Part shown: positions 1 to 64,000 of the stretch, piece after piece
How positions within the stretch are numbered: the first letter of the stretch is position 1
Layout: each line of letters starts with the position of its first letter
Assembly: GCA_013388455.1 (NCBI GenBank)
Contig: JACAFF010000002.1
Coordinates: 23,115 to 87,114, forward strand
From: Nitrospirota bacterium
GTDB lineage: Bacteria; Nitrospirota; Thermodesulfovibrionia; Thermodesulfovibrionales; SM23-35
DNA length: 64,000 nucleotides
Direction of reading: 5' to 3'
Position numbers and translations under genes: made by a program
Notes under the pieces: model-generated
What the model saw: the letters and a program-made list of their open reading frames with translations, nothing else
Told to the model about the DNA's origin: nothing
Database searches by the model: none

Positions 1-538
1 TTGTATCTATTATTACTTTTAGCATTACTACACCAGTTAGGCCTTGTTTCTTGGCTTCAGAGGGATATTCTGGAGTAGCATTATCTGCCAGTGGCTGGGG
101 TGGGACAGCATTCTCCGGTAATTGCACAGGTTTAATCTCAGGCTGTTCAGAACCACCAGGCGGAGCAACATTCTTTGAATTGTATGCACCATAAACCGCT
201 ACCCCCTTATCTTTGCTCGGATCAGCCTCCTTTGGCGCTGTATCAGGGATGTCAGGTGGAGGTGCGAGTTCTTTTTGAACTACAGGTTCGTCCACCTGAA
301 CAACCTTCACGTCCTTTGGAATGGCAGGTGCAGCAGGTTTCGGAGGAGGTGGTTTCTTTTCCACTTCTTCCACAAAGGCCACATCAACTTTTTTCAACTC
401 TTTCTTCTGAACAGTCGTAGATTTAACCGTTGAAAAGACAAAAAAAAGTATTAAATAGAAAATGGCTGCCAATATAAGACTTGTGATCCATCTTTTGAGA
501 GAAAACCCCTCACCTTCTCTGTATATTTCGTCAAACAT
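1..538 (-). CDS. tonB: TonB-family energy transducer (3' end cut by window start)
   Basis: Minus-strand ORF absent from the track because it runs off position 1. ATG at 538-536, just downstream of the stop of the upstream gene. My translation: MFDEIYREGEGFSLKRWITSLILAAIFYLILFFVF (single N-terminal TM), then a Pro-rich spacer (EKKPPPPKPAAPAIPK, APPPDIPD), then PEYPSEAKKQGLTGVVMLKVIIDT, which looks like the start of a TonB C-terminal domain. Confidence 0.8.
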   Translation of the reverse strand, partial: MFDEIYREGEGFSLKRWITSLILAAIFYLILFFVFSTVKSTTVQKKELKKVDVAFVEEVEKKPPPPKPAAPAIPKDVKVVQVDEPVVQKELAPPPDIPDTAPKEADPSKDKGVAVYGAYNSKNVAPPGGSEQPEIKPVQLPENAVPPQPLADNATPEYPSEAKKQGLTGVVMLKVIIDT

Positions 539-539
539 C

Positions 540-1064
540 TTACCTGTATATATAGCTCAAAATTTTGTATCTGCCGTTTAATTCAACAATTGACCCGAAT
601 AGCTCTATTTCTTTTTGTTTTCCTTTTTCATCTTCTACTATTAATCTTGAATCTCTGTAAATGTTCAATTTTTTATATTGCCTTTTATCTTTTGCAAAAT
701 AAATTTTTATAAATTCAAATTTCTGACCGCCATACTCACTTAAAATCCACCTTAGAGAAGTGGATGACTTCTGGTGGAGATCTTTCCAGTAATATTCAAA
801 AGGCATATTTGTTTTAGGCCTGCTCCAAGGGATTTCGGGCCATATATATTTGTAAAATTCATCTCTGGTCATCGCTAAGTTTTCCAAAACTTTTATGTCT
901 TTTTTCATCAATGCTTCTAAAACTGAATTTGAAAGTTCTTCAACAGAGGACTTACTATTGAATAGTTCTTCACATAAACATCTGGATGGAATAATGAAAA
1001 GGAGGAGGGCAATTATCAGCCCTCCTCCTTTTTTTCTTATCCTTGTCTTGATATTTCTGTCCAT
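540..1064 (-). CDS. hypothetical exported or membrane-anchored protein
   Basis: 174-aa ORF. The N-terminus KKGGGLIIALLLFIIPSRCLC resembles a signal peptide or anchor. Its stop at 540-542 abuts the tonB ATG, so the two are likely co-transcribed. No family recognised. Confidence 0.5.
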   Translation of the reverse strand: MDRNIKTRIRKKGGGLIIALLLFIIPSRCLCEELFNSKSSVEELSNSVLEALMKKDIKVLENLAMTRDEFYKYIWPEIPWSRPKTNMPFEYYWKDLHQKSSTSLRWILSEYGGQKFEFIKIYFAKDKRQYKKLNIYRDSRLIVEDEKGKQKEIELFGSIVELNGRYKILSYIYR

Positions 1065-1097
1065 TCTATACTCTGTTTGGGTATTCTGAATGAACTC

Positions 1098-2786
1098 CTA
1101 TTCGTATACTGTCCAACCGGCCGTCCAGTCATTGTCTGGATCAACTCCCCCGATAAATGTTACCTGCTCAAAGAATCCATCATTCGGGGGTGTAGCTACA
1201 GGAACTGTCCCGTTTACAGCAGGTGAACCAGAAGCTGGCCTGAAGTCAGGATTTGTATGGTCATATGGATTTACAAGCATCGGGTCAATTGTTGCATTAT
1301 TATCCATCATTGTAGTTGCAAAATATTCAGTAGTGAATGGAGGAGTGAAATTCTTTTCATCAGAATCATCACTGAATGGTAATGTCCCACCTGGACCACA
1401 ATTGTAAAAAATACTATTGTCTACAATAAGATTTCCAGCCTGTGCCTGTGCAAAAGTCGTTGCATGGTCAATCTCGAGTCCCTTATCCTTGAACCCGACA
1501 ACTATTGCATTGTATATCTTAGCTGCTGTGCCGTGTCTTAAGAGCATACCGAGGTCACTCTCTGTGCCATAGTTTGCAGTCGGATCACCGACTAAAGTCA
1601 CGTTATAAATTGTAGGATTAGAACGGGGGGCATAATCCTCATTTTCCTGATTATTATCGGCTTCAAATCCGTTGTCAGCATCATCTCCTCTTTGCTGGGC
1701 TATAAGGAATTGTGCTTTCCCCTGCCAACCATCTGTCCAGTCGAAGCAATCATCGCCGATGTTAGTCACGATTACATATTTAAAGTTCACTGTGCCGCCA
1801 AAACATTCGATACCATCATCCTTGTTCATATGTACCTGCACATGGTCTACAGTTGTACCGGCACCAACACCCTGGAAAGCTATTCCGTTTAATTCATTCT
1901 CAGGGCTAAACTCATGTCCGGCATACTCGACACGAACATAACGGAGTGTGCCGCTGTTATCATTTGGATCATTTCCTCCATAGACACCTGTATCACCTTC
2001 TCCATAGGCGATTCCTCCAGGAACATTCAGGGGAGCGTTCCCATTAATTATTAATCCTCCCCAGTCACTCCTTGCCTTCAAGCCTTCAGGTTGTTCACTG
2101 GTAAAGACAATCGGAGCAGCCTGGGTTCCAACAGCATTTATTTTCGCACCCTGTGCAATAATCAATGTGCCGATAGATGCTGTCTCACCATAAATTGTAG
2201 TGCCAGGTTGTATTGTAAGGGTAGCTGGCGGCAGAATAAATACCGCACCTCTTAATAGAACCTGCCCGCTCCATGTGGTATCCTCAGTTATATTGCCTGA
2301 GACAATTTGAGTCTGACTTAAGCTTCCAGTAAAATTACCTTTAATATTTATTGTCCCGGTTGTGGCAAGATCATTGAAAATTATGTCTGCTTTAAATTTA
2401 TATTTTCCGCTAATGGTTCCGTTTTTTTGTTCCTTGCCTGTGAAGCTTACTGTTGTGACAGTTACAGTTGTGTTGTACCCGTCTGCTGAGAGGTCTGCTT
2501 CTATAGAGTCTGCAAGCTGTGCTGTATCTAAAGAAACAGTGAATTTCTTACCATCCTGGCTCCATGTTCCTTTAACATCGTCTCCATCAAAGATTCCCCC
2601 AGTCTGGAATATCCATGTAGATGTAACAGACTGACTCTCATTTTCTGACCCATGTCCATGAATTTTCAGCTTTGTCGTTTCGGTACTCTGGATAGTCCAT
2701 GTCCCTTCAACTGCTGCAGAAGCGAGAGTTCCATAAACAATGATCAAAAAAACTGCAAGAAAAAACATCATAAACCTTTTCATCAA
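1098..2786 (-). CDS. secreted right-handed parallel beta-helix protein, function unknown
   Basis: 562 aa with signal peptide MMKRFMMFFLAVFLIIVYGTLASA. A beta-rich N-terminal ~140 aa is followed by periodic G/N/D-rich turns (IINGNAPLNVPGG, GVGAGTTVDHVQVH, DDGIECFGGTVNF, GDDCFDWTDGW, DDADNGFEADNN) typical of beta-helix folds. Confidence 0.6.
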   Translation of the reverse strand: MMKRFMMFFLAVFLIIVYGTLASAAVEGTWTIQSTETTKLKIHGHGSENESQSVTSTWIFQTGGIFDGDDVKGTWSQDGKKFTVSLDTAQLADSIEADLSADGYNTTVTVTTVSFTGKEQKNGTISGKYKFKADIIFNDLATTGTINIKGNFTGSLSQTQIVSGNITEDTTWSGQVLLRGAVFILPPATLTIQPGTTIYGETASIGTLIIAQGAKINAVGTQAAPIVFTSEQPEGLKARSDWGGLIINGNAPLNVPGGIAYGEGDTGVYGGNDPNDNSGTLRYVRVEYAGHEFSPENELNGIAFQGVGAGTTVDHVQVHMNKDDGIECFGGTVNFKYVIVTNIGDDCFDWTDGWQGKAQFLIAQQRGDDADNGFEADNNQENEDYAPRSNPTIYNVTLVGDPTANYGTESDLGMLLRHGTAAKIYNAIVVGFKDKGLEIDHATTFAQAQAGNLIVDNSIFYNCGPGGTLPFSDDSDEKNFTPPFTTEYFATTMMDNNATIDPMLVNPYDHTNPDFRPASGSPAVNGTVPVATPPNDGFFEQVTFIGGVDPDNDWTAGWTVYE

Positions 2787-3021
2787 TACACCTCCATTTT
2801 TTATTTATGCTTTTTAAAAGCATGTCTTATCAACAATCTCTCAATCTTTTTCCAAAGTATTAGAACCCCTGATCGAGAGATGTATAAAGATTGAACATTA
2901 AAACGTGATAATTTTTTTAAACGATTTTGTATTTTTGTTATGTTAGTAAATTAGTGTTAAAAAAATATGAAGCTATCATTAAATTTAGGTTAAACTGAAA
3001 GTCATGTCTTCTATTGATTTG

Positions 3022-3052
3022 TAAAAAAATACCCTCCCATTTTCAGGGAGGG
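3022..3052 (-). terminator. rho-independent terminator downstream of the porin gene
   Basis: Read on the minus strand: CCCTCCC-TGAAAAT-GGGAGGG stem-loop followed by TATTTTTTT, about 34 nt after the porin stop. It also belongs to the G/C-hairpin repeat family seen at 17057, 43173, 50771 and 55861. Confidence 0.65.
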
Positions 3053-3085
3053 TAAGGGGGGATAGCAAGGCTTTTTATCTGACGT

Positions 3086-4228
3086 TTAAAGAGCTACTTG
3101 CAGGGTTAGCTGGACTCTTTTGTCGTCTTCTTTGGTATTGTCTTCATACTGAACTGTATCATAGTCAAGCACAATCATATTCTTGTGTGGTTTATCCAGA
3201 TGATATGCAATACCGAAAATATATCTGGTATTTTCATCGTCATCAGCGTCGTCATTCGGATCAAAGTAATCATATCTGCCTATTACGCTGATTTTTTTAT
3301 GTGGCTTTATTTCTGTGAATATTGAGTAGCCGTCTTTATTGTATTCATCAGTACCTTTCTGATTGCCTTTACCGTCATAATACTGGCCGGTGAGAACAAT
3401 ATATTCATGCTCGAAGCTTGCCATTCCGAGGTTTACATTCCAATCAGGTTCCGTTTCTTTATTACCCTTTCCAATGATTCCGAAATATGACAACTGGAGT
3501 CCCGGGACTATATCAGGAAGTGGCCTGATTGTTAGTCTTCCCTCAAATACCTTGTTGCCATTCTCTTCAGATGCATGATAACCACCGCCATTATAAACCC
3601 CGAAGGCCAAACTTCCATAACGCCCCGGGTATTTATTGTTAACCTTCTTTTGATACTCTTCATTAATCTCCCCACCGAGCAGAGATACAACGGTCAGTCC
3701 AAAATCTGCAGAATTGAACGTGCTATTCCTTTCAAGGAACATGGTATCCTGACACCTGAACCAGTTGACATGTTCTTCAAAGTCAAGCCATGGCATATGT
3801 ACAATACCGACTTCCATAAAAGGATGAGTAAAGAAAGCAAATTCAGGGAATTTAAATTTTGCATATGCATACTTTATTCTCACATCTACAGAGCCGTTGA
3901 GACTGCTGTCTTCATCTTTAACCTGAGTAACATCAAATGTCATATGTGCATCCATCCAGGGCATAAGTGCTTTTGTAAACCTGAAATAACCTCTTTTAAT
4001 AGCGAACTTGTTATGGCTTTCACCGTCACCGGCGCTGCCGCCAACATCTTTACCTTCTCCGTTCATATAAGAGAGGTACCATAAAAGATTGAATTTAATA
4101 TCCTTGAGGGCTTTTACTACTTTTTCGATATCCTTTTCGGATACCTCTTCTTCCGTTGCCATTGCTGCCCCAGCCATAAAAATGAGGCAACAAAGACTTA
4201 CAACCAATGCGAACAACTTTTTCTTCAT
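3086..4228 (-). CDS. phosphate-selective porin O/P-like outer-membrane porin
   Basis: 380 aa with signal peptide MKKKLFALVVSLCCLIFMAGAAMA. Alternating beta-strand pattern and an aromatic-rich C-terminal strand (VQLTLQVAL). The RGYFRF and KYAYAKF motifs resemble the Porin_O_P family. Located next to phoR/phoB and pit. Confidence 0.65.
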   Translation of the reverse strand: MKKKLFALVVSLCCLIFMAGAAMATEEEVSEKDIEKVVKALKDIKFNLLWYLSYMNGEGKDVGGSAGDGESHNKFAIKRGYFRFTKALMPWMDAHMTFDVTQVKDEDSSLNGSVDVRIKYAYAKFKFPEFAFFTHPFMEVGIVHMPWLDFEEHVNWFRCQDTMFLERNSTFNSADFGLTVVSLLGGEINEEYQKKVNNKYPGRYGSLAFGVYNGGGYHASEENGNKVFEGRLTIRPLPDIVPGLQLSYFGIIGKGNKETEPDWNVNLGMASFEHEYIVLTGQYYDGKGNQKGTDEYNKDGYSIFTEIKPHKKISVIGRYDYFDPNDDADDDENTRYIFGIAYHLDKPHKNMIVLDYDTVQYEDNTKEDDKRVQLTLQVAL

Positions 4229-4321
4229 ACAAAATCCTCCTTCTAATTTTTTTAACAGACATAGAATATTACTTCAGAGAAGTTCTAAGCCGTTACGAAA
4301 TAATTCGGGTTAGTTTACCGA

Positions 4322-4343
4322 TAGAATGTTACAGAAATGTTAA
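4322..4343 (-). promoter_or_regulatory. candidate Pho-box-like tandem direct repeat upstream of the porin gene
   Basis: Minus-strand reading is TTAACATTTCT-GTAACATTCTA: two adjacent 11-nt units sharing the core TAACATT, about 95-115 nt upstream of the porin ATG. A third near-identical unit GTAATATTCTA lies at 4262-4272. The 7+4 periodicity matches the PhoB-box architecture, but the sequence differs from the E. coli consensus. Confidence 0.3.
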
Positions 4344-4371
4344 AAACAAATTAAATTTCGGTTAACGCGGT

Positions 4372-6198
4372 TTATGTAACCGTACAAATAATCTTTACTG
4401 TTGTTCCTTTACCCTCGACACTCTCGATAACCATATCCCATCCGTGTGCTTTTACAAGATGTTTGACAATAGCAAGGCCGAGGCCTGTTCCCCCTAATTC
4501 ACGGGAACGTGCTGTATCTACTCTGTAAAAACGTTCACCCAGACGAGGGATATGTTTTTTGGGAATGCCGATTCCTGTATCTTCAATGGAAATTTCGATA
4601 AAATTTATCAAATTGTCATTCCGAGCGGACCGAGAAATCTCGCCTTTTGAGATTGCTTCGGCTTCTCCTCGCAATGACAAAGAGGAATTTCTACTTTGAA
4701 CTTTAACTGTTACACCTCCTTTCTCTGTAAATTTAATCCCGTTGTCAACGAGATTTAGAAGTATCTGGATAAAACGATTCCTGTCTGCCTGTATTTCCTG
4801 TAACTCAACAGGTATCTGCTTTTCAAGATTAAGTCCCTTTTTCTGTGCCTTTTCTTTGAGTGTATTAAACACAGTATCTACAACTTCATTAAGATTAACC
4901 GTGGTCTTTTCAATCTTTATATCCCCAAGTTCTATCCTCGATAAAGTCAGAAGATCACTCACGAGTGAATTTAATCGTTCACTATGGGCCTTAATTGTTT
5001 CGATAAATTTTCGTGCATTTTCTTTCTCATCAAGAGCACCTTCAAGGAGTGTTTCAGCAAAACCCTTAATAGCAGTAACAGGCGTTTTCATCTCATGCGA
5101 TACATTAGCTACAAAATCTTTTCTGATGTTTTCGAGTTTTTTAAGCCTTGAAATATCATGGAATGTTATAACCACTCCTGTTACTTCACTCTTTATACTG
5201 AATGGTGCAGCTGTAGCTACAAGATGAATCTCTTTAGGATAACTGATTTCTATCTCAAGAGATATCCTATCTCCTGTTTCGATAACCTTTTCTATCAACT
5301 CCATCAACTCAGCTTTTCTCAGGGTCTCTAACAGTGTTTTACCTTCAATACTTGATGTTAAACCAAAAAGTCTTGCTACAGCATCATTGCTCAGGATGAT
5401 GATGCCCTTCTTATCAGTCAATAATAATCCGTCTGACATATTTCTCAAGATGGCCTCAATCTTATTTTTCTCATCCTCACTCTGCTGGAGTCTAAAGCTA
5501 AGCTCTTTAGCCATTTCATTAATATTTTTTCCTAATTCGCCCAACTCTCCTTTTTCTTTTAGGAATAACCTCTTCCTGAAATTTCCTGATGCAACATCCT
5601 TTGAAAATAAAGTTATCTCTTCAATAGATTTGGTAATTCTTTCTGTCTGTATAAGTCCTACCATAATAACGATAAATAAAACTAACAATGCTCCCACAAT
5701 AATCTTCATCCTTATTTCATTTATTGCTTTTTCTATATGTTGAAGAGGTACTGATAACCTCAGAAAAAATCTGTTGGGTTCTTGATTTACAGAAATTGCA
5801 AGATAGAAAAAGTTTTTTGAAATAGTTTTACTGAAGCGAATTGAACTTCCTGTGTCACTAATCATTGCATCTCTTATCTCAGGCCTGTTGAGATGATTCT
5901 CCATTAAGCGTGAAGATTCATCAGAATCTCCCAAAACTCGCCCTGAATTGTCAATGATTGTAATTCTGGAACCTGTTTTTTCTTTATATGTCCTGCAGAA
6001 TTCATCAAGATTTATTTCAGCAGAAACAGATTGAATTTTTTCTGCAATGAGGTGTGCCTGTATAATAAGGTTTTCTCTGAGATTAAAAAGGTAACTATTC
6101 TTTATAACACTCGAAAGATAAAATTGAAGTGGAAGAACGAGAAGCGGGGTAATTATAAGATATAAAAACAAGATTCTTTTGAATAATATCCTTTTCAT
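4372..6198 (-). CDS. phoR: PhoR-like sensor histidine kinase (TM-HAMP-PAS-HisKA-HATPase)
   Basis: 608 aa. Two hydrophobic segments, H-box DFVANVSHEMKTPVTAIKGF, and ATPase boxes LLNLVDNGIKFT, DTGIGI and GGTGLGLAIVK. Its start overlaps the stop of the upstream response-regulator gene at 6198. It carries a repeat-derived insert (see 4615-4678). Confidence 0.8.
   Translation of the reverse strand: MKRILFKRILFLYLIITPLLVLPLQFYLSSVIKNSYLFNLRENLIIQAHLIAEKIQSVSAEINLDEFCRTYKEKTGSRITIIDNSGRVLGDSDESSRLMENHLNRPEIRDAMISDTGSSIRFSKTISKNFFYLAISVNQEPNRFFLRLSVPLQHIEKAINEIRMKIIVGALLVLFIVIMVGLIQTERITKSIEEITLFSKDVASGNFRKRLFLKEKGELGELGKNINEMAKELSFRLQQSEDEKNKIEAILRNMSDGLLLTDKKGIIILSNDAVARLFGLTSSIEGKTLLETLRKAELMELIEKVIETGDRISLEIEISYPKEIHLVATAAPFSIKSEVTGVVITFHDISRLKKLENIRKDFVANVSHEMKTPVTAIKGFAETLLEGALDEKENARKFIETIKAHSERLNSLVSDLLTLSRIELGDIKIEKTTVNLNEVVDTVFNTLKEKAQKKGLNLEKQIPVELQEIQADRNRFIQILLNLVDNGIKFTEKGGVTVKVQSRNSSLSLRGEAEAISKGEISRSARNDNLINFIEISIEDTGIGIPKKHIPRLGERFYRVDTARSRELGGTGLGLAIVKHLVKAHGWDMVIESVEGKGTTVKIICTVT
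4615..4678. repeat. palindromic short repeat (family 1, GTCATTSCGAG...CTCGCAATGAC) inside phoR
   Basis: gtcattccgagcggaccgagaaatctcgccttttgagattgcttcggcttctcctcgcaatgac; the two arms are imperfect reverse complements. Related copies lie at 35752-35794, 42701-42735 and 43879-43915, with a fragment at about 30979-30996. Confidence 0.75.
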
Positions 6199-6896
6199 TA
6201 CTTCCCGTCAAAGAAATAACCTATACCACGCATTGTCTTTATATATTTTGGGTTTGCAGGGTCTTCCTCGATATTAGCCCTTAACCTTCTGATGTGTACG
6301 TCTACTGTTCTTGGTTCGACGAAAGCCTCATCGCGCCATATTGCATCGAGGAGTTGATCTCTGTTGAATACTTTACCTTTTCTCTCAGCAAGAAATAAAA
6401 GTAGCTTAAACTCAGTTGCGCTAAGTTTTACCGGCTTACCTTTTATTGAAACTGTGTATCTTTCTGTGTCTATCTCGAGATCGCCAATTGTTAAAACTTT
6501 CTGAGTTACTGATTTTTCTACAAATCTTCTGAGAACAGCTTTAACTCTGGCTATGAGTTCCCTCGGGCTAAAAGGTTTTGTTATATAATCGTCTGCGCCC
6601 ATCTCGAGACCAATCACTCTGTCAACTTCTTCTCCTTTTGCGGTCAACATGATTATAGGAAGATTTACTGTCTTTGGATCGTTTTTTAAGATTCGGCAGA
6701 GTTCAATCCCCTGAATTCCTGGAAGCATAAGATCGAGAATGATAAGATCATATTTGTCTTTTCTTATCTTTTTGAGAGCACCCTCACCATCTGTTGATGA
6801 GTCAACTATAAAGCCCTCTTTTTTGAGATTATACGAAACAAGCTCGATAAGATCTACCTCGTCATCAACAACAAGTATATGTTTTTGAAAGTTCAC
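6198..6896 (-). CDS. phoB: OmpR/PhoB-family response regulator
   Basis: 232 aa. Receiver domain (VVDDEVD, ILDLMLPG, LTAKG) plus a winged-helix output domain (LSATEFKLLLFL, RTVDVHIRRLR, MRGIGYFF). Directly upstream of the PhoR-like kinase. Confidence 0.8.
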   Translation of the reverse strand: MNFQKHILVVDDEVDLIELVSYNLKKEGFIVDSSTDGEGALKKIRKDKYDLIILDLMLPGIQGIELCRILKNDPKTVNLPIIMLTAKGEEVDRVIGLEMGADDYITKPFSPRELIARVKAVLRRFVEKSVTQKVLTIGDLEIDTERYTVSIKGKPVKLSATEFKLLLFLAERKGKVFNRDQLLDAIWRDEAFVEPRTVDVHIRRLRANIEEDPANPKYIKTMRGIGYFFDGK

Positions 6897-6997
6897 ATTA
6901 TACTTATAGCATTATTTTTTAAACTTGTGCAACACATATTAGTTTTATTGACTTTCGATTAATTTTTATTTATTCTAATTCGCTGAGGGGTGCTTTT

Positions 6998-7621
6998 ATG
7001 AAAGTGAAAATATTTCCAAAAGATGTTGATTTTTTTTCTATTTTTGAAAAAGCTGCGAGTAATGTTACCCATGCAGCTACTCTTTTTGTTGGTATAATGG
7101 AATATTTTTCAAACCTGGAAGCCTGGGCAAAAGAAGTGCATGAACTTGAACAGGAAGGTGATGTTTATACACATGATATAATCAGAAAGCTAAATAAATC
7201 TTTTGTTACTCCGATTGATCGAGAAGATATACATGCCCTTGCATCAAGACTGGATGATATACTCGACCTACTATGGAATGCTGCTGATAGGCTAACTGTC
7301 TTCAAACTTAAAGAGTCAACCAAATGGGGGATCATCATGGCAAAAGATCTCCTCGCTACAGTAGAACTTGTAGAAAAAGCTATAAAGAAATTGAAAGACA
7401 AGAACTATGCCCATATTCAGGAATACTGTATTGAGATTAATAAGCTGGAAAACAAAATGGATAGGGGTTTCAGAGATGCACTCGGACACTTGTTTGATGA
7501 AATAAAAGACCCGATACTTATTATTAAATGGAAAGAAATATACGAGCATCTTGAAGATGCTTCTGACAGGTGTGAGGATGTTGCCAATATATTAGAAGCT
7601 ATTGTTCTGAAGTATGCTTGA
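6998..7621 (+). CDS. DUF47 / PhoU-like Pit accessory protein
   Basis: 207 aa, all-helical. Contains HELEQEGD, TPIDREDI and the paired LDDILD / EDASDRCEDV motifs characteristic of the PhoU-related DUF47 family. Overlaps the pit start by 8 nt. Confidence 0.75.
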   Translation: MKVKIFPKDVDFFSIFEKAASNVTHAATLFVGIMEYFSNLEAWAKEVHELEQEGDVYTHDIIRKLNKSFVTPIDREDIHALASRLDDILDLLWNAADRLTVFKLKESTKWGIIMAKDLLATVELVEKAIKKLKDKNYAHIQEYCIEINKLENKMDRGFRDALGHLFDEIKDPILIIKWKEIYEHLEDASDRCEDVANILEAIVLKYA

Positions 7622-8597
7622 TATTGTCCTCATTGTTGTTTTTCTCGCTATCTTATTTGACATAAGTAATGGTTATAATGATTCAGCAAATGCTATTGCA
7701 ACTGTAGTTTCAACCCGTGTCCTGAAACCTTCACAGGCAGTTTTGCTTGCTGGTTTTTTAAATGTCCTCGGCGCATTCCTCACAACTGCTGTAGCCAAAA
7801 CAATAGGTAAGGGGGTTGTTGACCCTAAGGCGATTACTGAGGGTGTAGTTGCATCATCTCTTTTAGCTGGTTTCATCTGGAATAGTGCAATGACGCGGTT
7901 TGGTTTGCCTGTTAGTGCTTCTCATGCACTTATCGGAGGTTTAATTGGGGCTTCTGTATCGCACGGCGGGTTTTCTATTCTTAATGTGCAAGGATTAAAA
8001 ACAATCTTTTTATCTCTCCTTTTATCGCCTATCCTTGGAATAATTTTTGGATATTGTTTTATGAAATTTATTCTCGCTTTATGCGCTAATCTTTCTACAT
8101 GTGCAGTAAATAAATATTTCGGTAAACTTCAGATTGTTTCAGCGAGTTTTATGGCATTCAGCCATGGTTCAAATGATGCACAAAAAGTAATGGGCATTAT
8201 TACACTTTCGCTTATCAGTGGTGGTTACATTCATTCTCTTGAAGTCCCTTTATGGGTAATCCTTGCATGTGCTCTTGCAATGGGATTAGGAACAGCTATA
8301 GGTGGCTGGAAAGTGATTAAGACCATGGGCATAAAAATGCTAAAACTTGAGCCCGTGCATGGATTTGCAGCAGAGACATCAGCAACCGCAGTAATTCTCG
8401 GAGCAAGCCATTTTGGTCTTCCTGTCAGTACAACCCACGTTATTGCCACAGCAATTATGGGGGTTGGTGCAACAAAAAGATTAACTGCTGTGAGATGGGG
8501 TATCGGGAGAAAGATTGTCAATGCATGGATCTTTACCTTGCCTGCATGTTCGATTGCTGCATGGATTGTATATAAGATAGTTGCTGTATTTTCTTAA
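7614..8597 (+). CDS. pit: inorganic phosphate transporter, PiT (PHO4) family
   Basis: 327 aa, polytopic. Duplicated signature GYNDSANAIATVVSTR and HGSNDAQKVMG. Confidence 0.9.
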   Translation: MLDIVLIVVFLAILFDISNGYNDSANAIATVVSTRVLKPSQAVLLAGFLNVLGAFLTTAVAKTIGKGVVDPKAITEGVVASSLLAGFIWNSAMTRFGLPVSASHALIGGLIGASVSHGGFSILNVQGLKTIFLSLLLSPILGIIFGYCFMKFILALCANLSTCAVNKYFGKLQIVSASFMAFSHGSNDAQKVMGIITLSLISGGYIHSLEVPLWVILACALAMGLGTAIGGWKVIKTMGIKMLKLEPVHGFAAETSATAVILGASHFGLPVSTTHVIATAIMGVGATKRLTAVRWGIGRKIVNAWIFTLPACSIAAWIVYKIVAVFS

Positions 8598-8608
8598 CCT
8601 TAAAGCTC

Positions 8609-9685
8609 TTATATCAATACTTCTCTAATAGATCTTTCAGGAACGTTTTTCTGTATAAGCACACTTCCGATTTTTTGTGGAAGTATGAATTTCAATTCTC
8701 CAGCAATAGCTTTTTTATCAAGTTGCATGGAAAGGAAAATACTGTTTGGTTTTATATCTGTCGGTTTTTCAAACGGGAGCCCGTAAGATTCAATAAGGGA
8801 TTTAATCTTTGAAGCATCTTTACTATTAATCAAATTAAGCATTTCGGCGAGACGTGCCTCAAGTGCCATCCCTATCGCAATAGCTTCCCCATGTAGAAAT
8901 CTTTTATATCCTGTAACAGTCTCAATTGCATGTCCTATAGTATGTCCAAAATTCAGAATGGCTCTAAAACCTGATTCTCTTTCATCCTTTGATACAACTT
9001 CTGCTTTTATTTCACAAGAACGCTTAATTATATAAACAATTGCATCTCTATCAAGATTAAGGATTCTTTCTCTGTTTAATATAAGAAAATCAAATAATTC
9101 TTTATCATAGATCACACCATATTTGATAACTTCTGCTATCCCTGCTGTTAATTCTCTTTTCGGCAGGGTTTTTAAAGTCTCTATATCAATCCAAACAAGG
9201 CTTGGCTGCCAGAATGTGCCGATCATGTTCTTCCCGAGTTCATGATCAATACCTGTCTTGCCACCGACAGAACTATCAACCTGTGCAAGCAGAGTTGTAG
9301 GAATCTGGATATATGCAATTCCCCTCATATAGGTAGATGCAGCAAAACCGGTTATATCTCCGACAACTCCACCCCCGAGCGCAATTAGCGCAGACTTTCT
9401 GTCGAGTTTGTATCTAAGCAATTTACTGTATATCTGCTGAAGCGTTAAAATATTTTTATGCTCTTCACCATCGGGGATAATTACTGTCAGGAGATCAAAC
9501 CCAGCCTTCCTGATTGAATCTGTTACTTGTTCCCCATAAAGTGAAGATACGGTTGAATTGCTTATGATGGCGATTTTCGCGCTGAGATTGAAGGATTTCA
9601 GTTGTTCTCCAATACCATTTAGTATTTCATTTCCTATCATAATATCATAGCTTCGCTCACCAAGATTAACAGTTATTTTTTCCAT
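8609..9685 (-). CDS. aroB: 3-dehydroquinate synthase
   Basis: 358 aa. Glycine-rich GGGVVGDITGFAAS and metal-ligand regions FGHTIGHAIE and HGEAIAIG. Confidence 0.9.
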   Translation of the reverse strand: MEKITVNLGERSYDIMIGNEILNGIGEQLKSFNLSAKIAIISNSTVSSLYGEQVTDSIRKAGFDLLTVIIPDGEEHKNILTLQQIYSKLLRYKLDRKSALIALGGGVVGDITGFAASTYMRGIAYIQIPTTLLAQVDSSVGGKTGIDHELGKNMIGTFWQPSLVWIDIETLKTLPKRELTAGIAEVIKYGVIYDKELFDFLILNRERILNLDRDAIVYIIKRSCEIKAEVVSKDERESGFRAILNFGHTIGHAIETVTGYKRFLHGEAIAIGMALEARLAEMLNLINSKDASKIKSLIESYGLPFEKPTDIKPNSIFLSMQLDKKAIAGELKFILPQKIGSVLIQKNVPERSIREVLI

Positions 9686-10197
9686 TTAATCCTCATGCTT
9701 TTAATTCTATCTATTATCTCCTCTGCAATCTGTAAAGGGGTTTTATCTTCTGTATCTATTATAATGTCAGCTTTTTCATAAAATGGTTCTCTAAAATTTA
9801 GAAGCTCTTTTATCTTTTTAATAGGATTATCAACCTGAAGTAACGGCCTGTCAGTATTATTGCTTGTCCTTTTCAGAATTGTTTCTGGTTTTGCCTTCAA
9901 GCATATAATAATTCCTTTTTTTCTCAATATATCCATATTTTCATGTCTTAATACTACCCCACCTCCTGTAGAAATTATGCTTTTCTGATATTTAGAAAGT
10001 TTTTTTACCATTTCTGTTTCTATTTCTCTAAATCTTGGTTCCCCGAATTGTTTAAATATTTCATTTATTGTCATATTCTCTGCCTTTTCTATTTCTGTAT
10101 CCAGATCAATTAATTTCATATTAAGAAGGCGTGAGAGTTCTTTCCCAACAGCAGTCTTTCCTGTTCCCATGAAACCAGTAAGGACGATATTTTTCAT
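9673..10197 (-). CDS. aroK: shikimate kinase
   Basis: 174 aa. P-loop GFMGTGKTAVGK and STGGG motif. Overlaps aroB by 13 nt. Confidence 0.9.
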   Translation of the reverse strand: MKNIVLTGFMGTGKTAVGKELSRLLNMKLIDLDTEIEKAENMTINEIFKQFGEPRFREIETEMVKKLSKYQKSIISTGGGVVLRHENMDILRKKGIIICLKAKPETILKRTSNNTDRPLLQVDNPIKKIKELLNFREPFYEKADIIIDTEDKTPLQIAEEIIDRIKSMRIKWKK

Positions 10198-10270
10198 TTT
10201 TTCTTTTCGTTATGTTCCCCTATCCCATAAGTGGTGAGGGGGAATCCTTTTTTAAATGTGTTTTATGGAA

Positions 10271-10517
10271 GCATCTAAAATTTAGGCTTGCTAATTTCGG
10301 GCTGGAAATGCCTTTTCGCTCACTGAACAAAATTTCTGACCATTCTAAGACTCGGTCGCTCGAATTTGCAAACTCGGCCTTTGGCCTCAAACAATGCAAA
10401 TTCGCCCTTTAGGGACGCTCCCTTCGTTAAGACTGGTAACCAAAAATTTTGTAATGTTCGCTCCAAGACATCCCCAGCCAACTAATCTTTCTGGTCTTGA
10501 GCCTAAATTTTGGATGC
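10271..10517. repeat. 247-bp imperfect foldback (MITE-like) element in the aroK-mnmA intergenic region
   Basis: The termini gcatctaaaatttaggct (10271) and agcctaaattttggatgc (ending 10517) are reverse complements with one mismatch. The internal arms also pair imperfectly (e.g. ctaatttcgggctgg vs ccagccaactaat). Only short, unsupported ORFs overlap it. Confidence 0.6.
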
Positions 10518-10574
10518 TATCTGTTTATATTGTAGTAGTTACAGAACGACAGGTCAATCTGTTATATTGTTTAT

Positions 10575-11720
10575 ATGGCAAAGGTTATTGTTGGTATGAG
10601 TGGTGGAGTTGATTCTTCTGTTGCTGCATATCTTTTAAAAGAAAAAGGATATGAGGTTCAAGGAGTTAGTTTTGTCTTTTGGAGAGATGAAAACAGAATT
10701 GACCTTAAAACCTGTTGCTCTTTTCAATCCTTAAAAGATGCCTCAAAGTCTGCTCATCAAATTGGTATTCCACACAGCATTATAGATTTAAGAAATGATT
10801 TTACTGAAAAGGTAATCAAGCCCTTTGTTAATGCGTATTTAAGAGGTTTTACCCCGAATCCATGCATATTATGTAATAGATTTATCAAATTCCCATTTCT
10901 CTTGAAAGAGGCAGAAAAAATAAAAGCTGATTATATTGCAACTGGACATTATGCACGGATTGAAAAAATCCAGGAATCAGAAATCAAAAGTCAGAAACTA
11001 AAAAATAACCTATACTTGATCAAAAAGGGAATTGATCCAAAGAAAGATCAATCATATTTCCTGTATGTACTTAAACAGAAAATTCTTAAAAAGCTTCTTC
11101 TTCCACTTGGAAATTACAAGAAAAATGAAGTCAGAAGTATTGCAAAAGACCTGAATCTCGATGCCTTAGAAAGAACAGAAAGCCAGGAAATATGTTTTAT
11201 CAAAGAAAGCAATTATCTCAAGTTTATTGAGAAGTTCTCCGGTATCCAATCAAGATCAGGACATATAGTCGATTCAGATGGAAATGTTATCGGCATACAT
11301 AAGGGAATTTATAAATTCACAATTGGACAGAGAAAGGGATTGGGTATATCATCACGGCATCCATTCTATGTTGTAAAGATTGATGCAGAAAAAAATAGAA
11401 TATATGTTGGAGATTTCGAATCAGCGCAAATGAATAATGTTTTTGCAGACAGATTAAACTGGATCTATTATCCTCGACAGATTTTAGTAAAGAATAATAA
11501 TGACGGAATAGCTTTTAGAGCACTGGTAAAGGTGCGTTCCGCAATGAAAGAACAACCTGCAACAATAAACATACTAAAAAATAAAAAGATAGAGAAAGCA
11601 AAAACAGTACAAATTATATTTGATGAGCCTCAATGGGCTCCAGCTCCTGGACAGTCTGCCGTATTTTATGACGGAGATGTGATAATAGGCGGAGGCATCA
11701 TCTATGCAACTAATATATAA
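10575..11720 (+). CDS. mnmA: tRNA 2-thiouridine(34) synthase
   Basis: 381 aa. PP-loop VGMSGGVDSSVAA and catalytic Cys region TPNPCILCN. Confidence 0.9.
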   Translation: MAKVIVGMSGGVDSSVAAYLLKEKGYEVQGVSFVFWRDENRIDLKTCCSFQSLKDASKSAHQIGIPHSIIDLRNDFTEKVIKPFVNAYLRGFTPNPCILCNRFIKFPFLLKEAEKIKADYIATGHYARIEKIQESEIKSQKLKNNLYLIKKGIDPKKDQSYFLYVLKQKILKKLLLPLGNYKKNEVRSIAKDLNLDALERTESQEICFIKESNYLKFIEKFSGIQSRSGHIVDSDGNVIGIHKGIYKFTIGQRKGLGISSRHPFYVVKIDAEKNRIYVGDFESAQMNNVFADRLNWIYYPRQILVKNNNDGIAFRALVKVRSAMKEQPATINILKNKKIEKAKTVQIIFDEPQWAPAPGQSAVFYDGDVIIGGGIIYATNI

Positions 11721-11768
11721 ATTCAAATCTGTTCCAAAAGACATTCAAAGCTATGATATATTATTAAT

Positions 11769-12635
11769 ATGAAAAACGAAATATCTCCTATACTCTTAGA
11801 AAAAAAACTGAGCGAAAAAGATCTCTTAAAGAAAATTAAGACAATCTATAAAGAAAATTATCAAGACGATTCTATCGATATTCTTGAAAAAATATTTCTG
11901 GATGTTAGTGATCTGTTCAACGGCAAGCAAAAGGGATTTCTAAAGTGTGACACTAAATATCATGATTTTTCACATACCTTGCATGTTATACCACCGTTTA
12001 TCGGAATTATTGACGGATGGAATAAAAGTGGAAACAGGCCGAGGATCTCGAAAAAATTCTTTGATCTGGGTATTATTGCAGTCTTATTACACGATACAGG
12101 TTACATAAAATCAGAAGGTGACGTTGAAGGTACTGGTGCAAAATACACTTTTGTTCATATATACAGAAGCAAGATTTTTGCTGAATATTTTCTTTCTCTA
12201 TCAGGATTCTCAAAAAAAGACATTACATCTGTTCAGAATATTATCATGTGTTCAGGAGTAAGCCTGGATCTCAAAAAAATACATTTTAGTTCAGAAGAGG
12301 AACGTCTTACAGGTTATGCTCTCGGGACATCAGATTTACTCGGGCAATTGTCTGCAAGTGATTATCCTGAAAAGCTTCCTGAATTATATAATGAGTTTGA
12401 AGAGGCTTATAATTATGAAGGTCTTGAAAAACTTCGCAAACAAGGGATAATGATATATAGTAGTGCAGAAGATTTAATCAGAAAAACTCCTTATTTTTAT
12501 GAAGTAATTGTTTTAGAACGCCTTAAGACTCTTGGCTCACTGCATCAATATCTCACATATCATTTCAAGGATTCTCGAAACTATTTTATTGAGGCAATCG
12601 AGAATAATATTAATAAAATAAAACACGCTACTTAA
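11769..12635 (+). CDS. HD-domain protein (putative metal-dependent phosphohydrolase)
   Basis: 288 aa. H...HD pattern: HDFSHTLHV and AVLLHDTGY. Confidence 0.55.
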   Translation: MKNEISPILLEKKLSEKDLLKKIKTIYKENYQDDSIDILEKIFLDVSDLFNGKQKGFLKCDTKYHDFSHTLHVIPPFIGIIDGWNKSGNRPRISKKFFDLGIIAVLLHDTGYIKSEGDVEGTGAKYTFVHIYRSKIFAEYFLSLSGFSKKDITSVQNIIMCSGVSLDLKKIHFSSEEERLTGYALGTSDLLGQLSASDYPEKLPELYNEFEEAYNYEGLEKLRKQGIMIYSSAEDLIRKTPYFYEVIVLERLKTLGSLHQYLTYHFKDSRNYFIEAIENNINKIKHAT

Positions 12636-12638
12636 CTT

Positions 12639-13523
12639 TCAATAAATGAGCCTTAAGGAATTTGGTTCCACTTCTATTGAAGCAGGACTCAGTCCAAAAT
12701 AATCTCCGTCAAGCTGGATATGTGCTTTACCTTTGATTTGTATGCTTTCTGTTTTGAGGTATTCCACATCTTCGAACATTATGTGTCTATTTATTAATAT
12801 ACCGGCTACATATCTGAGAATATCAAAACGCCTTTTTCCTTTAAAAAGACAGACATACAGAGTTGGCTCTGTAAGTTTTGCATCCGGAGTAATTTTTAAA
12901 TTTCCACCGTATTTTGCAGCCTTACCGACAATTAATGAATAAACCTTATATGTTTTTTCATTAATATCGCATGTTAATGCTTCAGGCTTAAATCTGATCA
13001 ATGTCTTAATCCCACTAAGTATATATACACCTTTCCCTGAAATTTTCTTAAGATTTTCATTTATCCTGTAAACAGATTCTCCATCATACCCTATACCTGC
13101 CATTAGGACAAAGTATCGGGTGATACGAGAAGATTGATAACCTGCTATTATTTTCCCGAGAGAAACAACATGCGGAGTTCCTTTTATTGCAATCTCTATC
13201 GCTCCTTCAACATTCTCAGGGACACCGATTTCCTTCGCAAGAACATTGGTTGTGCCCATAGGGAGAATTGCCATGGGTATATCTGAATTCACCATGCCAT
13301 TTATGACCTCATTGAATGTCCCATCACCACCTGCTGCAATAACGAGAAAAGGCCGTTTATTCACTGCTTCTCTTGCAATATTCTCTGCTTCACCCCTCTG
13401 TTTTGTAAATAAGATATCAACTGCATATCCCTTTGATCTCAGGAGATGATATGCCCCTTGAATCTTTTTTTTAGAAGCGCTTTTTGCAGCAGGGTTACTT
13501 ATGATAATTATTGAGGATTTCAT
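12639..13523 (-). CDS. diacylglycerol/lipid kinase family protein (YegS/BmrU-like)
   Basis: 294 aa. DAGK catalytic motif VIAAGGDGTFNEV and MGTTNV. Confidence 0.75.
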   Translation of the reverse strand: MKSSIIIISNPAAKSASKKKIQGAYHLLRSKGYAVDILFTKQRGEAENIAREAVNKRPFLVIAAGGDGTFNEVINGMVNSDIPMAILPMGTTNVLAKEIGVPENVEGAIEIAIKGTPHVVSLGKIIAGYQSSRITRYFVLMAGIGYDGESVYRINENLKKISGKGVYILSGIKTLIRFKPEALTCDINEKTYKVYSLIVGKAAKYGGNLKITPDAKLTEPTLYVCLFKGKRRFDILRYVAGILINRHIMFEDVEYLKTESIQIKGKAHIQLDGDYFGLSPASIEVEPNSLRLIY

Positions 13524-14358
13524 TAAGTGGCACTACCCCTTTACTTGTGGAAACTCTATTAATTATTACTGGTGTTTCTTCAAGATAACGAGTGACTTTT
13601 TCTATATTAACCCCTTCTTTGATAAAAAAAGCCCTGCCTCCCGTTCTACTTCCCCTTTTTTTTATATGCGGTATCCTGACATAGCCATATCTTTGAGATG
13701 CTAAATACCCTGTTGTATAATCAGGGTCATCTGAAATACAAAGTTCAGCAATTATTCCTTTATAAGAAGAAACCTTGGAAGCAAGGATAATAGCCTCTTT
13801 TACTGTCTCAGTATTAATACTGTATCTTGAAAGTTCTGCGGAAAGTTTTTTTGAAGCAGAATTAGTTATCCCCAGACGTGATACCCTAATCCCTCGTTCA
13901 AAGTCAGGCTCAAGTCTTTTAGCTTTTTCTGCTGAAATAAGAGTTGCCCCTCTCATATTACCTTCTTTAATTATCTTAATAGCAACTTGAAAAGCCATTT
14001 TAGATATACCTAACATTTGTGTTATCTTTTCAATTATTTTTTCCCCTTCAAAAGGTGTTCTGCTATAAACAGTGCTTACTGGCAAAGATCTGATCGAATA
14101 AGGTTTCTGTTCAATATTTTCGATTGTTAATACAATTTTATCGGCCATGCCTTTAGGATGGTTTAATGCCCTTTCAATGTATCTATTAACTATCGTGTTA
14201 ATCTCTGATTTAAAATAAAGCCCTTCTGCTCCAGATATATGGATTTCTTTTAGTTTCGATTCATGAATTTTGGTTTTTGTTTCTTTTATTTTGCATTTTG
14301 AATCTTGAGTTTTTAATTTTTTGGATGACCTCATCCTTATGCTCCAGAATTTTTTCAT
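13495..14358 (-). CDS. bioW: 6-carboxyhexanoate-CoA ligase (pimeloyl-CoA synthetase)
   Basis: 287 aa. N-terminal SIRMRSS...HISGAEG and C-terminal blocks GIRVSRLG, ASKVSSYKGIIAELCISDDPDYTTGY and GGRAFFI match my recollection of Bacillus and Aquifex BioW. Confidence 0.75.
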   Translation of the reverse strand: MKKFWSIRMRSSKKLKTQDSKCKIKETKTKIHESKLKEIHISGAEGLYFKSEINTIVNRYIERALNHPKGMADKIVLTIENIEQKPYSIRSLPVSTVYSRTPFEGEKIIEKITQMLGISKMAFQVAIKIIKEGNMRGATLISAEKAKRLEPDFERGIRVSRLGITNSASKKLSAELSRYSINTETVKEAIILASKVSSYKGIIAELCISDDPDYTTGYLASQRYGYVRIPHIKKRGSRTGGRAFFIKEGVNIEKVTRYLEETPVIINRVSTSKGVVPLNEILNNYHK

Positions 14359-14399
14359 AGATGGATTATACCCAAAAAATGCAATTTATTAAATTTTAT

Positions 14400-15224
14400 C
14401 TATGTTAAATCCCTGTCGCTGAAAATATCTCTAAGCGTTGTATAATTCCCCCCAAATCGCTCTATGAGTATCCTGTCGAAACGTCTTAATATTTTCATAA
14501 TATAAATATCATGTTTTATATAGTCCTCGATAATAGTCACAAATCCTACATTCGAACTCCATGCCCCTTCCACCCTATTATTTCTGAATATAGTTCCCAT
14601 TATTATTTCTCTTGAATCAATTACAGCAATGAATCCCTTCTCACCTTTTTCATGATATATCGTATTTTCAATAGGATGGAGATACATCTGCCCAATCCTC
14701 ACTGAAGGTTGACCGAAATGAACTATTGCAATTTTGACACCTCTCCTGTGTGCTTCAAGAATCTCTTTTTCTATTTGTGTAAGCTCTTCTTTCCAGATAG
14801 AGAGAAGTATAGTGCGTGTAGTAGCTTTAATTGATTGATTGGTTTTATTTATTAGATGACTATAGTCCGTAATATTCCATATATATGAAGATGAACGTTT
14901 CGTCTTGAAATCCGATAGTCTGATCATTAATGATGTAAGAATATTCTCTGTAATATCTTTATATCTTTCAACTAAATCCTGAGGTGGTATTGGAATGTAT
15001 TTAGCAGTTTTTTTCTCATCAATAATTGAGATGTTACCCTTTTCGATGAGCTTTTCGAGAACTCTATAAACCTTTGATGTAGGAACTCCAGAAGATTTAC
15101 CCACCTCATAGGCAGTAGCAGGACTCTCCCGTAGTAATGTAAGGTAAACCTTCGCTTCGTATTCCGAAAAACCTAAATACATGAGGTGCTTTATTACAAT
15201 ATCAGTTTTATTATTATCTACCAT
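14400..15224 (-). CDS. TrmB-family transcriptional regulator
   Basis: 274 aa. N-terminal wHTH LGFSEYEAKVYLTLLRESPATAYEVGKSSGVPTSKVYRVLEKLIEKG plus a C-terminal effector-type domain. Confidence 0.7.
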   Translation of the reverse strand: MVDNNKTDIVIKHLMYLGFSEYEAKVYLTLLRESPATAYEVGKSSGVPTSKVYRVLEKLIEKGNISIIDEKKTAKYIPIPPQDLVERYKDITENILTSLMIRLSDFKTKRSSSYIWNITDYSHLINKTNQSIKATTRTILLSIWKEELTQIEKEILEAHRRGVKIAIVHFGQPSVRIGQMYLHPIENTIYHEKGEKGFIAVIDSREIIMGTIFRNNRVEGAWSSNVGFVTIIEDYIKHDIYIMKILRRFDRILIERFGGNYTTLRDIFSDRDLT

Positions 15225-15294
15225 TGTAGTTAATAATAATTTTACATATTATTGAATGTCAATTAGAATTAGATGTATCAAATAATTGCTGAAT

Positions 15295-16995
15295 CTAAAG
15301 AGTAGTAAAAAGACCTATCTGGCCGTCCTTTTTAATCCTGTCTATTTTATCAGGTATATAGACATTTGAGATAAATTTTTCAGGAATCTCTCTTAGAAAT
15401 GGGGAAGGGGACTGAGGATGTTTATGTCCATATATAAATCTGCTCCTTGTATTTGTAAGGAAGAGCTCATCCTTTGCCCGCGTCATACCAACATAAAAAA
15501 GCCTCCTCTCTTCCTCAATATCAGTTACATCCTTTTTTATGTTGTAAGGAATTAAACCTTCTTCAACACCTGTTATAAATACTACCCTGAATTCAAGCCC
15601 TTTAGACATATGGAGGGTCATAAGAGTTACAGCATCTGATTTTGAATTGTAGATATCAGCGGGTGTAATTAGTTTAATTTCTTGTATAAGTTTAACAAAC
15701 ATATCCGATAGTTCAAAATCATTATATTGATACTGTAATGCAATATTTTGAAGGACTATATAGACTGGGTCTCCTGAATCAGCCTTCAAAGAGATATTCT
15801 CTATGACTTTGTTGTAAAATTCAACAGGCGATAATTTCTTTAATTCATTAATAATTTTGTTATTAATCGTGGGTGGTTTTCCTATTACCTGATATGGTAT
15901 TCCTGACAAACTAAAAGTTTCTTCCAATATCTGTGCTTGTGCATTCGATCTAAATAGTACTGCAAAATCTGAGAAGTTGAAACCCTGCCCTGAAAATTCT
16001 ATGTTCATTCCTTCCTGAAGCATTTGATAATGACTTGTGCCTCCAATCATTCTCTCAATTTCTTTTATAATGAATTTCCCCTCTGCCTTTTCATCAGGCA
16101 ATGAGATAATTCTGATCGGAAGACCTGTATCCTTCAATGGGTTGATTTTCCTTTCTATTCTCTTAAGATTATTTTTAATGAGTTCATTCGATGCCTCGAT
16201 TATTATTCCTGTTGAACGATAATTATCAACGAGAGCGATTTTCTGTACATCAGTATAATCCTTATCAAAGTTCAGGAAATTAGTGACATCAGCCCCTCTG
16301 AAGGCATAGATTGCCTGGTCAGAATCTCCGATTACACAGAGGTTACGACTCTTTGGTGTAAGAAGTTTCAGCAATCTGTACTGTGCCGGATTGATATCCT
16401 GATACTCATCTACCATTATATATTCAAAGGCATCTTTATATTTTCCATGGTTATCATTATCACTGAGTATATCTATTGATTTACATATAAGGTCATCAAA
16501 ATCGAAGGCGTTTTTTTCTTTCAATGTGTTCTGATATTTTTCGAAAATTGTTTTTATAGAATCATCAATGTATTCAGTATAGTTTTTTATTCTCGAAATC
16601 TTTTCAGCAACCTGCTTTAATTTCATTCCAGATTTCTTTATTAAACCCTTTAAAATATTTTCCTGCTCATCTCTGTTGATAATTATAAAACTGTCTTTGA
16701 AAAAATCTTGAATAATTCTCAAGCCGAGTAAATGAAAGGTACCAATAAATACCTTATGTGCATTTTTGCCCAGGAAATCCTCTGCCCTTTTCTTCATCTC
16801 ATTTGCAGCCCTGTTAGTGAATGTCACACCAAGAATACGCTCTGGATTTGTCCCTTTGTGAATGAGATAAGAAATTCTCCGAACAATAGTTAAGGTCTTA
16901 CCGGTGCCCGGCCCTGCAATAATCATCACCGGCCCCTCAGTAGTAGTCACCGCTTTTTTCTGTGATTCATTCAACCCGTAAAGTATGTCGTTCAT
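15295..16995 (-). CDS. UvrD/PcrA/Rep-family SF1 DNA helicase (compact, 566 aa)
   Basis: Motif I AGPGTGKT, motif II VDEYQD, motif III GDSDQAIYAFRGA, motif IV NYRS, motif V TLHMSKGLEF, motif VI YVGMTRAKDEL. Confidence 0.85.
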   Translation of the reverse strand: MNDILYGLNESQKKAVTTTEGPVMIIAGPGTGKTLTIVRRISYLIHKGTNPERILGVTFTNRAANEMKKRAEDFLGKNAHKVFIGTFHLLGLRIIQDFFKDSFIIINRDEQENILKGLIKKSGMKLKQVAEKISRIKNYTEYIDDSIKTIFEKYQNTLKEKNAFDFDDLICKSIDILSDNDNHGKYKDAFEYIMVDEYQDINPAQYRLLKLLTPKSRNLCVIGDSDQAIYAFRGADVTNFLNFDKDYTDVQKIALVDNYRSTGIIIEASNELIKNNLKRIERKINPLKDTGLPIRIISLPDEKAEGKFIIKEIERMIGGTSHYQMLQEGMNIEFSGQGFNFSDFAVLFRSNAQAQILEETFSLSGIPYQVIGKPPTINNKIINELKKLSPVEFYNKVIENISLKADSGDPVYIVLQNIALQYQYNDFELSDMFVKLIQEIKLITPADIYNSKSDAVTLMTLHMSKGLEFRVVFITGVEEGLIPYNIKKDVTDIEEERRLFYVGMTRAKDELFLTNTRSRFIYGHKHPQSPSPFLREIPEKFISNVYIPDKIDRIKKDGQIGLFTTL

Positions 16996-17010
16996 AAAAA
17001 TATCGACGTT

Positions 17011-17199
17011 AACCCAAATAATGCAGATATTGCTCAGAAAATTCTTTAACTCGATATTCCCCCGTAGTCCCCCTTGCCAAGGGGGGAATTAAAGGGGGGT
17101 ACATGTTATATGGATAAAAATATTCAAAAAACCATCAGTTAAATGTGCACTAAGGTATCAAAAAATAAATTTTTTCGCAACATCTGTATTATTTGGGTT
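17011..17199. mobile_element. 189-bp MITE-like element with terminal inverted repeats (copy 1)
   Basis: TIRs aacccaaataatgcagatattgc / gcaacatctgtattatttgggtt. The interior aligns with the second copy at 22851-23026 (ctttaactcgat..., atggataaaaatattc..aaaaccat.agttaaa, aaaaataaatttt.tcgcaacatctg). This copy also carries a nested G/C hairpin at 17057-17100 that copy 2 lacks. Confidence 0.75.
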
Positions 17200-17228
17200 A
17201 ATAATTATGTCTAAAATACAATCTTAAT

Positions 17229-18941
17229 ATGTTATACTTTTTAGCATCTTTTAAATTAATCTTTTTAAAAAGTAGAGTGGAACGCGAAGTAATAGAATTC
17301 GATATTATCTTTGTTGGTGGAGGGCCTGCCAATTTAAGCAGTGCAATTCATCTGACAAACCTCATCCAGAAATATAATGAGGAGATTGACAGTGGGACAC
17401 GACAGGGTGAAAAAATTGATATCGAAGACAAAATTGCTGTTTTAGAAAAGGGCGCTTATTTTGGTGCACATAACATTTCTGGAGCAGTGCTCATTCCTGA
17501 TGTGCTTTCAGAACTATTACCTGATCATAAGAAGCGTGGTTGTCCAGTTTATACAGAGGTAAATAAGGAATCCATTTATTTCTTAACCAGAAATAGAAAA
17601 ATCAAGATTCCTTTTATTCCTTCTTTTTTGAATAATCATGGAAATTATATTATCTCACTCTCCAGATTTATAAGCTGGCTTTCTAAGATTGCAGAACAGA
17701 ATAAAGTAATGCTTCTTGAAGGAACGGCTGCTGTTGAAATTCTCTATGAAGGAACAAAAGTAACAGGAGTACGTACAGACGACAAACGCCTTCAGGAGAA
17801 TGGCGAATACGAAACCCCGGGTTATATTCTGAACTCAAAAGTTGTTGTTCTTGGTGAGGGAAGCAACGGCACTTTACTCAAAGGCATTGTCGAGAAATTG
17901 CATCTTGATCAAGACAGGTCTCCTTCTATTTATGAACTGGGTGTAAAGGAGATCTATGAACTAACGAATAATCCTCTCAAAAAAGGAGAATGCATTCATA
18001 CATTCGGGTATCCTTTTCGAAAAGGAATTTCTGGCGGAGGATTCATTTATTGTATTTCTGAAACACAGGTTGTCATCGGGCTTATAGCTCATCTCAGTTC
18101 AGAGGACCCACAGTTAGATCCACATAAAGAACTTCAAAAATATAAAATGCATCCTCTGATAAACAGTATCATCAAAGATGGGAAACCCACTCATTACGGA
18201 GCACGAACACTTCCTTGCGGTGGATATTTTTCTATCCCAAAACTTACCTCTGATGGAGTTATGATAATCGGCGATTCTGCAAACCTTGTTGATTCTCGAA
18301 AATTGAAAGGACTGCATACAGCTATAAAATCCGGAATGCTTGCTGCAGAAGTTCTTTTTGAAGCCTATAAGACAAAAAATTTTTCAGAAAGCCAACTCGC
18401 AAAATATGAAGAAAAATTGAAAAACAGCTGGATATATTCTGACCTCAAGAAGAGCCGTAATTTCACACCTGCTGTTGCAATGGGGGTGCCTTTTCCTGGC
18501 GGGCCTCTTCTTGCTTTCCAGATTCTTACTGGCGGGGCTACTCCAATTGGAGATCTTAAATCAAAATACGATTACTTAACAACAAAGAATATAAAAAGTT
18601 TTTACGGCAGTAAATCATTCGAGCCATTGCCAAAGCCAGATGAAAGAATTATAGTAAGCAAGCTAACAGATGTATATTTATCTGGCACTTCACATGACGA
18701 AAAACAGAAAAGCCATATACGTTTGAAAGATGAAGAAAACTGCAAAAAATGTATTGATGAATATAATGCTTCCTGCACAGTATTCTGTCCAGCCGCTGTA
18801 TATGAACTTGAAGGCGATAGAATAAAAGTTAATTTCAGTAACTGTCTTCATTGCAAAACCTGCGATCTGAAATGTCCTTTTGAAAATATAGTATGGAATC
18901 TCCCGGAAGGTGGTGGAGGGCCACGTTATACTTTACAATAA
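17229..18941 (+). CDS. electron-transfer flavoprotein:quinone oxidoreductase (FixC/FixX-like fusion)
   Basis: 570 aa. FAD fold IIFVGGGPANLS and C-terminal ferredoxin-like Cys motifs CPAAVYE and CLHCKTCDLKCP. The true start may be the GTG at 17277 (VEREVIEFD...). Confidence 0.8.
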   Translation: MLYFLASFKLIFLKSRVEREVIEFDIIFVGGGPANLSSAIHLTNLIQKYNEEIDSGTRQGEKIDIEDKIAVLEKGAYFGAHNISGAVLIPDVLSELLPDHKKRGCPVYTEVNKESIYFLTRNRKIKIPFIPSFLNNHGNYIISLSRFISWLSKIAEQNKVMLLEGTAAVEILYEGTKVTGVRTDDKRLQENGEYETPGYILNSKVVVLGEGSNGTLLKGIVEKLHLDQDRSPSIYELGVKEIYELTNNPLKKGECIHTFGYPFRKGISGGGFIYCISETQVVIGLIAHLSSEDPQLDPHKELQKYKMHPLINSIIKDGKPTHYGARTLPCGGYFSIPKLTSDGVMIIGDSANLVDSRKLKGLHTAIKSGMLAAEVLFEAYKTKNFSESQLAKYEEKLKNSWIYSDLKKSRNFTPAVAMGVPFPGGPLLAFQILTGGATPIGDLKSKYDYLTTKNIKSFYGSKSFEPLPKPDERIIVSKLTDVYLSGTSHDEKQKSHIRLKDEENCKKCIDEYNASCTVFCPAAVYELEGDRIKVNFSNCLHCKTCDLKCPFENIVWNLPEGGGGPRYTLQ

Positions 18942-20213
18942 TTAAAAAAGCATTTTCTGTCCCTTAATCTCTCTCCTGTCAACCGTTTCAAAGATCTTTA
19001 TCTTACCATATTCTCCATCAAAACCTGGTGCGATATGCACATTTCCAGTACGCATACGACCAATGGCTTCTTTAATTAAAGGAGAGCATGTTTTCCCTAA
19101 GTCTTCTAAGGACAAATTCATAAGGATATTGAATTCACTACCGAGCTTATGTAACATTGACCAATATGTATTCTCTACAGCTTTACTGTTAACACCAACT
19201 TTAAGCACTTCTGCAATAATCTCAGGTAATGGAATGATCGAGTAAAAAGATGGAGCATTCAGCGGTTTGAAGCCATCTTGCCGGTCAGCAAGCTTTTCGA
19301 CTCTATGCATTACTCCTACTGTAATTTTCTTACCACAAACAGGACAAAGGTAATTATGTTGAATTGTTTCCACAGGAGACAGACTGACGCCACATAACCT
19401 GTGTCCATCATAATGGTACTTCCCTTCTTCAGGGAAAAATTCTATTGTGCCAAGAAAACCTTTTTTTGTTTTGATCGCATCCATGACCCCTTTGTATGAA
19501 AGCTCTGTATCAAATATGTTTGCCTCGCGCCCTATTTTTGCAGGTGAATGTGCATCTGAATTAGATATGAGGGTGAGTCTGTCGAGCGCAGAAAGTCGCC
19601 AGTTCATTGATGGATCAGACGAAAGCCCTGTTTCAATAGCATAAATATAAGTCGCTAAATCCTCGAAACATTCTTCAACTGAATCAAATCCAGATTCTGC
19701 TCCAAATATCGAAAAATGTGGTGTCCATGCATGTGCTGGAATAAGTAAAGCATCAGGTGAAATTTCTAAAACTATTTTTAAAAGCTCTTTTGCATCAAGT
19801 CCTAATATAGGTCTCCCATCAGCATTTAGATTTCCTATTCTTGAAAGCATAATATTCAATCTTGCTGCATTAGAAAAGTCAGGCATTAAGACAATACAAT
19901 GTATTTTTCTCGTCTTTGCTTTTTTACTGTAAATACAGCTTATCTCTGATGTGAGCAGAAAAAAAACTTCCTCTCTGCAACTGTCTGGAACATCATTTGT
20001 AGAAAAATCCTTTTTCAGGATAAAGAGCCCATTTCCATATGGTTCTGTTTTTTCCTGAAGTTCTTTAAACCATTCAGGATGTGTAAAGTCTCCTGTACCT
20101 ATCAATTTAATCCCCTTCAATTGAGCCCATTCCCAGATTTTTTCAGGGGACATTTCCTTACTTGTTGCTCTTGAGTATTTAGAATGTATATGCAGGTCTG
20201 CAATAAAACGCAT
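18942..20213 (-). CDS. PHP-domain nuclease, endonuclease Q (EndoQ)-like
   Basis: 423 aa. N-terminal PHP signature ADLHIHSKYSRATS...GTGDFTHP, further His ligands (PAHAWTPH, SNSDAHS) and a Zn-ribbon-like CPVCGKKITVG. Assigned from recalled similarity to archaeal and Bacillus EndoQ. Confidence 0.55.
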   Translation of the reverse strand: MRFIADLHIHSKYSRATSKEMSPEKIWEWAQLKGIKLIGTGDFTHPEWFKELQEKTEPYGNGLFILKKDFSTNDVPDSCREEVFFLLTSEISCIYSKKAKTRKIHCIVLMPDFSNAARLNIMLSRIGNLNADGRPILGLDAKELLKIVLEISPDALLIPAHAWTPHFSIFGAESGFDSVEECFEDLATYIYAIETGLSSDPSMNWRLSALDRLTLISNSDAHSPAKIGREANIFDTELSYKGVMDAIKTKKGFLGTIEFFPEEGKYHYDGHRLCGVSLSPVETIQHNYLCPVCGKKITVGVMHRVEKLADRQDGFKPLNAPSFYSIIPLPEIIAEVLKVGVNSKAVENTYWSMLHKLGSEFNILMNLSLEDLGKTCSPLIKEAIGRMRTGNVHIAPGFDGEYGKIKIFETVDRREIKGQKMLF

Positions 20214-20240
20214 TTTGGTAGGAATCAGAGAATCTGATTT

Positions 20241-20507
20241 TTAATCAAATAATGCTGCCAGTTTATTGGTTTTATCCTCAATATTTTTTGCCAGCTCTTC
20301 ATGTTCATTTTTTAATTTAAATAACTCATCAGCAATATCAAGTGCGGCAAGAATAGATGCTTTAACGGGTGTAACATTTGGGACTGCATTATAAACTTCT
20401 TTAAGTTTTTTATCAACGAAAGCAGCCAGTTGTTTTATATATTCTTCTGGAGCATCACCTCTAATAGTATATTTCTGTCCAAGTATATATACTTCAGTAC
20501 TGCCCAT
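20241..20507 (-). CDS. zapA: cell division protein ZapA
   Basis: 88 aa. YILGQKYTIRGDAPEEYIKQLAAFVDKKLKEV followed by a coiled-coil tail. Confidence 0.75.
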   Translation of the reverse strand: MGSTEVYILGQKYTIRGDAPEEYIKQLAAFVDKKLKEVYNAVPNVTPVKASILAALDIADELFKLKNEHEELAKNIEDKTNKLAALFD

Positions 20508-20512
20508 AACAC

Positions 20513-20734
20513 CTATTCTACCTCCAGTGCTTCAATCTCGTTAAGGAGAGCCTCAAGTTGGCTTTTCACAAGGCTCTTCTCTGCTTTGAGCTGCTCAATT
20601 TCTATGTTTTTTTCATTAAGAAGTCCTTCAAGTTCCTGAACTCTTCTCTCAGTAATCATCTTTTCTTCTTTAAGGGTTTTAACCTTATCAATTGCATTTG
20701 CAATTTTGTCTTCAAGTGTCTTAAGTTTTTCCAA
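20513..20734 (-). CDS. ZapB-like coiled-coil protein (start re-assigned)
   Basis: The track ORF (20513..20911) begins with TTG inside the slt 3' end. A TTG at 20734 is preceded 8 nt upstream by AAGGAGG (plus-strand aacctcctt at 20741-20749). It yields a 73-aa all-heptad protein (EKLKTLEDKIANAIDKVKTLKEEK...). An ATG at 20812 is an alternative start. Confidence 0.45.
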   Translation of the reverse strand: MEKLKTLEDKIANAIDKVKTLKEEKMITERRVQELEGLLNEKNIEIEQLKAEKSLVKSQLEALLNEIEALEVE

Positions 20735-20846
20735 TGGTTTAACCTCCTTTTTTAATTCTCTCAGGTGTTCTTTATCTTGTTCATCATTGAAAAGAGTCTT
20801 TTGCAAAACCATCGTAAATAAAATAACAAAATGCCTGATTGAAAGT

Positions 20847-22781
20847 CTATAACATTTCGAATGAAATTGTCTTTCTGCTGACTCCTGCAGGAGAAAATAA
20901 GGCGTATTCAAAAAAGGTATTTATTACCCTTTTCACATAATTTTTTGTTTCGATGTATGGTATATCCTCAATAAATTCATCGACAGATTTGTAATTTGCA
21001 TTTTGAGTCCACCTTTTTACTGTTTGTTCTCCAGCATTATATGCTGCAATTGCATATGCATAAGACCCAAACTCTTTTATCAAATAATTCAGGTAATAGA
21101 TTCCGATTTTCAGATTTTTTTCTATATCAAAGATATCATGCATATTATTTATATTCAGTTTTAAAATGGAATCAAATCTCTTTGCAGTTGAGGGCATCAA
21201 TTGCATGAGACCTATAGCACCAGCAGGAGACCTTGCTTCAGGATTGAACCTGCTCTCCTCTCTTACAATCGAAAGGACAATTAATGGTTCAATATCATAT
21301 TTTTTTGCTAAACTTTCAATAATCTCTAAGTATGCTAATGGATATAAGTACGGATGCATCTTTTCATTATAAGGTACTTTTACAGCAAGCCCCACTGAAT
21401 ATCTGTATTCCTTAAGTTCATTGAATTTATTACATGCATATAAAACATCTTCAATGGAATCAGGATTTCTTGCAAGGTAATTTAGTTCCATCAGAGCTTC
21501 TTTTGAAAAACCTATACTGAAGAGTGTATCTATACGTTCATTTTTCTTTTCTGGTAAGGTATTTTTCGTTACAGGGACTATATCATTTGCCAGCTTTATT
21601 TTCTCATGCTCTGACAGGGCTGATGATAATAGTCCTTTGACGTGTGTCATTGCACCATAAAAATTACGGCCTTTCTCTATAAGTGAATGATACATCTGTT
21701 TTGCGTCACCACCTGCTACTTCAATACTACGGGCATGCCAGTATAAATAACGTGAATCTTTATAAGTATCATAAAGCTTTGTAAAGATTTCAGATGCCTT
21801 ATCATATGCTCCTGTTAAATAGTATGTCCATCCAATTCCCCATAGGGCATCCTCACTCTCTGAAGGATATTTTTCAATTATGCTTTGATAAAGACTTAAT
21901 GCCTCGTCAATTTTACCTTCCCTCCTCCTGTCTGCTGCCAGAGAAATAAGAATAGAAGCCATTCTATTATCTCCATTATCCAGTAATTCCTTTAGTGAGG
22001 AATTGACAGTTTCTTTTTCTCCAGCCCTATAGAGTGACCGTATCTCCCAGTATCGCTCATGTGCCTTAGCAAATATTTCAGCTGCCTCCTTATATTTTTT
22101 CTGTTTAAAAAGAGAAATGCCAAGATTTTTGTAGATCTGATTCTGTAACTTTTCATTATCTTTTATGATTATAGCCCTCAACTCATCTTCTGCTTTTGTG
22201 TATTGCATACGATCTATCAGATTTGAGGATCTCTCAATAATATCTTCTGTACTTATATCATCAGATTTCAATTCATTGAAAGCAGCAGATGAATAAGGTC
22301 CTGCACTTATGTAAAGATCCTTAAAGAATTCTTTTGCTTTGCTTTTATTGCCATTTTGTATTAAAAATTTTGCGTAGAGATATTTCATTCTTTGATCATT
22401 CGGATAATCAATAATGTAAGATTCATATAGCTTCTCAATATTTTCCTCTGAAATTTCAGAAGCTTCGGTTATCTCCCTGATTCTTGCCTGTTTAATAAGA
22501 GGGGTATCCTGATAGTTATTCAAAAGATCACGTATTACTTTCAGAGACTCCTTATAATTTCCTACATCATGGTATGCCTCTGAAAGCCAAAACAAGGCAT
22601 AATCATCAAGTGGAGCACATCCTTTTACTGCTTCAGATAAGCGTTTTATGGCTTCTTTGTATTGTGAGTTGTCAAGCGCAATCTTTCCTTCTTTAAGATA
22701 AGCTTTGCAATCCGTCTCTTCAGCATAGGCAGGCAGTGATAGAAAAAAGATTAAAATAAAAAGACAGATAAAATATCTCAT
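20847..22781 (-). CDS. slt: soluble lytic murein transglycosylase (TPR/superhelical N-domain + SLT domain)
   Basis: SLT catalytic block VREESRFNPEARSPAGAIGLMQLMPSTA...AAYNAG. Start moved to the ATG at 22781, which gives the signal peptide MRYFICLFILIFFLSLPAYA. The 78 codons upstream in the track ORF read through MITE copy 2. Confidence 0.8.
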   Translation of the reverse strand: MRYFICLFILIFFLSLPAYAEETDCKAYLKEGKIALDNSQYKEAIKRLSEAVKGCAPLDDYALFWLSEAYHDVGNYKESLKVIRDLLNNYQDTPLIKQARIREITEASEISEENIEKLYESYIIDYPNDQRMKYLYAKFLIQNGNKSKAKEFFKDLYISAGPYSSAAFNELKSDDISTEDIIERSSNLIDRMQYTKAEDELRAIIIKDNEKLQNQIYKNLGISLFKQKKYKEAAEIFAKAHERYWEIRSLYRAGEKETVNSSLKELLDNGDNRMASILISLAADRRREGKIDEALSLYQSIIEKYPSESEDALWGIGWTYYLTGAYDKASEIFTKLYDTYKDSRYLYWHARSIEVAGGDAKQMYHSLIEKGRNFYGAMTHVKGLLSSALSEHEKIKLANDIVPVTKNTLPEKKNERIDTLFSIGFSKEALMELNYLARNPDSIEDVLYACNKFNELKEYRYSVGLAVKVPYNEKMHPYLYPLAYLEIIESLAKKYDIEPLIVLSIVREESRFNPEARSPAGAIGLMQLMPSTAKRFDSILKLNINNMHDIFDIEKNLKIGIYYLNYLIKEFGSYAYAIAAYNAGEQTVKRWTQNANYKSVDEFIEDIPYIETKNYVKRVINTFFEYALFSPAGVSRKTISFEML

Positions 22782-22850
22782 AAAAATATCATAATCAAAA
22801 GAACGAGTTTCGGCAATATTTAAATGCCATGTCCTATACCTTAAAAATTT

Positions 22851-23026
22851 ACCCGAATAATGCAGACATTGCTCAAAAATTTCTTTAACTCGATGAATTA
22901 TCGGATTTATTTTAATTGTTTTATGGATAAAAATATTCGCAAAACCATTAGTTAAAGGAACACTAAGGAATCGAAAAATAAATTTTCTCGCAACATCTGC
23001 ATTATTCAATTGCATTTTTTGGGTTT
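22851..23026. mobile_element. MITE-like element, copy 2 of the 17011-17199 family
   Basis: acccgaataatgcagacattgc ... gcaacatctgcattattc(aattgcatttt)ttgggtt. Collinear with copy 1 except for the missing nested hairpin and a small insertion in the right TIR. Confidence 0.7.
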
Positions 23027-23053
23027 ATAAATAAAATGGGTTAGGTGGTTTCT

Positions 23054-23749
23054 TCAATACGCATAGAGTACAGACAGACGGGCTTTCTCAACAGGATTAT
23101 TTGTATCCTGTGAATTTATCTCTATTCTGTATAAATAGGGTGTTGGAGGTCCGGTAAATGTTGCACATTCATAGGCTGCGCCGGCACCACAAGAAAGATT
23201 TTCTCCGCTTAAATCTGTAACACCGACAGTTGTATCAACAATCTTTGCAAAAACCCTATAATTTGTTCCATAACCAGAGAGATCGAAAGGTGGTATATCC
23301 GGACTTAAAACAGGGTCAAGCGAAGTACCATCAGATCCACATATTGTCCAGTTGTAAGAACCGTCAATATTGTAAGGTGGCATACATAATTTACGGCATA
23401 AACAATTATTTGGTAAAGGATCAGGATATATCTCATCAAATGGATTTGTATCAAAACCACAAATACAGGAAGTCGGCAAATTAACAAGTCCCTGGATTAC
23501 AAGTTCACCGCGATTTGTTACAAGAGCAGCAGAAATCTCAGCTCCACCAATTCCGGCGTCAAGAGCGGATGCATATCTTTTGTGAAAACCTGAAAATTTT
23601 GTGCCCTGTATTACAAGATATAGCAATGCAGAAATAATCGCAAGAGCGATCAATGACAGGACAAGCACCATCATGAGCGCAATACCCTTTTCATTATTAA
23701 TAGTACAATCTATTTCCTGACTTCTAACTTCCGCCTTCTGACTTCCCAT
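23054..23749 (-). CDS. pilX: PilX-like type IV minor pilin (module A)
   Basis: 231 aa. PilX_N-type N-terminus EKGIALMMVLVLSLIALAIISALLYLV. Last gene of a pilY1-fimT-pilV-pilW-pilX operon. Paralogue at 32913-33614. Confidence 0.7.
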   Translation of the reverse strand: MGSQKAEVRSQEIDCTINNEKGIALMMVLVLSLIALAIISALLYLVIQGTKFSGFHKRYASALDAGIGGAEISAALVTNRGELVIQGLVNLPTSCICGFDTNPFDEIYPDPLPNNCLCRKLCMPPYNIDGSYNWTICGSDGTSLDPVLSPDIPPFDLSGYGTNYRVFAKIVDTTVGVTDLSGENLSCGAGAAYECATFTGPPTPYLYRIEINSQDTNNPVEKARLSVLYAY

Positions 23750-23750
23750 T

Positions 23751-24914
23751 TTATCCTCTCAAATTCTTTGGCTTCACAACAATTCTGTCTAGCTTCCAGC
23801 GATAGTTCTGCCAATCTGGTATTGTGGTCAAGTCAAAATCTCTTCCCAATCCTTGCTCACCTACATATATTGTTTTATCTGAACAAGACGGTGGATCCTG
23901 GCAATAAGTAAAATTACTGTCCTTTTGTCCCTCGTGGGCAAGTATGTATACCCTGATATCTTTCACCTGTTCACGTATCTGCTGCGCTGTAAGGCCTGAT
24001 AAATCATCCGTCCTGTTATCAACATCTCCATCATTGTCTGTATCCCTTCCGAAAATAACCTGCATATCAGCAACGCAATCAAGAATTTGATGAATGCCCC
24101 CCTGAAAAGTACCGCTATGGTTCAAAACAGCTTTTCTTAGAACACCTGTATTTGACGCGCACTTCTGTGGTATATTCAGCTTGGATATATAGTAATCAGC
24201 CCTGTTAAATGGCATCCTGAGGGCTGTATCAATCGGATCAGCAACCGGGGTAACCCCATAAACTAAATATACTTCTCCCTGAGGAGGTGCAAAGTCTGCC
24301 GGGAAGTTTTGATTAAACTGGACTGAAAATTTAGTGCTATCATTATCACTCGTTTTCAGAATTCTTTGATTATTTTCTCCCTTACTCGGTATGAGAACTA
24401 TAACTCTCTCGCTTGTGCTTAAATCATCAACCGAAGAACCCCATGATCTTACCATTGTCTTTTTATTGCCAGTTGCATCTATTTTGGAAATTACTTCTGT
24501 CCATTTAGCAGAGGCGTCACTCATTGCAATATTAGTTGCCTTAAGCACAAGATAGTCAGATCCGTTTACAACATTTGTAAAATTCACATTATTACCACTT
24601 AAAATAGCCCTTGGAGGATTAGTGGTGCCACTAACAGTTGGTTCATTGTAGTTACTTGCTGGTGAACTTGAAGCTTCCTGATATGTAATACCAACCGGTA
24701 TATTCCAAGGCAAACCAAATCCTGCGTGTTCAATATCTCTCTTTAATAATTCAAGACCAATTATGTTCTCGATATTGCTCTCTGCTATCTTGCTCTGCTG
24801 CTTAAATTGTGTAAGCATGGGCACAAATATTCCTGTGGCAGCAGCTATGGTAAGGACAAAAACCACCATTGTAATGAGAAGCTCTACAAGGGTAAACCCT
24901 CCTTCTTTTTTCAT
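23751..24914 (-). CDS. pilW: PilW-like type IV minor pilin (module A)
   Basis: Prepilin N-terminus MKKEGG/FTLVELLITMVVFVLTIAAATGIF with Glu5. The ATG at 24914 is preceded by AAGGAG and overlaps the pilV stop by 1 nt. The track start at 24953 is a GTG further upstream. Confidence 0.75.
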   Translation of the reverse strand: MKKEGGFTLVELLITMVVFVLTIAAATGIFVPMLTQFKQQSKIAESNIENIIGLELLKRDIEHAGFGLPWNIPVGITYQEASSSPASNYNEPTVSGTTNPPRAILSGNNVNFTNVVNGSDYLVLKATNIAMSDASAKWTEVISKIDATGNKKTMVRSWGSSVDDLSTSERVIVLIPSKGENNQRILKTSDNDSTKFSVQFNQNFPADFAPPQGEVYLVYGVTPVADPIDTALRMPFNRADYYISKLNIPQKCASNTGVLRKAVLNHSGTFQGGIHQILDCVADMQVIFGRDTDNDGDVDNRTDDLSGLTAQQIREQVKDIRVYILAHEGQKDSNFTYCQDPPSCSDKTIYVGEQGLGRDFDLTTIPDWQNYRWKLDRIVVKPKNLRG

Positions 24915-25432
24915 TATCTTCTCCTTACAGTGGTTATGCTCTGCGTGTAGCACTCATTTTTATATTCCCACGCTGCTAATATTTCTATCTGCTTTGTGCT
25001 CAAAGTGACACCATCCGGATCAAGGGCGTCAGTCACTGTCACCTCTAAACCAAATGGGAAATTTTGTATATTTCTGAAATTTCTTTCTATTTTTATTGGA
25101 TAACTCGGGTCTGCACAAGATGATATTGTTGCTGTGGATGGAGTATTGCATGTCTCACCGTTAGCACAATCTTCATTAACTGAACATATATTATTTGTTA
25201 TTGAACAAATCCCTGGATTCGATTTAACATGATCAAATGGAAGAGTCCTTATCTCTTCAGCCTTCTGTGACACAATATTAACCGCCTCTTCTCTAAGAAG
25301 ATTTCTCATGTTATGGTCTATCCCGAGCAGTGCTGCCTGAAGTAATCCGATGAAAACAAGAAGCAGCACAACAAGCGCAATCATTACCTCAACAAGGGAG
25401 ACACCTTTATTGCCTATGTTATTTTTCATCAC
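24914..25432 (-). CDS. pilV: PilV-like type IV minor pilin (module A)
   Basis: 172 aa. Leader MMKNNIGNKG/VSLVEVMIALVVLLLVFIGLLQ (Glu5), which is PilV-type. Confidence 0.75.
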   Translation of the reverse strand: MMKNNIGNKGVSLVEVMIALVVLLLVFIGLLQAALLGIDHNMRNLLREEAVNIVSQKAEEIRTLPFDHVKSNPGICSITNNICSVNEDCANGETCNTPSTATISSCADPSYPIKIERNFRNIQNFPFGLEVTVTDALDPDGVTLSTKQIEILAAWEYKNECYTQSITTVRRR

Positions 25433-25931
25433 AAGCAGTTCCTGTTGTATTTGTTTTACCCATCCTTATTCTTGCCTCATCTATTATCAGGCAGTCAAAG
25501 TCAGGGTCTAATGAATTGTCTATACGGAAGCTGATGGCTGCTGTTGCATTTGAAATAAGCCCTCGTGTATCAAAAGTTAATGTTCGAGGCAAAGTGCCGG
25601 AACTTATCATTTTGAACTGATAGTTATATATTAGTGTTTTCGGTTTTGACCATATTGACTGATCTTCTGCATCAGGTGAATTTCCATAACTATTATTTGT
25701 ATCCTCATAAATAGCGTAATTGTCTGTATTAATCACTGCAAAGTGAAGCATGTTTCTTGTCATAGCCCTTGTCCTCGCCTCCATCAGGTCTGAATATACC
25801 TCCTTGATTTGACTCTCAATTCTGTATTTTCCCATCCATCCTTCATACGAGAAACCAAAGGCTATCACGAGTATAGCAATAATACTCACAACAACCATAG
25901 TTTCGACTAATGTTATACCTTTGTATGTCAT
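25419..25931 (-). CDS. fimT: FimT/FimU (GspH-domain) type IV minor pilin (module A)
   Basis: 170 aa. Short leader MTYKG/ITLVETMVVVSIIAILVIAF (Glu5). Its start overlaps the pilY1-A stop (ATGA-type coupling). Confidence 0.7.
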   Translation of the reverse strand: MTYKGITLVETMVVVSIIAILVIAFGFSYEGWMGKYRIESQIKEVYSDLMEARTRAMTRNMLHFAVINTDNYAIYEDTNNSYGNSPDAEDQSIWSKPKTLIYNYQFKMISSGTLPRTLTFDTRGLISNATAAISFRIDNSLDPDFDCLIIDEARIRMGKTNTTGTACDEK

Positions 25932-28900
25932 CTTTGCTGTAGGTGAAAAACTCTTCTTATCGGCCTTGGAGGGATATTCACCTGCGGTTTTTCTGTTGCT
26001 GCTATTCCTTCAGTTGGCCCGGTTCTGCGGTAATCAACAGTCTCCCCTTCAGGTGCCCCATAGTCTCTTTTCTGTGTAAATGCTGATGGCAAATGAATTT
26101 CTCCTATACTTCCAGTTGATACCTGTATTAATACTTTTCCCCTTAATACATGTTTTTTTACAGCTCCTCCTGTTGCATAATAGACAGCCCAGAGATGAGT
26201 TATTCCACCATATTCACATACATCTGCTGTTGGTTTAATAGTTGTGAAAAATACAGCTCCAATCGGCGTAGCAAGTGGATCAGTTACCATACGTTCTGCT
26301 CTGTATACAACACTTGAATCTGCACATGATGGGGCTTCACTTCCATTTAAAGTAGTGCACGAATCAAGATTTATCTTCCAGCCTTCAGATGTTGCATTGG
26401 TTGAATCTGTTGTAACATCTCCGAGAGAACCATCACCTGAATAAAATGAATTGCAGGTTGAATCAAGTTTTGCATCACCACTATCAAAACAGGGATCTTT
26501 TAATCCATATAATTTTCTGATGCTGTTTGCGTCATCAATCTCTGAGGCAATCTTATAGTAGTATCTGCCAGTCCCGAAAAATAGCCATAAGGATTCATTA
26601 CCAACTTCATAATTCTGAAGTTTTGATACTGCTGTTGTAACAGGACCAATATCTACAATAACCTTTTCCAGTGTCCATTGGCTTGGGTCAGCAGATTCTT
26701 TTGTGTTAAGACGCAAAACGCCGCCTTTTGTCCATTTGGTAGTATTGATATCAATTTCTTCTACTTCTGCCTGTGTGTATCCAAAATAAATAGCGTCGTC
26801 TGAATAGAAACCTGATGAGGTGGGATTATTCTGATCAAGATCAACAGGAGAGCTTATCAAAGAACCTGCAAAAGCATTCTGGATTGTTGAACCATCTTTT
26901 GTCTGCTTTATGATTCTCGCAATATTCCCTGTTGCGAGATCCAGAACAAAAACTTTTAGTGGCTGATCAGAATAACCCATAAACTGATGTGCCTCAGTAT
27001 TGATTGGGCCGGTTGGTCCTGAGGCAAATACAGCAAACCATTTTCCATTTTTACCTTTGGGTCCGATTCTGACAATCGCAGGTCCTGAAGTTGCAAAACC
27101 AAAGCCACCTGTTGCAGTTTCACCAGGGTAAAGGGTTTCTATTTGCTCATTTGAAAATTCCCAGAGCACTTCAGGAGGTTTTGTTGGATCAGCAAGTGTA
27201 TTTGTTATATCAAGTGCAAAATATGAGGAATAACCAATTCCTGCTGAAGGGGTCTGGACACCAAATGAGCTTGCAGTATCCCTGGATGCGCCACCATAAC
27301 GCATCCCGCCTATGAGTATAGTCCTCCAGCTATTTACACTTATCGGATCATCAGGTTTTCCTCCTATGCTGACATCAAACAGATTTGGTACTGCATCTGC
27401 AAAATATAGATGACAATACTCTTCATCAGTCATATATCTGAGATATGGCAGGGCGTGTTTGGGTATGTAAGCCCACATCTCTTCCCCCAGATCTGTTCCC
27501 GATAATTCTGCTTTCTTACAATTTTCTTCATATATTTTAATGGTTCCGAGTTTAAAGGCATGAAGCATTCCGTCATTTGCACCAACAAAAACCATCCCCC
27601 TGTTTTTATAGTCCTGTGTTGAGATGAATTGATTATTGTTGATGGGGTCAGTCAATTTAGGGCTATAACCATAAGGGCCATATGAGATGTCACCATATAC
27701 CTTATGATAAGTATTCAAAGGTGACCATGATGCAACTTTCGGAGTTGATGTTACTATATCTCCAAGCTTCCATGTATTTGAAACACCACTGATTGAAATA
27801 GTTCTTTTTCTATAATCAGGGCTATATCCTGAATCTATTTCAGGGCTGAATGGAGTATCTTCTCCCCTAACATATCTTATAATTGCGTTCGCCTCATTAA
27901 CATCTGATGCCTGTAGAAGTGATATTAAAGTAGAACCACTACCTATTGGATTTGCAACTTGTGGTATCTGAATCCTTGTAGTTCCATCAAATGTATAAAT
28001 ATTTCTTGTTAACGGATTTTTTGCCCATAATAATTTGCCAGCTTCCCAGAGATACTTTATTTTATTGGATGGGTCAATAAATTCATCCAGATATTTATAG
28101 CCCACGTAACTGTTGGCGGTGCCATCGCAATCGGAGTCTGAATATAGATTAGCTATAGTATTTTGATCTGTTGCTGAAGCAGGAAATTTAAAATGCATTA
28201 TATAATCAGAACTCAAATCAAGCTCTTTAATGCTACTGGTATCACTCGAATTCTCTCTGATAGTGCTATATATCATATAAGGGTCAATATAATACCAGAA
28301 GTTCTGGAGTGAACCTGTCCATTTTATTGTAGTTCCGCCGGAACTTCGCTGTGGATAAAAGAGTGCCTGTAGCAGATTCGCTCCACTTCCCTCGCCGGAT
28401 GCAAGAACAGAAGCAGCAGTTCCTGAAGATGACCTTGCAGCTATCCTCTGAAAAGTCTCTTCCAGAGCACTATATAGCTGTGATGGATCTTCAGCAACAC
28501 TGAGCTTTGATCCTCCGTTTTCAGCGGTTTCCTGCATCAATACATTTGGATCACACTCATCAGGTTCACCTGTTGCTTCTCCTGTAAAAACTACATGTGT
28601 CAGAATTGTCCTGCTGTTTATCGAGTCATCGGGAGGTGGCGCACTAAAATCCTTGATGTCTCTATTTTTGGCTACCCAGGCAAGGTCGTCGAGGTTTCTA
28701 CTTCCTGCAAATTGGGGGCAGGTGGGAAATGATGTAAGAGTTAAAGGCACATCATAAAATGTATCATCCGGTTCTTCATGATATACTCGAACAGTATCTC
28801 TCACCTTTGTATCAAGGTCTGCTGTTGACATGCCGTCAGTTATAATCAATATATTGTTATTCTGGCATCTGTATTGGACGGGGTCAGGATAATTAATATC

Positions 28901-30712
28901 TTCAGATTCAGTTATAAAGTTACCGTCTGCTATCCTGAGATCTGTCCTCTGTGCAAAATATCCGATTGCATCATGAAATGCTTCGGCAAAAGGAGTCCAT
29001 GATGCTGCCTGAATATCATCAATTGACTTAATTAAACCTGAACTGTGATCTCCAACCTTAGAAACGCATTCTTGACCCGATGGGCAATCTTGGTCAATAT
29101 CACACAGAGTTGAAGATACAGAGCAAACATTTTTAATGTAATGTATTATTTGACCACCATCAGCATTGGAAGAAAGCACACATCTTTCACCGGAGGGACA
29201 ATCCGCATCAACTGCACAACTCTTTGTAGTAGTTTCTGAACAGATTTTCGGGCATAATATATTTGAAGCATCTATGGGGCATTCTTCGTCAGAACCGTTG
29301 AAATTAAAAACCATTGCACCAAAACGGATTGAGTCTTCATACTTCTGAATTAAGCCGTCAGGGGGCGTTGCAATCGATACTTTAACATAAAAGACATCAT
29401 CTATACTTCCAGCAGGCATAAGAGGATCTCCTAATGCCCTGACACTCGCATCTCTTATGACAGCAGGCACGTTGTCTGCTGTATCAATGGATGCTCCACC
29501 TGATGGGTCTATCACTTCTGGGGCAGCATACCCGCTACAGTAATGTAAAAATTCTCTTTTTACGCAGGCTTCTCCACCAACAAATTTATCAGCCGACCCA
29601 TTCCAGCACTTGCCGACAAAACCTGTTGTGTCAGATCCCAAAAAGTCATAATAAGGTGATGATGGAGTAATGTGTGTAACAGTTCTTGCACAGATATAAT
29701 TTCCGCCTGCTTCGTTATTGAGGATTGATTCACATGTACTTAGATCATTCGGATCCGGACAATCTTTAGTGTAAACGTTTGTACAATTAGTTTCTAAATT
29801 GGTGATTGTGACATTCTTTAAAAGGTTTGCTTCAGTAAATGCCAGTTTCCCTGCTTCAATATCTTCAATATTATTTTTTATATGGTAACAGCCTCTAACA
29901 GATTCAATGAAAGTAGCCAGTTCCCTGCCTGATGCTGTTCCCCCTCCTCCTGAAATCCCAAGACAATCACTTGCTGCATTCGTCCATTGACCTAAAGGGT
30001 CATCAGCAGCCCAAATATCAATGGCATCCTGACAACGTTCTTCATTATAGGTCCCCTGAAATATTTCAATCCTTGTCAAGCCTCCCTGTGTTTCAGGATT
30101 GGTATAATCAGGTTCAAGCGCATTAGGTCCTCTTACAGCGAAAGTTATATCAGCAAAGTCAGGTATCCTTTTTATAAATCTTCTTCCTAAACAACCCCTT
30201 GATTCGCCGACAAGAACCCTGTTGAGTGTGTCATACTTACCGCCTGTTAATATCTTTTTCTGCACATCGAATTTAGATGCTGAAAGCCAATTAAGGAATT
30301 TTCCTTTTGCTATAAAATTATCTACAGTAGTTCCTGTTATATTAATGCATACAAAGTCTGTTCGATATGTGCAACTCCCGGGGAGCGCTGCTCCCGGAAC
30401 AAACTTACTACTTGCTCCGTTGTAGCTATAAAACTCATTTTGCTCAAAATAACCTTCATACGGTTCTACATCGTTATACGAGGTATCGTAGCAATAATCA
30501 GCTTCAGGACTCTCGTCTATATAAGTTAAATCATACATACTGGCAGAGTTATCAATCATCAAAAGCAGATTTGGCTTAACACCTGAAACGACAAAAGGAG
30601 GGGTAATACAGTAATCATTCATTATTTGCGCATGAGCTGGTAAGTTTTTTAAAACTAAGCTTATAATTCCAAATATAAAAATTGCCTTAATAAATTGCTT
30701 CATATTGCACAT
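25928..30712 (-). CDS. pilY1: giant PilY1-like pilus tip adhesin (vWA domain + Cys-rich insert + PilY1/PilC beta-propeller), module A
   Basis: 1594 aa with a signal peptide. vWA MIDAS elements LLLMIDNSASM and ILIITDGMSTAD. PilY1/PilC C-terminal hallmark VFVGANDGMLHAF and propeller blocks (TDPLATPIGAVFFTT). First gene of the minor-pilin operon. Confidence 0.8.
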   Translation of the reverse strand: MCNMKQFIKAIFIFGIISLVLKNLPAHAQIMNDYCITPPFVVSGVKPNLLLMIDNSASMYDLTYIDESPEADYCYDTSYNDVEPYEGYFEQNEFYSYNGASSKFVPGAALPGSCTYRTDFVCINITGTTVDNFIAKGKFLNWLSASKFDVQKKILTGGKYDTLNRVLVGESRGCLGRRFIKRIPDFADITFAVRGPNALEPDYTNPETQGGLTRIEIFQGTYNEERCQDAIDIWAADDPLGQWTNAASDCLGISGGGGTASGRELATFIESVRGCYHIKNNIEDIEAGKLAFTEANLLKNVTITNLETNCTNVYTKDCPDPNDLSTCESILNNEAGGNYICARTVTHITPSSPYYDFLGSDTTGFVGKCWNGSADKFVGGEACVKREFLHYCSGYAAPEVIDPSGGASIDTADNVPAVIRDASVRALGDPLMPAGSIDDVFYVKVSIATPPDGLIQKYEDSIRFGAMVFNFNGSDEECPIDASNILCPKICSETTTKSCAVDADCPSGERCVLSSNADGGQIIHYIKNVCSVSSTLCDIDQDCPSGQECVSKVGDHSSGLIKSIDDIQAASWTPFAEAFHDAIGYFAQRTDLRIADGNFITESEDINYPDPVQYRCQNNNILIITDGMSTADLDTKVRDTVRVYHEEPDDTFYDVPLTLTSFPTCPQFAGSRNLDDLAWVAKNRDIKDFSAPPPDDSINSRTILTHVVFTGEATGEPDECDPNVLMQETAENGGSKLSVAEDPSQLYSALEETFQRIAARSSSGTAASVLASGEGSGANLLQALFYPQRSSGGTTIKWTGSLQNFWYYIDPYMIYSTIRENSSDTSSIKELDLSSDYIMHFKFPASATDQNTIANLYSDSDCDGTANSYVGYKYLDEFIDPSNKIKYLWEAGKLLWAKNPLTRNIYTFDGTTRIQIPQVANPIGSGSTLISLLQASDVNEANAIIRYVRGEDTPFSPEIDSGYSPDYRKRTISISGVSNTWKLGDIVTSTPKVASWSPLNTYHKVYGDISYGPYGYSPKLTDPINNNQFISTQDYKNRGMVFVGANDGMLHAFKLGTIKIYEENCKKAELSGTDLGEEMWAYIPKHALPYLRYMTDEEYCHLYFADAVPNLFDVSIGGKPDDPISVNSWRTILIGGMRYGGASRDTASSFGVQTPSAGIGYSSYFALDITNTLADPTKPPEVLWEFSNEQIETLYPGETATGGFGFATSGPAIVRIGPKGKNGKWFAVFASGPTGPINTEAHQFMGYSDQPLKVFVLDLATGNIARIIKQTKDGSTIQNAFAGSLISSPVDLDQNNPTSSGFYSDDAIYFGYTQAEVEEIDINTTKWTKGGVLRLNTKESADPSQWTLEKVIVDIGPVTTAVSKLQNYEVGNESLWLFFGTGRYYYKIASEIDDANSIRKLYGLKDPCFDSGDAKLDSTCNSFYSGDGSLGDVTTDSTNATSEGWKINLDSCTTLNGSEAPSCADSSVVYRAERMVTDPLATPIGAVFFTTIKPTADVCEYGGITHLWAVYYATGGAVKKHVLRGKVLIQVSTGSIGEIHLPSAFTQKRDYGAPEGETVDYRRTGPTEGIAATEKPQVNIPPRPIRRVFHLQQR

Positions 30713-30732
30713 CTTGTTTCAATGAATAAAAA

Positions 30733-30753
30733 TAGCATTTGCTTATTTTAGCA
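30733..30753 (-). promoter_or_regulatory. conserved palindromic motif upstream of pilY1-A (candidate operator)
   Basis: Plus strand reads tagcatttgcttattttagca. A near-identical tagcatatgctaatttagca lies upstream of pilY1-B (41079-41098). It contains TGCTAA-N-TTAGCA-type inverted half-sites. Confidence 0.3.
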
Positions 30754-30921
30754 AAAAGCGTTCTAATTTTTCAATTAATTGATTTTTATTGATTATTTAT
30801 TTTACAGATACTGCAGAAGGGTTTAATTGTGTAAAAGGTTACATATTTTATGTAATCATTTGATTAAAAATTGTAGCCATATAGTCAGACTTTTCGTCAT
30901 TCATATTTCATAACAAAACAA

Positions 30922-30946
30922 GTAGGACAGGCGTCTCGCCTGTCCT
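30922..30946 (+). repeat. REP element (gtaggacaggcgtctcgcctgtcct)
   Basis: Perfect 9-bp stem (ggacaggcg/cgcctgtcc). Same family as the copies at 31775, 31854, 31933 and 32405 surrounding the RAYT gene. Confidence 0.8.
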
Positions 30947-31020
30947 GAAAGGTGAAATGCTCGGACAGCCTTATCCTGAAGCAATCTCGTCTCTTTTTCA
31001 TCGAGAATCGCTGGACATTC

Positions 31021-31752
31021 TTATTTTACTTCGAGGGTGAAACTTTGTAGAACTTCACCACCCTGTCCGTCTGTAACAGATACCGATACAGGCGCTTCAC
31101 CTCTAAAATCTGTTGGGATACTCCATTGAATCTGTCCAGTGGCAGTATTTATAGTCATTCCTGATGGTGCGGTTTTCAGGGTATATGTAAGCTTATCGCC
31201 ATCCGGATCACTTGCTTTTACCCTGTAACTATAAAAGCTTCCTTTTATATTTAGCATATCTTCCGATGGTTGTATTACAGGCGATGCATTGGCAATTACT
31301 ATGTTAAGTGTTAGAGGATTTCCATAAGTTTTACCATCATACGGAATCAGCCTCACTGATATTTTATCTCCGCGCTTGAATTCCTCTGTTACTTTCAATG
31401 TAGAAGTTTCTATGGGTAAAAGCGTTTCATTTTTTGACCACTGATAAGAAATTGTGACTGGATCATCTTCCTTGTCAAGTGTAACTGCTTCAATCTTAAT
31501 CGTGTCTCCAATGACAGGATACTGCGGGTAAACGTCCAGAGTTGTTATTCGTGGAGGTGTATTAGGTGTCTGAGTTGTCACATCACCTTCTCGCGGAGTT
31601 TCAGGCGCTGGAACCACAGGTGATTTCGATTCCTTTTGTTTCAGTTCTTCTGTAAATGTGGTCTGTGGAACAGTCTGCTTTTCTTCTTTTCCTTTGCAAC
31701 CTGAAATAATTAAGGCTGATAATAAAATAATTATGGATAATAATCTAATCAT
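31021..31752 (-). CDS. lipoprotein with tandem Ig-like/cadherin-like domains
   Basis: 243 aa. Lipobox LSALIISGC, a Pro/Thr-rich linker, then two beta-sandwich-like repeats. The second carries DPDGDKLTYTL...GMTINTATGQIQW, typical of putative-Ig/dystroglycan-type cadherin-like domains. Confidence 0.6.
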   Translation of the reverse strand: MIRLLSIIILLSALIISGCKGKEEKQTVPQTTFTEELKQKESKSPVVPAPETPREGDVTTQTPNTPPRITTLDVYPQYPVIGDTIKIEAVTLDKEDDPVTISYQWSKNETLLPIETSTLKVTEEFKRGDKISVRLIPYDGKTYGNPLTLNIVIANASPVIQPSEDMLNIKGSFYSYRVKASDPDGDKLTYTLKTAPSGMTINTATGQIQWSIPTDFRGEAPVSVSVTDGQGGEVLQSFTLEVK

Positions 31753-31774
31753 TTTTATTACTCCTCTCCAAATA

Positions 31775-31955
31775 GTAGGACAGGCGAGACGCCTGTCTTT
31801 ATGTATAATTTAATCCCATCCATCCATCTTTATTCACAATCTAACCTCATCCAGTAGGACAGGCGAGACGCCTGACTCTATGTATAATTTAACCCCATCC
31901 ATCCATCTCTATTCACAATCTAACCTCATCCGGTAGGACAGGCGTCCCGCCTGTC
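31775..31955 (+). repeat. tandem array of 79-bp units, each starting with a REP hairpin (2 full units plus a third REP)
   Basis: Units at 31775-31853 and 31854-31932 are near-identical (gtaggacaggcgagacgcctg.c...tatgtataatttaa.cccatccatccatct.tattcacaatctaacctcatcc). A third REP at 31933-31955 abuts the RAYT stop codon. Confidence 0.85.
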
Positions 31956-32605
31956 TATTTATAATCATTTATCCAACCTTTGATATAAAGCCATTTATAC
32001 TCTTCATACTCTTCTACCAAATTTGCTTTGATTGGATTATTTGCAATATAGTTAAGTTTCTCTAATAGTTCCTTTTCATCTCTTATTACACTATCAAAAT
32101 TCTCATCATGCCATAATTTACCACTTCTATTTGATACTTTATTAATTTCATGTGCAGTAAAGCTTTTGATGCTATGCATTATCTTAGATAATGTATCTAT
32201 AGGGTTTATCACCATATGAACATGATCATCTAATACTACAACAGCATAGAGTTCATAGCTCTTACCATCTAAAAAACGAATTGCTTCAAAAACACAATCT
32301 TTATGTGATGGATGTAAGAATTGCCTGTTATGCGTAGTAAATGTAATGAAATAATACCCAGCAGAGAGTTGAATGTGCGGAAGATGTCGTCTCCATGAAT
32401 GTTCTGACAGGCGAGACGCCTGTCCTACTTGTGGTTCTGCTGGCGGTTCTACTTGTGGTTCTGTTTGTAGTTCTGTTTGTGGTTCTCCTGGCGGTTCTGC
32501 TTGTGGTTCTGCTTGTGGTTCTGTTTGTAGTTCTGTTTGTGGTTCTGCTGGCGGTTCTACTTGTGGTTCTGCTGGCGGTTTTTCGTTTTTCATATCAACT
32601 ACCAT
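31955..32605 (-). CDS. REP-associated tyrosine transposase (RAYT, IS200/IS605-like Y1 HUH enzyme) with a repeat-rich N-terminal extension
   Basis: 216 aa. Core YYFITFTTHNR..., HUH motif DDHVHMVINP and catalytic-Tyr helix LNYIANNPIKA. Flanked by cognate REP hairpins in both orientations. Confidence 0.8.
   Translation of the reverse strand: MVVDMKNEKPPAEPQVEPPAEPQTELQTEPQAEPQAEPPGEPQTELQTEPQVEPPAEPQVGQASRLSEHSWRRHLPHIQLSAGYYFITFTTHNRQFLHPSHKDCVFEAIRFLDGKSYELYAVVVLDDHVHMVINPIDTLSKIMHSIKSFTAHEINKVSNRSGKLWHDENFDSVIRDEKELLEKLNYIANNPIKANLVEEYEEYKWLYIKGWINDYK
32405..32427 (-). repeat. REP element in inverted orientation, embedded in the RAYT ORF
   Basis: Plus strand gacaggcgagacgcctgtcctac, which on the minus strand is gtaggacaggcgtctcgcctgtc. 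Translated as VGQASRLS within the annotated RAYT N-terminus. Confidence 0.8.
32426..32578. repeat. 12-nt tandem repeat tract (ggttctNNtKRY x ~12), coding (A/V/T)EPQ / PAEP repeats
   Basis: ggttctgctggc ggttctacttgt ggttctgtttgt agttctgtttgt ... Read on the minus strand it gives EPQVEPPAEPQTELQTEPQAEPQAEPPGEPQ... Confidence 0.85.
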
Positions 32606-32912
32606 TTCAGATATTATGGACAGCTTGGAGATGTAACCCTACTGACTGTTCTCTGTTTTTCATATAAACTGTCCCTATTTTTCACGAAACTCTTGAAATT
32701 ACCATAATCGCCATTTGTTAAGTAATTGAAATTATAATTATTTCGCATAAATTTATAAAGTAGAATAACAAGAAAAATTTAAAGAACTGGATTCCGCATC
32801 AAGAGACTGTGTCACAATGGTAGCCGCAGGCTTTAGCCTGCGTATATTCTGCTTGTAAAGAAGAAGTGTTAGTGACAACAATACATTAGGCTTCAGATAA
32901 TTATCGCTTTAA

Positions 32913-33614
32913 TTAATAGGCATAGAGCACTGACAGCCTTGACCTCTCGGTTTGGGTTGTATTGTTCACTGAATCAATTTCAATTCTGTATAAATAAGGC
33001 ATTGGAGGGGCTGAAATTACTCCTGAAGTTGATGAAGCAACTCCTCCTGTGCCAAGCTCTTCACCACTAAGACTTGAGTTGCCAATAGTTGTATCAACTA
33101 TTTTCACAGATACCTGGTAGGAGTCTGTCCCGAGACCGGAAAGGTCAAATTGCATCCTATCCCCAAGATATGGATCTGTTGACAATAACGGATCAAGCGT
33201 GCTGCTGCATGTTGCAGGCCAGTTTGAAGTAGGGTCACATAATTTGGCACATATGCATATATATTCTGAGTCGGCAGGAATAGACGAACCATCTGAAAAT
33301 TTATTGTCACCGGGGGTAACAGGATCGCCACAATCACACTGATTTGGTAAATTAACATAATATTCTCCGTCACCTTTTGGAATTACAAGATTGCCGCGAT
33401 TCGATATGAGTGCGCCTACTATTTCTGCTCCGCCGATTCCTGCTTCGCGGGCTGACTCATATCTCTTCATGAAACCCGAAGTCTTTGTGCCCTGTATGAC
33501 AAGATAGACTAATGTAGCCACAATAGCCAGTGCGATTAATGACAGCACAAGCACCATCATGAGTGCAATACCCTTTTCATTATTAATAGTAGTATTTATT
33601 TTCTGACTTCTCAT
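32913..33614 (-). CDS. pilX: PilX-like type IV minor pilin (module B)
   Basis: 233 aa. N-terminus INNEKGIALMMVLVLSLIALAIVATLVYLV and C-terminus PYLYRIEI...RLSVLYAY are shared with the module A paralogue. The middle is diverged. Confidence 0.7.
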   Translation of the reverse strand: MRSQKINTTINNEKGIALMMVLVLSLIALAIVATLVYLVIQGTKTSGFMKRYESAREAGIGGAEIVGALISNRGNLVIPKGDGEYYVNLPNQCDCGDPVTPGDNKFSDGSSIPADSEYICICAKLCDPTSNWPATCSSTLDPLLSTDPYLGDRMQFDLSGLGTDSYQVSVKIVDTTIGNSSLSGEELGTGGVASSTSGVISAPPMPYLYRIEIDSVNNTTQTERSRLSVLYAY

Positions 33615-33615
33615 T

Positions 33616-34728
33616 TTATCCTCTCAAATTGTCTGGTTTCACGACTATTGTATATATCTTCCACCGATAATTCTGGTAGTCTGCAATAGGAGTAAGGTCA
33701 AAATTTCTTCCTAAATTTAATGCCTGAGGAATCGTCTCGTCAGCCCCAACATAAATAGAATTGCTTTGATATCTATAAGTAGCATCTTTTTGTCCTTCAT
33801 GAGCAAGTATATAAACCCTTACTTCCTTTAATTGTTGCCTTATTTGATTGGCTGTGAGCCCTGATATGTCAGATGCTTCATTATCAATAACCCCGTCATC
33901 ATCTGTATCACTTCTGAAGATTATCTGCATATCAGCCACGCAATCAAAGAGGGGAATTTCTGGGTTTCTTGTACCATCTCCATGATTTATAAGCCCTTTC
34001 ATAAGGACACCTGTGGTTGGAGCACAACGGGGAGGCACGTTTGTAGTTGATATATAATAATCTGCCCTGTTGAAAGGCATCCTGAGATTAACACTGTCAA
34101 CGCCATATACTAAATAACGATCATTGGAGGTGGCTGGTGCAAAACCTGCAGGGAAATTAGCTGAATCAAATATGTCATAAAAACTGGCACCATCGTTTAC
34201 CAATACTTTTTGATTATTTTCGCCCCGGCTTGGAATTATTACAATAACCCTGTCCAGACCGCTAACCAAATCTTCAGTAGTATTGCCCCAAATATGAACA
34301 GTGCTACCACCACCACCTGTCCCTGTAACATAAGTCCATTTAACAGTCGGTTCACTTGTAGAGACACTCGTTGCCTTGATAACAAGATAATCTGAGCCAT
34401 TTGTTCCGGCATCATCGCCGCTTAATATAGCTCTTGGGGGATCGGAAGGAGAATCATTATATAATGACGCTGGAGCCGCGGCTGCTTCATTATAACTAAC
34501 AGCAGTGGGCACAACCCATGGGATGCCAAAACCTGCCTGCTCAATGTCTTTTCTTAATAGTTCAAGCCCGATTATGCCTTCTATATTACTCTCTGCTATC
34601 TTGCTCTGTTGTTTGAACTGTGTTAGTATGGGCACAAATATTCCTGTTGCAGCAGCTATGGTAAGGACAAAGACCACCATTGTGATGAGAAGTTCTACTA
34701 ATGTAAATCCTTCCTCTCTCTTAATCAT
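33616..34728 (-). CDS. pilW: PilW-like type IV minor pilin (module B)
   Basis: 370 aa. MIKREEG/FTLVELLITMVVFVLTIAAATGIF. C-terminal NYRWK..IVVKP.NLRG is shared with module A. Confidence 0.75.
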   Translation of the reverse strand: MIKREEGFTLVELLITMVVFVLTIAAATGIFVPILTQFKQQSKIAESNIEGIIGLELLRKDIEQAGFGIPWVVPTAVSYNEAAAAPASLYNDSPSDPPRAILSGDDAGTNGSDYLVIKATSVSTSEPTVKWTYVTGTGGGGSTVHIWGNTTEDLVSGLDRVIVIIPSRGENNQKVLVNDGASFYDIFDSANFPAGFAPATSNDRYLVYGVDSVNLRMPFNRADYYISTTNVPPRCAPTTGVLMKGLINHGDGTRNPEIPLFDCVADMQIIFRSDTDDDGVIDNEASDISGLTANQIRQQLKEVRVYILAHEGQKDATYRYQSNSIYVGADETIPQALNLGRNFDLTPIADYQNYRWKIYTIVVKPDNLRG

Positions 34729-35213
34729 CTTCTCCTCAATGTAGTTGCACTTTGAATAAAATCTTCACCTTTCCATCTCCATGTTACCCTGACATTTATC
34801 CGTTTTGTATTAGAAGCAGCATCATCAGTAGCACAATTATCATCTCCATCAACATCTTTACAAGTAATATTTGTACAAAAATCTTTTGTTATATTTCTAA
34901 AGGTTCTTTGAATTCTTTCTCCATTAGTGAAAGTATTTGGACAATCAACCCCTCCTGGAAGAGATGTAGTGTCTGATACTACATTAGCGAAAGGTTCATT
35001 TCTGACTTCTTCCAGCCTTGCTGCGGCAACATTAACCGCCTCTTCTCTCAAAAGGTTTCGCATGTTATGGTCTATGCCGAGAAGTGCTGCCTGCAATAAT
35101 CCAATAAAAACAAGTAGAAGCACCACAAGCGCAATCATTACCTCAACAAGGCTCACACCTTTGTCATTGTAAAGGGTTCTCATCACCTTATTTTTCTTCA
35201 CAGATTGTTCCAT
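34725..35213 (-). CDS. pilV: PilV-like type IV minor pilin (module B)
   Basis: 162 aa. ...NDKG/VSLVEVMIALVVLLLVFIGLLQAALLGIDHNMRNLLREEAVN is identical to module A over this stretch. Alternative ATG at 35183. Confidence 0.75.
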   Translation of the reverse strand: MEQSVKKNKVMRTLYNDKGVSLVEVMIALVVLLLVFIGLLQAALLGIDHNMRNLLREEAVNVAAARLEEVRNEPFANVVSDTTSLPGGVDCPNTFTNGERIQRTFRNITKDFCTNITCKDVDGDDNCATDDAASNTKRINVRVTWRWKGEDFIQSATTLRRR

Positions 35214-35796
35214 TATACTGACCCATCCTTATTCTTGAACGATCCAATAACAAACAATCATAATCCGGCTCATATGTGCTATCAATACGTGTAACTATTT
35301 GCGTGGTTACAGGTAAAATGTTGCCTCCACTTACATATGATAAAAGCCCTCTTGTGTCAATGATTAGCGTTAGAGGCAATGTCTCAGCGCTGACCATTGT
35401 GAACTGATATCCATACTCAAGCGTCTTTGCGCTATCCCATATAGTATCATCTCCGGCATCAGGGGCTATCCCGAGACTGTCATTTGTGTCTTCAGTTGCC
35501 TGATAGTTGTTGGTATCCAGAGAGACAAAATACCTGTGATTTCTTGTTACAGCCCTTGATCGTGCATCCATCAAATCAGCATATATCTGCTTTATCTGGC
35601 TTTCTACCCTGTATTTACCCATCCATCCCTGATACGAAAACCCAAAGGCAATCACAAGTATAGCGATAATACTCACAACAACCATAACCTCAGTTAATGT
35701 TACGCCGTCATCCTTTTCTATATTCGCTATGTTCGACCGCTTAATATGTTTGTCATTGCAAGAGACGAGATTGCTTCGTTTCACTCGCAATGACAA
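35188..35796 (-). CDS. fimT: FimT/FimU (GspH-domain) minor pilin (module B) with an atypically long, repeat-derived leader
   Basis: Mature part G/VTLTEVMVVVSIIAILVIAFGFSYQGWMGKYR is paralogous to module A. There is no ATG upstream of the pilin core. The only candidate starts (TTG 35796, TTG 35790, GTG 35784) lie inside the family-1 repeat. Confidence 0.6.
   Translation of the reverse strand: MSLRVKRSNLVSCNDKHIKRSNIANIEKDDGVTLTEVMVVVSIIAILVIAFGFSYQGWMGKYRVESQIKQIYADLMDARSRAVTRNHRYFVSLDTNNYQATEDTNDSLGIAPDAGDDTIWDSAKTLEYGYQFTMVSAETLPLTLIIDTRGLLSYVSGGNILPVTTQIVTRIDSTYEPDYDCLLLDRSRIRMGQYNGTICEEK
35752..35794. repeat. family-1 palindromic repeat between pilY1-B and fimT-B
   Basis: gtcattgcaagagacgagattgcttcgtttcactcgcaatgac; the termini are reverse complements. 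Confidence 0.75.
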
Positions 35797-35845
35797 TTCC
35801 TTATTGCTGGATTCGCGGATACATTTAACTATTCTTTTTATAATT

Positions 35846-44930: not shown

Positions 44931-46224
44931 ACTCATATATCCTGAATGGGGACATTTTCCTCTTTTATATAGAAGGTTCATTCCTGTTCTTGGACCCGCA
45001 ACAATCGCTGCACTAACTCCTGATGAGTGGGAAATAGAGTTCATTGATGAAAGAATAGAAACCCTTAATATTCAGAATGATGCTGACCTGGTAGGAATAT
45101 CTCTTATGACTTCTCAGGCATTGAGGGCATATGAGATTTCCAGTGCTTACAGGGCTCTCGGGATACCAGTTATTTTAGGTGGTGTCCATGTCTCACTTGC
45201 ACCCGAAGAGGCAACTGCTTATGCTGATGCAATTATTATTGGAGAGGCAGAAGAAGTATGGATTAAACTTCTTGATGATTTTAAAAAAAATCAATTAAAA
45301 AAAATATATAAATGCACCCGCCCTGTTCTTAACCCTCCTTTACCAAGATGGGATATAATATGCTCAGGGAAGGGATATCTGCCTATGAATGCACTCCAGA
45401 TATCAAGAGGCTGTCCCGTAAACTGTGAGATGTGTTCAGTTCCACAGAGTTTTGGCACCGACTTCAGGATGAGAGATATCAATTCTCTACATAAAGAACT
45501 TGACGCATCAGCAAAATATCTCTTTATTGTAAACGATAATCTTTACCTTTCGAAGAGGCGGTCTGGAGAATTCCTGAATTTACTTAAAGACAGCTCAAAA
45601 GAATGGGTAGGACTTGCACCATTAAAGATAGGTGAGGATAAATGGTTTTTAGAACTACTTATGAAAAGTCATTGTTGGGCTATGTATATTGATCTAAGTC
45701 CCTGGATTTCTGCTGGACTCAACGAGGTAATTGATGATGTTCAGGTTAAAAAGGCTGGAGAATATATCTCACGAATACGTGAATATAATATAAAAGTTAT
45801 AGCATCTTTTGTCTTCGGTTTTGATCATGATGAAAAAGATATTTTTGAGAAGACTGTATCATTCGCAAAAAAACATGAGATAGAAGAGGTAGAATTTCAT
45901 ATTCTTACACCTTATCCAATGAGTAGACTTTATGAAAGACTAAAATCGCAAGGGAGGTTGATAACAGATAAATTTTCAGAATATACTACTTCTCAAGTCG
46001 TCTTCAAACCTGCTAAAATGACACCTGATGAGTTATATGAAGGGTATATCTCGGCATGGAAAGAATTTTATGCAGATGAATACGAAGATTCATCCAACGG
46101 ACCGATGATTAGAACATTCCGATGTTTTCCAATGAAAAAAGATGATGTTATACAATTTAATGGAGAAAGATGGGTTGAGGCAGTATTTAAAAGGGAGAAT
46201 ACAAATAAATGTATAGAGAACTAA
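44920..46224 (+). CDS. B12-binding-domain radical SAM enzyme (class B) no.1
   Basis: Start re-set to the ATG at 44920 (MKLKLIYPEW). N-terminal cobalamin-type Rossmann domain (DLVGISLMTSQALRAYEISSAYRALGIPVILGGVH), CX3CX2C motif SRGCPVNCEMC, and C-terminal VVFKPAKMTPDEL tail as in DUF4070-type enzymes. Confidence 0.8.
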   Translation: MKLKLIYPEWGHFPLLYRRFIPVLGPATIAALTPDEWEIEFIDERIETLNIQNDADLVGISLMTSQALRAYEISSAYRALGIPVILGGVHVSLAPEEATAYADAIIIGEAEEVWIKLLDDFKKNQLKKIYKCTRPVLNPPLPRWDIICSGKGYLPMNALQISRGCPVNCEMCSVPQSFGTDFRMRDINSLHKELDASAKYLFIVNDNLYLSKRRSGEFLNLLKDSSKEWVGLAPLKIGEDKWFLELLMKSHCWAMYIDLSPWISAGLNEVIDDVQVKKAGEYISRIREYNIKVIASFVFGFDHDEKDIFEKTVSFAKKHEIEEVEFHILTPYPMSRLYERLKSQGRLITDKFSEYTTSQVVFKPAKMTPDELYEGYISAWKEFYADEYEDSSNGPMIRTFRCFPMKKDDVIQFNGERWVEAVFKRENTNKCIEN

Positions 46225-47561
46225 AGCCGATTATTCTTTCAAATTTACTTTATAGAATAGTTCAGATTCTATCTCTGAGTTCTCCTCAATTGCTTATCCA
46301 TTATACAAAGATAGCAGAACTCGCAACCACAAGAGATCATTATAAACGAGCGATCCGAAAGATTAGAGGCATGTGGGAAAATGGTCATCCAAGCCTGAGG
46401 GTTGCTATGAAAATCCTGAGGAATACATCACCGAATCACAAGAGAAAAATTATCAAAAACTTCATTATCAATCAGCTTCTGGTAGGCAGTACAAGGAGGA
46501 AGCTTTTTTCAGAGCAGGAAGGCGGATTTTATCCTCCAGGACTTATGGTAATTAGCCCCACGATGAAATGTAATTTGAATTGTTATGGTTGTTATGCAGG
46601 CATGTATCGCAAAGATGCGGATTTGCCTTTTGATGTGTTTGACAGGGTGCTTAATGAGGCCAAGGAAATGGGAATTTATTTCGCTGTTATATCCGGTGGT
46701 GAACCTTTTTTTAGAAAAGATATTTTTGATATCTTCGAAAAACATCATGATATGTCATTTCATGTATTCACAAATGGTAGTCTTCTTGATGACGAAAAGG
46801 TAAGGAAGATATCTGATCTCGGGAATATTCTACCTGCAATTAGTGTAGAGGGGTTTAAGGAAGAGACTGATACCCGTCGGGGTAAGGGTCACTACGAAAA
46901 AGTATTAAATGCAATGAGACTTTTAAAAGAAAATGGCGTGCTTTTCGGTTTTTCTGCAACAATGACAAAAGAAAATGCAAATACGATTGTTTCAGATGAA
47001 TTCATAGACCACTGGATTGGACATGGCTGCACTATCGGTTGGTATTTCCTTTATACACCGGTTGGAAGAGAACCTAACTGGCAAATTGTTCCAACGCCTG
47101 AACAGAGAGATATGCTTAGAGAACGGGTGGCTTATATTCGCTCTAATAAGGAGATATTAATCGGTGATTTCTGGAATGATGGCCCTGTTGTTGGTGGCTG
47201 CATTGCCGGAGGAAGAAAATATTTCCATATTAATTCCAAGGGTGATATAGAGCCATGTGTATTCTGCCATATCTCAATGCATAATATAAAAAACACAAGT
47301 CTCAGGGAAGCCATTACCTCCCCTTTATTCAAGAGAATCCGTGAACATCAGAAAAATAATACCAATCTTTTACGTCCATGTATGATCATGGATCATCCCT
47401 ATGTTTACAGAGAAATATGTCAGATTCCTGGAGTAAAATTTACACATAAAGGTGCCGAGCAAATCGTAACTGAATTTGCACCTGAAATAGATAAATATTC
47501 AAAAAGATGGGCTGAGCTTGCTGATAGGGCATGGAGTGAAAGACAGAATAGTAGTTGTTAG
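46209..47561 (+). CDS. radical SAM enzyme with long N-terminal helical extension and C-terminal auxiliary Cys cluster (possible Tes/GDGT-MAS-like)
   Basis: 450 aa. The CX3CX2C motif MKCNLNCYGCYA appears only at about residue 120. GGEPF SAM-binding motif. Later Cys set GGCIAGG, EPCVFCH and RPCM. Confidence 0.7.
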   Translation: MYRELKPIILSNLLYRIVQILSLSSPQLLIHYTKIAELATTRDHYKRAIRKIRGMWENGHPSLRVAMKILRNTSPNHKRKIIKNFIINQLLVGSTRRKLFSEQEGGFYPPGLMVISPTMKCNLNCYGCYAGMYRKDADLPFDVFDRVLNEAKEMGIYFAVISGGEPFFRKDIFDIFEKHHDMSFHVFTNGSLLDDEKVRKISDLGNILPAISVEGFKEETDTRRGKGHYEKVLNAMRLLKENGVLFGFSATMTKENANTIVSDEFIDHWIGHGCTIGWYFLYTPVGREPNWQIVPTPEQRDMLRERVAYIRSNKEILIGDFWNDGPVVGGCIAGGRKYFHINSKGDIEPCVFCHISMHNIKNTSLREAITSPLFKRIREHQKNNTNLLRPCMIMDHPYVYREICQIPGVKFTHKGAEQIVTEFAPEIDKYSKRWAELADRAWSERQNSSC

Positions 47562-48336
47562 TTTTATCTTGGTTTTTTTATTCTTTACTATCTCTGGATG
47601 TGCAAAAAAGGAGGTAATCAGACAACCAGAATCTGTTCCTCCTCTACCAGAAAAAATAACGCCTTATACACTTATTGAAAGAATAACCTCTCCTGAAATA
47701 AAGACCTTGCAGGGAAGTATAAAGCTTAATATCTTTCAGAATGGAGAATCTAAAGGAACTTTTTCCGGAGTTCTTCTTTATGAGTATCCTTACCGAATGC
47801 GCATAAAAGTCTTTGGACCTCTCTGGTTTACTCTCGCTGAACTTCTGTTCGATCATGGACTTTTTCAGGTTCTCATTCCTCTTAAAGATTCTATTTACAG
47901 CGATAACGTCCCATTTAAAAGTCTCTTTCCAGATCGTAATAAACTTGAAAAATCCATTAATTTTATAGAGGAGACAGATGAACATTACGTTCTCTATATA
48001 GTTGACTTTGAATACAATAAAACAGAAATGCTCGAACAGAGTAACAACCCCAACATAATACTCAAGGCAAAATACTCTTTTCAAAAAAGTGATCTTTTCC
48101 TCGAATCAGTTAATCTCTATAGAAAATCGAAAAAAAATTTTGGGATAAGAATTCATCGAACAAAAGAAAAAGCTCCTTCAGAAATATTGATAAATTTTAG
48201 TAAAACATTACTATCAATCACACTAAATGACATTGAGATAAATAAACCACTTAAAAAAGACATTTTCAAACCATTGGAAGCTTCTCAGAACTTTCCTCTT
48301 TCAGAATTTCTCAAAGATTTTGCTCCAAGCCTGTAA
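47518..48336 (+). CDS. lipoprotein, LolA/LolB-like (DUF4292-like) fold suspected
   Basis: 272 aa. Lipobox FFTISGC. The beta-rich pattern LQGSIKLNIFQNGESKGTFSGVLLYEYPYRMRIKVFGP resembles lipoprotein-carrier-like half barrels. Confidence 0.45.
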   Translation: MLIGHGVKDRIVVVSFILVFLFFTISGCAKKEVIRQPESVPPLPEKITPYTLIERITSPEIKTLQGSIKLNIFQNGESKGTFSGVLLYEYPYRMRIKVFGPLWFTLAELLFDHGLFQVLIPLKDSIYSDNVPFKSLFPDRNKLEKSINFIEETDEHYVLYIVDFEYNKTEMLEQSNNPNIILKAKYSFQKSDLFLESVNLYRKSKKNFGIRIHRTKEKAPSEILINFSKTLLSITLNDIEINKPLKKDIFKPLEASQNFPLSEFLKDFAPSL

Positions 48337-49577
48337 CTGAGATTAATCGCTAAATAATAAGGAATATTACTTATTATATTTGGCATTCTTTTTAAAATAG
48401 AATAAAATGAAAATGTCCTTCTGTATGCATCATCAGTCAGTATATAAAACCGATTAACATCAATATGTTTTGGCTTAAAAACGAGATGATATCTATCATA
48501 TTTAGACCAGTCAAGCGTTAGCAATCTATCTTCGCTTTTCATTTTTTCGAAAAGTTCAGTTCCAGGGAAAGGAGTAAGTTTGCAATAATTTGCACACTCG
48601 AGTCTGTTTCTGATAACAAAGTCAATTGTATCAGTAAAGACATCTTCTGTATCTTCATCAAATCCAAAAACAAAAGAGCCATGAACCCCGATACGGTAGG
48701 AATGGATTAAACGTATCATCTCTGCATAATCCTGTGGATCTCTGAGTTTTTTTACATCCTTTTTATTGCTATATCTTATACTTTCAAAACCAATAAGTAG
48801 CCCTGCACATCCGCTGTCTGAAGCATATTGTAAAAGCCTTTGGTCTTTTGCAATGTCAATGCTCGCCTGAGCAACCCATCTTTTTTTTAGTGGCATTAAA
48901 GACTTAAACAATTCCCTCGCATAGTCATGATTCCCTACTATATTATCGTCCACGAATACAAGAAACTTTTTTGGATAATCTTTGATCTCATCAACTACAT
49001 TCTTAACAGGTTTGAATCGATAATGTCTTCCAAAAAACTTTGTTGATGAGCAGAAACTACATCCGTATGGACACCCGCGGGATACCTGAAATGTTCTCGG
49101 GACAAAGTATCTATTATTATTTAGCAGTTCCCATTTTGGCTTCGGAACAATGGACATATCAGAGAAATCAGCACTTTTATAGATAGCTTTAAGTCTTCCT
49201 CTCTGAAAATCTGATATTATGTTTTGCCAAAGAGGCTCTCCCTCACCAGCTACAACTGAATCTGCATATTGCAGAGCTTCCTCTGGCATACAAGATGGGT
49301 GGATTCCTCCCATAATAATTTTCGAACCTTTCTTCCTGAAATATTCCGCTATTTCATATGCTCTTTTGGCATTTGTTGTATTCACTGAGAGAGCAACAAT
49401 GTCTGGATCAGAAGATAGAGCTATGTCCTCTACAAGTTCATCAGTAATCTTTATCTCGATTTTCTCTGGAGTAAGACTTGCAAGAATGGCTAATGACATG
49501 GGTGGAAGTGTAAAGGTTACCCTCTTTTTTCTCCATATATCTTTTTTTCTACAGGGTGCAATAAGATAAAGTCTCAA
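48285..49577 (-). CDS. B12-binding-domain radical SAM enzyme no.2
   Basis: 430 aa. DIVALSVNTTNAKRAYEIAEYFRKKGSKIIMGGIH, SRGCPYGCSFC, and HLVFKPKHI tail. Confidence 0.8.
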   Translation of the reverse strand: MRLYLIAPCRKKDIWRKKRVTFTLPPMSLAILASLTPEKIEIKITDELVEDIALSSDPDIVALSVNTTNAKRAYEIAEYFRKKGSKIIMGGIHPSCMPEEALQYADSVVAGEGEPLWQNIISDFQRGRLKAIYKSADFSDMSIVPKPKWELLNNNRYFVPRTFQVSRGCPYGCSFCSSTKFFGRHYRFKPVKNVVDEIKDYPKKFLVFVDDNIVGNHDYARELFKSLMPLKKRWVAQASIDIAKDQRLLQYASDSGCAGLLIGFESIRYSNKKDVKKLRDPQDYAEMIRLIHSYRIGVHGSFVFGFDEDTEDVFTDTIDFVIRNRLECANYCKLTPFPGTELFEKMKSEDRLLTLDWSKYDRYHLVFKPKHIDVNRFYILTDDAYRRTFSFYSILKRMPNIISNIPYYLAINLSYRLGAKSLRNSERGKF

Positions 49578-50338
49578 TTGAGTCTTTCTAAAGCTTCCTT
49601 CATTGATTTTGTAATATCTGGTATCTTTTCTTCTAATATTTTTGATATATTGTATGACAGAATGTGTTTTCCTTCTTTTCCTCCTGCAAGTTGATAAATG
49701 TTGTAATAACGGTCAATACGGTTACCTTTTAAATCATGTGTCCATATAATCTCGTTTGTATCTATCTTTCTTAATCTAAGAGTTATTTCAAGATTAATTT
49801 CATATGATACATAAGGTAGCCCTAATATTCTTGTAATCCATGCATACATTCCCGAACCATAATAGTAACCTGTCTCTTTTAGAGATGTTCGTCTGAGAAC
49901 TCCTTCAAGTCTATAATCAACAACCCGGTATTTATCTTCTGGAAGATAAACAATATCTTTAAAGAGTTTACTCTGCGTTAAGTGGTTATATATCGCATAT
50001 GCGAAAGCATGTTTAAAATGACCGGAGTTATATGTAGAGAATCCTGTATAGGTGTCGGGTATTTCTGATATGAATTCGAGCCAGAAAACTCCTGGTATAA
50101 AGCCAAGCCATTTTCTGGCATCATTGGTTGTTACCTGCGGTCTGAGATCAATAAATTCATCTACTCCGAGAACGCCCTCAAGAGGTATTTGATAGATTTC
50201 CACTGGTGGAGCAAAGTTCAGAGAGAGATCAAGTTTTGGAGCTGCACAAGAAGTCTCAAAGAGAGATAGAAAAAGTAAAAAGATTATTACCTTTTTTTTA
50301 TTTAGCACCCGATTTTCGATATGTGCCATGTATGTCAA
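49574..50338 (-). CDS. hypothetical exported protein / possible lipoprotein
   Basis: 254 aa. Hydrophobic N-terminus VIIFLLFLSLFETSC with a weak lipobox. No family recognised. Confidence 0.4.
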   Translation of the reverse strand: MTYMAHIENRVLNKKKVIIFLLFLSLFETSCAAPKLDLSLNFAPPVEIYQIPLEGVLGVDEFIDLRPQVTTNDARKWLGFIPGVFWLEFISEIPDTYTGFSTYNSGHFKHAFAYAIYNHLTQSKLFKDIVYLPEDKYRVVDYRLEGVLRRTSLKETGYYYGSGMYAWITRILGLPYVSYEINLEITLRLRKIDTNEIIWTHDLKGNRIDRYYNIYQLAGGKEGKHILSYNISKILEEKIPDITKSMKEALERLN

Positions 50339-50726
50339 TGCTTGATCCTCTGAACGTACTCAAACGTCCAACTTCACCTTCAAAAACAATTTTATCATTC
50401 TTATTTAATTCTGAAGGAGCATTCTGGGTAGTGTAAAGTACCACATTATAGCCTTTTTCAGGCTTGCTCGCAGGAGTAAGAATTGTTACCCTGTGACGGT
50501 CTCTTTTCCCTGGTAAAACATTTACTACTATCCCTTCTCCTTTTGCATTCTTATCTTGAACAGTTTCATAGTATTCCTTAATTTGTGCTTTTGTAAACTT
50601 TGCTGTATCAACATTCTTAAGAATATCGTTTACATTCAGCAAAGCAGCCTCTTCTGCATGAACAATACAAAAACATAAAAAAGATGAGAATACAATAAAT
50701 AGCGTTGACGTGAGTAATTTTATCAT
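50298..50726 (-). CDS. small secreted protein, shares a ~95-aa domain with the 53758-54360 product
   Basis: 142 aa. Signal peptide MIKLLTSTLFIVFSSFLCFCIVHA. IKEYYETVQDK...KGYNVVLYT...NDKIVFEGEV aligns with IKDYWQKVEGK...KGFNIVLIG...GDHIRFKGIL. Confidence 0.5.
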   Translation of the reverse strand: MIKLLTSTLFIVFSSFLCFCIVHAEEAALLNVNDILKNVDTAKFTKAQIKEYYETVQDKNAKGEGIVVNVLPGKRDRHRVTILTPASKPEKGYNVVLYTTQNAPSELNKNDKIVFEGEVGRLSTFRGSSIDIHGTYRKSGAK

Positions 50727-50770
50727 TGTCTTACCTCCTCATTTGTTTTATGATTTTTTTATTTAGGGCT

Positions 50771-50813
50771 TAACCCCACCCAGCCCTCCACCTCAAGGGA
50801 GGAGGGTTAGGGA
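50771..50813. repeat. G/C-rich hairpin repeat (family 2)
   Basis: taaccccacccagccctccacctcaagggaggagggttaggg, between the GT2 gene and the small secreted-protein gene. Confidence 0.55.
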
Positions 50814-50835
50814 TTTTGTATTAATAAGGTATATC

Positions 50836-51522
50836 TTATGACAAACACTTTGTCTTCAAAAAACATTTCAGAAAACATACGCTTATCCGGTAGAAATCCC
50901 TTACAGGTCTGAAATGGCTCGAATAGTCATCCGCATATACTGTTGTAATAGTAGCTGTTCCAACATGAAATCCAGCATAACGTGACTTTAACAAAATTTC
51001 TGTCTCCATTTCAAATCCTGCTGTTTCAATATGGATACTTTTTATAACATCTGTTGAATAAATTCTAAATCCTGATTGGGTGTCTCTTATTTTAGTTCCT
51101 ATAGCTCTGGAGATAAAAATTTCTCCAATCCTGTTTGCCAGTGCCCTATGTATTGGCATTATATTACGATTTATAAGTCTTTCTCCAATAATAATATCAC
51201 AATCTCCTTGTTCAAAAACGGTCTTAAGGATGGGAATCTCAGATGGAAGATGCTGTCCATCAGCATCCATTGTTATGACTGCATCAAAATTATTCTTCAT
51301 GATTTCAGAGAATCCTGTCAGCAGTGCTTTACCTTTGCCCATATTTTTCTGATGTACTATAACCTTTGCTCCTGCTTCTCTGGCTAAAAAAGATGTTCTG
51401 TCTCCTGAACCGTCATCCACCACAAAGATATCCTGAACATATTGAAATGCATCACGGATTATATGGGAGATATTTTTTTCTTCATTGTATGCAGGGATAA
51501 GAAGGCTATATCTCATTTCCAT
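50836..51522 (-). CDS. family 2 glycosyltransferase (polyprenyl-phosphate sugar transferase-like)
   Basis: 228 aa. LIPAYNEEKNI, VVDDGSGD and DADGQH (DXD) motifs. Confidence 0.8.
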   Translation of the reverse strand: MEMRYSLLIPAYNEEKNISHIIRDAFQYVQDIFVVDDGSGDRTSFLAREAGAKVIVHQKNMGKGKALLTGFSEIMKNNFDAVITMDADGQHLPSEIPILKTVFEQGDCDIIIGERLINRNIMPIHRALANRIGEIFISRAIGTKIRDTQSGFRIYSTDVIKSIHIETAGFEMETEILLKSRYAGFHVGTATITTVYADDYSSHFRPVRDFYRISVCFLKCFLKTKCLS

Positions 51523-51536
51523 AACCTTAATTTTTT

Positions 51537-52043
51537 TTAGAAAAATCTTTGAACAATTTGATCATTCTTAGAATGAATAATCTCTCCTGTTTCTCTGCCC
51601 TGATAAAATGCCAGCAGATTATTTTTTGAAACAGCACTTTCAAATCTCTCACTCACAGCAATTTCCCAATGCTCTATGGGAAGATCAAGAAAATTGCTGA
51701 GCCTTCCAAGACAGAACATATTCAAACTCCTATTATATTTGGTTATTTCTTTATCTGTTGGCAAAATGACTGTTGTCATCTCAGAAAAAATAAGACCAAC
51801 TTCATTGGAGAGAACTACTGCTATATCTGCAATTTCAGGTATAACTTTTGGGTCGTAAACCTTTTTGCCTGCTACGAGTGTTGATAGAACTTTTCCTCCC
51901 CTGCGTGCAATTCCTTTCATATCTGATTTTTTCACATCATAACCAGAAAGGAAAAAAGTTCGCGCAGTAATTGATGAAGCAGTGAGGACTCCCTGTCCTC
52001 CTTTACCTATAAATACTATTGATGTATTTCTTTTTGATTGCAT
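51537..52043 (-). CDS. iorB: indolepyruvate:ferredoxin oxidoreductase beta subunit
   Basis: IVFIGKGGQGVLTAS N-terminus typical of the 2-oxoacid:Fd oxidoreductase gamma-like fold, immediately after iorA. I prefer the ATG at 52043 over the track start at 52091. Confidence 0.65.
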   Translation of the reverse strand: MQSKRNTSIVFIGKGGQGVLTASSITARTFFLSGYDVKKSDMKGIARRGGKVLSTLVAGKKVYDPKVIPEIADIAVVLSNEVGLIFSEMTTVILPTDKEITKYNRSLNMFCLGRLSNFLDLPIEHWEIAVSERFESAVSKNNLLAFYQGRETGEIIHSKNDQIVQRFF

Positions 52044-53724
52044 TTTGTTCACATACCTGTATGCACAATCCGCACCCGTTACATCTGTCATTTATTTTAT
52101 AAGAATTTCCATCTCTTATAATTGCTGAACAACCAAGTGATAGGCAGCTATTACACAAATTGCATTCCTGCTCCTCTATATAACAGAATCCGTCCTTTTG
52201 TTTATGTACAGCACATTCACCATCTATAATGATGGCTGAAATACCACTTGTTAGTAAACCATCCATTATACCGGTCTTGATATTACGCAGGTCATATGCT
52301 CCAATTCTCTTCACAGATTCAACTCCACAACTATATAAAATATCTTCAATTAATAATCTCTTTTTATCAGGTCTCAAACCTTTACCTGTCCCAATATGGG
52401 GCTGTCCGCCGGTCATTGAGGTTGTATGATTATCAAGGATAATAATGAGTATATCTGCTTTTTGATACATAGCATTAAGAACAGCCGGGATACCCGAGTG
52501 GAAAAAGGTAGAATCACCTATTACACCAATTGCCTTTTCGCCCTGTGAGATACTATATCCAGCTGCCTGAGATATTCCGCTCCCCATGCAGAGTGTTGTG
52601 TCAATTACATTCGGATATGTGTGTACAGCCAATGTGTAACAACCGATATCACCTCCAATAAAAATTGATTTATTGTGCAATTCTGAAAAGACCCCAATAT
52701 ACGGGCAACCCGGACATAAAAAAGCATGGTTGTCTCTGCATAGCTCTCCATATTTAATATAGTTGCCCTGAAAAGCCTCTTTGATTAAAAATGAATTTAA
52801 CTCCCCTGTTTCTGGTAAAAGTCCATTTGCTTTACCCTTCACCTCTATCCCTCTTGCTTTTAGCATATCTTCGATAAAGGAACTCGATTCTTCAACAATA
52901 AATAATTCAATGCATGATTCAGAAAATTTCTTGATTTCTTGAATATTAAGTGGATATACAATACCAATTTTAAATACAGAAACATCTGGAAAAGTTTCTT
53001 TTACATATTGGTATGAAATACCTGATGTTATAATTCCTTTAATACTTCCCTTATTTTCTGCACTATTTAAACCGATTGAAGGAATTTCCTGTCTGAAAAT
53101 TTCCATCCTCCTCTGAAGAGATAGTCTCTGTTTGCTGGTATATGGTGGGATTAAAACATTTTTTTTCGGATTCGAAGTATATTTCCGGTAAACCTCTCTT
53201 CTTTCTCCCTCAAAATTAACAATACTGCTTGTATGTGATATCGCTCTTGTTAATCTTAAAAGAATAGGGAGATCAAAGCGTTCACTTATATCAAACGCCA
53301 TTTTAGTAAATATATATGCTTCTTGTGAATCTGACGGCTCAAGGACAGGAATATTAGCGATCAAACCGTAGAGTCTCGAATCCTGTTCATTCTGAGAGCT
53401 CCACATTCCGGGATCGTCAGAAACAGCAATTACAAGACCACCATTTACCCCTGTATATGCAAGATTTATTAGTGGATCAGAAGCAACATTTAAACCAACA
53501 TGTTTCATTGCAACAAGAGCACGTTTTCCTGAAAGAGATACCCCTGATGCAAATTCAAGGGCTGTCTTTTCATTTACAGACCACTCTGCATAAACTTCAG
53601 GATAGCGGGAGATTGTTTCGATAATCTCTGTAGCAGGGGTTCCCGGATAGCCGGTAGCTACAAAAACACCAGCCTCATATGCTCCTAAAGCAACTGCTTC
53701 ATTCCCTGTAAGTAGAGATTTCAT
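52003..53724 (-). CDS. iorA: indolepyruvate:ferredoxin oxidoreductase alpha subunit
   Basis: About 573 aa from the ATG at 53724 (the track start 53730 is TTG). TPP motifs GDIGCYTL and GDSTFFHSG. Two ferredoxin Cys clusters CNLCNSCLSLGC and CNGCGLCIQVC. Confidence 0.8.
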   Translation of the reverse strand: MKSLLTGNEAVALGAYEAGVFVATGYPGTPATEIIETISRYPEVYAEWSVNEKTALEFASGVSLSGKRALVAMKHVGLNVASDPLINLAYTGVNGGLVIAVSDDPGMWSSQNEQDSRLYGLIANIPVLEPSDSQEAYIFTKMAFDISERFDLPILLRLTRAISHTSSIVNFEGERREVYRKYTSNPKKNVLIPPYTSKQRLSLQRRMEIFRQEIPSIGLNSAENKGSIKGIITSGISYQYVKETFPDVSVFKIGIVYPLNIQEIKKFSESCIELFIVEESSSFIEDMLKARGIEVKGKANGLLPETGELNSFLIKEAFQGNYIKYGELCRDNHAFLCPGCPYIGVFSELHNKSIFIGGDIGCYTLAVHTYPNVIDTTLCMGSGISQAAGYSISQGEKAIGVIGDSTFFHSGIPAVLNAMYQKADILIIILDNHTTSMTGGQPHIGTGKGLRPDKKRLLIEDILYSCGVESVKRIGAYDLRNIKTGIMDGLLTSGISAIIIDGECAVHKQKDGFCYIEEQECNLCNSCLSLGCSAIIRDGNSYKINDRCNGCGLCIQVCEQNAIKKKYINSIYR

Positions 53725-53757
53725 GCTCAAATTGGATTTGTTTTTTATTATGTGTGC

Positions 53758-54360
53758 TTATAAAATCTTCGCATCTGACAGAACAATCAAAGGACTATAC
53801 CCTGACTGCCCGTAATCGAACTTTCTCAATATGCCTTTGAATCTTATGTGATCTCCACTGGATATTGATTCAATGTTCTGCTTATCATCACCTATTAAAA
53901 CTATATTAAAACCTTTTCTTGATTTTAAACCTGGATTGTCAACGAGAATCTTAAAACCCCTTCTTCCCTTGTCAACTTCATAGACTCTCCCCCCCCATAT
54001 TACGGGTTTGCCCTCGACTTTTTGCCAGTAATCCTTTATTTCATATTTAGAATGATAATCTAAACTAAGATTGTTAGCTACTGTTTTAAAATCCATCCCC
54101 ATCTGCAACTGTGGTTTTGGTGTAAATTCGATGGGTGGTTTGGAAGCTATTGGGGTTTTAGGAGGAGCCTCAGGCTTTTTTGGAGGAACTGGTACTTCTT
54201 CCCGTAGTTTTTCAGGTGCCTTCTGAACCTCCTTTACTCCTTTATCCCCATGTTCAATAGTAATCTTTATCTTTTCTTCAGAAGATTCCTTTCCGGTGCA
54301 ATTGATAAGAAATAGCATAGGCATCATGCTAATAACTAAAAATTTTTTAATAATTCTCAT
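53758..54360 (-). CDS. lipoprotein with Pro/Lys-rich linker and C-terminal domain paralogous to the 50298-50726 product
   Basis: From the ATG at 54360: MRIIKKFLVISMMPMLFLINC (lipobox-like), a linker PVPPKKPEAPPKTPIASKPP, then the shared ~95-aa domain. Confidence 0.5.
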   Translation of the reverse strand: MRIIKKFLVISMMPMLFLINCTGKESSEEKIKITIEHGDKGVKEVQKAPEKLREEVPVPPKKPEAPPKTPIASKPPIEFTPKPQLQMGMDFKTVANNLSLDYHSKYEIKDYWQKVEGKPVIWGGRVYEVDKGRRGFKILVDNPGLKSRKGFNIVLIGDDKQNIESISSGDHIRFKGILRKFDYGQSGYSPLIVLSDAKIL

Positions 54361-55726
54361 GGAAATCCTCCGGTAATTTTGCATTAATAACTGAATAAAG
54401 CTGAACTGGCTCTGAAATTCCTTTAACCTGAACAGGACTCAGCTTTATGACCTCCACATAGTCTTTAACAGCTTCATATGTCTTTTCACTGATATGAAGT
54501 TGTCCTTTTTCTGTAGACGACTCTATCCTCTGAGCAATATTCACACCCGAACCTATAACTGTGTATTCAAGCCTTTCAGGTGAACCTACATTCCCTGCGA
54601 CAGCCTCGTCTGTATTGATTCCTATCCCAATATTAACCTGCTGTTCACCCTTTTTGAGTCTTTCTTTATTCATCTCTGCCATTTTCTTCTGCATCTCAAG
54701 GCCTGTCAAGATAGCCCGCAATTCATGGTATTTCTGGTCAAGGGGTGCATTATATGTAACCATAATCGCATCCCCTATAAATTTATTCAATACACCGCCA
54801 TACTGGAATACCACATCTATCATCATACTGAAATATTGATTTAGGATTTCAATTACTTTTTCAGGAGGCATGGTTTCAGCCAATGGGGTAAAACCTCTGA
54901 TATCTGCAAAAAGCACTGTAACAATCCTCTTTTCCCCTTTGAGCTTAAGATAATCCTTCTCTTTGAGTATCTTATCTGCAACCTGTTTAGAGACATATTT
55001 TGAAAAAGTGTCCTTGATAAATTCCCGCTCATTAAGTCCATCGACCATTTTATTGAATGCTCTCCCCATAGAGCCTACTTCATCCGATGTGTTTATATTC
55101 ACCTTATGAGTTAGGTCACCAGCTTCAACATGGCTCATGGCATCGGCTATTTTACTCAGTGGCTTTGTTATTCTATTTGATATAAAAAAAGCCCCAATAA
55201 TGCCCAACAAAATAAAGCCCAACCCAATACCAGCCCACGTAACAAGAGAGAGAAAAACCTTTTTCTTGAGAGCCGATAGACTGAATATTATTTTTATATT
55301 CCCCCTAAGTCCCTCATCGCTTTCTATATTTACAGAAACAGATTTAAATTTCTTATGTTTTAAATCCTTATCCCTTAATCTCGAAAGTGCGGTGATCTTA
55401 TCGCCACTGAATTCAATCCATTTAGTGTTAAGGTCTCCTGCTATAATATTCCCCTTACTCCCTGAAATAACTATGCATGCAATCCTTTCATCCAATGACA
55501 TCATAACATCTATAAACCTTTCAAGTTCTGGCCGTTCTATCCTTTCCGAATGTTCAATATCGCTAACCCATTTTAATGCTACTACTTTTGCCATCATTTT
55601 CGCATATGATGACATCTCTGCATATGAATTCTGGATTTCTTTTCTTGCACTATGTATGGTTATGGCAGAGATAAGTATAATCTGAATCAATACAACAAAA
55701 ATAGCTATCTTGTGTTTTAATTTCAA
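54347..55726 (-). CDS. membrane-bound class III adenylate/guanylate cyclase with periplasmic sensor region and HAMP
   Basis: 459 aa. Two TM segments, a HAMP domain (ITKPLSKIADAMSHVEAGDL) and a cyclase core VTVLFADIRGFT...KFIGDAIMV...GIGINTDEAVAGNVG. Confidence 0.8.
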   Translation of the reverse strand: MKLKHKIAIFVVLIQIILISAITIHSARKEIQNSYAEMSSYAKMMAKVVALKWVSDIEHSERIERPELERFIDVMMSLDERIACIVISGSKGNIIAGDLNTKWIEFSGDKITALSRLRDKDLKHKKFKSVSVNIESDEGLRGNIKIIFSLSALKKKVFLSLVTWAGIGLGFILLGIIGAFFISNRITKPLSKIADAMSHVEAGDLTHKVNINTSDEVGSMGRAFNKMVDGLNEREFIKDTFSKYVSKQVADKILKEKDYLKLKGEKRIVTVLFADIRGFTPLAETMPPEKVIEILNQYFSMMIDVVFQYGGVLNKFIGDAIMVTYNAPLDQKYHELRAILTGLEMQKKMAEMNKERLKKGEQQVNIGIGINTDEAVAGNVGSPERLEYTVIGSGVNIAQRIESSTEKGQLHISEKTYEAVKDYVEVIKLSPVQVKGISEPVQLYSVINAKLPEDFHENY

Positions 55727-55860
55727 GTCTTTTAGTTTCCCTCTTCCTTTATGAGCATTATAATGTCAACTTATAAAATCTTCAATATTTATCCTAATTT
55801 ATCCTATATCATTCAATTTTCAAAACCTCAGAGTTTCTGCTGTGGGGTTGCCGTATACTT

Positions 55861-55896
55861 CCCACCTCCCTTTAGGGGAGGGTAAGGGTGGGGGAG
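55861..55896. repeat. G/C-rich hairpin repeat (family 2)
   Basis: cccacctccctttaggggagggtaagggtgggggag, between the cyclase and MMPL genes. Confidence 0.55.
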
Positions 55897-55920
55897 ATTA
55901 AGCCGAAAAATGCGATTAAG

Positions 55921-58260
55921 TTAAGGACGAATCTTACTTGATTTATACAGCGGTAAGAATAGAAAAACAAGTATGAGGTTTAGAGCCGTCCCTATCGAAA
56001 CAGCGAATCCGATATCAGAAAGTCCTCTATAGGATGAGAAATAAAGACTCCCGAAACCGCAGATAGTAGTGAGTGCAGAAATGATAATGGCAGTGCCTGT
56101 TTGTGAAATAATCTTCTGAATATCGTTTTCTTTTTTCATATGATGAACAAAGTGTATGGCATAATCGGTTCCTATTCCGAAGAGCATCACTGCTGTTAGT
56201 GCACTCATGATGTGGATATGACGTCCTGTCGCTGTGAGAATAGCTAATGTAAAAATTATCCCGATAAGAATCGGTAATTGAATCAATATTGTAATCTTTA
56301 TACTTCTGAAACTTACAAGAAGTATGATGTTCACAAGTAAAAATCCGATAAGGGTAATTTTTAATGCATCTGTTTTTAAAAGATCAGATAGTTCTTTTTT
56401 AATAGATTCTTTGTCTATGACGGTTACTCCTGAGATATCAGGAATATCTGTAGCATTTTTATTATGAATAATGACCAGGTAATGAAATCTATTGCCATCC
56501 TTCCATAAAAATCTGTTCTTAAAAAATTCATTATACATTATATCTTCATATGTAATCGGAGTATTTACTGACAATATCTCATTTAAAGTATCTGAATATT
56601 GCATGATGAACTTATTTGAAAATCCAACCTGCTCAGCCTTCATGGCGAAATTTTTAATAACTTGATCTTTATTGATATTCCTGAGGAGGTTGATAATCAT
56701 TAACTGTTTTTCAAGAGGTGGGACAAAAGTTGTTTGAGATATAACATCCCTTATATTAGAGGCATAAAGTTGTTTTTCAATTGTATCCGCCTTTATTATT
56801 GCGTCATCAGGATTATCTCCATCGCCCATTAAAAATACCTTTTTATCATCCTTGATGATTTCACCAAGAACTGTTCGTGCAGGATTTTTTTCAGAACCAA
56901 TCTCCCTTAAATCAATATCAAATTTTATATCTTTGGTTATCCAGAGTGAGAAAGCTATCAAAATAAAAAAAAGTATCGGTAAAACCCTTTTAACATTATT
57001 ATTTAACAATATTCTACCGAAAGAAGAAAAATGGTAAGGCAACGTCACATTTGTTTTTAATCTGATTAAACCTGCAACTACTCCAAAGAGGATCAATGCA
57101 CAGATGATTATACCTGAAGACGTGAGGATGCCGAGTTCCTGAATTCCTTTAAATCCGGATAATGCCATTGGAAAGAACGTTGCCCATGTAGTAAGCGCTC
57201 CTGTCCATATGCCGGTTGAAGTTTGCTCTATAGATTTCTCGATGTTTTTTTGATAAAGATGCTTTATATATAGGATAATGGATAGATCGACTCCAAGACC
57301 GATGAGCATGCCTCCGAATCCAACAGAGGCCTCTGTCAGATTGCCCATTAATAAGCTGATTAATCCGAGTGTGAAAATAACAGATATGGCAACAGGTAAA
57401 AATGCATAGAACATTATTCTCAAATCTCTCCTGAAAAAGATAAACATAACAATGCTGACAAGCACGAGGGAGATTATAATATTTCTCTGCATCTCGCTTT
57501 TCATCTGAGTTGCTTCATAATATGTTATAGCGTGGCTGCCTGTTATCATGTAACTTATATCTTCTTTCTCGTCAAGGTTCTTTTTAAGAACAGCTTCTAT
57601 ACCGGTTATAAGATTATGATCAAAGGACAGATCTCTCGGTTCTCCGTTTGCTGTTGCTATAATGACCAGGGCATTCTTTTCTTTTAAAAGATAAAATCCA
57701 GTGTTTGTGTCAAAGAGACTTTCTGTTTCAGGAAAAGGCCTGATAAAATCACTAAGCCCAAGGGGGTCAATTCTTCCTATCTCCCCACCTCCGGGCATCA
57801 TCATCCTGAGTTTCGTTCTTCTTATAGCTTCCTCAATACCAGATGGCGATATCCGATAAAAGAAATCATCGATAAATTCATCAGATAAATATAGAGGGAG
57901 CCTTTTCTTGAGAAGTGTGATGTAATAATTTTTTAACTCATCCGTTAGCCGATATTTAACATCTGTAATCTCTTTAAGCTCTTTTAGTTCTTTGCTTATC
58001 TTTTCTGCTTTCTCTAATATTATTGGCATGTGACCTCTGAGAATTATGTAACAATTCTTCTCACCACCGAGATGATTCAATGCTTCAAGATAAGCGTGTG
58101 TCTTGACAGCCTCTTTGGGGATATACTGAAGAAAATTCTGCCCGAAACCTGTTTGATAAATAATGTAAATTGAAAAAACTGACAAAAGAAGGATAATCGA
58201 AAGGACGATGAGCGGTCTTTTTTTAAAAAATCTTATAAGAAAGAGAGAAAATTTAAGCAT
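55921..58260 (-). CDS. MMPL/RND-superfamily lipid exporter
   Basis: 779 aa. Two 6-TM bundles separated by large soluble loops, with duplicated sterol-sensing-like TM blocks (GLGVDLSIILY and GIGTDYAIHFV). Confidence 0.7.
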   Translation of the reverse strand: MLKFSLFLIRFFKKRPLIVLSIILLLSVFSIYIIYQTGFGQNFLQYIPKEAVKTHAYLEALNHLGGEKNCYIILRGHMPIILEKAEKISKELKELKEITDVKYRLTDELKNYYITLLKKRLPLYLSDEFIDDFFYRISPSGIEEAIRRTKLRMMMPGGGEIGRIDPLGLSDFIRPFPETESLFDTNTGFYLLKEKNALVIIATANGEPRDLSFDHNLITGIEAVLKKNLDEKEDISYMITGSHAITYYEATQMKSEMQRNIIISLVLVSIVMFIFFRRDLRIMFYAFLPVAISVIFTLGLISLLMGNLTEASVGFGGMLIGLGVDLSIILYIKHLYQKNIEKSIEQTSTGIWTGALTTWATFFPMALSGFKGIQELGILTSSGIIICALILFGVVAGLIRLKTNVTLPYHFSSFGRILLNNNVKRVLPILFFILIAFSLWITKDIKFDIDLREIGSEKNPARTVLGEIIKDDKKVFLMGDGDNPDDAIIKADTIEKQLYASNIRDVISQTTFVPPLEKQLMIINLLRNINKDQVIKNFAMKAEQVGFSNKFIMQYSDTLNEILSVNTPITYEDIMYNEFFKNRFLWKDGNRFHYLVIIHNKNATDIPDISGVTVIDKESIKKELSDLLKTDALKITLIGFLLVNIILLVSFRSIKITILIQLPILIGIIFTLAILTATGRHIHIMSALTAVMLFGIGTDYAIHFVHHMKKENDIQKIISQTGTAIIISALTTICGFGSLYFSSYRGLSDIGFAVSIGTALNLILVFLFLPLYKSSKIRP

Positions 58261-58639
58261 TGATGCTCAATAAAATATATCCATTTAAAACCCTTTTATT
58301 TTCAACTGTCGCAGATACGGAAAAATCTAATATATTACCGAATCTTTTATTAAGGGTGCTTTCAAGGATTAAAACATCTCCACAAATTACTACACTATGA
58401 AAAGCAAACTCTTTAATTCCAACAAGCATACCCTGTCCTTCTATTCCTGAAGCAACGCCGCTTAGCTGTGCAAGTGCCTCTATCAAAAGAACTTGTGGAA
58501 AAATTAAGCCTTTTGAAAATAATTCCAGCGTAATTTTTTTTATACCAGTTGCCTTACCATTTTCAACCGAGATTATATCATCCAGCATCAAGAAAGGATA
58601 TCTGTGAGGAAGGATTTTTATCGGGTTCAAAGTATTCAC
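58253..58639 (-). CDS. FabA/FabZ-like hot-dog protein lacking the canonical catalytic His
   Basis: 128 aa. ILPHRYPFLMLDDI and LLIEALAQ blocks as in FabZ, but the GHFP histidine motif is replaced by SKGLIFP. Confidence 0.6.
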   Translation of the reverse strand: MNTLNPIKILPHRYPFLMLDDIISVENGKATGIKKITLELFSKGLIFPQVLLIEALAQLSGVASGIEGQGMLVGIKEFAFHSVVICGDVLILESTLNKRFGNILDFSVSATVENKRVLNGYILLSINA

Positions 58640-58648
58640 ATTACAATA

Positions 58649-58909
58649 TCAAGTTTTTTGTTTCATGATATAATCTGCTAAGGCATTCACTGATCTGAAT
58701 GCCTCTTTACCAACATCTTCATCAGGAATTCTTATGCCATAATTTTTTTCAAGAGCAACTACAAGCTCAAGTGCATCAATGGAGTCAAGCCCAAGACCTT
58801 CCCCGAAGAGTGGACCGTCATCCTCTATTTCATCAGGATTGATATCTTCTAATTTCAATCTTTTAATAATTAATTTTTTTAATTCTATCAAAAGTTCATT
58901 CTTATTCAC
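58649..58909 (-). CDS. acyl carrier protein (cluster-dedicated)
   Basis: 86 aa. Phosphopantetheine attachment motif GLGLDSIDALELV. Confidence 0.85.
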   Translation of the reverse strand: MNKNELLIELKKLIIKRLKLEDINPDEIEDDGPLFGEGLGLDSIDALELVVALEKNYGIRIPDEDVGKEAFRSVNALADYIMKQKT

Positions 58910-59655
58910 TATGTCAAGCCTCCATCAATAGAAATATATGTTCCTGTAATATAACCTGCTTTTTCAGATACAAGATAACTTACTGCTTGAGCGATCTCTT
59001 CAGGGGTGCCAAAACGTCTCAGTGGTATCATGTTAAGTAAATCATCTCTGACTTTCGCGTCCAGATTTTTTGTTAGATCTGTTTCGATCACGCCGGGACT
59101 TATAGCATTAACGGTGATGCCAAGACGTGCTACCTCTCTTGCAAGAGAACGGGTAAAGCTGAGAATTCCTCCTTTTGACGCAGAGTAATTCGTCTGGCCT
59201 TTTCTTCCCAAAAGAGCGCTTGGAGAAATAATATTGACTATCCTTCCCCAGTGTCCTGCTATCATTGGTCTCAGTGCAGCTTTACAACAGTTATAAACTC
59301 CTGTAAGGTTTATATCGATTACCTTCTTCCAGTCATCATCTTTCATGGAAAATAGAAGGCTATCCCTTGTTATCCCTGCATTGTTTATAAGTATGTCCAG
59401 TTTACCTGTCTTATTAATAATACTATCAATCATCTCCTGAACTTCTTCGTAATTAGAAACATCCGCCCTGAATGCAAGGGCAAAACCATTTATTTTTTCA
59501 ATCTCTTTTCTTGTCTGCTCTGCTGTTTCAGCATCGGAAATATAATTAACTATAACCTTTGCTCCATAGTCTGCAAGAGACAGTGCTATGGCTTTCCCGA
59601 TGCCCTTTGTCCCCCCTGTGATAAGGGCAACTTTACCGTCTTGTTTATATACCAA
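58909..59655 (-). CDS. fabG: 3-oxoacyl-ACP reductase (SDR)
   Basis: 248 aa. TGGTKGIGKAIA, NNAGI and catalytic S...YSASK. Confidence 0.85.
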   Translation of the reverse strand: MVYKQDGKVALITGGTKGIGKAIALSLADYGAKVIVNYISDAETAEQTRKEIEKINGFALAFRADVSNYEEVQEMIDSIINKTGKLDILINNAGITRDSLLFSMKDDDWKKVIDINLTGVYNCCKAALRPMIAGHWGRIVNIISPSALLGRKGQTNYSASKGGILSFTRSLAREVARLGITVNAISPGVIETDLTKNLDAKVRDDLLNMIPLRRFGTPEEIAQAVSYLVSEKAGYITGTYISIDGGLT

Positions 59656-60478
59656 GGGATTTCACCTCTGCATCACGTTCAATCCATTTTGTTATCTTTG
59701 ATAGTATATCACCTGGGCCTACCTCAATAAATTTTCTGATTCCTTTTTGCCACATCTTCTTGATTACATCAAGCCATACAACCTTCCTTGCAAGTTGACA
59801 TGACAGGGTCTCTTTTATTTGTTCTGGCGAGATCAGTATTTCTGATGTTGTATGGTCAACAATTGGTATCTCAGGCGCTTTTATCTCAATTTTTTCTACT
59901 GCCTTATTCATAATTTCTTCAATGCCTTTTAAAAAAGGAGTATGGACAGGATATTTAATCGAAAGTCTCTGCACTTTTAAAGCACCCTCTTTGATGACTT
60001 TTTTTTCAATTTTGTCAATTGAATCTGCCGGACCTGAAATTACCACCTGTGTTGCAGAATTTATGTTAGCAATATAAACATTATTAAATTTTCTGCACAG
60101 ATTTTCTATTATATCCCATTTGATTCCTATAATTGCAGTTATGCCGAAGGTTTTTGATCCTGTCATTTTTAATATCGCATCATGAGCAGCATTTATTAAA
60201 TAAAGACCTGTTCTAAAATCTATACTGTTAGATGCATAGAGTGAAGAGTAAAATCCAAGGCTATGTCCTGCTACAAGGGATATTGGATAGACAAGCTTTG
60301 AACTATCCCACAAAGAGGCGCTTACAGCATAAATATTCTGCTGAAGTAATATATCTTCTCCACATGAAATATCTATTTGCTTGAGAAGATCTTCTTTTAT
60401 CAGTGCCTTCATACCATCTCTCTCTGAACCAATTCCTGGGAATATCGCTCCTGTCATCTCTTTGAAAGTTCCTCCCAT
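59645..60478 (-). CDS. FabD-like acyltransferase (malonyl-CoA:ACP transacylase family, short form)
   Basis: 277 aa. FPGIGSE and nucleophile elbow GHSLG. Shorter than canonical FabD. Confidence 0.65.
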   Translation of the reverse strand: MGGTFKEMTGAIFPGIGSERDGMKALIKEDLLKQIDISCGEDILLQQNIYAVSASLWDSSKLVYPISLVAGHSLGFYSSLYASNSIDFRTGLYLINAAHDAILKMTGSKTFGITAIIGIKWDIIENLCRKFNNVYIANINSATQVVISGPADSIDKIEKKVIKEGALKVQRLSIKYPVHTPFLKGIEEIMNKAVEKIEIKAPEIPIVDHTTSEILISPEQIKETLSCQLARKVVWLDVIKKMWQKGIRKFIEVGPGDILSKITKWIERDAEVKSLGI

Positions 60479-61806
60479 AAACTCCCTTTAATACCTGATT
60501 TCCTGAGAAGTCTCTGGAGTCTTTCATGATAATTAATCTCAAAGCCAGGGAAGATCCAGTCCTTATGTTCTTCTGATATTTCATGAACAATATTTTCTAT
60601 ATTTTCTTCAATATACGGTGAAATGTAATAAACAGGTTCAAGCCCGATCTTATGTATTCCAAGCTCATTTTTTGCACGTAAGAACAATTCAGTATTCGGG
60701 AATATTCTGATGCCAACCATGAGCATAGTTGAGTCAGCATTCAATGAAGACAACCTGTCTATATTTAACTTAATATCATCTGTTGTTTCACCAGGAGCAC
60801 CTATGAAACAGAAATGGCAGAACTTGAGACCGGCCTGTTTGCAAAGCTGTGATACTTCCTGCACCTGTTTATATCTAAAGCCCTTCTTCAGATTATCAAG
60901 AACACTGTCAATCATTGAGTCTGTCCCGAATTCAACCCCACTACATCCAGCACGGAGCATAGCTCCAATCAATTCTTTATCCATAAGACCTGGATTAGCA
61001 TAACAATTCCAGCTTAATTTCAACCCCCTTTTTATTATTTCATTGCAGAAAGCGAGTGCATATTCTCTTGGATGATTGAAGATGCTGTCAACAATAAAAA
61101 AGTGCCTTACACCTGTCTGTTCAACAATTCCACTTATTTCATCAATGACATGGCTTATCTCTCTGAAACGAATATCTCTACCTTCTATCAATGGATATGA
61201 GCAGTAAATACATCTGAAAGGACAACCACGACGTGTCTGGATATTGAGCATTCCACCTTTCTCATAATAGTCCTTTATGCTGAAAATATTTCTCAGCGGA
61301 ATTATGTTTTTCCATCTAAAATCCGTTTTTGGAATACCATGAGGCTTATGAGTTGTTATCACGGAATCCGGCAAATCTCCTCCGTTTTGCAGATAATCAA
61401 TGAGCTTAAGCAGTTGACTTTCACCCTCTCCGATAATTCCATATTCAATATTCAAAGTCTCCATAAATTCTTGAGGTAGAATGGTAAAGCCGGAACCTCC
61501 TGCAACGATTGGAACATCTGAATATTTTCTACAGATATCTATGGTAATTCTGTAAAGTGGAAGATAAGAAATGCTTCTTGGAAAAGATACATCATCAATA
61601 TTTCTGATTGATATCCCTATTAATTCAGGTTTAAATTTGAAAATACCAGACTGAAGAGTTTTTTCGATATCATCTGTAAAACATAAGTCAACTACGCTTA
61701 TCTCATGTCCAGCTTCTTTTAGTGCAGATGCAATATATGCAAGTCCGATAGGAAAGACAGGGTCGGGTAAGGTCTCTCTGTTTGGAGAGATAAGAAGAAC
61801 CCTCAA
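60454..61806 (-). CDS. B12-binding-domain radical SAM enzyme no.3
   Basis: 450 aa. MRVLLISPN..., ELIGISIRN, IVAGGSG and RRGCPFRCIYC. Confidence 0.8.
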   Translation of the reverse strand: MRVLLISPNRETLPDPVFPIGLAYIASALKEAGHEISVVDLCFTDDIEKTLQSGIFKFKPELIGISIRNIDDVSFPRSISYLPLYRITIDICRKYSDVPIVAGGSGFTILPQEFMETLNIEYGIIGEGESQLLKLIDYLQNGGDLPDSVITTHKPHGIPKTDFRWKNIIPLRNIFSIKDYYEKGGMLNIQTRRGCPFRCIYCSYPLIEGRDIRFREISHVIDEISGIVEQTGVRHFFIVDSIFNHPREYALAFCNEIIKRGLKLSWNCYANPGLMDKELIGAMLRAGCSGVEFGTDSMIDSVLDNLKKGFRYKQVQEVSQLCKQAGLKFCHFCFIGAPGETTDDIKLNIDRLSSLNADSTMLMVGIRIFPNTELFLRAKNELGIHKIGLEPVYYISPYIEENIENIVHEISEEHKDWIFPGFEINYHERLQRLLRKSGIKGSLWEELSKR

Positions 61807-63149
61807 TTGAGCCCTCTCAAGATTCTAAATATTGCTTTAAGCTTGATACCCTTTTTTCTGTATGGGCTGAGGAAACCGTTGATTATCCTCTCAGGACTTA
61901 GATAAAATTTCATATATGCTTTTTTCAATAATCTCCGTGTAGCTTCAGGGGTTAAGTAATCAAGCCTGAAAACAGGATGGAGACAGTCATATAAATTCCA
62001 GTCATATGTAAAAATCCTCTCTTTCACTTCCTGAAAAAGCTGTGTGCCGGGATATGGGGTCAGAATAGAAAACTGAACTGCATCAGGAGATATCTCTTTT
62101 GCATATTTTATGGTCTTATTAATCATGTCTTCTGTTTCATTTATATCACCGATTATGAAGCTTGCATGAGTTGAGATTCCATAAGATTTGAGAAGTCTTA
62201 TTGTTTCATGTGACAGTTCAGGATAAATCCTTTTCCTGTAATGTTCGAGTGTATCCCGTGTAAAAGCCTCAAAACCGATAAAGATATACCTTGCCCCAGC
62301 ATTTGCCATCTCTTTTACCATTTCCTCATTTCTCAGCAAAGTATCTGCTCTCGAGAAACACCACCAGGAAATATCGAGCCTTCTTTGCACTATACCTCTG
62401 CATATCTCTTTAACCCTCTCAGGATTGAGGGTAAAATTATCATCAAGGAAAGCTATACTTTTGAAATCGTAATTTGAAACAATATCGTCAATTTCATTCA
62501 CAACTTTATCGGCACTCAATGCCCTCCATTCTGTTCCGCTAAACTCAGAAGAGGAACAGAATGTGCAACGATATGGACATCCCCTGCTTGTAAGAATACC
62601 TGTTATTTTCTTCGCGCCCATTTCAAGGAACTGATATGATTTTATCCTTAGTTCTTTACGGTCTGGCTGAGGTAAAATTGAAATATCCGGAGCTTTTCTA
62701 TTCTGTGTTCTCACAACAGTTCCCTTTCTCATAAAACTTATACCAGCAACTTCTTCTAAATCTTTTCTGCCTTCTATTGCTTCAAGAAGATCAGCCATCG
62801 TTTCTTCAGCTTCTCCACGAATAATATAGTCTGCGAAACCTTTCTGCAAAGGTTCTTCATCAAGAAAAGTAACATGTGGGCCTCCCATGACAATCTTTGC
62901 ACCCGTCTTCCTGATTTCTTTACAGAGTTGAATAGCAGAGTGATATCTGGGTGTATCAGCAGATATCCCGATTACGTGATAACCGTTTAAATTGGTATCT
63001 TTCTGTGGGATGTTGAAATCAATAATCTTTACCTCGTGCCCTTTCTGTTTCAGGTATGATGAGATGTAGCCAAGGCCAAGGGGTGGCAGGATAAAACCAA
63101 CCTTATAATACATATTGTTCTGAAAAGGATAACAGAGGAGAACCCTCAC
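61803..63149 (-). CDS. B12-binding-domain radical SAM enzyme no.4
   Basis: 448 aa. HVIGISADTPRYHSAIQLCKEIRKTGAKIVMGGPH, SRGCPYRCTFC and HPVFRLDYLTPE tail. Confidence 0.8.
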   Translation of the reverse strand: MRVLLCYPFQNNMYYKVGFILPPLGLGYISSYLKQKGHEVKIIDFNIPQKDTNLNGYHVIGISADTPRYHSAIQLCKEIRKTGAKIVMGGPHVTFLDEEPLQKGFADYIIRGEAEETMADLLEAIEGRKDLEEVAGISFMRKGTVVRTQNRKAPDISILPQPDRKELRIKSYQFLEMGAKKITGILTSRGCPYRCTFCSSSEFSGTEWRALSADKVVNEIDDIVSNYDFKSIAFLDDNFTLNPERVKEICRGIVQRRLDISWWCFSRADTLLRNEEMVKEMANAGARYIFIGFEAFTRDTLEHYRKRIYPELSHETIRLLKSYGISTHASFIIGDINETEDMINKTIKYAKEISPDAVQFSILTPYPGTQLFQEVKERIFTYDWNLYDCLHPVFRLDYLTPEATRRLLKKAYMKFYLSPERIINGFLSPYRKKGIKLKAIFRILRGLN

Positions 63150-63150
63150 A

Positions 63151-63570
63151 TTAAGATTTCCTTCTTTTCAGAAAGCTTTTTAAAGACATATAAGAAAAAA
63201 AAGACACAATGATACCAAGCACAATGCTTCCCACGATTATTGGTAATATGTAATGTTCTAAATAACTTACATCTTTTGAAAACTTGATATCAAGGAGCTT
63301 TCCGTTAAGTAACAGACTTCCTATCTCTGCACTTAGGAATATTTGAAAAGGAAAAGATAGAGGGTTCGATATCTGTGTCCCGAGGAGAACAAGAAAGGTA
63401 TTTAATCTCAGAAAATATGCCAGAGTAAATGCCATTAATGTATGAACACCTATTAAAGGTATAAATCCAATAAAAATCCCTATTGCTACCCCGGCTGCAA
63501 TTTCATCAGGAGTTAATCCCTTTTTAACCAATCTGATTATATATTCTTTTATTTGTGAATAAATCTTCAT
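63151..63570 (-). CDS. DUF2062-family small membrane protein
   Basis: 139 aa, 3-4 TM. GLTPDEIAAGVAIGIFIGFIPLIGVHTLMA resembles DUF2062. Confidence 0.55.
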   Translation of the reverse strand: MKIYSQIKEYIIRLVKKGLTPDEIAAGVAIGIFIGFIPLIGVHTLMAFTLAYFLRLNTFLVLLGTQISNPLSFPFQIFLSAEIGSLLLNGKLLDIKFSKDVSYLEHYILPIIVGSIVLGIIVSFFSYMSLKSFLKRRKS

Positions 63571-63572
63571 TT

Positions 63573-64000
63573 TTAAATTTTAAAATTCTTCCATGCGCGG
63601 CTAAAGCCCCAGTTCATGGGACCAAATACCATGATACTCCGTCTGATGGAAGGTAATCTCTTAAGCATTGATCTGAATGAGTAAAATCTCTGATTTGCTT
63701 TGAGAAAATGCTCCTCGAGTTCTTCAGGCTGCATATTCTTAGGTCTGAATACAGCATGCGCCATATCATATAGTCTCCAGTCTTTTGTAATAAGCCGTCC
63801 TTCGCTTTTCATTCTCTCAAAAACCCTTGTGCCAGGATATGGTGTGAGAATAGTATAAAGGACACTGTCAAGTCTTGTCCTTTCAACAAATTCAAGAACC
63901 TGATTAAAGGTATCAGGTGTATCCCAATCATATCCAAATATGAATGAACCCTGAATCCCTATGCCAAAGTCATGAATTTTTTTTATGAATTCTGCATACT
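63573..64000 (-). CDS. radical SAM enzyme no.5 of the B12/DUF4070 type (5' part beyond the window)
   Basis: The reading frame stays open upstream of the track start (63812) to the window end: ...YAEFIKKIHDFGIGIQGSFIFGYDWDTPDTFNQVLEFVERTRLDSVLYTILTPYPGTRVFERMKSEGRL...HAVFRPKNMQPEEL. This matches the C-terminal halves of the other four enzymes. Confidence 0.7.
   Translation of the reverse strand, partial: YAEFIKKIHDFGIGIQGSFIFGYDWDTPDTFNQVLEFVERTRLDSVLYTILTPYPGTRVFERMKSEGRLITKDWRLYDMAHAVFRPKNMQPEELEEHFLKANQRFYSFRSMLKRLPSIRRSIMVFGPMNWGFSRAWKNFKI

What the first reader, a model, noticed from the sequence alone, without database searches (positions are those of the whole stretch)
30922..32605. 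REP/RAYT island exactly at the junction of the two pilus-tip modules
Seen in the sequence: a Y1 HUH transposase-like gene (HVHMV, YIANNP) is surrounded by five copies of its presumptive REP hairpin, gtaggacaggcg(a/t)(g/c)(a/c)cgcctgtc. Three direct copies lie 3' of the gene, one inverted copy lies inside its 5' coding region, and one more lies beyond the neighbouring Ig-like lipoprotein gene. That lipoprotein gene is therefore bracketed by REPs. Established knowledge: RAYTs bind and cleave such REPs and are thought to disseminate them. Inference: the island may mark, or have mediated, the duplication or rearrangement that produced the two pil modules. The lipoprotein gene may have been carried in with it.
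Basis: partly seen in the sequence, partly recalled or inferred. Interest (0 to 1): 0.6.

Follow-up and report, generated by a model that had tools for sequence, protein, structure and literature searches.

The report
Ordinary RAYT/REP insertion beside pilus genes
This is a real but ordinary selfish DNA element, a RAYT transposase gene with its REP hairpins, that landed late in a gap between pilus genes; it did not cause the pilus-gene duplication or bring in the neighbouring lipoprotein gene.

Summary
Five GTAG-tagged REP hairpins (GTAGGACAGGCG-NNN-CGCCTGTC) occur in the 64 kb window, and all five surround one Y1 HUH gene. That gene scores 106 bits on NCBIfam's REP-associated tyrosine transposase model (cutoff 80). 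About 37 metagenome relatives share DNA homology with the window only from the 5' GTAG (32428) to the 3' CTAC (31933). This 496-bp stretch is a REP-bounded cassette, and its 5' REP is translated in frame as VGQASRLS.

The two pil modules are old paralogues (41-59% aa identity) with A-to-A and B-to-B orthologues in relatives. Five related contigs have pilX-B followed by the Ig lipoprotein gene. Three show the second module after it (a fourth shows its start), and none has a RAYT. L205 (both modules) and L209 (a short contig) have no REP at all. Single-module relatives carry the lipoprotein as the sixth, overlapping gene of the module, so it is native and not cargo.

The cassette sits between the lipoprotein's conserved promoter-like element and its ribosome-binding site. 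In sister lineages that slot holds a GIY-YIG gene or other hairpin repeats.

Verdict: a new member of a known kind, closest by motifs to TnpA-REP subclass 2.4 (Bertels group 4). Interest is low.

The parts
31933..32428 (-). REP-to-REP RAYT cassette: GTAG-hairpin, RAYT core ORF, hairpin-CTAC (496 bp).
   Evidence: DNA homology to about 37 independent metagenome loci (72-91% identity) starts at 32428/32429 and stops at about 31933. Nothing outside these limits is shared except a short leader in L125. In most of the 36 close relatives a + REP sits 21 nt before the core and an inverted REP 3-34 nt after it.
31955..32605 (-). RAYT (TnpA-REP) ORF of 216 aa. The likely start is the ATG at 32593 (MKNEKPP), giving 212 aa as annotated in NCBI (P0001, 'transposase').
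   Evidence: NF047646 at 106.2 bits (cutoff 80) and Y1_Tnp at 33.4 bits. HVH at 32216-32224 and YIANNP at 32033-32050. Aligns to 4ER8 at E = 8e-4 with the HUH and Tyr motifs matched. It is the only RAYT-like gene in the window.
32406..32428 (-). 5' REP embedded in the RAYT coding sequence, translated as VGQASRLS.
   Evidence: Of 93 homologues with the core motif, 80 carry GQASRLS upstream, and 73 of them at exactly 11 aa before [RK][RK]xLPH.
32428..32580 (-). In-frame 12-nt tandem array of about 12 units. Each unit is the end of the leader plus GTAG (AACCRCMA-RYAG). It inserts 48 aa (AEPQ/VEPP/TELQ...) between MKNEKPP and the REP.
   Evidence: TRF reports period 12, 12.2 copies; codon layout. 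The closest relative L125 (91%) has the leader directly abutting the REP. Comparable arrays next to the REP occur in many homologues.
31774..31956 (+). 79-bp tandem repeat of 2.3 units. Each unit is one REP (31775-31797, 31854-31876, 31933-31955) plus a 56-nt spacer. It lies between the RAYT stop codon and the lipoprotein ribosome-binding site.
   Evidence: TRF score 310, 91% matches. The spacer is found only here and in the Logan contig L001. Tandem reiteration of REPs with flanking DNA is described in PMC3733652.
30922..30990 (+). REPIN-like doublet downstream of the lipoprotein gene. One arm is an intact REP (30922-30947); the other is decayed (about 30968-30990). On the gene strand the intact hairpin plus TTGTTTTG looks like an intrinsic terminator.
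   Evidence: It is orthologous to L122 9632-9697 (97% over 65 nt) and to L210 10112-10180. It is absent in L209 and L205.
31021..31752 (-). Ig-like (He_PIG/Big_9) lipoprotein gene. It is the native sixth gene of pilus-tip module B and is not part of the mobile element.
   Evidence: Pfam matches. It is conserved after pilX in L123, L124, L206, L207, L205, L122, L208, L209 and L210.
32705..32772 (-). Conserved promoter-like element (TTTATA-17-TATAAT at 32759-32731). It is probably the native promoter of the lipoprotein gene and now lies upstream of the RAYT.
   Evidence: Promoter scan, 10 of 12 positions matched. It is 97-98% identical in L122, L208, L209 and L210, whereas the neighbouring genes are about 73-91% identical in protein. 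In L209 it is followed directly by the lipoprotein ribosome-binding site.
32820..32842 (+). A second, different GTAG-tagged hairpin (GTAGCCGCAGGCTTTAGCCTGCG). It lies in a roughly 110-nt insertion, relative to L209, between pilX-B and the promoter element.
   Evidence: Single copy in the window. Folds at -8.4 kcal/mol. Partial match (25 nt, 96%) in the Nitrospirae MAG locus L017. The insertion is inferred from the comparison with L209.

Best explanation
The island is a REP-associated tyrosine transposase (RAYT, also called TnpA-REP) gene together with its cognate GTAG-REP hairpins.

Anatomy. The unit is a 496-bp cassette bounded by inverted REPs: GTAG-hairpin, RAYT, hairpin-CTAC. A short leader holding the start codon precedes the 5' REP, so that REP is translated.

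Where it sits. In this Nitrospirota lineage the cassette lies in the gap between the conserved promoter-like element of the Ig-lipoprotein gene and that gene's ribosome-binding site. This gap is inside the 3' end of pilus-tip module B. The cassette has the same orientation as the operon, so it is probably transcribed from host promoters (inferred).

How it works (from established knowledge of the family). The enzyme binds the REP hairpin on single-stranded DNA through the GTAG foot, then cleaves and rejoins. This spreads or maintains REP/REPIN copies. One such copy sits downstream of the lipoprotein gene, where it looks like the terminator of module B.

Local changes. Two tandem expansions followed: a 12-nt array next to the 5' GTAG and a 79-bp REP-plus-spacer array at the 3' end.

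Timing. The two pil modules and the lipoprotein gene were there before the element and owe nothing to it.
For: Identity of the gene:
- NF047646 at 106 bits, above the cutoff of 80.
- HUH and Tyr motifs aligned to 4ER8.

Family-wide architecture:
- In most of the 36 close relatives a + REP lies 21 nt upstream and an inverted REP 3-34 nt downstream.
- Homology to about 37 loci is bounded exactly by GTAG and CTAC.
- The REP is in frame in 80 of 93 homologues.

REPs are dispersed repeats in other genomes:
- At least 120 loci in many phyla carry the exact REP, several per genome. Only 5 of them have a RAYT-like gene within 8 kb.

The element is a lineage-specific addition to an older locus:
- L209 and L205 show bare junctions without REP or RAYT.
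- L122 has a GIY-YIG gene in the slot, with REPs flanking the lipoprotein.
- L208 and L210 have other hairpin repeats in the slot.
- Orthology matrices support the age of the duplication.

Regulatory context:
- The promoter-like element is conserved at 97-98%.
- The REP after the lipoprotein gene is terminator-like.

Literature:
- Quentin et al. 2018 describe subclass 2.4 with the YIxNNP motif, 'double foot' REPs, in-frame REP insertions in tnpA-REP, and short repeats (PMC6006769).
- Di Nocera et al. 2013 describe REPs that overlap RAYT ends, supply the TAG stop codon, and are reiterated in tandem (PMC3733652).
Against: - No REP lies outside the island in the 64 kb available. Genome-wide abundance in the source genome is therefore untested. 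Bertels' group 4 RAYTs typically have only about 14 copies of their flanking 16-mers per replicon (PMC5581495), so this absence is not unusual.
- Gain in the window's lineage cannot be told apart from repeated loss in relatives. L122 has a perfect double-foot REP exactly where the window has its last 3' REP, with the same CTACTATTTGG flank. That could be the scar of a RAYT deletion.
- No enzymatic activity, transcription or translation of the REP-containing leader has been shown.
- L205's upstream module is too divergent (33-47%) to be assigned firmly as the orthologue of module B.
Confidence: 0.85

Rival explanations
1. First reader's model. Recombination or transposition at REPs, driven by the RAYT, produced the tandem duplication of the pil modules, and the lipoprotein gene came in as REP-bracketed cargo.
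For: REPs bracket the lipoprotein gene, and the island lies between the two paralogous modules.
Against: - The paralogues are only 41-59% identical.
- Module A and module B each have closer orthologues in L122 and L210 than they have in each other.
- L205 has both modules and the lipoprotein with no REP or RAYT; the short contig L209 is also REP-free.
- The lipoprotein is the sixth gene of single-module loci that lack REPs.
- No REPs lie at the outer module boundaries.
Confidence: 0.03
2. The RAYT cassette was already in the slot in the common ancestor of the window, L122 and L210 lineages. It was later lost in the relatives by deletion between its palindromic flanking REPs, leaving solo 'double-foot' REPs, and other elements then filled the gap. 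On this view the window keeps an old resident and does not carry a recent insertion.
For: - L122 has a perfect GTAG...CTAC double-foot REP at 8573-8599 with the same 3' flank (CTACTATTTGG) as the window's last REP.
- The REPIN downstream of the lipoprotein gene is shared by the window, L122 and L210.
Against: - The relatives closest to the window by lipoprotein identity (L208 91%, L209 84%) have no RAYT-type REP in the slot.
- This model needs several independent losses.
- L210 has no REP upstream of the lipoprotein gene.
Confidence: 0.25
3. The gene is an inactive relic. The 48-aa repeat insertion and the lack of its own promoter mean that the RAYT is no longer expressed or functional, and the REPs are merely decaying fossils.
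For: - The window-specific 144-nt array lies in the N-terminal region.
- One of the tandem REPs carries a stem mismatch.
- The left arm of the REPIN is decayed.
- No strong Shine-Dalgarno sequence is evident before either ATG (read from the sequence).
Against: - The ORF is intact and the array is in frame.
- All catalytic motifs are present.
- The core is 91% identical to L125 and 65-81% identical to many homologues.
- N-terminal arrays of this kind are common in intact homologues.
- A conserved promoter-like site lies upstream.
Confidence: 0.15

Closest known systems
TnpA-REP / RAYT subclass 2.4 of Quentin et al. 2018, equivalent to Bertels group 4 (PMC6006769, PMC5581495)
   Same: - Y motif YIxNNP (here YIANNP), W motif (family consensus LWQDEN; LWHDEN in the window) and an HUH motif.
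- Long GTAG REPs with G:C-rich stem bases, and 'double-foot' GTAG...CTAC variants (seen in L122).
- REP sequence inside the tnpA-REP ORF without breaking the reading frame, and short repeats within the gene.
- Scattered distribution across many phyla and a modest REP copy number.
   Different: - The HUH motif reads DHVH, not NH[IFV]H. DHVH also fits subclass 2.7.
- The in-frame REP is at a fixed N-terminal position (11 aa before RRxLPH), not between the HUH and Tyr motifs.
- Assignment here rests on motifs only. Neither the authors' HMMs nor a phylogeny was used.
E. coli TnpA-REP (YafM; PDB 4ER8) with REP/BIME sequences
   Same: - Same fold family by sequence (E = 8e-4), with aligned HUH and catalytic Tyr.
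- The gene is flanked by REPs, and the REP carries the GTAG guide tetranucleotide at the foot of the hairpin.
   Different: - Only about 20-25% identity.
- E. coli REPs are longer and bulged, number in the hundreds, and are organised in BIMEs of alternating orientation.
- Here the REPs are 8-10 bp perfect stems, and the local cluster is a head-to-tail 79-bp tandem array.
IS200/IS605 TnpA (Y1 transposase of a true insertion sequence)
   Same: - A Y1 HUH domain (Pfam PF01797).
- The cassette is bounded by subterminal hairpins, and homology ends sharply at the hairpins in different genomic contexts.
   Different: - NF033573 scores 33.5 bits, below its cutoff of 55.
- The Y motif is YIANNP, not Y...Q.
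- There is no tnpB.
- The hairpin also occurs as a solo dispersed repeat far from any transposase.

Membership tests
RAYT / TnpA-REP (REP-associated tyrosine transposase) | Protein matches the curated family model above its cutoff. | tested here: met
   NCBIfam NF047646 at 106.2 bits against a cutoff of 80; Pfam PF01797 at 33.4 bits against a cutoff of 23.
RAYT / TnpA-REP (REP-associated tyrosine transposase) | HUH metal-binding motif and catalytic tyrosine in a YIxxNP-type motif. | tested here: met
   HVH at residues 128-130 and YIANNP at 186-191. Both align to HMH and YIYINP of 4ER8.
RAYT / TnpA-REP (REP-associated tyrosine transposase) | Gene flanked by inverted copies of a GTAG-tagged palindromic REP. 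| tested here: met
   The 5' REP is at 32406-32428, with GTAG first on the coding strand. The 3' REP is at 31933-31955 and is inverted. The same arrangement is seen in most of the 36 relatives.
RAYT / TnpA-REP (REP-associated tyrosine transposase) | The flanking REP is dispersed in many copies around the same genome. | not testable with these tools
   Only 64 kb of the source genome is available, and it has no copies outside the island. In other genomes the same REP occurs at several loci, only 5 of about 120 near a RAYT-like gene.
RAYT / TnpA-REP (REP-associated tyrosine transposase) | Single or low copy number of the gene per genome. | tested here: inconclusive
   There is one RAYT-like gene in the 64 kb window. 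The rest of the genome was not seen.
RAYT / TnpA-REP (REP-associated tyrosine transposase) | The protein binds and cleaves its REP on single-stranded DNA. | not testable with these tools
   This needs biochemistry. Here only the hairpin-forming potential of the REPs was shown.
IS200/IS605 insertion sequence | TnpA matches the IS200 equivalog model, has a Y...Q tyrosine motif, and the whole element occurs in multiple copies. | tested here: not met
   NF033573 scores 33.5 bits, below its cutoff of 55. The motif is YIANNP. There is one copy in the window.
REPIN (inverted REP doublet) | Two REPs in inverted orientation (GTAG outside) separated by a short spacer. | tested here: inconclusive
   At window 30922-30990 one arm is intact and the other is decayed. 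The orthologous doublets in L122 (9632-9697) and L210 (10112-10180) keep both hairpins.
   There are no REPs at the outer module ends. L205 has both modules with no REP, and the short contig L209 is also REP-free.

The most novel reading that the evidence does not exclude
This RAYT clade may not be a fixed, 'domesticated' single-copy gene. It may instead move as an autonomous 496-bp REP-bounded cassette that has no promoter of its own.

The idea has four parts:
- The cassette moves horizontally between phyla. Its protein is 65-91% identical across MAGs labelled Nitrospirota, Actinomycetota, Atribacterota, Deltaproteobacteria and Schekmanbacteria, and homology ends exactly at GTAG and CTAC.
- It lands downstream of host promoters.
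- Its own 5' REP is translated.
- The enzyme's activity, or hairpin slippage, at that 5' GTAG leaves in-frame tandem arrays as scars. This would explain the recurrent N-terminal repeats across the family.

In addition, the slot between the lipoprotein promoter and its ribosome-binding site would be a shared landing pad for unrelated hairpin-type elements: the RAYT cassette, a GIY-YIG gene with its repeats, and other MITE-like repeats.
Probability: 0.25. Interest if true: 0.45.

Novelty: new member of a known kind. Interest (0 to 1): 0.2.

Why it matters
Mainly as a correction. A striking position, with a mobile element sitting between two paralogous gene modules, does not show that the element made the duplication. 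Here five related contigs show that it did not.

Three modest positive results follow:
- The Ig-like lipoprotein gene is a conserved sixth member of this PilY1 / minor-pilin module in these Nitrospirota-like genomes.
- The intergenic gap in front of that gene repeatedly collects small hairpin-based selfish elements.
- This RAYT clade has unusually sharp REP-to-REP boundaries, a translated 5' REP, and a tandem-repeat hot spot at the GTAG foot. These features could help test whether some RAYTs still move themselves.

Tried and rejected
- Exact-protein look-ups of the window's RAYT (216 aa and P0001), PilX-B and PilY1-A found nothing. Only the lipoprotein was on record, in a 1,011-bp Logan contig identical to window 30819-31829.
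It did not include the source genome, so a genome-wide REP count for this organism was not possible.
- I looked for REPs at the outer ends of the modules and elsewhere in the window and found none.
- I looked for a second RAYT in the window and found none.
- Aligning the regions upstream of PilY1-A and PilY1-B to find a duplication breakpoint was uninformative.
- I considered that L122's sequence just 5' of its double-foot REP (GCGAACCA-GTAG) is a remnant of the RAYT leader. I rejected this as too weak, because that stretch belongs to another repeat family (CGAAATGAC...) that occurs elsewhere in L122.
- I considered a CRISPR-like reading of the REP-plus-spacer array and rejected it, because the 'spacers' are 96% identical copies.
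- The Rfam scan of 30500-33100 and the tRNA scan of the window both found nothing.
- L205's upstream module could not be assigned to A or B by identity.
Full report
**1.

The core hairpin GACAGGCG-NNN-CGCCTGTC occurs five times in the 64 kb window, at 30926, 31779, 31858 (one mismatch), 31937 and 32406. None is expected by chance, and there is no copy elsewhere in the window. The GTAG foot gives each copy an orientation: four read GTAGGACAGGCG on the + strand and one reads it on the - strand at 32417-32428. As single-stranded DNA the copies fold into 6-10 bp stems with 3-nt loops; z is -5 to -6 for four of them and -2.9 for the mismatched copy.

They surround the ORF 31955..32605 (-). This ORF has HVH at residues 128-130 and YIANNP at 186-191. 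It matches Pfam Y1_Tnp and, well above the curated cutoff, NCBIfam NF047646 'REP-associated tyrosine transposase' (106.2 bits against 80). It falls below the cutoff of the IS200 model (33.5 bits against 55). Its only relative with a solved structure is E. coli TnpA-REP (4ER8), with the HUH and Tyr motifs aligned. An identical protein is already annotated as 'transposase' in an NCBI Nitrospirae MAG, on a contig of 100,531 bp (P0001).

**2. Anatomy**

- On the coding (-) strand the gene begins ATG-GTA-GTT-GAT-ATG-AAA-AAC-GAA-AAA-CCG-CCA (MVVD-MKNEKPP).
- Next comes a 12-nt tandem array of about 12 units (32428-32580).
- Then comes the 5' REP, GTAGGACAGGCGTCTCGCCTGTC, read in frame as VGQASRLS, followed by the catalytic core.
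- The TAG stop codon overlaps the first base of the inverted 3' REP (31933-31955).
- That REP and two more belong to a 79-bp head-to-tail repeat (REP plus a 56-nt spacer, 2.3 units, 31774-31956).
- The 79-bp repeat runs to within about 22 nt of the start codon of the lipoprotein gene 31021..31752 (-). This gene has He_PIG/Big_9 Ig domains and the lipobox LIISGC.
- Downstream of that gene lies the fifth REP. It is the intact arm of a decayed inverted doublet (30922-30990). On the gene strand it looks like an intrinsic terminator (hairpin plus TTGTTTTG).
- A promoter-like site for pilY1-A follows at 30774-30745.

**3. The family**

A protein search found 198 homologues at 65-91% identity in MAGs labelled Nitrospirae, Actinobacteria, Deltaproteobacteria, Atribacteria, Schekmanbacteria and Syntrophaceae. 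Many are named 'REP element-mobilizing transposase RayT' by JGI.

Of the 93 homologues that retain the N-terminal core motif, 80 carry the translated REP, and 73 carry it exactly 11 residues upstream of the motif. In most of 36 close metagenome loci a + REP lies 21 nt before the core and an inverted REP lies 3-34 nt after the gene.

DNA homology between the window and about 37 of these loci starts at 32428/32429 and stops at about 31933, that is, exactly at GTAG and CTAC. Many relatives also share a short MKNExxx leader just upstream of the REP, so the REP lies inside the coding sequence. The closest relative, L125 (91%), has the leader directly abutting the REP. The window's 144-nt array is therefore a lineage-specific, in-frame expansion, and its unit is the end of the leader plus GTAG. 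Comparable short arrays next to this REP recur in many homologues.

The REP itself is a dispersed repeat in other genomes. These came from Verrucomicrobiota, Acidobacteriota, Cyanobacteria, Planctomycetota, Nitrospirota, Atribacterota and others, with GC content of 31-70%. Several genomes contributed multiple loci, and inverted pairs about 108 bp apart were frequent. Only 5 of these loci hold a RAYT-like gene.

All of this is the textbook RAYT/REP pattern. By motifs (YIxNNP, double-foot REPs, in-frame REPs and short repeats inside the gene, scattered phyla) the clade is closest to Quentin et al.'s subclass 2.4, which equals Bertels' group 4 (PMC6006769; PMC5581495). REPs that overlap RAYT ends, donate the TAG stop codon, and are reiterated in tandem with flanking DNA are described by Di Nocera et al. 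(PMC3733652).

**4. The interpretation tested against relatives**

The window holds two co-oriented modules. Module B runs pilY1-gspH/fimT-pilV-pilW-pilX (41029..32913), and module A runs the same genes (30712..23054). Their proteins are only 41-59% identical.

| Locus | Relation to window | Arrangement | RAYT | REP |
|---|---|---|---|---|
| L122 (JGI 3300038379) | PilY1-B 87%, PilY1-A 73% | module B, 97-aa GIY-YIG gene, lipoprotein, module A | none | on both sides of the lipoprotein, at positions orthologous to the window's |
| L210 (GCA_900174595.1) | PilY1-A 85%, PilY1-B 69%; same SLT/TPR neighbour | both modules and the lipoprotein; other hairpin repeats in the slot | none | REPIN doublet downstream of the lipoprotein only |
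| L208 | lipoprotein 91% | pilX-B, then lipoprotein; other hairpin repeats in the slot; contig ends 55 nt after the lipoprotein | none | none of this type |
| L209 | lipoprotein 84% | pilX-B, then lipoprotein after 163 bp, then the start of pilY1-A | none | none |
| L205 (GCA_040757455.1) | PilY1-A 56% | both modules with the lipoprotein between them | none | none |
| L123/L124, L206/L207 | PilY1 61% / 55% | single module; Ig lipoprotein is the sixth gene, overlaps the pilX stop, and is followed by feoB/fur | none | none |

Sources: L122; L210; L208; L209; L205; single-module loci.

The 163-bp gap in L209 contains only the conserved promoter-like element and the ribosome-binding site.

Three conclusions follow:
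- The duplication predates the split of these lineages and exists without REP or RAYT.
- The lipoprotein gene is a native module member.
- The RAYT is present in 1 of 6 genomes that share the pilX-B-then-lipoprotein arrangement.

**5. What the slot looks like**

A 35-56-nt element carrying TTTATA-17-TATAAT (window 32759-32731) is 97-98% identical in the window, L122, L208, L209 and L210. In L209 it directly precedes the lipoprotein ribosome-binding site. It is most simply read as that gene's promoter (inference).

Every insertion lies between this element and the ribosome-binding site: the RAYT cassette in the window, the GIY-YIG gene with its own hairpin repeats in L122, and other MITE-like hairpins in L208 and L210. 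In L122 the insert is flanked by a direct repeat, TTAACAAATGGCGAT(T)AAT.

The window also has a roughly 110-nt insertion upstream of the element. It carries a different GTAG hairpin (32820-32842).

**6. Mechanism**

What is shown:
- The identity of the gene and its REPs.
- The cassette boundaries.
- The cassette's position relative to conserved host signals.
- Its absence from relatives.

What is inferred from established knowledge of TnpA-REP:
- The enzyme recognises the GTAG foot and the hairpin on single-stranded DNA, then cleaves and rejoins, which maintains or spreads REPs and REPINs.
- The cassette is transcribed from the host promoter-like site, together with the lipoprotein gene.
- The REP after the lipoprotein gene helps terminate or stabilise the module-B transcript.
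- The two tandem arrays arose by slippage, or by aborted enzyme action, at the hairpins.

What remains open is whether the window's lineage gained the cassette recently or whether relatives lost it by REP-REP deletion. L122's perfect double-foot REP, with the same 3' flank as the window's last REP, is compatible with loss. The REP-free slots of the closest relatives favour gain.

**7. Verdict**

The identification as a REP/RAYT island is correct. The proposed role in the module duplication and the proposed cargo status of the lipoprotein gene are not supported. This is a new member of a known kind, of low interest, with a few minor curiosities recorded below.

Noticed in passing
L122:7823-8700 (slot orthologous to window 31753-32912): In a sister lineage the slot that holds the RAYT in the window holds a 97-aa GIY-YIG gene (8121-8414). 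It is surrounded by a different family of hairpin repeats (TGTCATTCCGAAC..., GTCATCCCGAGCGAAGCGAGGGATC). The whole insert is flanked by the direct repeat TTAACAAATGGCGAT(T)AAT. L208 and L210 carry yet other hairpin repeats in the same slot. The slot looks like a shared landing pad for small nuclease- or hairpin-based elements.
   Followed up: partly
window 32428-32580, and homologues P0008, P0015, P0023, P0030, P0031, P0041, P0045, P0052, P0081, P0104: In-frame short tandem arrays (units of 12-27 nt) recur immediately 5' of the translated REP in many members of this RAYT clade. The units contain GTAG or part of the 5' arm of the REP. In the window the unit is the end of the leader plus GTAG. 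This could reflect hairpin slippage or repeated enzyme action at its own REP.
   Followed up: partly
loci L002-L121 (genome scan): The exact 20 specified bases of this REP (GTAGGACAGGCG...CGCCTGTC) occur in genomes of many phyla with GC content from 31% to 70%. The RAYT-like genes next to them in Verrucomicrobia and Cyanobacteria are only 25-43% identical to the window's RAYT. The hairpin appears to be more conserved than the enzyme.
   Followed up: partly
window 32820-32842: A second GTAG-tagged hairpin of different sequence (GTAGCCGCAGGCTTTAGCCTGCG) lies in a roughly 110-nt insertion between pilX-B and the promoter element. It is single-copy in the window, and a 25-nt match occurs in the Nitrospirae MAG locus L017. 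A more distant RAYT sister clade (P0109, P0115, P0117-P0119) has a similar hairpin translated as TGFQPV.
   Followed up: partly
window 32705-32772: This promoter-like element is 97-98% identical across five related genomes, while the flanking genes are 73-91% identical in protein. That is unusually strong conservation for an intergenic stretch.
   Followed up: partly
window 31021-31752, and L123, L124, L205-L210: An Ig-like (He_PIG/Big_9) lipoprotein is a conserved sixth gene of the PilY1-GspH/FimT-PilV-PilW-PilX module in these Nitrospirota-like genomes. In two-module genomes only the upstream module keeps it.
   Followed up: yes
window 25928-30712: The protein search with PilY1-A returned no 100% hit, and it did not return L210's 85% orthologue either. 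In contrast, PilY1-B, the RAYT and the lipoprotein from the same NCBI contig were all found. This probably reflects a limit of the word-index search, not a missing annotation.
   Followed up: no
L001 (Logan SRR10095342, 1,011 bp) = window 30819-31829: An independent assembly of the same sequence breaks inside the 79-bp REP-plus-spacer repeat. This is consistent with the tandem array being hard to assemble, or variable in copy number.
   Followed up: no

Follow-up and report, generated by a model that had tools for sequence, protein, structure and literature searches.

A probable Mss-type radical SAM enzyme in a lipid gene cluster of a Nitrospirota genome

To which family does the 450-residue radical SAM enzyme encoded at this Nitrospirota locus belong, and what might it do amid an unusual assembly of lipid genes? 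[quoted passage not shown] The open reading frame is present exactly as that reading described it, with a Shine-Dalgarno-like AGGGAG about 11 nt 5' of the ATG, and its homologues comprise one 450-aa protein at 98% identity and more than 7000 others. Pfam places a Radical_SAM domain at residues 115-260 (6e-24) and a SPASM domain at residues 331-391 (1.3e-7), and the AF2 model has a mean pLDDT of 90.3 and a pTM of 0.90. The gene and its parts are the following:

46209..47561, + strand: target gene, encoding a radical SAM enzyme of 450 aa that has a single Twitch/SPASM-like auxiliary-cluster domain (ORF, Pfam, AF2 model, family signature)
46209..46532, + strand: N-terminal domain, residues 1-108, a Cys-free and strongly basic five-helix bundle (AF2, charge count)
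46569..46592, + strand: radical SAM cluster motif C121-N-L-N-C125-Y-G-C128, fitting CNxxCxGC (conservation in 456 members)
46695..46709, + strand: GGEPF SAM-binding motif, residues 163-167 (G163, G164 and E165 at least 95% conserved in 456 members)
47169..47399, + strand: auxiliary-cluster domain (truncated SPASM / Twitch-like), residues 321-397 (Pfam SPASM, conservation, Mss blocks V/VI)
47199..47201, 47256..47258 and 47379..47381, + strand: codons of the conserved C331, C350 and C391

Cysteines occupy positions 121, 125, 128, 274, 331, 350, 353, 391, 404 and 450. Per-column conservation, computed over 456 full-length family members, agrees with the CX3CX2C motif (MKC121NLNC125YGC128YA) and the downstream GGEPF that had been singled out in the radical SAM core: C121, C125 and C128 are kept in at least 99% of members, N122 in 97.6% and G127 in 97%, and the full CNxxCxGC motif occurs in 467 of the 508 proteins collected. 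A glycine immediately preceding the third cysteine is uncommon among radical SAM enzymes. The helical lead of about 110 residues that precedes this core was also correctly perceived; in the AF2 model it consists of five helices across residues 2-102 (2-23, 26-39, 43-57, 62-72 and 75-102). This domain has no Pfam match and carries a net charge of +14 in the target (family median +11, 453 members), as opposed to -6 for the remainder of the protein. The basic character is thus a family-wide feature, and it suggests a membrane- or lipid-docking module.

At the other end of the protein, where four cysteines had been thought sufficient for an auxiliary cluster, C331, C350 and C391 stand out as conserved (at least 99.5% of 456 members) and C353 does not (27%). 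The family consensus of this domain reads DFWNDG..VGGC..GGR.Y.HIN..GDVEPCVF ... L.PC...D.P., and C331-x13-G345-x4-C350 corresponds to the opening half of the SPASM motif. The remaining CX2CX5CX3C portion is absent, and hence a single Twitch-type auxiliary cluster with three Cys ligands is to be expected.

Several of these traits recall Tes/GDGT-MAS (MJ0619, 7TOL; MA_1486), likewise a lipid-modifying enzyme with its radical SAM motif some 110-120 residues from the N terminus. The offset of the Cys motif is nearly equal in both proteins (query residues 114-220 align with 7tol chain 111-225), and the C-terminal auxiliary [4Fe-4S] site with three Cys ligands is reminiscent of the [4Fe-4S]C cluster of GDGT-MAS, whose features are three Cys, a labile Met439 and a conserved Tyr459 (PMC9433317). 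In the family studied here M392 follows C391 in 40% of members; the alignment to 7tol stops short of its C-terminal domain. The two enzymes probably share a logic based on two SAM molecules and a radical stored on a cluster, and a lipid-related gene context fits a Tes reading as well. Nonetheless, membership in the Tes/GDGT-MAS group is not borne out, and the notion of a bacterial orthologue of the archaeal enzyme appears extremely improbable. A phmmer search of the PDB matches 7tol at E 4.8e-4 over residues 114-220 only, and the family profile places it 16th (E 3.2e-4, 22.7 bits), again over core positions only (117-207), so that the single sequence and the family profile alike limit the similarity to about 90-110 core residues. 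Foldseek with the AF2 model puts 7tol 34th (TMq 0.40, TMt 0.36, rmsd 16), with SkfB, SuiB, anSME, CteB, BlsE, viperin and PqqE above it. The E-values of about 3e-4 to 4.8e-4 against MJ0619, confined to the core, are very far from the BLASTP E < 1e-50, with identity above 20-30% to MA_1486 and other Tes, by which Tes homologues have been defined (Zeng et al. 2022). GDGT-MAS further carries rubredoxin and [4Fe-4S]N (C73, C77, C80 and a His) domains (PMC9433317), and a second CxxxCxxC has been described as a Tes feature (PMC8941075). A second CxxxCxxC occurs in none of the 456 family members, nor do they conserve any N-terminal cysteine, which indicates that they lack the rubredoxin and [4Fe-4S]N domains; in the target, no cysteine precedes C121 and the rubredoxin pattern C9X2C12X20C33X2H36 is missing from residues 1-108, which instead form the Cys-free basic bundle. 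Such a result is what the sequence-only reading had set out in advance as its refutation. Architecture, residue conservation and this lack of Tes features are all directly observed.

The immediate neighbours of the target gene form, together with it, a four-gene operon that bears on a second explanation:

44010..44930, + strand: LpxL/HtrB-family acyltransferase (Lip_A_acyltrans), first gene of the operon (Pfam PF03279, 3.4e-22)
44866..46224, + strand: B12-binding radical SAM protein, overlapping the acyltransferase and target genes (Pfam B12-binding 4.3e-12, DUF4070, Radical_SAM)
47518..48336, + strand: last operon gene, a lipoprotein with signal peptide and lipobox-like ISGC and weak likeness to LolA/LolB (LolB1_Flavo E 0.0026, below cutoff)

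The acyltransferase, B12-dependent enzyme and lipoprotein named as neighbours in the sequence-only reading are all there, overlapping end to end on the + strand, and the target is translationally coupled to them in this Thermodesulfovibrionia-like genome. The LolA/B likeness of the lipoprotein is only indirectly supported: two of four homologues match Pfam LolA_like (best E 1.7e-5), the counterpart at one other family locus (L001) shows a faint PF17131 match, and a single-sequence AF2 model of the lipoprotein reaches a pLDDT of just 38.

Given that the top sequence and fold matches in the PDB are SkfB, SuiB, anSME, CteB and PqqE, and that the top NCBIfam matches are NirJ2, AhbD and sactipeptide maturases, the target might be regarded as a SPASM/Twitch peptide (RiPP) maturase or as a SPASM enzyme with some other non-lipid role (a sulfatase maturase, for example, or a haem enzyme like AhbD/NirJ). 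The NCBIfam scores, however, amount to 46-86 bits against family cutoffs of 265-650 and cover mostly the core, and the conserved auxiliary cysteines are three only. The overlap of the operon genes leaves no space for a precursor gene, and at the target locus the 230-nt upstream spacer holds just tiny low-complexity ORFs, none of them a credible precursor peptide. An RRE folds as a winged helix that includes beta strands, whereas the N-terminal domain of the target is all-helical. Moreover, it is lipid genes that surround the family gene across phyla, rather than peptidase, transporter or haem genes. A maturase or similar function is therefore very unlikely.

A far better account is provided by Mss, which couples two fatty-acyl tails of membrane lipids at their distal carbons, giving membrane-spanning lipids of the diabolic or iso-diabolic-acid type and has been verified for Thermotoga maritima Tmari_0825 (WP_004080829.1) and Thermoanaerobacter ethanolicus WP_129545148.1 (Sahonero-Canavesi et al. 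2022, PMC13159169). Six blocks have been described for these two proteins: CNxxCxGC (I); GGE(P) (II); N, S and a Gly-rich stretch with R (III); G, S, N, E, then W, then P, Q, R (IV); D beside F, then Y, H, N amid glycines, then VEPC followed by P, C, F (V); and prolines with C (VI) (bioRxiv 10.1101/2022.04.21.487849 SI). Block I is present in the target as C121-N-L-N-C-Y-G-C128, and for blocks II-VI the residues conserved in at least 95% of the 456 members run in the same order, a match made to the verbal description only and including a generic portion (G-D-V-x-P-C, GGE) common to many SPASM enzymes. These residues are C121, N122, C125, G127 and C128; G163, G164 and E165; G205, N206, S212, E214, G215, T220, R223, R224, G225 and G227; S249, N256, G273, W278, P284, Q299 and R300; D320, F321, G330, C331, H340, G345, P349, C350 and F352; and P390, C391 and D395. 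Within the GDVEPCVF stretch of block V, V is kept in 79% of members, E in 93%, P in 99% and C in 100%.

The taxonomic distribution of the family points in the same direction. Its members come from Nitrospirota, Desulfobacterota, Geobacter, Zixibacteria, Omnitrophota, Planctomycetota, Atribacterota, Spirochaetota, Actinomycetota (Humimicrobiaceae), Dehalococcoidales, Clostridia, Caldisericia, Dictyoglomaceae and Bacteroidales, as well as from gammaproteobacterial plasmids and DPANN and Asgard archaea. This odd spread matches the list reported for Mss homologues, which are found in anaerobes including Nitrospirae, Zixibacteria, Omnitrophica, Atribacterota, Caldiserica, Dictyoglomi and gamma/delta-Proteobacteria, and in DPANN and Asgard archaea. 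A Dictyoglomaceae protein shares 46% identity with the target over 442 aa (E 1e-141), and Dictyoglomi are verified diabolic-acid producers carrying mss (PMC13159169); the authors of the Mss work define homologues by E <= 1e-50 and at least 30% identity to WP_129545148.1 or WP_004080829.1. Hence, with Mss compared through its published block description rather than its sequences, we regard the target as probably an Mss-family enzyme that joins fatty-acyl tails, and we infer its membership from this textual signature, taxonomy and transitivity; its substrate and chemistry are likewise inferred. The earlier suggestion of C-C coupling between lipid tails is accordingly probably right in view of the Mss signature, taxonomy and lipid context, whereas the family to which the enzyme was assigned is not. 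According to the Mss authors, Mss models superpose on Tes (PMC13274423) and the family is only 'remotely related' to it (PMC13159169).

The operon is embedded in a large, uncharacterised lipid gene cluster that is rich in B12-dependent radical SAM enzymes, with these further members in the window:

42740..43780, - strand: LpxK (lipid A 4'-kinase), divergent from the operon (Pfam LpxK 6.6e-78; TIGR00682 207 bits, cutoff 92)
48285..49577, - strand: second B12-binding radical SAM protein, convergent with the operon (Pfam Radical_SAM 1.8e-14, B12-binding 9.4e-14)
50836..51522, - strand: GT2 of the polyprenyl-phosphate-sugar-synthase type, AglJ/PpgS/ArnC-like (Pfam Glycos_transf_2 5.6e-23; NCBIfam AglJ 2.4e-32 and PpgS 1.2e-27, both below cutoff)
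51537..53730, - strand: indolepyruvate/2-oxoacid:ferredoxin oxidoreductase-like alpha and beta subunits (TIGR03336 IOR_alpha, 573 bits against a cutoff of 650.9; Pfam POR, TPP_enzyme_C)
55921..58260, - strand: MMPL/HpnN-like RND lipid exporter (Pfam MMPL 1.5e-23; HpnN 2.3e-50 and HAE3 4.2e-49, both below cutoff)
58253..60478, - strand: dedicated FAS-type gene set (Pfam FabA, adh_short, Acyl_transf_1), made up of a FabZ-like dehydratase (58253..58639), an ACP (58649..58909; NF006617 83.6 bits, over the cutoff of 70), a KR/FabG-like protein (58909..59655) and a FabD-like acyltransferase (59645..60478)
60454..63149, - strand: two further B12-binding radical SAM enzymes (TIGR04072, Pfam), of which 60454..61806 is a TIGR04072 'lipid biosynthesis B12-binding/radical SAM protein' of the ladderane-type cluster family (383.5 bits against a cutoff of 360)

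The oxidoreductase pair, which also follows the family gene at another locus (L002), is a possible source of acyl-CoA primers. No description of such an operon or cluster context for Mss was found in the Mss literature searched, and the coupling of the target to LpxL-like, B12-dependent and LolA-like partners within a ladderane-type FAS/B12-rSAM/MMPL cluster sets it apart from the known cases. PlsA/Ger-type ether-lipid enzymes, which partner Mss in some genomes, have no gene in the 64-kb window, and the literature searched documents no membrane-spanning lipids in Thermodesulfovibrionia. The window shares its TIGR04072 B12-dependent enzyme, ACP, FabZ-like protein, KR and GT2 with the TIGR04072-type clusters known from anammox bacteria, Desulfotalea and Geobacter (Rattray et al. 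2009, PMC2649909), which lack a demonstrated product; related loci add polysaccharide deacetylase, amino-oxidase/phytoene-desaturase-like, SRPBCC and methyltransferase genes.

This setting lends some weight to the view that the target is a tailoring enzyme of the surrounding ladderane-type or aryl-polyene-like cluster, acting on an ACP-bound or cluster-specific acyl chain by, for instance, cyclisation, Gms-like mid-chain cross-linking or desaturation. In the window, ACP, FabZ-like, KR and FabD-like genes form a dedicated set, accompanied by an MMPL exporter and a 'ladder' B12-dependent enzyme above cutoff; loci of the Geobacter type have KS/CLF-like genes, a 4HBT thioesterase and an ACP as well, adjoining the family gene; and comparable Kuenenia and Desulfotalea clusters carry uncharacterised radical SAM enzymes. 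[quoted passage not shown] Gms itself, however, closely resembles AhbD (E 7e-79, 36% identity); it is further characterised by two full auxiliary clusters and a COG4001 N-terminal domain (Garcia et al. 2024, PMC11214058; Li et al. 2024). The target reaches only 84.8 bits with the AhbD model TIGR04545 (cutoff 500), is devoid of CX2CX5CX3C and conserves three auxiliary cysteines; on these counts, AhbD homology and auxiliary clusters, Gms membership was rejected, and the pattern of conserved residues fits Mss rather than Gms. In addition, many family members stand alone or in housekeeping operons that lack FAS-like genes, which argues for a universally available substrate. We thus deem a cluster-specific tailoring role unlikely. 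Even for an Mss-family enzyme, the dedicated FAS-like, B12-rSAM cluster seen in this genome, in Geobacter and in Desulfobacterota implies that the substrate may not be a standard phospholipid and that the reaction may not be tail-to-tail coupling.

A survey of 85 loci of the target family reveals a gene context that is consistently lipid-related, and this too is a direct observation. B12-dependent radical SAM genes occur in 39 of the loci (within 3.5 kb in 31), GT2 genes in 34, and Lip_A_acyltrans genes in 27, always on the same strand as the family gene; polysaccharide deacetylase (25), KR (20), ATP-grasp (15) and MMPL (13) genes are also recurrent. PlsA/Ger-like genes are present at nine loci, with deltaproteobacteria carrying such neighbours, and at locus L019 DUF2229+HGD-D, DUF2229 and BcrAD_BadFG genes of this type lie directly 3' of the family gene. 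The stand-alone copies are found within thrS-infC-rplT-pheST in Actinomycetota, on IncF plasmids and in Clostridia. By analogy with Mss, which is active when expressed by itself in E. coli, they would fit an enzyme acting on ordinary membrane lipids.

From the anatomy of the target and published work on Mss and GDGT-MAS, a plausible mechanism can be put together. The basic five-helix N-terminal domain would dock on the anionic membrane surface and help to form a lipid channel. The CNxxCxGC cluster would then cleave SAM, and the 5'-deoxyadenosyl radical would take a hydrogen from the omega or omega-1 carbon of an acyl chain. The resulting radical could be parked on the single C-terminal auxiliary [4Fe-4S] cluster, presumably ligated by C331, C350 and C391 with one site open or labile, until a second SAM activates the second tail and the two carbons couple. 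The B12-dependent enzyme of the operon is probably a C-methylase, and the operon partners, together with the ACP/FabZ/KR/FabD set, the further B12-dependent enzymes and the MMPL protein, make a specialised long-chain lipid, possibly extra-methylated and exported, the likely product. Extending this idea, we tentatively suggest, as a possibility of low probability, that the conserved trio of LpxL-like acyltransferase, B12-dependent radical SAM enzyme and Mss-like enzyme (here with a lipoprotein, an MMPL protein, a private FAS set and four more B12-dependent enzymes) might in anaerobic bacteria be dedicated to making methyl-branched, tail-coupled lipids that span the membrane or are targeted to the outer membrane. 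If so, the neighbouring B12-dependent enzymes would be the sought C-methylases for the mid-chain methyls of brGDGT-type or 'overly branched' tetraether lipids, and the TIGR04072 'ladderane-type' clusters outside anammox bacteria would be explained as pathways of this kind.

The case illustrates that a radical SAM motif some 120 residues into the protein and a C-terminal Cys set are insufficient for a Tes call; what sets Mss-type enzymes apart from Tes is the CNxxCxGC / VEPC signature together with a basic N-terminal domain free of Cys. The brGDGTs are widely used as palaeothermometer and pH proxies, and knowledge remains limited as to which bacteria produce them in anoxic settings and which enzymes carry out the coupling and methylation of their chains. 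An Mss-type enzyme in Nitrospirota would add to the candidate producers, and the operon and cluster partners provide testable candidates for missing steps, with the LpxL-like protein for acyl transfer, the B12-dependent enzymes for methylation and the LolA-like lipoprotein and MMPL protein for export. Mss would also be tied to those enigmatic lipid clusters of the 'ladderane type' that are known from anammox bacteria, Desulfotalea and Geobacter. The conserved operon of acyltransferase, B12-dependent radical SAM and Mss-type enzyme is the part of greater interest.

The 450-aa open reading frame at 46209..47561 on the forward strand, preceded by a ribosome-binding-like AGGGAG 11 nt 5' of its ATG, encodes a radical SAM protein best explained as a bacterial membrane-spanning lipid synthase (Mss), an assignment that we regard as probable. 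Pfam places Radical_SAM over residues 115-260 (6e-24) and SPASM over residues 331-391 (1.3e-7), with cysteines at positions 121, 125, 128, 274, 331, 350, 353, 391, 404 and 450. The open reading frame and the motifs singled out in the sequence-only reading, namely MKC121NLNC125YGC128YA, GGEPF (163-167), GGC331IAGG, EPC350VFC353H and RPC391M, are all in place, and the helical N-terminal lead that it had described appears in an AlphaFold2 model based on 45 homologues (pLDDT 90.3, pTM 0.90) as five helices (residues 2-102) ahead of the first barrel strand. The target has one homologue at 98% identity and thousands of relatives; when a library clustered at 50% identity was searched exhaustively, 659 clusters matched at E <= 1e-30, and the majority align with the target over its whole length, which takes in the N-terminal lead.

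An alignment of 456 full-length family members (29-100% identical to the target) shows six virtually invariant cysteines: C121, C125 and C128, together with C331, C350 and C391. C274 is kept in 78% of the members and C353 in only 27%, so that the four C-terminal cysteines earlier proposed to serve an auxiliary Fe-S site are all present in the target, but only C331, C350 and C391 are conserved. The first half of the SPASM motif takes the form C331-x13-G345-x4-C350 in the target, and the CX2CX5CX3C half is missing in the family. With three conserved cysteines and no second half of the motif, the family is expected to bind a single auxiliary [4Fe-4S] cluster, predicted from the alignment to have three Cys ligands and a fourth iron that is open or labile. 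The N-terminal domain holds no conserved Cys among the 456 members, and its character is strongly basic: over 453 members its net charge has a median of +11, versus -6 for the remainder of the protein.

The pattern of conservation closely resembles that of Mss, the radical SAM enzyme described from Thermotoga maritima (WP_004080829.1, experimentally verified) and Thermoanaerobacter ethanolicus (WP_129545148.1, likewise) by Sahonero-Canavesi et al. (Sci Adv 2022; PMC13159169), which by itself couples two fatty-acyl tails into diabolic-type diacids in anaerobic E. coli (PMC13159169). The supplementary text of the preprint by the same authors sets out six conserved Mss blocks: CNxxCxGC (I); the GGE(P) region (II); some 25 aa with N, S and a Gly-rich stretch with R (III); G, S, N and E, then W, then P, Q and R (IV); D adjoining F, then Y, H and N amid glycines, a VEPC motif, and P, C and F (V); and prolines with C (VI). 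In our 456-member alignment, conservation of at least 95% is reached by C121, N122, C125, G127 and C128; G163, G164 and E165; G205, N206, S212, E214, G215, T220, R223, R224, G225 and G227; S249, N256, G273, W278, P284, Q299 and R300; D320, F321, G330, C331, H340, G345, P349, C350 and F352; and P390, C391 and D395. Compared with Mss by its published verbal description, these residues correspond nearly one-to-one to the six blocks. The family consensus for block V reads DFWNDG..VGGC..GGR.Y.HIN..GDVEPCVF, and the unusual Gly preceding the third cluster Cys is common to both.

Homologue relationships and taxonomy point in the same direction. Over 442 aa a Dictyoglomaceae protein shares 46% identity with the target (E 1e-141), and Dictyoglomi are mss carriers that produce diabolic acid (PMC13159169). 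The family occurs in Nitrospirota (the closest genome being a Thermodesulfovibrio MAG at 80% amino-acid identity), Desulfobacterota, Geobacter, Syntrophia, Zixibacteria, Omnitrophota, Planctomycetota, Atribacterota, Spirochaetota, Actinomycetota (Humimicrobiaceae and relatives), Dehalococcoidales, Clostridia, Caldisericia, Dictyoglomaceae, Bacteroidales and Patescibacteria, in the archaeal Nanoarchaeota, Pacearchaeota and Helarchaeota, and on IncF plasmids of Escherichia albertii and Klebsiella pneumoniae. This spread agrees with the published list of Mss homologues, which names Nitrospirae, Zixibacteria, Omnitrophica, Planctomycetes, Atribacterota, Caldiserica, Dictyoglomi, Chloroflexi, Spirochaetes, gamma- and delta-Proteobacteria, DPANN and Asgard archaea (PMC13159169); a Black Sea survey extends that list by Humimicrobiia, Desulfobacterota, Omnitrophota and Patescibacteria. 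Since Mss has been known since 2022 and homologues have already been reported in Nitrospirae (PMC13159169), the target is not a novel kind of enzyme. The papers searched on Thermodesulfovibrio lipids speak neither for nor against membrane-spanning lipids.

The sequence-only reading had instead likened the protein to the archaeal tetraether synthase, Tes/GDGT-MAS. In a phmmer search of the PDB, MJ0619 (7tol) matches residues 114-220 only (E 4.8e-4), behind SkfB, BlsE, SuiB, PqqE and viperin-like enzymes, and the family profile ranks it 16th (E 3.2e-4, 22.7 bits) over positions 117-207; the similarity is nowhere near the BLASTP E < 1e-50 used for calling Tes homologues (PMC8941075). Foldseek places 7tol at rank 34 against the target model (TMq 0.40, TMt 0.36, rmsd 16.4), after SkfB, SuiB, anSME, CteB, BlsE, viperins and PqqE. 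Three features define GDGT-MAS, namely a rubredoxin domain (C9X2C12X20C33X2H36), a [4Fe-4S] cluster bound in the N-terminal part by C73, C77, C80 and a His, and a further, C-terminal cluster whose Met439 is labile (PMC9433317), and Tes carries two CxxxCxxC motifs (PMC8941075); a second CxxxCxxC is found in none of the 456 family members, and the target has no Cys upstream of C121. Similarity confined to the core, with SPASM maturases as the better matches, is the very outcome that the sequence-only reading had set against its own proposal. On the single-sequence and profile searches, Foldseek and the missing Cys motifs, orthology with Tes is rejected: the label was wrong at the family level, although close functionally, and Mss is termed 'remotely related' to Tes by its authors (PMC13159169). 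No curated NCBIfam model claims the target, the best being NirJ2 and AhbD (85-86 bits against cutoffs of 500).

The target lies in a lipid gene cluster that spans from 42.7 kb to the window end.

Genes of the lipid cluster around the target (window coordinates; B12-rSAM, B12-binding radical SAM enzyme)
42740..43780, -, lpxK, divergent from the operon
44010..44930, +, Lip_A_acyltrans gene, overlapping the next gene
44866..46224, +, B12-rSAM gene, overlapping the target on its 5' side
47518..48336, +, lipoprotein gene, overlapping the target on its 3' side
48285..49577, -, B12-rSAM gene, convergent with the operon; two small lipoprotein or secreted-protein genes follow
50836..51522, glycosyltransferase (GT2) gene, polyprenyl-phosphate-sugar type
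51537..53730, -, IOR-like 2-oxoacid:ferredoxin oxidoreductase, alpha/beta pair
54347..55726, -, adenylate-cyclase-like membrane-anchored protein, 459 aa, between the IOR-like and exporter genes
55921..58260, MMPL/HpnN-like exporter
58253..60478, FabZ-like, ACP, FabG-like (KR) and FabD-like genes
60454..61806, -, B12-rSAM gene, TIGR04072 member (383.5 against a curated cutoff of 360)
61803..63149, -, B12-rSAM gene
toward the window end, after the B12-rSAM pair, DUF2062 gene
63573..63812, -, B12-rSAM tail, cut by an ORF boundary or frameshift

The Lip_A_acyltrans, B12-rSAM, target and lipoprotein genes form a single four-gene operon, which bears out the neighbours named from sequence; promoter and terminator scans around it gave nothing above shuffled expectation. 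The LolA-like label of the lipoprotein has as its sole support Pfam LolA_like in two of four homologues; a profile from the four found no match in the PDB, and a single-sequence AF2 model (pLDDT 38) was unusable. Five B12-rSAM genes lie within 20 kb, and TIGR04072, a 'lipid biosynthesis B12-binding/radical SAM protein', marks 'ladderane-type' clusters common to anammox bacteria, Desulfotalea and Geobacter. The IOR-like pair, of which a similar indolepyruvate/2-oxoacid:ferredoxin oxidoreductase pair lies directly 3' of the family gene in an unrelated genome (locus L002, 9554..10833), might supply branched or aromatic acyl-CoA primers. By eye, the 54347..55726 protein combines a HAMP-like segment with a C-terminal half that resembles class III adenylate/guanylate cyclases. 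That the target matures a RiPP, as the SPASM resemblance might invite, is unlikely, and the reading is rejected on context and architecture: the operon has no room for a precursor gene, nothing RRE-like appears in the fold of the model, and lipid genes surround the target.

Elsewhere in the window, two tandem type IV pilus minor-pilin operons occupy 23751..41029 (-) and look as though one module had been duplicated, a transposase now separating the two.

Features of the pilin region
25928..30712, -, giant Cys-rich PilY1-like protein, 1594 aa, end of one operon
31021..31752, Ig-domain protein gene, between the operons
31955..32605, IS200-like Y1 transposase gene, between the operons
35846..41029, -, giant Cys-rich PilY1-like protein, 1727 aa, end of the other operon

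Open reading frames called and clustered in 85 loci with a family member reveal B12-rSAM neighbours in 39 (within 3.5 kb in 31) and Lip_A_acyltrans neighbours in 27, always co-oriented with the family gene, as well as GT2 (34), polysaccharide deacetylase (25), KR (20), ATP-grasp (15), MMPL (13) and PlsA-like (9) genes. The order is LipA-acyltransferase, B12, family gene, lipoprotein in Nitrospirota (the window and L005-L007); deacetylase, GT2, family gene, LipA-acyltransferase, ACP, B12, FabD-like, thioesterase, B12, KS pair in Geobacter; and ATP-grasp, deacetylase or GT2, family gene, MMPL or PlsA-like in Desulfobacterota and Syntrophia. At three loci from Desulfobacterota MAGs (L009, 11272..12930; L010; L011) the family gene and the MMPL exporter flank a gene for a 552-aa protein, a fusion of NHL beta-propeller repeats to an N-terminal lipoprotein domain of CsgG/LpoB-like type. 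At locus L019, the DUF2229+HGD-D, DUF2229 and BcrAD_BadFG genes directly 3' of the family gene are of the PlsA/Ger type, whose enzymes turn ester bonds into ether bonds and act together with Mss in the route proposed for brGDGTs.

Other copies stand alone. In Actinomycetota a lone family gene sits inside thrS-infC-rplT-pheS-pheT, between thrS and infC in six MAGs (L053, L059, L063, L071, L073, L082), which is a housekeeping and not a secondary-metabolism context, and the gene is likewise alone in Clostridia and on the enterobacterial plasmids. There, tblastn found stand-alone, full-length homologues of the target in E. albertii pEA5_1 (L085, 2254..3633) and K. pneumoniae pFF1023_1 (L086, 11956..13257), both 35% identical to it (E 1e-91), isolated and adjoining IS66 elements and replication genes; no named Mss was among the plasmid matches, and none of 5,426 complete E. 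coli genomes contains a match to the E. albertii gene. A family gene on its own implies a substrate present in any cell, as for Mss, and clustered copies imply that some lineages supply the enzyme with a specialised lipid. At one Planctomycetota and one Actinomycetota locus (L058, L066) the family gene is present twice, in tandem or a few genes apart, which suggests lineage-specific duplication; the duplicates possibly differ in substrate or position specificity.

That the enzyme instead has a tailoring role specific to its cluster, for example cyclisation or the building of a bridge like that made by the GMGT synthase Gms (PMC11214058), seems rather improbable. Gms is of the same architecture type, with a ~100-aa N-terminal lipid-pocket extension, an AhbD-like core and an adjacent B12-rSAM, but it is much closer to AhbD and has two auxiliary clusters, against the one predicted for the target. 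For an Mss-type enzyme, a mechanism can be proposed by analogy with Mss activity and the GDGT-MAS mechanism (PMC9433317). The basic helical N-terminal domain would dock on the anionic membrane surface and add to the lipid channel; SAM bound to the CNxxCxGC cluster would yield a 5'-deoxyadenosyl radical that takes H from a terminal or sub-terminal acyl carbon; and the three-Cys auxiliary cluster would stabilise the resulting radical, which in GDGT-MAS is held via a C-S bond to the C-terminal cluster (three Cys, labile fourth ligand; PMC9433317). A second SAM would then activate the second chain, and the two carbons would couple. On the simplest view, the adjacent B12-rSAM would act as a C-methylase, the LpxL-like enzyme would transfer acyl groups in an acyl-ACP-dependent manner, and export would run through the LolA-like and MMPL proteins. 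What is new here is modest: a conserved operon and cluster context that links Mss-type enzymes with B12-rSAMs, with an LpxL-like acyltransferase and with TIGR04072 clusters, and that gives a way in, open to test, to the methylases and the export of branched membrane-spanning lipids in bacteria.
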